Source: Methanolobus zinderi (GTDB lineage: Archaea; Halobacteriota; Methanosarcinia; Methanosarcinales; Methanosarcinaceae). Taken from it: DNA of 24,000 nucleotides. The DNA lies in assembly GCF_013388255.1 (NCBI RefSeq), contig NZ_CP058215.1, positions 2,137,332 through 2,161,331 on the forward strand, given 5' to 3'. The position numbers were made by a program, and so were the translations under genes. The notes below the pieces were generated by a model. The model did not search any database, was not told the origin of the DNA, and saw nothing but the letters and a program-made list of their open reading frames with translations. Positions 1 through 24,000 of the stretch are shown here, piece by piece; the first letter of the stretch is position 1; every line of letters begins with the position of its first letter.

Positions 1-330
1 GGTTATCTCAAAGAAAAAGGATTCGAAATACTCCAAATGTCAAAGCTTTCTTTTAAGGAACAAGTTAGAGCCTGTGCAGAAGCGAAGATTGTAATCGGAC
101 CTCATGGAGCTGGACTGACAAACATAGTATTCTGCAGAAATGCTAAAATCCTTGAGCTCTTTTCCCCTTCTTACCTTGGAGGGTTTTCTATACTTGCTAA
201 CCATGGAAGAAATGAATATTGGTATCTTTTAGGTGATGATACTCCCGGCAATTCGCCTCCCTCATGGAGAAATTTCAGGATTGACATCAAAGACCTGGAT
301 TTAACATTAAACAATATGCTAAAAGAATGA
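1..330 (+). CDS. DUF563/GT61-like glycosyltransferase, C-terminal fragment (5' end lies outside the window)
   Basis: Frame 1 is open from nt 1: GYLKEKGFEILQ precedes the first Met of the listed 37..330 ORF. The protein carries the 'IVIGPHGAGLTNIVFC' motif typical of DUF563/GT61 capsule-type glycosyltransferases. TGA stop at 328-330. Confidence 0.6.
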   Translation, partial: GYLKEKGFEILQMSKLSFKEQVRACAEAKIVIGPHGAGLTNIVFCRNAKILELFSPSYLGGFSILANHGRNEYWYLLGDDTPGNSPPSWRNFRIDIKDLDLTLNNMLKE

Positions 331-404
331 TATAAATAAACAATTTAGTTTTAGGATATTTCATATTTGTTAAGATACAAAAGGATTTCTGAGGAAGTAA
401 ATAA

Positions 405-1184
405 ATGATAATAAAAAATAAATCTCTAAAGTATAATATTGCGAAGAAACTTTATCATTTATCGGTTAAAATTGATAACTCAGGTAATAGCAACTTTGAA
501 ACAAATGGTGAAAAAAGGTTTATAAGAAATCTTTTTGAAGATTTGAAGAATAGAGATTCGCTGATTCTATTAGATGTTGGTGGAAATATTGGCGATTATA
601 CACAAATGTTATTTGAAAATGCAATTAAATTAAATGGAACTTTCCAAATACATGTTTTTGAACCAACTAGATATTGTTATTCCATGCTATCAAAAAGATT
701 TCGAGATAAAAGAATATTATTAAATAACACTGCATGTTCAAACATAAATCGATCTGCAGAAATATATTATGATCCTGAAGGAAGTGGTTTGGCATCAATG
801 TATAATCGCAATTTGAAAGCAATCGGAAATGAACTTAAAATAAAAGAAATGGTAAAAACCCAGAGATTAGATGATTACATAAAAAAGTGTAATATTGATC
901 ATATTGACTTCATTAAAGTGGATGTTGAAGGACATGAGAAAGCTGTATTTGAAGGAATTGGAGATTTTTTGAATCCTAATTTTGTTGATTATATTCAATT
1001 TGAGTATGGAGGAGCAAGCCTTGACAGTATGACTTCCCTTATGAACCTTTATGAAATTTTAGAGTCCAAAGGATTTATAGTAGCAAAAATATTGCCTGAT
1101 TCGCTTCATATCAGGGAGTACTCAGCATTTTTAGATAATTTTGAATATTCAAATTATGTAGCTATTTCTAAGAGACTAATCTAG
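405..1184 (+). CDS. FkbM-family SAM-dependent methyltransferase (likely sugar O-methyltransferase)
   Basis: FkbM hallmark motifs are present: 'LDVGGNIGDYT' (SAM-binding Gly loop), 'VFEPTR' and 'IDFIKVDVEGHE'. A GAGGA Shine-Dalgarno-like element lies upstream. The TAG stop is followed one nt later by the next ATG. Confidence 0.8.
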   Translation: MIIKNKSLKYNIAKKLYHLSVKIDNSGNSNFETNGEKRFIRNLFEDLKNRDSLILLDVGGNIGDYTQMLFENAIKLNGTFQIHVFEPTRYCYSMLSKRFRDKRILLNNTACSNINRSAEIYYDPEGSGLASMYNRNLKAIGNELKIKEMVKTQRLDDYIKKCNIDHIDFIKVDVEGHEKAVFEGIGDFLNPNFVDYIQFEYGGASLDSMTSLMNLYEILESKGFIVAKILPDSLHIREYSAFLDNFEYSNYVAISKRLI

Positions 1185-1185
1185 C

Positions 1186-2412
1186 ATGATACAAATCTAC
1201 CCATCCATAGACCAAAAGCTCAAATGCCCTATCTGCATTCAAGAAACTAAGGCAACCAAAATTGTATGGCAAGGTATACACGTAGGTGTTGAATCCACAT
1301 GCAAGGTATGTCAGAGAAGATTTTTTCAAGATTTGCATGTTGGACATTCAACATCAAAGCCATGTAGTGTGGATCTTGATAGTTTCCAACTTTTTTGTGA
1401 TAACGATCCAAAAGGTTGGTACTCAGAGCCATTGAGAGAATCCATAAAAAGTCCAAGTAACAAACATTTAGACTTTAAAAAAGAGATATACTCGGCCAGT
1501 GATAAAGTAATAATCTTAAATTGTATCGATTATTTGTATGGGCATTCTCTCCTTAAATTATTAAACGCTGAAAGACATTTAAAAAACCATCCCGACTATG
1601 GATTGATAGTTATTGTACCAAAATATCTGGAATGGATGACCCCAAAAGGTATTGCTGAAAAGTGGATTTTCGATATCCCTTTAAAAGAAGGTAAGGAATA
1701 TTTCATTGATTTTAATGAGAAGATACAAAATGAACTTCAGAGATTCTCAACTGTTTGCCTTAGTAAAGCGTGCGCTCATCCATCTGATTTTGATATAACT
1801 AATTTTACTGGAGTAAAAAAGCATGATTTCCAAAAAGATGAGTTTAGAATATCTTTTATCTGGAGAGAAGATAGAACTTGGATAAATAGTCTAGTTTTAA
1901 ATAAAGGAATTAATAAGTCTAAAAACAACATACTTAAAAATATACTATTGAATTGGCAAAAACGAAAAATAGTGAAGTTATTTTCAGGACTTAGAAAAAC
2001 ATTTCCTAACGCAAAATATACTGTTGCGGGAATTAGCAAACCTGAAAAATTTCCAAGTTGGATTGATAATCAGATAGTTCAAAAATTAGATGAAAATCTG
2101 GAAAAAAAGCTCTGCAATGTTTACTCAGAAAGCAGAGTAATAATTGGAGTGCATGGCTCAAATATTCTTTTGCCTTCAGCTCACGCAGGAATGACCATAG
2201 ACCTTATGCCAGAAGATAGATGGGGAAACTTTGCACAGGATATCCTGTATCAGGAAAAAGATGCTAGAATTAGTAGTTTTAGATATAGGTATGTGCCTAT
2301 CAATCAAAAAGTTAAATCTCTTTGCAAAATTGTTATCTGTATGATACAAAACCGAAATGGTTTTTATGAAAACATGTCAGAAACCATATTTACTAATGTA
2401 GATCAATTCTAA
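1186..2412 (+). CDS. Uncharacterised protein: N-terminal CxxC...CxxC zinc ribbon plus divergent DUF563/GT61-like glycosyltransferase body
   Basis: The long ORF is tightly coupled to the upstream gene. The N-terminus reads 'CPICIQ...(20 aa)...CKVCQ'. 'IDYLYGHSLLKLLNA' resembles the N-terminal YxHWLLE motif of DUF563. 'VIIGVHGSNILLPSAHAG' resembles the GxHGAGLTN motif also seen in ORF 1..330. The functional call is tentative. Confidence 0.45.
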   Translation: MIQIYPSIDQKLKCPICIQETKATKIVWQGIHVGVESTCKVCQRRFFQDLHVGHSTSKPCSVDLDSFQLFCDNDPKGWYSEPLRESIKSPSNKHLDFKKEIYSASDKVIILNCIDYLYGHSLLKLLNAERHLKNHPDYGLIVIVPKYLEWMTPKGIAEKWIFDIPLKEGKEYFIDFNEKIQNELQRFSTVCLSKACAHPSDFDITNFTGVKKHDFQKDEFRISFIWREDRTWINSLVLNKGINKSKNNILKNILLNWQKRKIVKLFSGLRKTFPNAKYTVAGISKPEKFPSWIDNQIVQKLDENLEKKLCNVYSESRVIIGVHGSNILLPSAHAGMTIDLMPEDRWGNFAQDILYQEKDARISSFRYRYVPINQKVKSLCKIVICMIQNRNGFYENMSETIFTNVDQF

Positions 2413-2641
2413 CACTCTAGTAGAATAGGAAAAATATGTTAAACTTTATTCCAGCACCGTTATGATTTGGGATACAGTCTTCATTATATTGAAAAAAAAT
2501 CAAAGGAAAAGATTCATACATTAAGGAAGATAATTTGGTTTCGTTTAAACTCAATAATTAAACCTTGATATTTTATGATGATTGATGATTCTATAAAATG
2601 ACCATATTCCAAATTAAAACAAGATCAATGCAGGTACAAAA

Positions 2642-3811
2642 ATGAAAGTACTTCACTACATTAGTGACTTTTCTCTTCCTTCCGAGACCTTCATTTATGA
2701 TTTAATCAATAACCTAGAGAAATCGAACAACTCCCAAAATTGGATTATAACTCATCGTAGACATTTAGAACATGAAAGGCCCTTTGAAAAGACAATTATC
2801 ATTAAAACACATCTTTTCAACAAAATATTACATAAAGTGGGAGATTACCATGGGTATAAAATGAATAAGCATGAAGAAGTACATGATGTGATAAATGCTA
2901 TTCAACCCAATATAATACATTCTCATTTTGGACCGAATGGCATACGCATGAATAATCTACTCATAAATTATGGATTTAATATCCCTCAGGTTGTATCTTT
3001 TCACGGTATGGATGTTAATACTTTACCTCATTACAGGCGAGGATATCTGAAATATATTCAAAGTCTTGGGGAACAAAATAATGTTTATTTCACGTCACCG
3101 TCTTATTTTTTAATGAATAAGATAATAAAACTTGGGATACCACCAAACAAAATATTTTTGCTGAAAAACTCATTTAACCCTTCTTTTTTGGAAAACAAGA
3201 AAACAAACTATTTCCGACATGGCGATGTCTTTAAGATTCTCAATGTCGGAAGGCTTGAAACTGTGAAAGGTCAAATATACCTCATAGAAGCATTTTCAAT
3301 ATTCTCAAATCATTACCCGAATAGCAAATTAACAATAATCGGGCAAGGTTCTTTAGAACAAAAATTAAAACAAAAAGCCAAAGTTCTTGGAGTAGAAAAT
3401 AAGATTATCTTTTTGGGTAGAGTTCCACACCAAAAGATGCCAAAAATTATAGCTGATCACGATTTATATGTGCAACCTTCGATTGTGAACGAAAAAGGAG
3501 AAGAAGAAAGTTTTTCGGTTTCTACCCTTGAAGCAATGGCAATTGGTTTGCCCGTTATTGCCTCCAAAGTAGGTGGTCTTCAAGAATTAGTTAAAAATAA
3601 CGGTGGATCTTTAGTAAATCCTGAAAATAGTGAAGAACTTGCAAATGAAATGTGTGCAATTGAAAAGAAAATCTCCAAATCAATTTACGAAAATAACAGA
3701 AACAAAGTGATTGAATTATATTCCCCTGAAAGAATAACCGACGATATGATAAGCATATACACTGAAATATTACAAAAACACAATTCAAACCACGTTTATC
3801 AAAATATTTAG
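2642..3811 (+). CDS. Glycosyltransferase family 4 (GT-B, Glycos_transf_1 type)
   Basis: C-terminal EX7E-type signature 'EESFSVSTLEAMAIGLPVIASKVGGLQELV'. The preceding 'ILNVGRLETVKGQIYLIEAF' block is typical of GT4. Confidence 0.85.
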   Translation: MKVLHYISDFSLPSETFIYDLINNLEKSNNSQNWIITHRRHLEHERPFEKTIIIKTHLFNKILHKVGDYHGYKMNKHEEVHDVINAIQPNIIHSHFGPNGIRMNNLLINYGFNIPQVVSFHGMDVNTLPHYRRGYLKYIQSLGEQNNVYFTSPSYFLMNKIIKLGIPPNKIFLLKNSFNPSFLENKKTNYFRHGDVFKILNVGRLETVKGQIYLIEAFSIFSNHYPNSKLTIIGQGSLEQKLKQKAKVLGVENKIIFLGRVPHQKMPKIIADHDLYVQPSIVNEKGEEESFSVSTLEAMAIGLPVIASKVGGLQELVKNNGGSLVNPENSEELANEMCAIEKKISKSIYENNRNKVIELYSPERITDDMISIYTEILQKHNSNHVYQNI

Positions 3812-3855
3812 CTGAAACTAAAACTGAACTTATGTTTAAAATATGAGGTCAAAGT

Positions 3856-4932
3856 GTGAAAATATTTGTCCACGTAACAGCATCAGCCATAGATAAGATG
3901 CAAAATAACAAGATATTCACCGGAGAAAAGAATTATCATGAAATGTTGTATGCTTTGCTTAGCTGGGGATCTGCATCCCTCATGGGTATAGAAAAAGAGA
4001 AATTAGGGAATGAATATTTTGTATCTATTTCAAATTCCAAATATCTCCAGAATATGTGGACAGAAGAGCAAAGCATAGAATTAAAGCACAATACAGATTG
4101 GCAAACAGATATTTTGAAAAAACAAATCGAAATTTTTGATCCAGATATTTTATATACTGTTAATCCATCCTGGATCGGCAAAAATATCGATAAACTCCCA
4201 GATATAAGAGTCTTCGCAGCATGGAGAGCGGCTCCTATAAGAAGCAAAGAAGATTATTCATGCTTTGATGTAGGTCTATCATACGCACCAATTTATATGG
4301 ACCTGATGAAAAAGCATGGAATCTCTAATGTAGAACACATGGATTTTTCATTTGACCCGGAAGTAAAAAAACGTCTCGATCAAATGGACTTGGAAAAACA
4401 GAATGATATCTGTTTTGTTGGAAGATATGGTAAGATGTTCAATCATCGGAATAAGCTACTCTATGATGTTTATCGCAAATTTAAGGATAACAATTCAATT
4501 GCATACCATCTACTCACCGAAAAAAGGTTTTGTGGGCTTATACCGCAGTTACCATGGAGAATGCTAAATGCCGTTAATGAGCCCGTTTTTTTGAATGAGC
4601 TGCTTGAAGTATTTGCCAGATCAAAAATTGTAATAAATTGCCATAGTGACATAGCAGGTCAACACAAAGGTAATATGCGAGTATTTGAAGCATTAGGAAC
4701 TGGATCCTTCATGCTTTCAGACAAAGGGATTTATCCAGAATTCCTTAAAGACGGAGAGGATTTTATCAGTTATGAAAATACCGATGATCTTTTAGATAAA
4801 ATTGAATACTATCTTAAGAATGAAGACGAAAGAGAAGAGATAGCCAAACATGGTTATGAAACGATCTGCAAGTATTATTCCACTGAAGCTGGAAGTAAGA
4901 AGCTTAGATCAATATTCGAGGATTATTTGTGA
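3856..4932 (+). CDS. CgeB-like glycosyltransferase (Glyco_trans_1_2 / DUF3880-like)
   Basis: GTG start with a GAGGT element about 8 nt upstream. The C-terminal block 'NMRVFEALGTGSFMLSD...ISYENTDDLLDKIEYYLKNEDEREEIAKHG' matches the CgeB-type GT1-like family pattern. Confidence 0.65.
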   Translation: MKIFVHVTASAIDKMQNNKIFTGEKNYHEMLYALLSWGSASLMGIEKEKLGNEYFVSISNSKYLQNMWTEEQSIELKHNTDWQTDILKKQIEIFDPDILYTVNPSWIGKNIDKLPDIRVFAAWRAAPIRSKEDYSCFDVGLSYAPIYMDLMKKHGISNVEHMDFSFDPEVKKRLDQMDLEKQNDICFVGRYGKMFNHRNKLLYDVYRKFKDNNSIAYHLLTEKRFCGLIPQLPWRMLNAVNEPVFLNELLEVFARSKIVINCHSDIAGQHKGNMRVFEALGTGSFMLSDKGIYPEFLKDGEDFISYENTDDLLDKIEYYLKNEDEREEIAKHGYETICKYYSTEAGSKKLRSIFEDYL

Positions 4933-6170
4933 GCACAAAAGTTCTCCATGTAACTGCCGGTGACCTAACAGAAGGAGCTGCCAGAGGTGCATACTGGCTA
5001 CATCGTGGACTTTTAAATAATAACATTGACTCAAAAATCTTAGTCCAGAATACTGATGGTAAAGACCCAAAAGTAAAACAGGTTTATGACAATAGATTTC
5101 ACGACCTTTCAGTCCTGTCAGGAATTGGCCTGGACCGTTTACCAACACTATTTTACTGGAAGCGGGATAAATCAATTTTCAGCACAGGCATAAGTGGAGT
5201 TGATATTAGAAAATTAAGTGATTACCAATGGGCAGACATAATCCACCTGCATTGGATCAACAATGGCATGATAAATGTCAGAATGCTTAAAGAGATTGAC
5301 AAACCGATAGTCTGGACGATGCGCGATATGTGGACAATGACAGGGGGCTGCCACTATGCCGGCGAATGCAAAAGATATGAAAAAAGATGTGGACACTGCC
5401 CAAAACTGAAAAGCAATACTGAACATGATCTCTCCAGATACGTATTGAAGCGCAAAGAAAGATATTATACAAAAAATCTACACCTTGTGGCTATAAGTAG
5501 CTGGTTAAAGGAGTGTGCAGAAAATAGCTATTTGCTAAATGAATTTGATATAGAAATAATCCCAAATGCAGTTGACACAAAGGATTTTTTCCCAACTGAC
5601 AAAAAGATAGCCAGGGAAAAACTGGGATTACCCGACGATCGAAAAGTAATTCTTTGCGGTGCTACAAGTATTCATGACAAATACAAGGGTTTCGATAAGT
5701 TTCGAGATTCAATAAAGTATCTGGATGACAGGTATTCCTTTCTATTCTTTGGAGAAACAAATTATGAAGAACTTGACAGGCTTGACAGGGAATATAAAAC
5801 CCTGGGATTCCTGAAAGAAAACAAAAGTCTAAGACTTGCTTATTCTGCTTCCGATGTGTTCGTTGCTCCGTCTGTCCAGGAAGCTTTTGGAAAAACATTG
5901 ATCGAAGCAATGGCGTGTGGCACTCCAGTTGTTGCTTTTGATGCCACCGGTCCAGGAGATATTGTCGGTCATAAAGAAACGGGCTATCTGGCAAAGCCTT
6001 TTGTTCCTGAGGATCTGGCCAGAGGCATCAGGTGGGTGCTGGAAGATGATGAGAGAAGATCAAATTTAACACAGCAATCCACAAGGAAAGTAGAAGATTG
6101 TTTTACAATAGACGTTATAGCTCAACGTTATGCCGAGTTATACAAAAATCTATTAGAATTGAATCTTTAG
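4929..6170 (+). CDS. Glycosyltransferase family 4
   Basis: The GTG start overlaps the previous stop (GTGA). The N-terminus 'KVLHVTAG' is typical of the family. A Cys cluster 'GGCHYAGECKRYEKRCGHCP' is common in this GT4 subgroup. The C-terminus reads 'EAFGKTLIEAMACGTPVVAFDATGPGDIV'. Confidence 0.85.
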   Translation: MSTKVLHVTAGDLTEGAARGAYWLHRGLLNNNIDSKILVQNTDGKDPKVKQVYDNRFHDLSVLSGIGLDRLPTLFYWKRDKSIFSTGISGVDIRKLSDYQWADIIHLHWINNGMINVRMLKEIDKPIVWTMRDMWTMTGGCHYAGECKRYEKRCGHCPKLKSNTEHDLSRYVLKRKERYYTKNLHLVAISSWLKECAENSYLLNEFDIEIIPNAVDTKDFFPTDKKIAREKLGLPDDRKVILCGATSIHDKYKGFDKFRDSIKYLDDRYSFLFFGETNYEELDRLDREYKTLGFLKENKSLRLAYSASDVFVAPSVQEAFGKTLIEAMACGTPVVAFDATGPGDIVGHKETGYLAKPFVPEDLARGIRWVLEDDERRSNLTQQSTRKVEDCFTIDVIAQRYAELYKNLLELNL

Positions 6171-6286
6171 AGTTTGTCATCCTATTGCAATCAAACCTTA
6201 AAGCTTGAAACGAAAAATGGATTATACAAATAGCAATAATTATCTACCCTGAAACAATTTATAACTTACTTGAGTTGAAATAATAA

Positions 6287-7237
6287 ATGTTAAAAAATTC
6301 CAAAATCTACATCGCAGGCCACCGTGGAATGGTAGGCTCGGCCATAAAAAGAAACCTTGAATCCAGAGGTTACACAAACCTGCTACATCGCACCCACAGT
6401 GAACTTGACCTGACAGACCAGTGGCAGGTAAATGAGTTCTTCGAGTCTGAGAAACCAGAATTTGTCTTCCTTGCAGCCGCAAAAGTTGGTGGGATACTTG
6501 CAAATAGCACATATCCTGCCCAGTTCATATACGAGAACCTCATGATCGAGGCAAATATCATCAATGCAGCTTATAAGTACAATGCCAAAAAACTGCTTTT
6601 CCTTGGTTCATCCTGCATCTATCCTAAATTCGCACCCCAGCCCATGAAAGAAGAATACCTACTTACCGGAGAACTGGAAGGAACAAATGAAGCTTACGCC
6701 ATAGCCAAAATTGCCGGAATCAGGTTGTGCAAGCATTACAACCAGCAATATGGTACCAATTTCATGTCCGTGATGCCCACAAATCTCTATGGTCAGAATG
6801 ATAACTTCAATCTTGAAACATCCCATGTAATGCCCGCACTTATACGTAAGTTCCATGAAGCAAAAATAAATGCTAAACCAGAGGTAGTAATCTGGGGAAC
6901 AGGCTCCCCAAAACGTGAATTCCTTCATGTTGATGACATGGCTGACGCGTGTATATATCTCATGGAGAACTATGATTATTCAGATACTGCTGAATTTGTG
7001 AATATAGGCACGGGAAAAGACCTTTCCATTAAGGAACTTGCAAAGATGATCAAAGATATCGTGGGATACAAAGGAGAGATTGTCTATGATCGCACAAAAC
7101 CTGACGGGACTCCACGCAAATTATTGGATGTAAGCAGGCTCCATGGACTCGGATGGAGAGGGAAGATAACCTTACGGGAAGGCATTGAACAGACCTACAA
7201 ATGGTACCTCGATAACCACAAAGATAAAAGGAGCTGA
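6287..7237 (+). CDS. fcl: GDP-L-fucose synthase (GDP-4-keto-6-deoxy-D-mannose 3,5-epimerase/4-reductase)
   Basis: '[15 protein letters not shown]' is the Rossmann motif. 'LGSSCIYPK' and 'YAIAKIAG' give the SDR catalytic S/Y/K context. The length of 316 aa is typical of Fcl/WcaG. Confidence 0.88.
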
Positions 7238-7272
7238 GTTCCATAAGTGGCACCAATGACTCGAAAGTTTCC

Positions 7273-8001
7273 GTGATAACTGCCTGTTTCAATAGCGAGC
7301 AGTTTATTGAAGAGACGATTCAAAGTGTCCTGGATCAAAGCTATCCAGACATAGAATACATAATAGTAGATGGCAGATCTTCCGATGGCACCATGGAGAT
7401 CGTAAAGAGATACGAGGACAGTATCTCAAAGATTATCAGTGAGCCTGATGAAGGTGTTTACGACGCAATGAACAAAGGGATTCAGAATTCTACAGGAGAT
7501 ATCATATATTTTCTGAATTCCGGTGATCATCTCCACAGCAAAGACACTATCAGCAATGTCATTGAAATGTTCTCAGATGATTCTGTTGTTACGGTCTATG
7601 GAAATGTCAGGATGATCGGGCAGGACGGACAAAAGAAGAATGTAAGGGGTTGCAGGGTAACATTGAACAGCCTGCTCTACCGGCGCATCTGCCACCAGGC
7701 ATTGTTCGTCCGAAAGGAACTTTTCGACGAGCTGGGTCTTTTTTCTTTGGAACTTAAACTCTCGGCAGATCATGAATTCATAGTCCGGGCATTCAAAAAG
7801 TATCCCCATGGCCTGATATATATGGACAAAACACTAGCTGAGTACAGAGACGACGGCATGAGTTGCAGGCAGATGACAAGAACAAAAATCGAGGATCTGG
7901 GCATAATTGCGAAAAATTATGATCGAATACATCATCTCTTTGGCGCGATTATTTGTGGTATCGTGATATTGAAATACAAAATCAAGGCATTTATATCTTG
8001 A
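7273..8001 (+). CDS. Glycosyltransferase family 2 (start codon uncertain, see findings)
   Basis: 'ITACFNSEQFIEETIQSVLDQSYPDIEYIIVDGRSSDGT', 'DEGVYDAMNKGI' and 'FLNSGD' are GT2 (GT-A) signatures. GTG at 7273 is the only canonical in-frame start. The conserved N-terminal strand continues upstream of it. Confidence 0.75.
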   Translation: MITACFNSEQFIEETIQSVLDQSYPDIEYIIVDGRSSDGTMEIVKRYEDSISKIISEPDEGVYDAMNKGIQNSTGDIIYFLNSGDHLHSKDTISNVIEMFSDDSVVTVYGNVRMIGQDGQKKNVRGCRVTLNSLLYRRICHQALFVRKELFDELGLFSLELKLSADHEFIVRAFKKYPHGLIYMDKTLAEYRDDGMSCRQMTRTKIEDLGIIAKNYDRIHHLFGAIICGIVILKYKIKAFIS

Positions 8002-8037
8002 ATTATATTATAAATGTACCTCTAAAGAGAATCTGCC

Positions 8038-9183
8038 ATGAATATTCTGGTAATTCCAACCACTGACTGGATAAAGCATCCTGTCCCTAATAGACTGAAC
8101 TTTATCTTTGATAAGATTGCACAAAAACATAACGTTCATGTCATCTATTTCAGGCTGAAGAGATTCGAGAACCAGACTCCGAGAAAAACAAAATGCAAGC
8201 TGCATGATGTGACTCTTTTCAATATGGATGACCCTTCCTCATACTATCTTGCCAACAGTTTTTTTCATTTTTACAAACTGTACAGCATCATAAAGAAGGA
8301 AAATATCGATGTGATAGTTTCTGCCAACATATTGCCTGCCTTTTTAGCGAATTTCGTGAAAGGAAGTAAACCTATAATCTTTGATTATCTGGACCATTAC
8401 GAGGAATCGGCTGCTACATATTATCCAGATACTTTCTTCGGGAAGATAGTCAAAGGAGGTGTGAGGTCCATAATACGATACAACCTTATAAAAGCAGATT
8501 CTGTCATAACGGTAACTCACGAGTTTAAACGATTCCTCAACTCAGTAGGTGCCCGTGACGTGCATGTGATTCCAAACGGAGTGGATACATCTGTTTTTGA
8601 ACAGCTTGATACTGAAGAAGCTAAAATGAGTCTTGGACTTGAAGGCAATGTTATCGGCTATGTAGGCTCACTTGAGTACTGGGTCGACCTGGAAACGGTG
8701 ATCGAGGCACTTCCTGAGCTTGACGTTAAATTGCTTATTGTAGGACCTGGCTTGTTTACTGATTATGGAGAAAAGATAAAAGAACTTGCAGAAAAGCTGG
8801 ATGTAATCGACAAAATCATATTCACAGGCAGAGTTGAGTACGATCAGCTTTACAGATATATCTGTGCAATGGATATCGGGCTGAATCCCCTGAAGCACGT
8901 GAAGAAAAATGAGATAACTGTGGGGGGAAAAGTGTTCAATTACCTTGCATGCGGGAAACCTGTGCTAACAAGCAGGATGACTGCCCTTGAAAATCTTCTT
9001 GGTGATAGTCTTTTCTACTATGACGACAAGTATACATTTGCAAAAATAGTCAGACAAATTCTGAAAAAAGATACCGAAAATGAAAAATATATTGAAATTG
9101 CCAAAAAATATGACTGGAAAAACATTGCAGAGGAATACGAGGAAAGGTTGTTTATCGCTGCAGTAAATGAAGACAATACATGA
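8038..9183 (+). CDS. Glycosyltransferase family 4-like (GT-B)
   Basis: N-terminus 'MNILVIPTTDW', central 'VIGYVGSLEYWVDLETVIEA', and C-terminal 'GGKVFNYLACGKPVLTS', consistent with an archaeal GT1/GT4-type fold. Confidence 0.75.
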   Translation: MNILVIPTTDWIKHPVPNRLNFIFDKIAQKHNVHVIYFRLKRFENQTPRKTKCKLHDVTLFNMDDPSSYYLANSFFHFYKLYSIIKKENIDVIVSANILPAFLANFVKGSKPIIFDYLDHYEESAATYYPDTFFGKIVKGGVRSIIRYNLIKADSVITVTHEFKRFLNSVGARDVHVIPNGVDTSVFEQLDTEEAKMSLGLEGNVIGYVGSLEYWVDLETVIEALPELDVKLLIVGPGLFTDYGEKIKELAEKLDVIDKIIFTGRVEYDQLYRYICAMDIGLNPLKHVKKNEITVGGKVFNYLACGKPVLTSRMTALENLLGDSLFYYDDKYTFAKIVRQILKKDTENEKYIEIAKKYDWKNIAEEYEERLFIAAVNEDNT

Positions 9184-9240
9184 GACTTTATGAAATGCTA
9201 ATTTTTAAACACAATAATATTCTTGATAATGGGTGCAACT

Positions 9241-11754
9241 ATGGAGAATAACAAACCGGACAGAGATATAAAAAGCCAGATAAAAAACAGCTGGCCTTAC
9301 ATGGTCCTGATTTCATTTATAGCACTTGTTGCTTTTTACATAAGAATCAGACCATCAGAAAGTGTGTTCATATCCGAGGACTTCATCAGGTTCGGGGGCA
9401 ACGACCCCTGGTATCATATGCGTATGGTATACACTCTCCTTGAAAATTATCCTCGCGGCATGTTCTATAACCCGCTTACGAATTATCCTTCAGGCAGTTA
9501 CATCCATTTTGGCCCGCTTTTTGACCAGATGATAGCTTTCGTAGTAATGATTATAGGAGCAGGCAGCCCGGGCACAGAACTTGTAAACACCTTCGGGGCT
9601 TATTTTCCTGCAATCCTTGGTGCTCTGACAGTTATACCGGTATATTTTATAGGCAAATATGTCGGTGGTCACAAAACAGGAATAATTGCTGCCTTGCTTA
9701 TCGCTGTAGCACCCGGACAATTCCTTTCGCGCTCGATCATAGGTTTTACCGATCATCATGCTGCAGAAACATTATTTAGTACTCTTTTTATGATGTTCTT
9801 CATGCTTTCTGCGATTAAGGCAAAGGAGAAAGAAATCGGTTTTATTGACTTAAAAAGTAAGGACTGGAAAAAATTGAAGTCACCATTCATACTTGCTGCT
9901 ATAGCGGGTGTTATGTATGCAGCCTTCCAGCTAATATGGCCTGGTGCGCCCTTATTTGGCCTTATAATTGTGATTTTTGCTGCAGTCCAGTATACGATTG
10001 ATCATCTCAATAATAGATCAACCGATTACTTGGGAATGATTGGAATTACAACTTTTCTGATAGGAATGATCCTGATAGCTCCATTCATTCATCCTGAAAT
10101 GGGTGTTTCAACATTCTTTTACTCATGGTTCCATGTAATATCAGCAATTGCAGCAATTGGCGCATTTGTGTTCATGAGTTTACTGCATAAAGAACTCAAC
10201 CGAAGGAAATTCAAACCTTACATGTATCCCATTGTACTGGTTTCCTTACTGCTTGTAGGACTGATATTCACAAGAATAGTGGCACCTTCCATATATTCAT
10301 TGGCAATAGATACTCCGGCTATTATATTCGGGATTAAAACAGGTGGTGCTGCCACAATTGCAGAAGCTTCTTCAATATTCTACTCTGGAGGAAACTTTAC
10401 ACTTCAGAATGTATGGTACAATTTTGCAGTTGGTTTTTACCTGTCAATTATCGCAATGCTTATGCTGGCTTATAGCGTAGCCAGAAAACACAGACCACAG
10501 GAAACACTCCTTCTTGTCTGGAGTTTTTTCATACTACTTGCAATCTACGGACAAAACCGTTTTGCATACTATTATTCAGTGAATGTTGCAATACTCAGTG
10601 CATATTTCGCAAGCAAAATCCTAAATATATCAGGCTGGGAAGATTTAGAAAATGCTTACAACAGAAAGATTCAATCTATAAGCGAAATAGGACCGTTCCT
10701 TAAAAATAATCTCAAAATCCACCATATATTATCACTAGCTTTGATCCTTCTTATTGTTGTATACCCAGGCTATTCTCTGGCAATGCAGCAATCCCAGGGA
10801 ACAGGTGGACCTAATGGATACTGGATAGAATCTCTTTTATGGATGAACGAAAGCACTCCGGATCCTGGAATGGATTTTTATGCAATATATGAGGCACCTG
10901 AAAAAGGAGAGATTTTTGACTACCCCGACTCAGTCTACGGAGTGATGTCCTGGTGGGATTATGGACATTGGATCGAGACAATAGGCCATCGAATACCTAA
11001 CGCCAACCCCTTCCAGGCAGGAATTGGTGGCCGCAGAAACAGCATTGAAGAAGAAAATCAACCAGGTGCTTCAACATTCTTCACAGCCCAGTCTGAAGAA
11101 GAAGCAACCGCAGTCCTTGAAGCGGTTCACCCAGACCCTGATAAGGCAGGTGCACGTTATGTAGTCTCTGACGTTGAGATGGCCACCGGTAAATTCTATG
11201 CTATGTCAGCCTGGACACTTGATACGGATGGGTATTATCAATCAGTTCAAACTAATGCCGGATACCAGTATGTGCCAGGGGAGAGATATTTCAACTCTAT
11301 GGAAGCAAAACTGCACATCTTTGATGGTACTGGTCTGCAGCAGTACCGTATGGTACACGAATCACCCATAGGAAACACCCAGGAACCAGGATATAAGAAT
11401 GTCTATAACGTGCTATACGGAGGCAGCCTGGCGGAGATCAATACGGGATACGTCAAAATCTTCGAGTACGTAGAAGGCGCACAGGTAACAGGCACAGCAC
11501 CCGAAGGTGAGACCGTCACCATCAGCAGCACGATCCGTACCAGCCAGGGACGCACGTTCATTTACTCTCAGTCAGAGACCTCTGATGGAACTTACTCCTT
11601 TACTGTACCATACTCCACAGAAGGTCCGATATCAGGAGAGACACAGTTCGATACCGCACCGACCGGACCTTACACCATAAGCTATGGTGGCACACAGGAA
11701 GAGGTTAGTGTCAGTGAAACAGATGTGCTTGAAGGAAATGTGATAGAGGTTTAA
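9241..11754 (+). CDS. aglB: Archaeal oligosaccharyltransferase AglB (STT3 family)
   Basis: The WWDYG catalytic motif is encoded at 10951-10965. 'NDPWYH' and 'FTDHHAAE' are acidic/metal-binding loops. There are multiple N-terminal TM helices, and 'DVEMATGK' (11170-11193) lies in the DK-motif position. The ORF is open from TTG 9223, with ATGs at 9229 and 9241. I chose 9241 because GGGTG lies 6 nt upstream. Confidence 0.95.
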   Translation: MENNKPDRDIKSQIKNSWPYMVLISFIALVAFYIRIRPSESVFISEDFIRFGGNDPWYHMRMVYTLLENYPRGMFYNPLTNYPSGSYIHFGPLFDQMIAFVVMIIGAGSPGTELVNTFGAYFPAILGALTVIPVYFIGKYVGGHKTGIIAALLIAVAPGQFLSRSIIGFTDHHAAETLFSTLFMMFFMLSAIKAKEKEIGFIDLKSKDWKKLKSPFILAAIAGVMYAAFQLIWPGAPLFGLIIVIFAAVQYTIDHLNNRSTDYLGMIGITTFLIGMILIAPFIHPEMGVSTFFYSWFHVISAIAAIGAFVFMSLLHKELNRRKFKPYMYPIVLVSLLLVGLIFTRIVAPSIYSLAIDTPAIIFGIKTGGAATIAEASSIFYSGGNFTLQNVWYNFAVGFYLSIIAMLMLAYSVARKHRPQETLLLVWSFFILLAIYGQNRFAYYYSVNVAILSAYFASKILNISGWEDLENAYNRKIQSISEIGPFLKNNLKIHHILSLALILLIVVYPGYSLAMQQSQGTGGPNGYWIESLLWMNESTPDPGMDFYAIYEAPEKGEIFDYPDSVYGVMSWWDYGHWIETIGHRIPNANPFQAGIGGRRNSIEEENQPGASTFFTAQSEEEATAVLEAVHPDPDKAGARYVVSDVEMATGKFYAMSAWTLDTDGYYQSVQTNAGYQYVPGERYFNSMEAKLHIFDGTGLQQYRMVHESPIGNTQEPGYKNVYNVLYGGSLAEINTGYVKIFEYVEGAQVTGTAPEGETVTISSTIRTSQGRTFIYSQSETSDGTYSFTVPYSTEGPISGETQFDTAPTGPYTISYGGTQEEVSVSETDVLEGNVIEV

Positions 11755-11780
11755 ACCCATCACATCCCTTCCAGCACACT

Positions 11781-11790
11781 TCTTTTTTAT
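11781..11790 (+). terminator. Oligo-T tract downstream of aglB (archaeal-type terminator candidate)
   Basis: The tcTTTTTTat run (T6 at 11783-11788) lies 29 nt after the aglB stop. Confidence 0.4.
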
Positions 11791-12042
11791 CAGTTAATAA
11801 TGCAGTTCAATAGAATTTCTGGTCAGATGATCAACATAATTCTGGTAAAAACAATTGTCAAACTAATTACAATGCGACCACCCGCCGCAGGCGGCGCGCT
11901 CCTTCGCTGCTGTAACGAAAAATGTTATTCAGTATCCAAACTAGAGACCTTAAAGTTGCAATCGCAGGCTTTTTACAGAGAAACTCATATAGAAATCCTG
12001 TAGAAAAAGTGTTCAAAGGATATTCTGTAGATTATTTTCTTT

Positions 12043-12097
12043 CATCCTGCGGGAAAACGCCGGCTTCGCCGGGCCCTCCGGGATGGTTTGAGTTTTT
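12043..12097 (+). other. GC-rich imperfect stem-loop followed by T5 (terminator-like element or 3' end of a small RNA)
   Basis: Pairings read by eye: CATCC(12043-47)/GGATG(12081-85), GGG(12051-53)/CCC(12074-76), CCGGC(12060-64)/GCCGG(12068-72). TTTTT follows at 12093-97. Confidence 0.3.
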
Positions 12098-12146
12098 CAT
12101 GATCCTGGTAAGTTAACACAGCCCTAGAAAGATATTCATCTCTCCG

Positions 12147-12155
12147 CTATATAGA
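12147..12155 (+). promoter_or_regulatory. TATA-box candidate for the hacB-type operon
   Basis: cTATATAGa lies about 40 nt upstream of ATG 12192. A GTGAG Shine-Dalgarno-like element sits at 12184-12188. Confidence 0.35.
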
Positions 12156-12191
12156 AATAGCATTATGTAGAACCTAGCCCAAAGTGAGAAC

Positions 12192-12686
12192 ATGGACAGA
12201 ATAATCAAAGGAAAAGCATGGGTATTCGGGAATGATATCGATACTGACGTCATAATACCCGGGAAATATCTCCGTACCACCGATATGCAGGTATTTGCAG
12301 ACCATGCAATGGAAGGTGTGGATCTGGATTTCTCCAAAAAAGTGCAGAAGGGAGACATCATCGTTGGCGGAGACAACTTCGGATGCGGCTCATCCAGGGA
12401 GCAGGCGCCTCTTGCACTTAAACATGCAGGAGTATCATGTGTTGTGGCAAGGTACTTTGCCAGGATATTCTTCAGGAATGCCATAAATGTCGGACTCCCA
12501 CTTATAGAAGCTGATGTTGAGTGTAAGGAAGGGGACGAGCTCGAAATAGACCTTCTGGAGGGTACTGTGAAAGTGAACGGCAAGATTTACCAAGGAAACA
12601 AGCTTCCTGACTTCCTGCTGGAGATACTCACCGATGGCGGGCTTGTGCCACACAGGAAAAAGTTGCAGAAGCAGGAGAGCGTTTAA
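12192..12686 (+). CDS. hacB: Aconitase-family hydro-lyase small subunit (LeuD family), homoaconitase (HacB/AksE)-type loop
   Basis: '[15 protein letters not shown]' and '[14 protein letters not shown]' are LeuD-family motifs. The specificity loop reads YLRT (12267-12278), as in the M. jannaschii homoaconitase small subunit MJ1271 (R26/T27). The isopropylmalate isomerase MJ1277 has a Val-Tyr-type loop instead. Confidence 0.65.
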
Positions 12687-12695
12687 CTTACACAT

Positions 12696-13550
12696 ATGAT
12701 CTTTCCTGACGAATATAAGTACGTGGGAATGAGCAGGGCCATTCCGGAAGATGCTGACGACAAGCGAATCTATTTTCTTACTCAATACCTGATCGTAGAG
12801 GACACAGTGGATGATGTGGAAAAATATTCCCTGTACAGTGTGGAAAATACTGGTGAGCAGCTTTTAAGAGATGTGGACAATCTTGAGATGATTGCCTCAG
12901 GTGAAGAGATAATCCGGTATGATAAAGAACTCAATATCAAGGATCGTACACTTCTGATTGAAACCGCGCATAAGCTGTGTAAAGGAAAGGTCAATACTGT
13001 GATATTCACAGGTATAGATAAGCATGTGACCTTTGTTCACAAACCTGACCTCAAAGAGATACTTGACATAGAGATAGTCGATGTGGTGCCTCCTGAGCCC
13101 TCATGGCTGGCAAGTGTTGTCAGAAGACTCGAGGAAAGCGGCATATTCGGAGATCTTACGATCAGGTTCATGGATAATCTTACCGATCTTCGGCAGTTCG
13201 AAGGAGAGAATACAGTCTTTCCATGTTCATCCTCGGGACTGAAAGGAAAGTGTCTTGACTGCGATGTGATAAAAGAGGACGGGTCGCTGCTTGTGGGATG
13301 CGAGATCTCCAGGGAACTGTTCGAATCAAGGTTTCCGGACCTGGAGTATTCATTTATCAATATCTGTCCTTTCAAATCCGATGTATTCAAACCAGCAAAA
13401 TCCTTTATCACCAGGTGCTGCCGCTCGGAAAAGTCAGGTATCGTGACCATCAACGGCATTAAGGGTGCCGTGGTCCACTGGGGTGCATCGGAATTCTATG
13501 TGGCGGACACGATCTGGAAACTTGTTAGGGAGCTGCGGGGAGAGAACTGA
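12696..13550 (+). CDS. Uncharacterised protein, Cys-rich C-terminal third, co-operonic with hacB-type and aksF-type genes
   Basis: The 284-aa ORF has a 9-nt gap to the upstream gene and a 14-nt gap to the downstream gene. It has eight Cys, seven of them between residues 177-242 (FPC, KCLDC, VGC, NIC, RCC). I recognised no family motif. Confidence 0.7.
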   Translation: MIFPDEYKYVGMSRAIPEDADDKRIYFLTQYLIVEDTVDDVEKYSLYSVENTGEQLLRDVDNLEMIASGEEIIRYDKELNIKDRTLLIETAHKLCKGKVNTVIFTGIDKHVTFVHKPDLKEILDIEIVDVVPPEPSWLASVVRRLEESGIFGDLTIRFMDNLTDLRQFEGENTVFPCSSSGLKGKCLDCDVIKEDGSLLVGCEISRELFESRFPDLEYSFINICPFKSDVFKPAKSFITRCCRSEKSGIVTINGIKGAVVHWGASEFYVADTIWKLVRELRGEN

Positions 13551-13564
13551 TCATAGGTGTCAAA

Positions 13565-14575
13565 ATGAAACTTGCAATTGTTGAAGGAGACGGAATCGGA
13601 AAAGAAGTTATTCCCGCGGCGGTCAGAGTACTGGATGCCCTGGAGATGGACGTTGAGAAGGTCTATCTTGAGTTGGGCTATGGCAAATGGGAAAAGACAG
13701 GATCTGCCATTACCGATCAGGACATAGAGATACTCAAAAGCTGTGACTGTATACTCTTTGGTGCTGTGACAACACCTCCTGATCCCAATTACAAGAGTGT
13801 GCTGCTGACGATCCGCAAGGAGCTTGACATGTACGCCAATATCCGCCCCATCAAGCCACTGCCATGTGTGGACTGCAACTTTGAGAGGGAAGATTTTAAT
13901 TTCGTGATCGTGCGAGAGAATACCGAAGGTCTCTATTCAGCAATAGAAGAGATTGGTGAAGATGCCTCATATACAAAGAGGATTGTGACCAGAAAAGGAT
14001 CAAAACGAATAGCTGAATATGCCTGTAAGCTTGCAAAAAGCAGGAAGAATGAACTTACAATAGTCCACAAATCCAATGTTATGAAATCGGACAAGTTGTT
14101 CCTTGATGTCTGCCGCGAAACCGCTTCTGAGCATGAAGTTGAGTACAGTGACGAACTTGTGGATTCGATGGCCTATAAGTTGATGGTCTCCCCTGAAAAA
14201 TTTGATGTGATAGTAACAACGAACCTTTTCGGGGATATTCTCAGTGACATGTCAGGGGCACTTGTAGGAGGGCTTGGACTTCTCCCCAGTGCAAATATAG
14301 GTACAGAGCATGCATTCTTTGAGCCGGTCCACGGAAGTGCACCTGATATCGCAGGAGAAGGGATCGCAAATCCCATCGCAGCCATATTGAGTCTTAAGAT
14401 GTTGCTCGAATGGCATGGGGATATCATGCAGGCAGGTCTTGTGGAGGAAGCTCTGGAATCTTCCCTCAACATGGGAGTTACAACACCAGATCTTGGCGGA
14501 AGTTTCACAACTGAAGAAGTGACAGAGGCCATAGTTGAGCATATAGAAATTAAAATTAGAAACGGGTCTTCCTGA
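13565..14575 (+). CDS. aksF: Isopropylmalate/(homo)isocitrate dehydrogenase family; probably the AksF-type enzyme of 2-oxosuberate synthesis
   Basis: 'IVEGDGIGKEV', 'RENTEGLYS' and 'TTNLFGDILSD' are beta-decarboxylating dehydrogenase signatures. The AksF rather than LeuB assignment rests only on linkage to the YLRT-type small subunit. Confidence 0.55.
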   Translation: MKLAIVEGDGIGKEVIPAAVRVLDALEMDVEKVYLELGYGKWEKTGSAITDQDIEILKSCDCILFGAVTTPPDPNYKSVLLTIRKELDMYANIRPIKPLPCVDCNFEREDFNFVIVRENTEGLYSAIEEIGEDASYTKRIVTRKGSKRIAEYACKLAKSRKNELTIVHKSNVMKSDKLFLDVCRETASEHEVEYSDELVDSMAYKLMVSPEKFDVIVTTNLFGDILSDMSGALVGGLGLLPSANIGTEHAFFEPVHGSAPDIAGEGIANPIAAILSLKMLLEWHGDIMQAGLVEEALESSLNMGVTTPDLGGSFTTEEVTEAIVEHIEIKIRNGSS

Positions 14576-14641
14576 AAGACCTGTTCTAACTGGTTCAATC
14601 CTTTTTCGAAAAGGAAAGATTGGACTTTCTTTTTTCTTTTT
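14564..14641. terminator. Convergent terminator region between the dehydrogenase gene (+) and arlJ (-)
   Basis: Hairpin GGTCTT(14565-70)/AAGACC(14576-81) has the TGA stop in its loop. A second hairpin is TCCTTTT(14599-605)/AAAAGGA(14609-15). T-runs follow at 14630-35 and 14637-41. Confidence 0.5.
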
Positions 14642-16305
14642 CACGTAATTCCAAGCAGTGAAGATACTGCTGCCATTGTTACCACGGCACTTGCTGCTGA
14701 TATCCAGACCATTATAACAAAGTCTATGGTCGCACTGAGCATATGACCACCATCAACCACCCTGATAAGGATCGCAGACATCAGGGAATGACCTACCATG
14801 ATAGCCAGAACCATGTTTGCAAGCAGGTCCATACTTCCTATATTTGTGTAAAGCACCATACCCATTGACATACCAGGAGGCATCTCCACCGCAGAGAACA
14901 TGTCCTGCATCAGTCCCACAACACCCAGCGAGATATACATGGTAAAACCGATACCACCGGTCAGTCCGTAGAGCACACCCACAAGACTGCCTGCGGACTG
15001 GGTCCTTTTCTTCCTAAGAGTGACTATCCTGTGGAAATTGGTTGCAATAATATCGCCAATAACCTCAGGTTTACCACCTAGGTTCGTGGCCTCCACGAAC
15101 ATCACACTGAAACGCTGGATAAGATTGCTTCCCGTATTGGCAGAGAATATCTCCCACGAGGTCATTTTATCGATCCTGGTTACCAGCATCTTGTAAAGGT
15201 TGTTCACATCCTTTGTAAGCGGACCGAAGTCGTGTGCCCTCAGTGCCCTCAGTGCATCATCTATCACACCACCCCTGGCACCTGCAGAGCTTCCAAGGGA
15301 GCGTATAAAAGCAGGGAAGTTCTCGTCTTTTCTTCGTATGCTTTTCTCGATCTTGCGGGCAACATATCCGGTATAGACCAGTGGAGTGAATATCATTGCA
15401 ACTGCTATAGATGTTTCAATCTTGCCATATAGTGTGACAAGCACAGCCACAACAATACAACCTGCTATCGAGATGGGAATGGAACGATACATTTTCAGCT
15501 TGTCACTGGTAAGTAGTTTTGATCTGCTCCATGCAGGATCCTTCGGGATCTTGTTCTTGGTGAAAACAACCATTACCAGATCTGTAAGAAGGAAGACGAC
15601 CACTACTATACCCATTAGAAGTTCTGCGTTCATTCCCGTAATAACCGGCATGATAACCGCAAATGAAGCCATGAAAATCAGTGACATCACCATGGATACG
15701 AAGAGTTCCTTGATGACCTCTACGGCATAGAGAGCACCGTTATACATGGATTCATATTCGTTCATTACAACGTTCTGCTCCGCAAAAAGGAAGGATTTGA
15801 CATCCTCTCCTGACTGGAGTGCATGGGCAAACCTGTCAAGAAAATCCTCGAATATTATGGAAGGTGTTCTCTTTGATATGAACCTGCATCCGTCCGCAAG
15901 ACTGAGGTTCCAGACGGTCACAAGATCATATATTTTCTTTGTCTCTTCCGCAAGTTCCTGATAGTCCTCATTTTCGGAAACGATGCGGATGATATCAAGC
16001 CTTGGAGTCTCTGCAGTTGCGATCGATCCCATCTGGGTAATGTAATAGTGCATGTTGTTATCGATACGGGATGCCTTTGCACCCAGAATTGACAAAGGAT
16101 AGGCGAATGCAAATATGAAACATATTACCGTAACAAGTGCGGGGATGTACTGTGCCGGACCAACAAAGAGAGTCGGGAGAAGGACATACATGAGTAAGGC
16201 AAAGAAAATACCAAACCCGATGATGGGCAAAGCAAACTTCTTGAGATAGGCTTTTGGCTCCATCCCCAGATTCTTGAATGCCTTCTCATAACTCACAGAA
16301 CTCAC
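14641..16305 (-). CDS. arlJ: Archaellum membrane platform protein ArlJ (FlaJ)
   Basis: A 554-aa polytopic membrane protein with large cytoplasmic loops. It is the last gene of the arl operon, directly after the ArlI ATPase. The GTG start abuts the arlI stop. Confidence 0.9.
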   Translation of the reverse strand: MSSVSYEKAFKNLGMEPKAYLKKFALPIIGFGIFFALLMYVLLPTLFVGPAQYIPALVTVICFIFAFAYPLSILGAKASRIDNNMHYYITQMGSIATAETPRLDIIRIVSENEDYQELAEETKKIYDLVTVWNLSLADGCRFISKRTPSIIFEDFLDRFAHALQSGEDVKSFLFAEQNVVMNEYESMYNGALYAVEVIKELFVSMVMSLIFMASFAVIMPVITGMNAELLMGIVVVVFLLTDLVMVVFTKNKIPKDPAWSRSKLLTSDKLKMYRSIPISIAGCIVVAVLVTLYGKIETSIAVAMIFTPLVYTGYVARKIEKSIRRKDENFPAFIRSLGSSAGARGGVIDDALRALRAHDFGPLTKDVNNLYKMLVTRIDKMTSWEIFSANTGSNLIQRFSVMFVEATNLGGKPEVIGDIIATNFHRIVTLRKKRTQSAGSLVGVLYGLTGGIGFTMYISLGVVGLMQDMFSAVEMPPGMSMGMVLYTNIGSMDLLANMVLAIMVGHSLMSAILIRVVDGGHMLSATIDFVIMVWISAASAVVTMAAVSSLLGIT

Positions 16306-17964
16306 CTATACTACAAACGGAAGACCGTCCACACCATGCTTATAGAAATTCACGATTATCTCAAGCACATCATAATAATCATCGATACCGCGTGAGCGCA
16401 TCTCATCAAGTATCCTGGCTCTGAGGAAAAGATCCTGATATATCAGTCTCTTGTCCTCATAACCGAGTTTTGTTGCGATCTTGTTCTCAAGGATGAAACT
16501 GTTGTTCAGACCCCTGAAGTTATGTGTGTCAGTCTCCGGGTCCCACTGGAACACGGCCCTGGTGACAACTCCACCAACTTCCTCATAATATCCTTCTATC
16601 TCCTCAATCGCAAGACAGCGCCTCAGGAACTTACCCTTACGATAAACCGCAGACAATATCATTGCCACATTCAGGTTATCTATGAAAGTCACGGGAACAT
16701 TGATGGGATCTGCCGTCAGACGCTGGATCATCTTGGTGACAGCAGATGCGTGAAATGTAGCCAGTACAGGGTGTCCTGTCTGCATACCCTGAAAAGCCAC
16801 ATTACCTTCGGCTCCTCGAATCTCACCAACGATAATGTAGTTCGGCCTTGAACGCAGTGCAGCCTTGAGCAGAGCAAATGTATCCACCCTGGAATCGGGT
16901 GGTCCCTCCTCACGGGTGATAAGCTGCTGCCACACAGGTTGCGGTGGCTGGACCTCTGCCGTATCCTCTGCTGAGAATATCTTTGCCTTCGGGTTAACAA
17001 AGGAAAGACATGCATTCAGCATTGTGGTCTTACCACTTGCTGTCTCGCCACTGAAGAAGACACTCATGCCGTTCTCAAGACACATCCACATGTAAGCTGC
17101 CATTTCAGGGCTCAGCGCACCCCAGTTGATAAGCTGGATGATACTTACGGGCACCTCACTGAATTTACGCATGGTAAAACTGCTACCACGCCTACTGACA
17201 TCTATACTGTAAATGATGTTAATACGGGAACCATCAGGAAGAGCACCGTCGGCTATGGGGCGGGCATCACTGACCGGACGTCCGATACGCTCACTCATAC
17301 TCCTGAGCCAGTCATCCAGTCCCTGCTCATCCCCGAAAGTGAGGTTTGTCTTCACAGTATCGAAAATCTTGTGGACGATAAAGACATTATCCACACCGAT
17401 ACTGCTGATATCCTCAAGGTACGGGTCCCTGATGATAGGCTCGATCGGACCGGAGCCGATGATATCTCTCTCAATATGATAGAGGATCTTGTTGTACTCG
17501 TTCTGGGTCATCGGCACTTTCTTCTGGACAGGCATCAGTTTCTGGATTATATCGAACTTCCCTGCTACCTCCTCATCCATGCTGCCACCAGAACCCACAT
17601 CCACTGAATCGTTGAGAAGCTTGGTGATCAGGTCCTTTAGTTCTGATTCGGATTCGGGAACCGGTTCCAGAGAGGATTTTTCCAGGATTATACTCAGGAC
17701 AGCATCATATTTCTTCTTTTCAAGCCCGTTCAATAATGGTTCAATACCATAATACCGGACCTCTCCAAGTTCGGCTGTACCGTAAAGATGAATGAAGACA
17801 GGGTCTCCCACAGGTAAAATTATATTGACGTTTTCCGAATCAATGTCCTTGGACAGACTTACCATGAATGTTGGTTCATCGGCGTCGTTTTCTTTCATGA
17901 ACTTCCTGACATAATCACCAAGATGCGGATTTCTCTGTATGGCTTTCTCAAATTCCTGATCCAT
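16306..17964 (-). CDS. arlI: Archaellum motor ATPase ArlI (FlaI), type II/IV secretion ATPase family
   Basis: Walker A 'GETASGKTT', 'IIVGEIRG' (Asp/Walker B box) and 'TGHPVLATFHA' (His box). The length of 552 aa and the operon position fit ArlI. Confidence 0.93.
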   Translation of the reverse strand: MDQEFEKAIQRNPHLGDYVRKFMKENDADEPTFMVSLSKDIDSENVNIILPVGDPVFIHLYGTAELGEVRYYGIEPLLNGLEKKKYDAVLSIILEKSSLEPVPESESELKDLITKLLNDSVDVGSGGSMDEEVAGKFDIIQKLMPVQKKVPMTQNEYNKILYHIERDIIGSGPIEPIIRDPYLEDISSIGVDNVFIVHKIFDTVKTNLTFGDEQGLDDWLRSMSERIGRPVSDARPIADGALPDGSRINIIYSIDVSRRGSSFTMRKFSEVPVSIIQLINWGALSPEMAAYMWMCLENGMSVFFSGETASGKTTMLNACLSFVNPKAKIFSAEDTAEVQPPQPVWQQLITREEGPPDSRVDTFALLKAALRSRPNYIIVGEIRGAEGNVAFQGMQTGHPVLATFHASAVTKMIQRLTADPINVPVTFIDNLNVAMILSAVYRKGKFLRRCLAIEEIEGYYEEVGGVVTRAVFQWDPETDTHNFRGLNNSFILENKIATKLGYEDKRLIYQDLFLRARILDEMRSRGIDDYYDVLEIIVNFYKHGVDGLPFVV

Positions 17965-17984
17965 TCAACCGCCTTCCTCAATAA

Positions 17985-18680
17985 TCATGATACCGAAGCT
18001 ATCTCTACAACGAGCCCGACCTTTGGTTCTATCCTGAAACCTATCATCTGACCCACCGGACCCTTGGCCCCGGTGAATTTGTTGACCACAATCGTACGCT
18101 TTACCTCACTTCCCAGAGGCCTTGATTTGAGAGTTATGTAGACGTCACAGGACGACCTGAACATTGCAGCGATATCCTCACTGAGCTGATTTGGCTCGAT
18201 CGTGAGTATGATGACCTTTCCCATACCATTGAGCTTTTTAAAAAAGGATATCAGGTCAAGGCTTTTTTCGGTATTTGCACTGTATTTTATCAAAGATGAG
18301 ATCGTGTCTATAACTATCACGTTCTTCTCGAAGAGCTCTTCAGCAGCCATTAATCTCTCAAGGAAATCAAAACGTGATTTTGCAGCCTGTACAAGGGGAA
18401 TTACCGGAATGTACAGCAGGTTACCGTTCAGAAGGAAAGGCGCTATCGGATAGTCCATGGAATACATCTGGTTTATGAAACCCTTTGTTGTCAGTTGAGT
18501 GGAGACAAAGGTAACACTCACTTCATTCTCATTCAGACCATATGCCAGCCGCTGGGTGATCGAACTCTTGCCACCGCCGCTCCCTCCTTCTATCACCACA
18601 AGGGAGCCTGCCGGGAATCCTCCACCAAGCTTATCGTTGAGCTCGTCTCTTGCTACTTGAAAAGAATAGATCTTTGCCAT
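17985..18680 (-). CDS. arlH: Archaellum KaiC/RecA-like ATP-binding protein ArlH (FlaH)
   Basis: Walker A 'GGSGGGKS' and Walker B-like strand 'NVIVIDTISSL'. The protein is 231 aa and lies between arlG and arlI. A GGAGG element precedes the ATG. Confidence 0.9.
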   Translation of the reverse strand: MAKIYSFQVARDELNDKLGGGFPAGSLVVIEGGSGGGKSSITQRLAYGLNENEVSVTFVSTQLTTKGFINQMYSMDYPIAPFLLNGNLLYIPVIPLVQAAKSRFDFLERLMAAEELFEKNVIVIDTISSLIKYSANTEKSLDLISFFKKLNGMGKVIILTIEPNQLSEDIAAMFRSSCDVYITLKSRPLGSEVKRTIVVNKFTGAKGPVGQMIGFRIEPKVGLVVEIASVS

Positions 18681-18689
18681 TTTCCTCCA

Positions 18690-19196
18690 TTAAGTTATAA
18701 AGCTCATACCACCGGATTTTCCGTTCTCGGCTGCAACAAGTATGCGATGGTCACCCTCGTTCAGGGGAGAAGGATCTGTTATGACATTGATGATAAGAAC
18801 ATCTCCTGGACGCCATATGACATCACCATCGGGAAGATCCATATCGACATTTGCTGACTCTATCATGACACCATCTACCATGACCGTTACAAATTCGGGT
18901 ACAAGTTCGGTCTTGCCTGTGTTCTTTGCATAGAAGGTATAGTAATTCCCGGTGGAGTCATAGGGAATGACATAGGGGTCATTGACAATGGTTATGTCTG
19001 TTCTCATCTGATCGGAGAGCAACTTACTGCTAACAGAGGATGAGGCTACCATAGACTGGATATCGGCTGAGAGTACGGTAACGACTCCCATTGCGATAAT
19101 AATGGCTGCAATAAAGAATATCATATGAGTTACAGCCGTCTCTGCCTTCTCAGCTTTGAAAAGCGAATGCCTTACATCCTGGTGTTCATCCCTCAT
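18690..19196 (-). CDS. arlG: Archaellum protein ArlG (FlaG)
   Basis: A 168-aa protein with a single N-terminal hydrophobic helix 'MIFFIAAIIIAMGVVTVL' followed by a beta-rich domain. It sits immediately upstream of arlH, as in euryarchaeal operons. Confidence 0.75.
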   Translation of the reverse strand: MRDEHQDVRHSLFKAEKAETAVTHMIFFIAAIIIAMGVVTVLSADIQSMVASSSVSSKLLSDQMRTDITIVNDPYVIPYDSTGNYYTFYAKNTGKTELVPEFVTVMVDGVMIESANVDMDLPDGDVIWRPGDVLIINVITDPSPLNEGDHRILVAAENGKSGGMSFIT

Positions 19197-19229
19197 ACTT
19201 TGCTACCGTCTGCTAAGGTATTTGATGAT

Positions 19230-19277
19230 ATTCGATAATATAATCGAATTTATTATATATTGACAATGGTATATAAA
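19230..19277 (-). promoter_or_regulatory. Candidate internal promoter plus operator in the arlF-arlG spacer
   Basis: The minus strand reads TTTATATA (complement of 19270-19277). About 25 nt downstream lies a perfect 7-bp inverted repeat ATTCGAT-aatata-ATCGAAT (19230-19249). This is the only long spacer (105 nt) in the operon. Confidence 0.35.
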
Positions 19278-19301
19278 TTTGATACCAGACAGTTACCGGT
19301 T

Positions 19302-19733
19302 TCAAACAATATAGGTAGAATAATCGGCGACACCATTCTCAGTCACAACTTTCACCCGGTGGCTTCCTGTGCCCTCAAGGCCGGAAACCGTAAGGTTGCG
19401 GGTTTCCTCCGGGACCCATGTCACAGTGGTGTCGGAAAAGGCATAGTCCTCGATACTTCCGTCGATCAGGATGTTTAGCCTATCAAAGCTTAAGGTTTCA
19501 CTTCCGGTGTTTGTCATGGTTACCGTAAGGTCATAGGTCCCATTGAAAACACCCGCAATGGCATTATCGATCTCAATATCAGTGTTCAGACTTTTGCTCT
19601 GCATCTCGTGTTGCTGGGCAGATGCATCTGCTTCTATCTCAGCAGATGTTGTCAGGGTCGTATAGGACAGAGTCCCGAGAATGACCGCGGAGATAAAAAG
19701 GATAACAACGACCACAGAAACCTCAAATCCCAT
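19302..19733 (-). CDS. arlF: Archaellum protein ArlF (FlaF)
   Basis: A 143-aa protein starting 'MGFEVSVVVVILFISAVILG' (an N-terminal TM helix typical of FlaF), followed by a beta-sandwich-like domain. It overlaps the upstream arlCE gene by 11 nt. Confidence 0.75.
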   Translation of the reverse strand: MGFEVSVVVVILFISAVILGTLSYTTLTTSAEIEADASAQQHEMQSKSLNTDIEIDNAIAGVFNGTYDLTVTMTNTGSETLSFDRLNILIDGSIEDYAFSDTTVTWVPEETRNLTVSGLEGTGSHRVKVVTENGVADYSTYIV

Positions 19734-21027
19734 AAAGTTCCTCCAGTCCGTGCTTCACCTTTGACATTTCCCGGTCCAGGGAGCTTAGCATGTTACGGTC
19801 GATCTTGCGTCCGCACAGGCGTTCGACAAACAGCAGGGACTTGGTGTGATCCTCAGGAAGCAGGCGCCATGTAGGTTTTTCCACATAATAGTCGATCCCA
19901 CGGGCATAGGCCATTACCTCGGATCTCACATCCTCGCTGATCCAGCCGATATCCACATAATAATCCAGTGCATCCATAAGATTATTCCTGCCCACACGCT
20001 CCATCAGGAATTCTATCCAGTTGAGCAGTACGACAACGCTTGTGGGGTCGGTCCTTATGTTCTCAAGGCGCACCATGGGAACAAGGTCCTTTTTGACCTT
20101 CCGGGCATCTTCATCGCCCTCATTGTCAGTAAGATCCTCAACAATCTCATCCCCGGCACCAGATACCGATTGCGGAGTCACGGGGACACCCTGCCTTTCG
20201 ATCTCATCAACCCTTAAGGAAATACTGCTTGTGGTTTCCGCAAGTTCCAGTATATTCTGATCAATGAGTTCGTTCTTGTTCGAGAGTTCCTCTGTTTTTG
20301 CGGTGAGACCCTCTATGCTCTCATGCAGCATGGCCATGGCATCGGCGAAGGCTGTGAGTTTGGATTCCACATCCTGCATCTTGGAATCGAGTTCCTGCGA
20401 GATACCCGGCATGTTCAATTTATGGTCAATTGCATCCATATCGTTCTTGAAGACTACCAGCAGATCACCAATCTCAGTGATCCTGTTCTCCACTTTCTCG
20501 AACCTCTCTATCGTGGCTCTGGAAGCCACATCGTCACCCACGAAGGGATTCACCTGATTGGACACGATCTCATAGAGAGAAAGTAACTCGAGTACACTCT
20601 GATCGATCTTGTCCACGGTCTTTTTGATCTCTTCGTTCTCACGCTGCACCATGCTAAGTGTTACGTCAGCTTTGGAAACCTTCGATTCGACCTCTTTGAT
20701 CCTCTTGGCGTTGAGTTCGATGGCCTCCTTGTTCTCAGAAGAGCCTGACTGACCGGAACCACCCGGACCTCCCATACCGGGCGGAGCACCACCCGGAGGA
20801 GCTGCACCTGGTGGTGCCATGCCTGGCGGACCTGAGGGAGCGTTTGCACCCGGCGGGCCCCCGGGAGGCATACCTGAACCCAGGTCCGGAACCGAACCCA
20901 GATCAGGAACACTATCCATAAAAGGGGGTTCGTTGGAGGCAAAGGGAGAACTACTCCCCTTCTTCTTTCCTTTTTTAGCAAGGATGCCTGAAGTTGCCTT
21001 TTTTATCTTATCAGTCAAGCCGGACAT
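19723..21027 (-). CDS. arlCE: Archaellum accessory protein ArlCE-type fusion (FlaC domain plus FlaD/E domain) with a Pro/Gly-rich N-terminal extension
   Basis: The coiled-coil segment ends in 'LLSLYEIVSNQVNPF', the FlaC_arch signature. The C-terminal 'LLNWIEFLMERVGRNNLMDALDYYVDIGWISEDV' is the FlaD/E domain signature. Confidence 0.85.
   Translation of the reverse strand: MSGLTDKIKKATSGILAKKGKKKGSSSPFASNEPPFMDSVPDLGSVPDLGSGMPPGGPPGANAPSGPPGMAPPGAAPPGGAPPGMGGPGGSGQSGSSENKEAIELNAKRIKEVESKVSKADVTLSMVQRENEEIKKTVDKIDQSVLELLSLYEIVSNQVNPFVGDDVASRATIERFEKVENRITEIGDLLVVFKNDMDAIDHKLNMPGISQELDSKMQDVESKLTAFADAMAMLHESIEGLTAKTEELSNKNELIDQNILELAETTSSISLRVDEIERQGVPVTPQSVSGAGDEIVEDLTDNEGDEDARKVKKDLVPMVRLENIRTDPTSVVVLLNWIEFLMERVGRNNLMDALDYYVDIGWISEDVRSEVMAYARGIDYYVEKPTWRLLPEDHTKSLLFVERLCGRKIDRNMLSSLDREMSKVKHGLEELYGI
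20737..20916 (-). repeat. Low-complexity coding tract: tandem SVPDLG x2 followed by PPG-type Pro/Gly repeats
   Basis: Residues 38-97 of ArlCE read DSVPDLGSVPDLGSGMPPGGPPGANAPSGPPGMAPPGAAPPGGAPPGMGGPGGSGQSGSS. The SVPDLG duplication is encoded at 20878-20913. Confidence 0.85.
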
Positions 21028-21053
21028 GGTTTCTCATAAAAGATAGCTATTGT

Positions 21054-21106
21054 TAGATATATCTATAGATACTACAATATACGTACAATATTATATAAAA
21101 ATATTG
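21054..21106. promoter_or_regulatory. Divergent promoter/operator region between arlCE (-) and the methyltransferase gene (+)
   Basis: TAGATA-TATCTA-TAGATA overlapping palindromes lie at 21054-21071. A direct repeat TACAATAT-acg-TACAATAT lies at 21073-21091. The TATA element TTATATAAAA is flanked by the perfect inverted repeat CAATATT/AATATTG (21086-21106). Confidence 0.45.
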
Positions 21107-21182
21107 AATGAAAATGTTGGACCGAATAAGCAGGCGAAGGTGGATTTAAATCATTTGACATACCTTTGCTTCAAAGATAAGA

Positions 21183-22202
21183 GTGACACGTAAGAAGAAA
21201 TTCGAACACAGGTTATTTTCCGACAAAGACGGAAAACGATTCGCAACTCCTGAAAATGTTGCAAAATACAGGGCCAAACGCCTAAAATGCAACACCATCG
21301 CAGACATCAGTTGCGGGATCGGCGGGCAGACGATCTATTTTGCAGAAGAATGCGAGAAGGTCTTTGCAATAGAGATAGACCCTAAAAAGATAGAGTATGC
21401 CAGGAAAAACTGCAGGCAACTTGGTATCGATAATGTCGAATTCATCTGCGCCGATGCACTTTCCCCTGAAGCTATAGAAAATTTACCTAGGCTTGATGTT
21501 GTTTTCTCGGACCCTGCAAGACCACCAAGTGAAAAAAGGCGTGATATCAATAGTTTACAGCCTTCGATTCCCGAAGTAATGGATGCCTACAGGGATAAGA
21601 CATCGAACTTTGTCTTCGAGGCCCCACCTCAGCTTACACCAGGGAGGATTCCCTTTGACTGTGAGAAAGAATACCTATCCCTGGATGGCAAGATGAACCG
21701 TCTGGACCTCTATTTCGGGGAACTGAAAAAATGTGAGATATCAGCCATAGCACTTCCTTCCGGAGCCAGGATCGAATCGGACGCTACTAACAGCCCGGAT
21801 ATTCAGGTGGTCAGTAAGCCGGCACTGTATGCCTATGAGCCGGAGGAATCGGTTGAAAGGGCAGGACTTCTTGCAGAGCTTGCCGGAGAAGTAAAAACAC
21901 AGGCAAAGGATATCGGTGTTTTCCCGATTGATAAAAAGCGTATTTTCCTGACATCAATGGAAGATATAGATCATCGATTGTTCAAGAACAGATACAAAGT
22001 GCTCAACACTCCGGCGTTTGACATAGGCCGAATCAACAAATATCTTAAGGAGAACGGTTTCGGGACCGTATTGTTACGAGCTTCGGTGGATCCGAAAGAA
22101 TACTGGGATATACGTAACAGTCTGGAAAAAGGACTCAGAGGAGACAGAAAAGCACATCTTTTCCTCAAAGGACAAAATGCCATATTATGTGAGACACTGT
22201 AA
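21183..22202 (+). CDS. Class I SAM-dependent methyltransferase (RNA-methyltransferase-like, Methyltransf_15/THUMP-like-associated type)
   Basis: 'IADISCGIGGQTIYFA' is SAM motif I, 'VFAIEIDP' is motif II, and 'VFSDPARP' is a catalytic DPxR-type motif. GTG start. The substrate cannot be inferred. Confidence 0.7.
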   Translation: MTRKKKFEHRLFSDKDGKRFATPENVAKYRAKRLKCNTIADISCGIGGQTIYFAEECEKVFAIEIDPKKIEYARKNCRQLGIDNVEFICADALSPEAIENLPRLDVVFSDPARPPSEKRRDINSLQPSIPEVMDAYRDKTSNFVFEAPPQLTPGRIPFDCEKEYLSLDGKMNRLDLYFGELKKCEISAIALPSGARIESDATNSPDIQVVSKPALYAYEPEESVERAGLLAELAGEVKTQAKDIGVFPIDKKRIFLTSMEDIDHRLFKNRYKVLNTPAFDIGRINKYLKENGFGTVLLRASVDPKEYWDIRNSLEKGLRGDRKAHLFLKGQNAILCETL

Positions 22203-22204
22203 AC

Positions 22205-22579
22205 TTACTGACCATCCATTTCAAGCAGAGATCTGGTCCTCTTTATCAGTTCCTTTCTGCTGAATGGTTTTGTGATGTAGTCGTCCGCTTTTATGACATG
22301 CAGGCCCAGCATCTTGTCGAATTCCTGGCTTTTTACGGTCAGCATGGCAACCGGGAGACCCGGATTATTCTCTTTTATCTTGTGGAATGTTTCCCATCCG
22401 TTCATGTCGGGCATCATTATATCGAGCAGTATTGCATCAGGTAGCTCTTCTTTTATGAACTCCAGGCATTCAAAACCACTGTTTGCCCCGATAACATCTA
22501 TGCCTTCAGATTCAAGAATAAGTTTCACAAGGTCTATGGTATCTGGCTCATCATCTACGACCATGACTTTGGGACACAT
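22205..22579 (-). CDS. Stand-alone response regulator receiver (REC) protein
   Basis: A 124-aa protein with the acidic pair 'VVDDE', phospho-acceptor context 'LLDIMMPDMNG', 'MLTVKS' and 'DYITKPF' (conserved Lys). Confidence 0.88.
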   Translation of the reverse strand: MCPKVMVVDDEPDTIDLVKLILESEGIDVIGANSGFECLEFIKEELPDAILLDIMMPDMNGWETFHKIKENNPGLPVAMLTVKSQEFDKMLGLHVIKADDYITKPFSRKELIKRTRSLLEMDGQ

Positions 22580-22644
22580 TTTTTATAACTCCTGAGAAAA
22601 CGATCTTTCCAGATGAGAATCTAATACACTCTTTAAATATATAT

Positions 22645-23703
22645 TTAATCCTCTTCTGTCCATCCAAGTCTTCTCATGACCATCTTAATACGGGCTTTAA
22701 CTTCCCTTTTGTCGAATGGTTTTGATATATAATCGTCAATTCCAAGTTCCATACCCTTGACCTTATCTTCGACCGCGGTCTTTGCGGAGATCATTATAAC
22801 AGGTATATCACTTGCGGTTTTACTTTCCTTAAGCTGCTCGACAACCTCATATCCGTCCATATCAGGCATCATGATATCCAGCAGTATAAGATCCGGTTTT
22901 TCCTTCAGGGCGGTTTCGATGGCCTGTTCACCGTTGTAGGCGACCAGGAACTCGTAAGGTTCGTTTATAAGCGAGAGTTTAAGAAGTTCGGGAATATCAG
23001 GTTCATCATCCACGATAAGGATCTTCAGTTTATCACTTCTGATCTTCTTTCTGGAGTATTCCAGTTTGATAGAACCCTCTTCCACGGTGTACAGAAAGTC
23101 AAAATCCTTCAGTCCGACCTGTGCATGCACCTCACCTATATTTGTGGCTTCAAGTACGACATCAAAGAATGACTTGATAAGCATTTCCGTATCAGCGGAA
23201 ACTATGTCCTTCAGGAGTATGGAAACCATACCGCCCTGCTTCTCACGTATCTTTTTCTCCACAAACTGCATGAAGTTCTCGACCACCTGCATGGTGTCTC
23301 CTGCAAGAACGTTCATATTATCGATAACAAGCAGTGATCCGGGATTTTTCTCAAAAAGGTTGGATATGTGTGACGCCATCTTTGTATAATCTGCCGCAGA
23401 GCTACAGTAAAGAGTGTTCTTCTGAGGCTCCGTACCTGGCATTTCAATGTCAATGAACCAGATACGATCCATGAATCCATCGATATCCAGACCGAAATCC
23501 CCGAATTTGTTCAGGACCTTATCCCTGGGAGAATTAAGACAGAGCCAGACCACATTCCTGTCAGCATTGTTAGTCAGTACATCATAGACATGAAAATAGA
23601 CAAGACGTTCCACAAAGCTGTCTACAGGGGCAAAGAACAGAGAGGTCTTGTTTGCCAATTCACTCCTTAAAGTGGCCAGAATTTCAGCAGTCCGATCTTC
23701 CAT
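22645..23703 (-). CDS. Fusion protein: N-terminal ArlH/KaiC-like domain lacking a Walker A P-loop, plus C-terminal receiver (REC) domain
   Basis: The REC domain (residues ~226-345, nt ~22669-23028) has DD231/232, D276 (22876-22878), S306 and K328. The N-terminal domain parallels the ArlH encoded in this window: 'NLFEKNPGSLLVIDNMNVL' vs ArlH 'ELFEKNVIVIDTISSL', and 'GGMVSILLKD...FFDVVLEA' vs 'GKVIILTIEP...SCDVYITL'. The P-loop position reads 'FFAPVDSFVERL' instead of 'GGSGGGKSSITQRL'. Confidence 0.6.
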   Translation of the reverse strand: MEDRTAEILATLRSELANKTSLFFAPVDSFVERLVYFHVYDVLTNNADRNVVWLCLNSPRDKVLNKFGDFGLDIDGFMDRIWFIDIEMPGTEPQKNTLYCSSAADYTKMASHISNLFEKNPGSLLVIDNMNVLAGDTMQVVENFMQFVEKKIREKQGGMVSILLKDIVSADTEMLIKSFFDVVLEATNIGEVHAQVGLKDFDFLYTVEEGSIKLEYSRKKIRSDKLKILIVDDEPDIPELLKLSLINEPYEFLVAYNGEQAIETALKEKPDLILLDIMMPDMDGYEVVEQLKESKTASDIPVIMISAKTAVEDKVKGMELGIDDYISKPFDKREVKARIKMVMRRLGWTEED

Positions 23704-23769
23704 TATCCCTAACCTTTATATTGTTTTATCAATATTGGTTCTATTTTCTTATTAATGTTTGGGATGTTT

Positions 23770-23780
23770 AATATAAAAAA
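23770..23780 (-). promoter_or_regulatory. TATA-like element / oligo-T between the partial upstream gene and the REC operon
   Basis: The minus strand reads gcTTTTTTATATTaa. The T6 run sits about 10 nt after the stop of the 23790.. gene. The TTTATATT element lies about 70 nt upstream of ATG 23703. Confidence 0.3.
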
Positions 23781-23789
23781 GCACAGGCT

Positions 23790-24000
23790 TTATTTGATCG
23801 GGGTGATCCGTACCTGCGGATAGCCTGAACTGAAATCCATCTGGGCCACATACAATCCTGTTTTGGGTACAATACCATACATGACAAGAGTCTTGTCAAC
23901 GTTCTCGAACTTCCAGTGGGTCGTGGCCATATGTGCCACCGAATCGGTTATCTTCTGGCCATGTTTTGTAACAGCAAGCACGACATTATCAGTAGTTTTA
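23790..24000 (-). CDS. Hypothetical protein, C-terminal fragment (5' end outside the window)
   Basis: The minus-strand frame stays open from the window edge (…KTTDNVV precedes the listed GTG at 23981) to TAA at 23790-23792. I recognised no motif. Confidence 0.4.
   Translation of the reverse strand, partial: KTTDNVVLAVTKHGQKITDSVAHMATTHWKFENVDKTLVMYGIVPKTGLYVAQMDFSSGYPQVRITPIK

Follow-up and report, generated by a model that had tools for sequence, protein, structure and literature searches.

In the window, by which we mean the whole 24,000-nt stretch of Methanolobus zinderi DNA that was analysed, hacB, an open reading frame for a Cys-rich 284-aa protein and aksF follow one another head-to-tail on one strand (Table 1). 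The reading frames and the gaps of 9 nt and 14 nt between them, as read from the sequence, have exactly the coordinates given in an earlier, sequence-only reading of this DNA. The first junction is TAA-cttacacat-ATG and the second is TGA-tcatAGGTGtcaaa-ATG, with a Shine-Dalgarno-like AGGTG within it. A TATA-like box in the 437-nt intergenic region after an upstream AglB-like gene is the putative promoter of the three-gene unit, and a T-rich stretch downstream of aksF is likely its terminator region.

Table 1. Features of the hacB-DUF7714-aksF locus, in positions of the window
Feature	Position	Strand	Description
TATA-like box tatataga	12148..12155	+	~40 nt 5' of hacB ATG; putative promoter; sequence read
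hacB	12192..12686	+	164 aa; coenzyme B 2-oxoacid elongation, homoaconitase small subunit
YLRT substrate-specificity loop (Y26-L27-R28-T29)	12267..12278	+	small subunit (hacB)
DUF7714 gene	12696..13550	+	284 aa; predicted Fe-S redox enzyme, XcbA-like; candidate for coenzyme B thiol formation
Cys177 (P-C motif)	13224..13226	+	34/34 deep orthologues; 79/81 superfamily representatives; invariant in 143-sequence alignment
Cys202 (G-C motif)	13299..13301	+	invariant in deep orthologues, superfamily representatives and 143-sequence alignment
Cys224-Pro225 (NICP motif)	13365..13370	+	invariant in deep orthologues, superfamily representatives and 143-sequence alignment
Cys241-Cys242 (RCC motif)	13416..13421	+	invariant in deep orthologues, superfamily representatives and 143-sequence alignment
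H261-W262-G263	13476..13484	+	HWG marks the hac/aks-linked clade; PWG in XcbA-type
aksF	13565..14575	+	336 aa; homoisocitrate-type (threo-isohomocitrate series) dehydrogenase, coenzyme B pathway
T-rich intergenic stretch	14600..14640	+	between aksF and convergent archaellum gene; likely terminator region; sequence read

The small subunit carries the YLRT loop at the place claimed for it. Work on M. jannaschii reportedly shows that this loop sets homoaconitase apart from isopropylmalate isomerase, which has hydrophobic residues in place of the Arg-Thr. The hacB product gave 226 bits with TIGR02087, and its top equivalog was HacB2_Meth (NF040625; NF040604 was the other HacB model used) with 220.2 bits, although this is below the cut-off of 230. 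With the leuD model it reached 187.8, below the cut-off of 245.85. The aksF product matched PF00180 with 318 bits and passed the subfamily model TIGR02088 (457.3 bits, cut-off 409.8), and AksF2_Meth was its top equivalog with 360.3 bits, under a cut-off of 540 (AksF models NF040626 / NF040619). The same genome encodes a second small subunit, which has YLIL at the position of the loop and leuD as its best model, and which is adjoined by a dehydrogenase passing the LeuB model (416.7, cut-off 393). Moreover, orthologues of the window's hacB/aksF pair are linked elsewhere to hacA and aksA. The separate LeuD/LeuB pair, the top equivalogs and this linkage uphold the earlier assignment of the flanking genes to the coenzyme B (CoB) set and not to the leucine pathway. 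YLRT was kept in essentially all small subunits linked to the middle gene, the exceptions being one YLRS and one HLRT.

The flanking genes belong to the same families as M. jannaschii HacAB (MJ1003/MJ1271) and AksF (MJ1596), with AksA (MJ0503) as a further member of the set, and the YLRT loop is shared too. In Methanocaldococcus jannaschii the hac/aks genes are scattered over the genome, whereas in Methanolobus and related orders they are clustered with the middle gene, for which we found no counterpart in M. jannaschii.

The sequence-only reading could place no motif in the product of the middle gene. It is now seen to be a full-length member of Pfam PF24830, DUF7714 (327.3 bits, E 8.7e-98, with residues 1-279 aligned to positions 1-279 of the 280-position profile; gathering score 25 bits). 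The NCBIfam XcbA model NF052538 matched residues 14-278 with 78.4 bits, a score below its cut-off of 150, and a whole-genome search with this model returned 78.4 bits again. All 40 distant representatives matched the XcbA model, the XcbA-type ones with E-values down to 5.7e-141. When DUF7714 was compared with XcbA-type proteins by hhalign, the probability was 100% (E 2.2e-54, 264 columns), as expected of a shared fold and architecture, and all five invariant Cys, the presumed ligands of the [2Fe-2S] cluster, were aligned. By sequence comparison, archaeal DUF7714 and bacterial XcbA are sister families and homologous over their full length.

In Xanthobacter autotrophicus Py2, the [2Fe-2S] protein XcbA makes coenzyme M (CoM) by reducing sulfoethanethioaldehyde (Wu et al. 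2022, PMC9457059), and the cluster of XcbA has a low potential of -372 mV (PMC9457059). The two proteins are alike in size (about 285-300 aa), in the five invariant Cys and in the C-P and W-G motifs. The cluster and the thioaldehyde reductase activity were established only for the Xanthobacter protein, to which DUF7714 is likened by sequence; this homology lends strong support to the earlier guess that the protein is Fe-S-like.

The DUF7714 protein has eight Cys, of which seven lie at residues 177-242 (nt 13224-13421) and the eighth is C95. The clustered residues, C177 (FPC), C186/C189 (KCLDC), C202 (VGC), C224 (NIC) and C241/C242 (RCC), have the positions and motifs first described. C177, C202, C224, C241, C242, P225, W262 and G263 were invariant in 143 diverse sequences. 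C95, C186 and C189 vary across the superfamily, and the KCLDC pair is lineage-specific. Conservation thus held for five of the seven clustered Cys and failed for C186 and C189.

The 143-sequence alignment gave a confident AlphaFold (AF2) model (pLDDT 95.5), which supersedes an earlier, poor run with 12 close sequences (pLDDT 73.6, below 60 in the Cys region). No significant PDB neighbour was found by sequence search or by Foldseek (best E 0.05, TM up to 0.22), so no function can be transferred from the fold.

In the tree, the hac/aks-linked clade comprises 100 members with HWG and none with PWG (support 1.0) and stands apart from the XcbA-type proteins, which have PWG. The two groups also differ in their neighbours, which are xcbB-E (CoM) for XcbA and hac/aks (CoB) for archaeal DUF7714, and in substrate, a C2 sulfonate for XcbA and presumably a C7 carboxylate for DUF7714. 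CoM genes (xcbB/comA, xcbC-E) were absent from the neighbourhood of DUF7714 in the window and in about 100 related loci. Near XcbA-type genes, neither xcbB-E nor hac/aks were found at the two Thermoplasmata/Methanoplasma loci and the one Chloroflexi locus; these contexts are therefore uninformative on the role of those copies. A radical SAM gene beside the Chloroflexi copy was considered as a counterpart of the one described below and rejected, since the similarity was generic (E 0.009).

About 100 loci, spread over at least 12 taxonomic families, have the order hacB-DUF7714-aksF. Such recurrence argues that the linkage is not due to chance, and the predicted linkage to hacB/aksF in other genomes was indeed kept across these families. 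Within Methanosarcinaceae it was present at nearly all of the 80 loci with the flanks covered. In other families, at 31-40% identity, the order is hacA-hacB-DUF7714-aksF or hacA-hacB-aksF-DUF7714; the gene lies directly 3' of aksF, and not of hacB, in two families. Often there is a longer block, mmp11 - radical SAM - TPP enzyme - aksA - hacA - hacB - DUF7714 - aksF, in which known early CoB enzymes stand together with plausible late-step enzymes. Neighbours beyond the hac/aks-DUF7714 cluster vary between loci.

All families with DUF7714 are MCR-positive, but the converse is false. The proposed restriction to CoB users was seen for the hac/aks-linked clade, which occurs solely in families also carrying MCR. 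No DUF7714 turned up in several families of the same phylum that do have MCR (f10, 5/5; f13, 35/54; f14, 3/4; f20, 3/3). These lineages and M. jannaschii must therefore form the CoB thiol in another way. One MCR-positive genome (G011) has a contiguous aksA-hacA-hacB-aksF cluster lacking DUF7714, and no obvious replacement enzyme was found beside it, the flanks being SufBD, an ABC ATPase, radical SAMs and GatCAB.

The early 2-oxoacid elongation steps of CoB synthesis have long been known. To our knowledge, no enzyme has been identified for 2-oxosuberate decarboxylation, thiol installation, threonine attachment or phosphorylation. The CoB pathway "is still unknown" according to a 2025 paper (PMC12068725), and PMC11619418 mentions CoB biosynthesis for MA4615 only. 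Our literature search, which included the name "DUF7714", found no published function for the family.

We propose that hacB-DUF7714-aksF is a three-gene unit of CoB (7-mercaptoheptanoylthreonine phosphate) biosynthesis and that DUF7714 may be the Fe-S reductase which forms the thiol of 7-mercaptoheptanoate. To both together we assign a probability of about one half, and DUF7714 is the best current candidate for this role. HacB, with an unlinked HacA, and AksF would carry out the known chain elongation to 2-oxosuberate. The DUF7714 protein would bind an Fe-S cluster, probably [2Fe-2S], via four of the five invariant Cys, and would act on the adduct of sulfur with 7-oxoheptanoate, a thioaldehyde (7-thioxoheptanoate) or its equivalent, reducing it to 7-mercaptoheptanoate, in parallel to the conversion of sulfoethanethioaldehyde to CoM by XcbA. 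The thioaldehyde-to-thiol chemistry of XcbA is the chemistry needed for 7-mercaptoheptanoate. Gene order, homology, conservation, phyletic pattern, linkage and the fold model were computed; we infer the cluster binding from homology to XcbA and the substrate from the pathway context. A late-step CoB enzyme is what the sequence-only reading had suggested as a candidate, naming beforehand the flanking genes, the linkage, the Cys and the distribution as points on which the idea could fail, and none of these gave a contrary result.

The thiol step could already be covered if COG1900 enzymes act in CoB synthesis. A double mutant of MMP16 and L-ASST in M. acetivorans was unobtainable even with CoM, and its authors infer a role of COG1900 in CoB (PMC12068725). 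The COG1900 enzymes of methanogens (MMP16/ComF, L-aspartate-semialdehyde sulfurtransferase) carry out, or are suggested to carry out, the corresponding aldehyde-to-thiol step for CoM, homocysteine and possibly CoB (PMC12068725). Like the predicted DUF7714 enzyme they are metal/Fe-S dependent, but they have no sequence relationship to it, and no COG1900 family appeared in the Pfam/NCBIfam scans of the DUF7714 protein. COG1900 enzymes are also present in class I methanogens, which are without DUF7714.

COG1900 enzymes in CoB thiol formation, as suspected in that paper (PMC12068725), would need electron input, and the low-potential cluster of XcbA would suit a redox partner. DUF7714 might then serve another late CoB step from the same cluster context, as a ferredoxin-like carrier for COG1900, in sulfur delivery or in 2-oxosuberate conversion. 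We consider this unlikely. At 284 aa, and given its conserved CC pair and large non-cluster domain, the protein resembles an enzyme and not a simple carrier, no COG1900 gene was linked to hac/aks among the loci examined, and the TPP enzyme of the block is already a decarboxylase candidate.

A role on the CoM branch, or in both thiol cofactors, with sulfoacetaldehyde and sulfide giving sulfoethanethioaldehyde and then CoM, possibly as a backup route, seems rather improbable to us. XcbA, the sole characterised relative, does act on a CoM precursor, and XcbA-type relatives are present in Methanomassiliicoccales, which also need CoM. Furthermore, loss of MMP16 in M. acetivorans causes CoM auxotrophy only when sulfide is absent (PMC12068725), which means that a sulfide-dependent CoM bypass exists. 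However, the authors ascribe this backup to L-ASST (PMC12068725), the DUF7714 clade is separate from the XcbA type and has an altered motif, and wherever linkage was seen the partners were hac/aks and never CoM genes.

With its Cys-rich product and its position directly 3' of hacB, the gene had also been suggested to encode an assembly factor of the Fe-S hydro-lyase. Such a maturation, repair or stabilising role for the [4Fe-4S] homoaconitase HacAB is disfavoured by the DUF7714-free aksA-hacA-hacB-aksF cluster in an MCR-positive genome. M. jannaschii likewise has HacAB and no DUF7714, no comparable protein accompanies the paralogous LeuCD, the gene is found 3' of aksF in two families, and XcbA is an enzyme that works without a hydro-lyase partner; we regard this role as very unlikely. 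A link to a process other than CoB synthesis (e.g. another 2-oxoacid-derived metabolite) or an unrelated function is hardly credible, since deeply diverged members keep the linkage and the gene is confined to MCR-bearing families, although neither the f30 copies nor certain divergent ones (f36) showed hac/aks linkage within the stretches covered.

Returning to DUF7714 as the reductase of CoB thiol formation, a wider and more tentative proposal can be made for Methanosarcinales, Methanomicrobiales, ANME and related archaea. Here DUF7714 would be the missing thiol-forming enzyme (7-mercaptoheptanoate synthase / 7-thioxoheptanoate reductase) and the conserved block would supply the other late steps, which is possible but which we hold to be on balance doubtful. 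If it is true, 2-oxosuberate would be decarboxylated by the IOR-alpha-like TPP protein of the block, methanogenesis marker 11 (mmp11), which is TiaS-like, would be an ATP-dependent threonine ligase or kinase, and the radical SAM enzyme would also act in the late CoB pathway. In that case the sulfide-dependent backup CoM synthesis of MMP16 mutants may likewise be due to DUF7714.

Coenzyme B is required by every methyl-/alkyl-coenzyme M reductase, so biological methane formation and the anaerobic oxidation of methane and alkanes depend on it almost entirely. What was an anonymous DUF now has a specific, bench-testable hypothesis for its function, anchored on a biochemically characterised homologue, XcbA, and the co-clustered genes provide a short candidate list for the remaining missing CoB steps. 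Since the fold is confidently predicted and has no solved relative, a DUF7714 structure would be informative for XcbA as well. If the role is confirmed, efforts at methane mitigation would have in the DUF7714 enzyme a target specific to methanogens.

The sequence-only reading had placed a coenzyme B (CoB)-type operon here, enclosing a Cys-rich protein in which it recognised no motif, and our in silico analysis supports that view. The three same-strand ORFs, separated by 9 and 14 nt, were found as it described them, in a complete genome of 2.70 Mb. The hacB/DUF7714 junction reads TAA-cttacacat-ATG and the DUF7714/aksF junction TGA-tcatAGGTGtcaaa-ATG. The spacing makes co-transcription of hacB, the DUF7714 gene and aksF likely. 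The 3' side of aksF carries a T-rich stretch, followed by a convergent gene on the opposite strand.

Features of the hacB-DUF7714-aksF region and of related loci in the same genome
Feature	Position	Strand	Remark
Glycosyltransferase-like ORF	8038-9183	+	precedes the AglB-like gene
AglB/STT3 oligosaccharyltransferase-like gene	9223-11754	+	5' of hacB
GC-rich palindromic stretch	11870-11900	+	ccgccgcaggcggcg
GC-rich palindromic stretch	12050-12085	+	gccggcttcgccgggccctccggg
TATA-like box	12148-12155		in the 437-nt intergenic region 5' of hacB; sequence reading
Small-subunit ORF (hacB)	12192-12686	same as the other two ORFs	ORF reading of the window
YLRT of the hacB product	12267-12278		residues 26-29
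DUF7714 ORF	12696-13550	same as the other two ORFs	ORF reading of the window
Dehydrogenase ORF (aksF)	13565-14575	same as the other two ORFs	ORF reading of the window
Three archaellum-component-like genes	14641-18680	-	convergent with aksF
Marker 11-TPP region	G000:C1:1835661-1839654 (L152:3162-7157)		own genome (G000), outside the window
Block radical SAM, first copy	about 425287-426249		own genome, unlinked
Block radical SAM, second copy	about 1385057-1386031		own genome, unlinked

Both palindromic stretches sit in the 437-nt spacer that separates hacB from the AglB-like gene and is otherwise AT-rich. The product of the AglB-like gene (cluster c13) is a membrane protein of 843 aa that contains the motif WWDYGHW; the gene lies 5' of hacB in other Methanosarcinaceae loci too. 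Judged by translation alone, the three convergent genes resemble archaellum genes. One would encode a polytopic membrane protein of 554 aa, another a secretion-ATPase-like protein of 552 aa with the Walker motif GETASGKTT, and the third a RecA/KaiC-like ATPase of 231 aa.

YLRT is indeed present in the small subunit; in M. jannaschii it reportedly tells homoaconitase from isopropylmalate isomerase. Small subunits of the archaeal LeuD type, Iso_dh dehydrogenases and large subunits of the LeuC/HacA type are each encoded twice in the genome, and there is one aconitase. In the second small subunit the loop reads YLIL and the best model is leuD, and the adjoining dehydrogenase passes the 3-isopropylmalate dehydrogenase model (416.7, cut-off 393). 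For the window small subunit the top equivalog model was HacB2_Meth (220.2 bits, below the cut-off of 230); for the window dehydrogenase it was AksF2_Meth, and the protein passes the archaeal subfamily model. In other orders, orthologues of the flanking genes have genes for HacA-type large subunits and AksA-type homocitrate synthases as neighbours, and YLRT is retained in essentially all small subunits linked to DUF7714. The genes on either side of DUF7714 are thus the CoB set, as had been proposed, and not LeuD/LeuB, for which the genome has its separate pair.

The 284-aa protein belongs to Pfam DUF7714, which it matches over its full length (327 bits). It also matched the NCBIfam 'XcbA family' model over residues 14-278 with 78 bits, below the 150-bit cut-off. 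When 1.84 billion representative proteins were searched with a profile, only 145 clusters matched, so the superfamily is small. When deep DUF7714 orthologues were aligned by hhalign to 40 distant representatives, all 40 of which match the XcbA model, the probability was 100% (E 2.2e-54, 264 columns). The AlphaFold model with a deep alignment reached pLDDT 95.5 and pTM 0.88; neither Foldseek nor sequence search returned a solved relative, and our literature search found no paper giving a function. The bacterial pathway to coenzyme M (CoM) ends with the reduction of sulfoethanethioaldehyde to CoM, catalysed in Xanthobacter autotrophicus Py2 by the [2Fe-2S] protein XcbA (-372 mV), for which the original study identified no homologue with a known function (PMC9457059). 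We read DUF7714 as a new XcbA-like variant that is specific to its own pathway and lies outside the XcbA family as curated.

Seven of the eight Cys residues fall within residues 177-242, exactly as first described. C177, C202, C224-P225, C241-C242 and W262-G263 were invariant in 143 diverse sequences, in which C95, C186 and C189 are lineage-specific. Position 7 is Tyr in Methanosarcinaceae and commonly an extra Cys elsewhere. The hac/aks-linked proteins carry HWG, whereas XcbA-type proteins carry PWG, and the former make up one clade (support 1.0). Divergent DUF7714/XcbA-like copies (25-28% identical) at loci L143, L144 and L145 (genomes G380 and G355) lie outside the HWG clade and have no hac/aks linkage; they belong to a family with divergent, multi-copy MCR, and one genome has two.

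Among 401 sampled genomes of the phylum 178 were positive, and DUF7714 was all-or-none by taxonomic family. Every positive family has McrA; in the same sample DUF7714 was absent from the McrA-positive families f10, f13, f14, f20 and part of f6. As controls, M. acetivorans was positive, M. jannaschii and Haloferax volcanii negative. One McrA-positive genome lacking DUF7714 has a contiguous aksA-hacA-hacB-aksF cluster, so the elongation enzymes are independent of DUF7714. Relatives of the XcbA type are found in Methanomassiliicoccales, other Thermoplasmata and Chloroflexi, and the gene contexts at three such loci were uninformative. At a Chloroflexi MAG locus (L150:6048-9074), the XcbA-type gene has a NadA paralogue and a radical SAM gene as its neighbours.

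Nearly all of 80 Methanosarcinaceae loci covering the flanks have hacB-DUF7714-aksF. In Methanosarcina species (loci L062-L119), 0.7-3 kb inserted before aksF separates it from DUF7714. The L064 insert encodes a membrane protein of 186 aa (7000-7560). The insert is absent from Methanolobus, Methanococcoides and Methanomethylovorans. Other families of the phylum, including Methanoregulaceae, show one of three gene orders, hacB-DUF7714-aksF, hacA-hacB-DUF7714-aksF or hacA-hacB-aksF-DUF7714, with DUF7714 proteins only 31-51% identical to ours; the gene is also found in Methanoculleus and other Methanomicrobiales, and in family f17 it lies ~5 kb from hacA-hacB-aksF. Beyond the block, no genes are common to different families, so the linkage is selective.

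In six families a larger block comprises methanogenesis marker 11 (TIGR03280, TiaS-like), radical SAM, an IOR-alpha-related TPP protein, AksA, HacA, HacB, DUF7714 and AksF. In our genome the TPP gene comes immediately after the marker 11 gene, so the two remain adjacent even when the block is scattered. Both are candidates for other missing CoB steps. Here marker 11 is TiaS-like (361 bits) and the 513-aa TPP protein IOR-alpha-like (315 bits, where the IorA cut-off is 651), without an IorB partner; methanogenesis marker 12 comes after it on the opposite strand. In Methanomicrobiales-type genomes marker 11 and the TPP gene are part of the aksA-hacA-hacB-DUF7714-aksF block. In the six families, TPP-aksA-hacA-hacB-DUF7714-aksF is preceded by the radical SAM gene and often by a tandem pair of marker-11 paralogues; at loci L124-L139 (e.g. 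L128:1245-3166) the ~322-aa radical SAM protein has a weak LipS2-like match (60 bits).

Labelling work by R. H. White reportedly showed that 2-oxosuberate is converted to 7-oxoheptanoate, the aldehyde oxygen is replaced by sulfur and the product is reduced to the thiol. Since the sole characterised relative performs a reduction of exactly that last kind and the gene sits among CoB genes, we propose DUF7714 as the thiol-forming reductase: an Fe-S protein that would reduce the thioaldehyde, or an equivalent adduct, to 7-mercaptoheptanoate. The binding of a cluster and the identities of the substrate and of the electron and sulfur donors are all inferred. A 2025 MMP16 study describes the CoB pathway as still unknown and possibly involving COG1900 enzymes (PMC12068725), so DUF7714 may share the work with those enzymes or be redundant with them. 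The sulfide-dependent CoM bypass in that study (PMC12068725) could in principle be provided by an XcbA-like reductase.

Follow-up and report, generated by a model that had tools for sequence, protein, structure and literature searches.

An orthologue of the iKaiC-REC response regulators of Methanosarcinaceae and its genomic context near the archaellum operon of Methanolobus zinderi

Close to the archaellum (arl) operon of Methanolobus zinderi lies a gene for a 352-aa protein in which a receiver (REC) domain follows an N-terminal domain that a preliminary description had likened to ArlH and KaiC. Does this protein belong to the archaellum machinery, and what could a receiver control through such a domain? 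We examined a window of 24,000 nucleotides, the whole stretch of DNA analysed (contig NZ_CP058215.1, positions 2,137,332 to 2,161,331). Its relevant features, in window coordinates, are as follows.

14641 to 21027, minus strand: archaellum operon arlC/D/E-F-G-H-I-J (NCBIfam and Pfam)
14641 to 16305, minus strand: arlJ (NCBIfam equivalog above cut-off)
16306 to 17964, minus strand: arlI (NCBIfam equivalog above cut-off)
17985 to 18680, minus strand: arlH (NCBIfam equivalog above cut-off)
18690 to 19196, minus strand: arlG (NCBIfam equivalog above cut-off)
19302 to 19733, minus strand: arlF (NCBIfam equivalog above cut-off)
19723 to 21027, minus strand: arlC/D/E fusion (Pfam FlaC_arch and Arch_fla_DE)
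21183 to 22202, plus strand: class I SAM methyltransferase, 339 aa (NCBIfam/Pfam)
22205 to 22579, minus strand: stand-alone receiver, 124 aa (ORF, Pfam/NCBIfam and residue check)
22645 to 23703, minus strand: iKaiC-REC-class response regulator, 352 aa (ORF confirmed; exact-sequence look-up)
22684 to 23022, minus strand: REC domain of the 352-aa protein, aa 228–340 (PF00072)
22876 to 22878, minus strand: codon of the phospho-acceptor D276 of the 352-aa protein (receiver residue check)
23038 to 23703, minus strand: predicted inactivated KaiC/RecA-fold N-terminal domain, aa 1–222 (AF2, Foldseek and hhalign)
23608 to 23631, minus strand: degenerate Walker A position APVDSFVE, aa 25–32 (profile-profile register against GGSGGGKS of ArlH)
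23790 to 23999, minus strand: last 69 codons only of a GvpD-like double KaiC-domain ATPase, 446 aa (translation and full-length orthologue)

The 352-aa protein was identical to WP_176965706.1 of M. zinderi in an exact-sequence look-up. The preliminary description did not recognise it as part of a described system, but its architecture had already been catalogued: Galperin et al. 2018 (J Bacteriol, PMC5847659) list it as "iKaiC-REC" in their Table 2 and credit it to Makarova et al. 2017 (mBio). That census confines iKaiC-REC to six genera of Methanosarcinaceae, including Methanolobus, and names Mbur_2185/ABE53050, Metho_0471 and BHR79_01660 as members (PMC5847659). Two census members were direct orthologues of the window protein (E 1e-60 to 1e-81). 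One is AGB48738 (Metho_0471; our P0049), with E 2.2e-60 over the N-terminal domain, and the other, APH38317, falls within a cluster of orthologues (P0051); both are tagged KaiC-REC in file 3 of the census supplement. An N-terminal inactivated KaiC domain, a C-terminal REC domain and a length of ~352 aa are common to the window protein and the class, with no structural difference. The 352-aa protein is thus an orthologue of the published iKaiC-REC regulators of methylotrophic Methanosarcinaceae, a class that is known but uncharacterised: the accessible literature, in which Makarova et al. 2017 was represented by the account in Galperin et al. 2018, yielded no published function, partner or genomic context. 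What is added here is context, namely an anchoring to alaS, a partial synteny with arl and a GvpD-like neighbour, and not a new kind of system.

The distribution of the family agreed with the census. Among 50 close homologues and 54 species loci, every locus (54/54) fell within the census genera or unclassified Methanosarcinaceae/ANME-3 MAGs, and an exhaustive profile search recovered REC fusions solely from these same groups. REC-DUF835 and MEDS proteins also combine an inactivated KaiC-type domain with a receiver (PMC5847659), but they form separate sequence families, the REC domain is N-terminal in REC-DUF835, and the window protein matched neither model.

The receiver half of the protein was recognised by PF00072 with 107.6 bits (cut-off 30.2) and carried the residues D232, D233, D276, S306 and K328. 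The canonical receiver claimed earlier was therefore upheld, with its acidic pair, placed before at 231/232, corrected by one residue. The best NCBIfam matches were RpaB, PhoB and YycF, each over its REC half (E ~1e-36), and the domain was nearly invariant across genera, the alpha4-beta5-alpha5 region included. By its sequence, the C-terminal half is a receiver of the OmpR/PhoB type, complete in the residues that phosphorylation at D276 requires. The 124-aa receiver gene shares the strand of the 352-aa gene and follows it after 65 nt. Its product has D9, D10, D53, T81 and K104 and is ~40% identical to the REC domain of the fusion; the acceptor loops of the two receivers (LLDIMMPDMDG and LLDIMMPDMNG) are nearly identical, as had been noticed before. 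Several genera have no such small gene at this position. An assignment of its product as a CheY orthologue was rejected (65.6 bits with CheY_Halo, whose cut-off is 200; no che genes in the window). The absence of a histidine kinase gene from the window was confirmed and extended to the 10 kb upstream in a relative.

For the N-terminal domain, an AF2 model of residues 1–220 (pLDDT 87.6, pTM 0.85) found FlaH/ArlH (4yds) as its best Foldseek match in the PDB (E 7.9e-9, probability 1.00, TM 0.61). Elp456, KaiC CI, RadA and PH0284 were also matched at probability 1.0, and the lead of FlaH over Elp456, KaiC and RadA was marginal. Pfam and NCBIfam returned nothing above threshold on this domain, only a weak Pfam match to Elong_Iki1 (E 0.09), and PF06745 (gathering score 26.6 bits) matched neither the window protein nor its N-terminal domain at E up to 10; one 83%-identical homologue has a precomputed PF06745 tag. 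Compared with the ArlH of the window, the domain gave E 0.57 in BLASTP, which is not significant, and E 0.36 in hhalign with narrow family profiles, in an out-of-register alignment; the narrow profile also found no match among PDB sequences. The relationship surfaced only after the profile had been widened with stand-alone relatives. The broadened profile aligned with ArlH over ~170 columns in hhalign (probability 93.5–95.3%, E 2e-7 to 2e-8) at 13–14% identity, in exactly the block register of the preliminary description, so that the pairwise and narrow-profile nulls alone would have wrongly suggested no relationship to ArlH. The proposed ArlH/KaiC fold was therefore borne out by the AF2 model, its Foldseek match to 4yds and the broadened profile; the block-by-block parallel kept its register, at E 2e-8, but had no counterpart in pairwise BLASTP. 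As modelled, the N-terminal domain is a KaiC/RecA core fold. A recent copying from the neighbouring arlH was rejected, the similarity being remote.

A likeness to ArlH in particular did not survive these comparisons. The best matches of the broadened profile were KaiC, PH0186, SSO2452 and PH0284 (E 1.9e-16 to 1e-11), with 63 bits for KaiC and archaeal KaiC-like proteins versus 37 bits for FlaH, and the nearest sequence relatives were stand-alone P-loop-less KaiC-like proteins. A Pfam scan of 46 relatives found PF06745 in 32 and DUF835, DUF7504 and DUF7090 each in 25–26, while one distant relative matched PF14417 (MEDS). The closest stand-alone relative (P0053) sits in a genomic context without signalling or motility genes. 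The window protein shares its fold with KaiC and the archaeal KaiC-like proteins of PF06745 but has one domain instead of tandem CI and CII, a destroyed ATP site and no Pfam KaiC score. With ArlH/FlaH (PDB 4yds, 4wia) it shares a single RecA/KaiC domain of ~230 aa and the order of strands and helices; it differs from ArlH in lacking the Walker A motif, which ArlH needs for interaction with ArlI, in carrying a receiver and in being encoded outside the arl operon. That operon has its own bona fide arlH between arlG and arlI, whose product scored 274.7 bits with the NCBIfam ArlH model (NF052589, cut-off 215 bits), for which the 352-aa protein gave no match at E <=0.1.

The nucleotide site of the domain is heavily altered. 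In the profile-profile alignment, APVDSFVE stands against GGSGGGKS of the window's ArlH, confirming the earlier proposal that Walker A has been replaced and refining its position from about nt 23610–23640 to nt 23608–23631. The end of beta-2 reads VWLCLN, versus VTFVST in ArlH, with no Ser/Thr pair and no Glu, and WLCLNS stands where KaiC has its catalytic EE. The Walker B Asp is retained (D128, aligned with D125 in the comparison with ArlH). Walker A was found in 2 of the 52 proteins from the exhaustive profile search. With neither P-loop nor catalytic residues, the N-terminal domain is predicted to be very unlikely to bind or hydrolyse ATP. The domain appears to be under purifying selection, with 26 positions invariant in 24 sequences at identities down to 45–50%, and across the family A25, P26, V27 and D28 of the remodelled loop and a YC.S..DYTK motif are nearly invariant.

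In the 352-aa protein, Pfam and NCBIfam detected no domain for DNA binding and none of an enzyme. We consider it probable, though well short of certain, that the dead KaiC domain is an output domain that acts as a phosphorylation-switched protein-interaction module, and that the protein is a signalling adaptor of the archaeal "KaiC hub" specific to this lineage. An unlinked histidine kinase would phosphorylate the receiver, and phosphorylation would alter self-association of the iKaiC domain or its docking to a partner, likely by way of dimers formed, as by OmpR-family receivers, on the alpha4-beta5-alpha5 face, which is extremely conserved. The 124-aa receiver may be a competing phosphate sink or a relay partner. 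In an AF2 model of the full-length protein both domains were confident, with a pTM of 0.64 and no confident inter-domain geometry. The most plausible partners would be P-loop-bearing KaiC-family ATPases, with their nucleotide sites at subunit interfaces. The ATP pocket of ArlH lies at its oligomer interface, and nucleotide binding governs the interaction between ArlH and ArlI (PMC10117864). Methanolobus encodes two candidates close to the regulator, a GvpD-like double-KaiC ATPase directly upstream of it and, 4 kb downstream, ArlH, and the regulator might feed into control of the archaellum or of the cell surface in this genus.

Two known systems offer comparisons. CirA, a KaiC-like protein encoded in the arl cluster of Haloferax, represses arl transcription and motility (PMC10983859). 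CirA of Haloferax volcanii and the window protein are both KaiC-family products of genes next to arl, in a role that is regulatory and not structural; CirA differs in having an intact, functionally required Walker A, no receiver, an orientation divergent from arl and a demonstrated effect on motility, whereas any such effect of the window protein is hypothetical. The Elongator subunits Elp4/5/6, inactive RecA-fold ring-formers among the top structural matches, provide a precedent for RecA-fold subunits as assembly and interaction modules, but they belong to a eukaryotic tRNA-modification complex, and support for homology is limited to the fold.

A more specific reading is that the regulator partners the GvpD-like ATPase, its phosphorylation tuning a GvpD-type activity such as the stability of a transcription activator. 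On the same strand, 86 nt separate the end of the GvpD-like gene from the start of iKaiC-REC. The ATPase gene occupied this upstream position in all Methanolobus loci and was also nearby in 5 MAGs. A full-length orthologue (L004:8574-9914) matched PF07088 (2.3e-20), PF06745 (9.7e-11) and also PF20440, and the ATPase combines an intact Walker A (GKPGTGKT) with a second, degenerate KaiC-like half. Inactive RecA-fold ATPase paralogues commonly pair with active ones, a habit that favours this partnership. However, in Methanomethylovorans, Methanococcoides, Methanohalophilus and Methanohalobium no such gene lies between alaS and the regulator, and no specific sequence affinity was detected between the iKaiC domain and the ATPase (hhalign E 0.002 with the N half, no match with the C half); on the same values, an origin of the domain as a recent copy of a GvpD-like half was rejected. 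We therefore regard this partnership as a minority possibility, while in Methanolobus the GvpD-like ATPase is as good a partner candidate as the archaellum ArlH.

The second specific reading treats the protein as a mimic of ArlH that would dock on rings of ArlH/ArlI and so let a two-component system directly control the assembly or rotation of the archaellum. The neighbourhood is real: arlC/D/E, F, G, H, I and J were all confirmed by NCBIfam and Pfam, arlC/D/E starts 1.6 kb and arlH ~4 kb downstream of the 352-aa gene, and a survey found arl genes <=3.7 kb downstream in 35/46 species loci (Methanolobus, Methanomethylovorans, Methanohalobium); in Methanohalobium they share the strand of the regulator gene and follow it after just 438 nt. 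The top rank of FlaH/ArlH among PDB structures, the broadened-profile match to the window's ArlH and the known regulatory importance of ArlH oligomerisation and ArlI binding are consistent with such docking. Against it, FlaH was barely ahead of other RecA-fold proteins by structure and far behind KaiC and its archaeal relatives by sequence. In Methanolobus the methyltransferase gene, on the opposite strand and convergent with the 124-aa receiver gene, separates the regulators from the arl operon, and it occupied the same slot in most loci compared. The only universal neighbour of the iKaiC-REC gene was alaS. The arl operon was equally syntenic with leuB, leuD and aglB, which suggests family-level conservation of gene order rather than a functional link. 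In the other 11/46 loci no arl genes were adjacent, and the regulator was kept where arl lies elsewhere, has been deleted or is apparently absent: the Methanococcoides operon sits at another place without an iKaiC-REC gene, ANME-3 lost arl at the locus and retained the regulator, and Methanohalophilus retains a well-conserved orthologue, although ArlH protein searches gave no Methanohalophilus-named match, which is suggestive only. Conversely, many ArlH-bearing lineages, among them ANME-2, Methanoperedens and Syntropharchaeia, lack the family. We judge an ArlH mimic to be unlikely. The proposed co-localisation with arl thus stands for most loci but weakens as a functional argument, and the protein is probably not a dedicated archaellum component. 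With the GvpD-like gene missing upstream in four genera and arl missing in 11/46 loci, neither candidate is a universal partner. The idea that the protein is a phosphorylation-gated pseudo-subunit, co-assembling with ArlH or the GvpD-like ATPase and switching archaellum assembly or expression, is improbable as well.

Placed at the N-terminus, the iKaiC domain could serve equally well for input, which counts against reading it as an output. The domain might then be a sensor for a small ligand, bound where the nucleotide site has been remodelled, with the receiver as signalling output or phosphate sink. Inputs are usually N-terminal, the near-invariance of P26, V27 and D28 and of the YC.S..DYTK motif would fit such a role, and MEDS, a proposed input domain, is listed as an iKaiC-type domain of signalling proteins (PMC5847659), with the PF14417 match of a distant relative pointing the same way. 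But the window protein itself has no MEDS match, and FilR1 and LtrR, with C-terminal receivers, still use the N-terminal domain as output (PMC5847659), which leaves the sensor reading with a small chance of being right. Finally, several orthologues are named "response regulator transcription factor" at NCBI, and this name and the similarity of the receiver to those of the OmpR/PhoB family would suggest a DNA-binding protein. But the NCBIfam matches span the REC half only and lie far below cut-off (e.g. 125 bits vs 330), Pfam detects neither the winged-helix domain Trans_reg_C nor any HTH, and outside the receiver the protein has a RecA/KaiC fold; the reading as a DNA-binding transcription factor is effectively refuted.

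Archaellum regulation in methanogens is poorly understood, and the archaeal "KaiC hub" has almost no experimental support. The iKaiC-REC family offers a compact and genetically tractable case, with Methanolobus and Methanococcoides both culturable, in which an inactive KaiC module is coupled to an ordinary phospho-switch and has, in most species, both the arl operon and an active KaiC-type ATPase as neighbours. If the less likely pseudo-subunit reading were true, the family would give two-component signalling a direct way into the archaellum, without CheY and CheF. If the favoured interaction module does dock under phosphorylation control on a KaiC-family ring, it would be a first mechanism linking bacterial-type two-component systems to the archaeal KaiC network.

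The 352-aa protein, identical in sequence to WP_176965706.1 of M. zinderi, consists of a phosphorylatable OmpR-type receiver (REC) and a KaiC-fold domain without an ATP site (iKaiC-REC, an inactivated KaiC domain plus a C-terminal receiver). Its N-terminal domain (N-domain, ~220 aa) was 100% identical in Methanolobus sp. UBA118 (locus L001). The window contained the following genes and no histidine kinase.

23790-23999, minus strand: last 69 codons of a GvpD-like ATPase gene, upstream of the iKaiC-REC gene
22645-23703, minus strand: iKaiC-REC gene, 352 aa
22205-22579, minus strand: receiver gene, 124 aa, 65 nt downstream of the 352-aa gene
21183-22202, plus strand: methyltransferase gene, 339 aa, convergent with the 124-aa receiver gene, between the regulators and the arl operon
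14641-21027, minus strand: complete archaellum (arl) operon, with an arlC/D/E fusion, arlF, arlG, arlH, arlI and arlJ
405-14575, plus strand: remainder of the window, an N-glycosylation cluster with AglB, then leuD-like, DUF7714 and leuB-like genes

The arl operon begins with an ArlC/D/E fusion of 434 aa, whose N-terminus is of low complexity and rich in Pro and Gly. No archaellin gene (arlA/B) was found upstream of the operon (14641-21027, minus strand), which means that genes for the archaellins must lie beyond the window. The methyltransferase has an N-terminal class I SAM domain (Methyltransf_15/31) and no domain assigned to its C-terminal half; its stop codon is 2 nt from that of the 124-aa receiver gene, and in most genera it is conserved at this position, with the receivers on one side and arlC/D/E on the other. 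The large N-glycosylation cluster (405-11754, plus strand) adjoining the arl operon encodes an FkbM methyltransferase, several GT4 and GT2 glycosyltransferases, an NAD epimerase, AglB/STT3 (9223-11754) and a 408-aa ORF without a Pfam match (1186-2412). The DUF7714 gene (12696-13550, plus strand; 327 bits) lies between the leuD-like (Aconitase_C) and leuB-like (Iso_dh) genes, an order kept in Methanococcoides (L055).

PF00072 matched aa 228-340 with 107.6 bits and the catalytic quintet was complete (D232, D233, D276, S306, K328), so the preliminary description was right about a canonical C-terminal receiver, only its aspartate pair (231/232) being numbered one residue off. Among NCBIfam models, RpaB, PhoB and YycF matched best (E about 1e-36), through their receiver halves only; all scores were far below the cut-offs because nothing in the protein matches the DNA-binding halves of these models. 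No DNA-binding or enzymatic domain was found in the 352-aa protein. The 124-aa protein carries the same quintet and, as noted before, a near-identical acceptor loop (LLDIMMPDMNG vs LLDIMMPDMDG in the fusion), with about 40% identity between the two receivers. It was rejected as a CheY orthologue (65.6 bits vs a cut-off of 200), and several genera lack it at this position.

No Pfam or NCBIfam family matched aa 1-222. BLASTP of the N-domain against ArlH (FlaH), the KaiC-like archaellum ATPase, gave an E value of 0.57, and the top local alignment nevertheless paired the second and third of the blocks that had been compared by eye. A narrow profile of the 24-sequence family reached E 0.36 against the ArlH profile and nothing significant among PDB sequences. 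An AlphaFold2 (AF2) model built from the family alignment was confident (pLDDT 87.6, pTM 0.85) and showed the order of the RecA/KaiC core (beta1-loop-helix/beta2/beta3/beta4/beta5/beta6 plus a C-terminal hairpin). Foldseek returned 469 PDB matches with E <=1e-3. The best was S. acidocaldarius FlaH/ArlH (4yds; E 7.9e-9, TM 0.61), followed by Elp4/5/6, PH0321, KaiC CI, RadA and PH0284 (TM 0.67), each of these with probability 1.00. An exhaustive profile search of 1.84 billion representatives yielded 52 proteins, of which those not fused to a receiver were stand-alone proteins of 180–300 aa. A domain scan of 46 relatives matched PF06745 (KaiC) in 32, DUF835 in 26, and DUF7504 and DUF7090 in 25 each.

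With a broadened profile (the family profile plus relatives from the exhaustive search), the N-domain aligned to the ArlH profile over about 170 columns (probability 93.5–95.3%, E 2e-7 to 2e-8), placing SLFFAPVDSFVE over VVIEGGSGGGKS, VVWLCLNS over VTFVSTQL, IWFIDI over LLYIPV, LLVIDNMN over VIVIDTIS, MVSILLKD over VIILTIEP, and FFDVVLEA over SCDVYITL, exactly the register of the block-by-block parallels proposed earlier. Since the model and Foldseek, the exhaustive search and this alignment agree, the likeness to ArlH is real and beyond chance. Both profile and structure searches placed the N-domain in the RecA/KaiC fold, and its reading as a KaiC/ArlH-type fold without a P-loop, fused to a receiver, was correct. 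The proposed loss of Walker A was also borne out: the P-loop is gone, no Ser/Thr or Glu stands at the end of beta-2, and the Walker B Asp is kept (D128). Walker A occurred in only 2 of the 52 proteins, and in none of the stand-alone relatives P0053, P0056, P0058 and P0067 or P0057, P0059, P0062, P0065 and P0066. These nine, the closest stand-alone relatives of the N-domain, were of two types, with either a C-terminal coiled-coil tail or a C-terminal transmembrane helix; no signalling genes were seen around P0053 (L057).

The broadened profile gave E 1.9e-16 to 1e-10 for designed and natural KaiC and about 1e-12 for PH0186, SSO2452 and PH0284, with FlaH below all of these (4yds, 2.1e-8; 4wia, 2.4e-4). 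As KaiC and archaeal KaiC-like proteins outscored FlaH and the Foldseek ranking was nearly flat over superfamily members, a specifically ArlH-like N-domain was rejected. That the N-domain was recently copied from the upstream GvpD-like ATPase was likewise rejected (E 0.002 for one half, nothing for the other). Within the KaiC superfamily, the N-domain forms an inactive branch that is old and evolves separately.

The expected co-localisation with archaellum genes held in part. Downstream arl genes were present within 3.7 kb in 35 of 46 determinable loci (in Methanohalobium within 438 nt, on the regulator's strand) and absent there in 11. In Methanococcoides and Methanohalophilus, the regulator is flanked by alaS on one side and by a class I aminoacyl-tRNA synthetase gene on the other, followed further out by usp, thiD/N and purF. 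The arl operon of Methanococcoides sp. NM1 is at another site, still flanked by leuB, DUF7714, leuD and aglB, and its surroundings lack iKaiC-REC, receiver and methyltransferase genes. The linkage of the operon to leucine-biosynthesis genes is thus no looser than that to the regulator. Much of this proximity is therefore the ordinary conservation of gene order seen within a single family. In ANME-3 the flanks are retained and the arl operon is replaced by a multihaem cytochrome gene; in 'Ca. Methanovorans' HMMV this gene (345-aa cytochrome c, L030:12645-13682) lies between the methyltransferase and leuB genes, with iKaiC-REC kept. ArlH matches came from Methanolobus, Methanococcoides, Methanosalsum, ANME-2, Methanoperedens and Syntropharchaeia; many ArlH-bearing lineages lack the iKaiC-REC family. 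No Methanohalophilus-named ArlH was among the matches listed, whereas iKaiC-REC orthologues named from this genus are abundant, which suggests, short of proof, that the regulator persists without an archaellum. A decoy on ArlI/ArlH rings, as previously proposed, is one possibility among several and an unlikely one.

Two further observations concern arl proteins. ArlI of Methanolobus vulcani PL-12/M (L014:15756-19274) is encoded by one uninterrupted ORF of 1172 aa. An in-frame insert of ~620 aa in this archaellum motor ATPase is probably an intein, with a weak Intein_splicing match (27.5 bits against a cut-off of 35.8). An ArlH 85% identical to that of the window (P0132), labelled 'MAG: ATPase [Clostridiales bacterium]' at NCBI, almost certainly comes from a mis-binned methanogen contig.

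The sole universal neighbour was alaS, which lies directly upstream wherever a locus has enough flanking sequence. Between alaS and the regulator, all Methanolobus loci and five MAGs carry a gene for a 446-aa GvpD-like double KaiC-domain ATPase (PF07088, PF06745, PF20440; complete at L004:8574-9914), ending 86 nt before the iKaiC-REC start in the window; it is absent from this position in other genera. Walker A (GKPGTGKT) is present in its first half only, the second half being degenerate.

Inactive RecA-fold paralogues such as Elp4/5/6 form rings. Strong purifying selection acts on both domains of the iKaiC-REC family: 26 positions of the N-domain are invariant, and the receiver is nearly so. 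The full-length AF2 model had two confident domains and no reliable interface (pTM 0.64). The iKaiC domain probably serves as a protein-interaction output, with D276 phosphorylation switching its self-association or partner docking. Its partners would probably be KaiC-family ATPases that have a P-loop and bind nucleotide at subunit interfaces, as ArlH does in an ATP pocket at its oligomer interface (PMC10117864). In Haloferax, arl transcription is repressed by CirA, a KaiC-like protein whose own gene lies in the arl cluster (PMC10983859). Candidate partners encoded nearby in Methanolobus are the upstream GvpD-like ATPase and ArlH, neither universal. The 124-aa receiver might act as a sink for phosphate or take part in a relay.

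The system had been taken as undescribed, but the archaeal response-regulator output table of Galperin, Makarova, Wolf and Koonin (J Bacteriol 2018, PMC5847659) has an iKaiC (PF06745) row of nine Methanosarcinaceae proteins with the architecture iKaiC-REC (example ABE53050/Q12U26), credited to Makarova et al. 2017. Two orthologues recovered here, AGB48738/Metho_0471 (P0049) and APH38317/BHR79_01660 (P0051 cluster), are tagged '(KaiC-REC)' in the supplementary census of the 2018 paper. The architecture is confined there to six Methanosarcinaceae genera, Methanolobus among them; our 54 species-level loci fall in these genera or belong to unclassified Methanosarcinaceae and ANME-3 MAGs. One JGI annotation reads 'CheY-like chemotaxis protein/KaiC/GvpD/RAD55 family RecA-like ATPase'. 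As a full-text search on iKaiC/KaiC-REC and locus tags gave no further relevant paper, the class is catalogued but uncharacterised. The 352-aa protein is a member of this known response-regulator class, to which the present analysis adds the genomic context and the GvpD-like neighbour.
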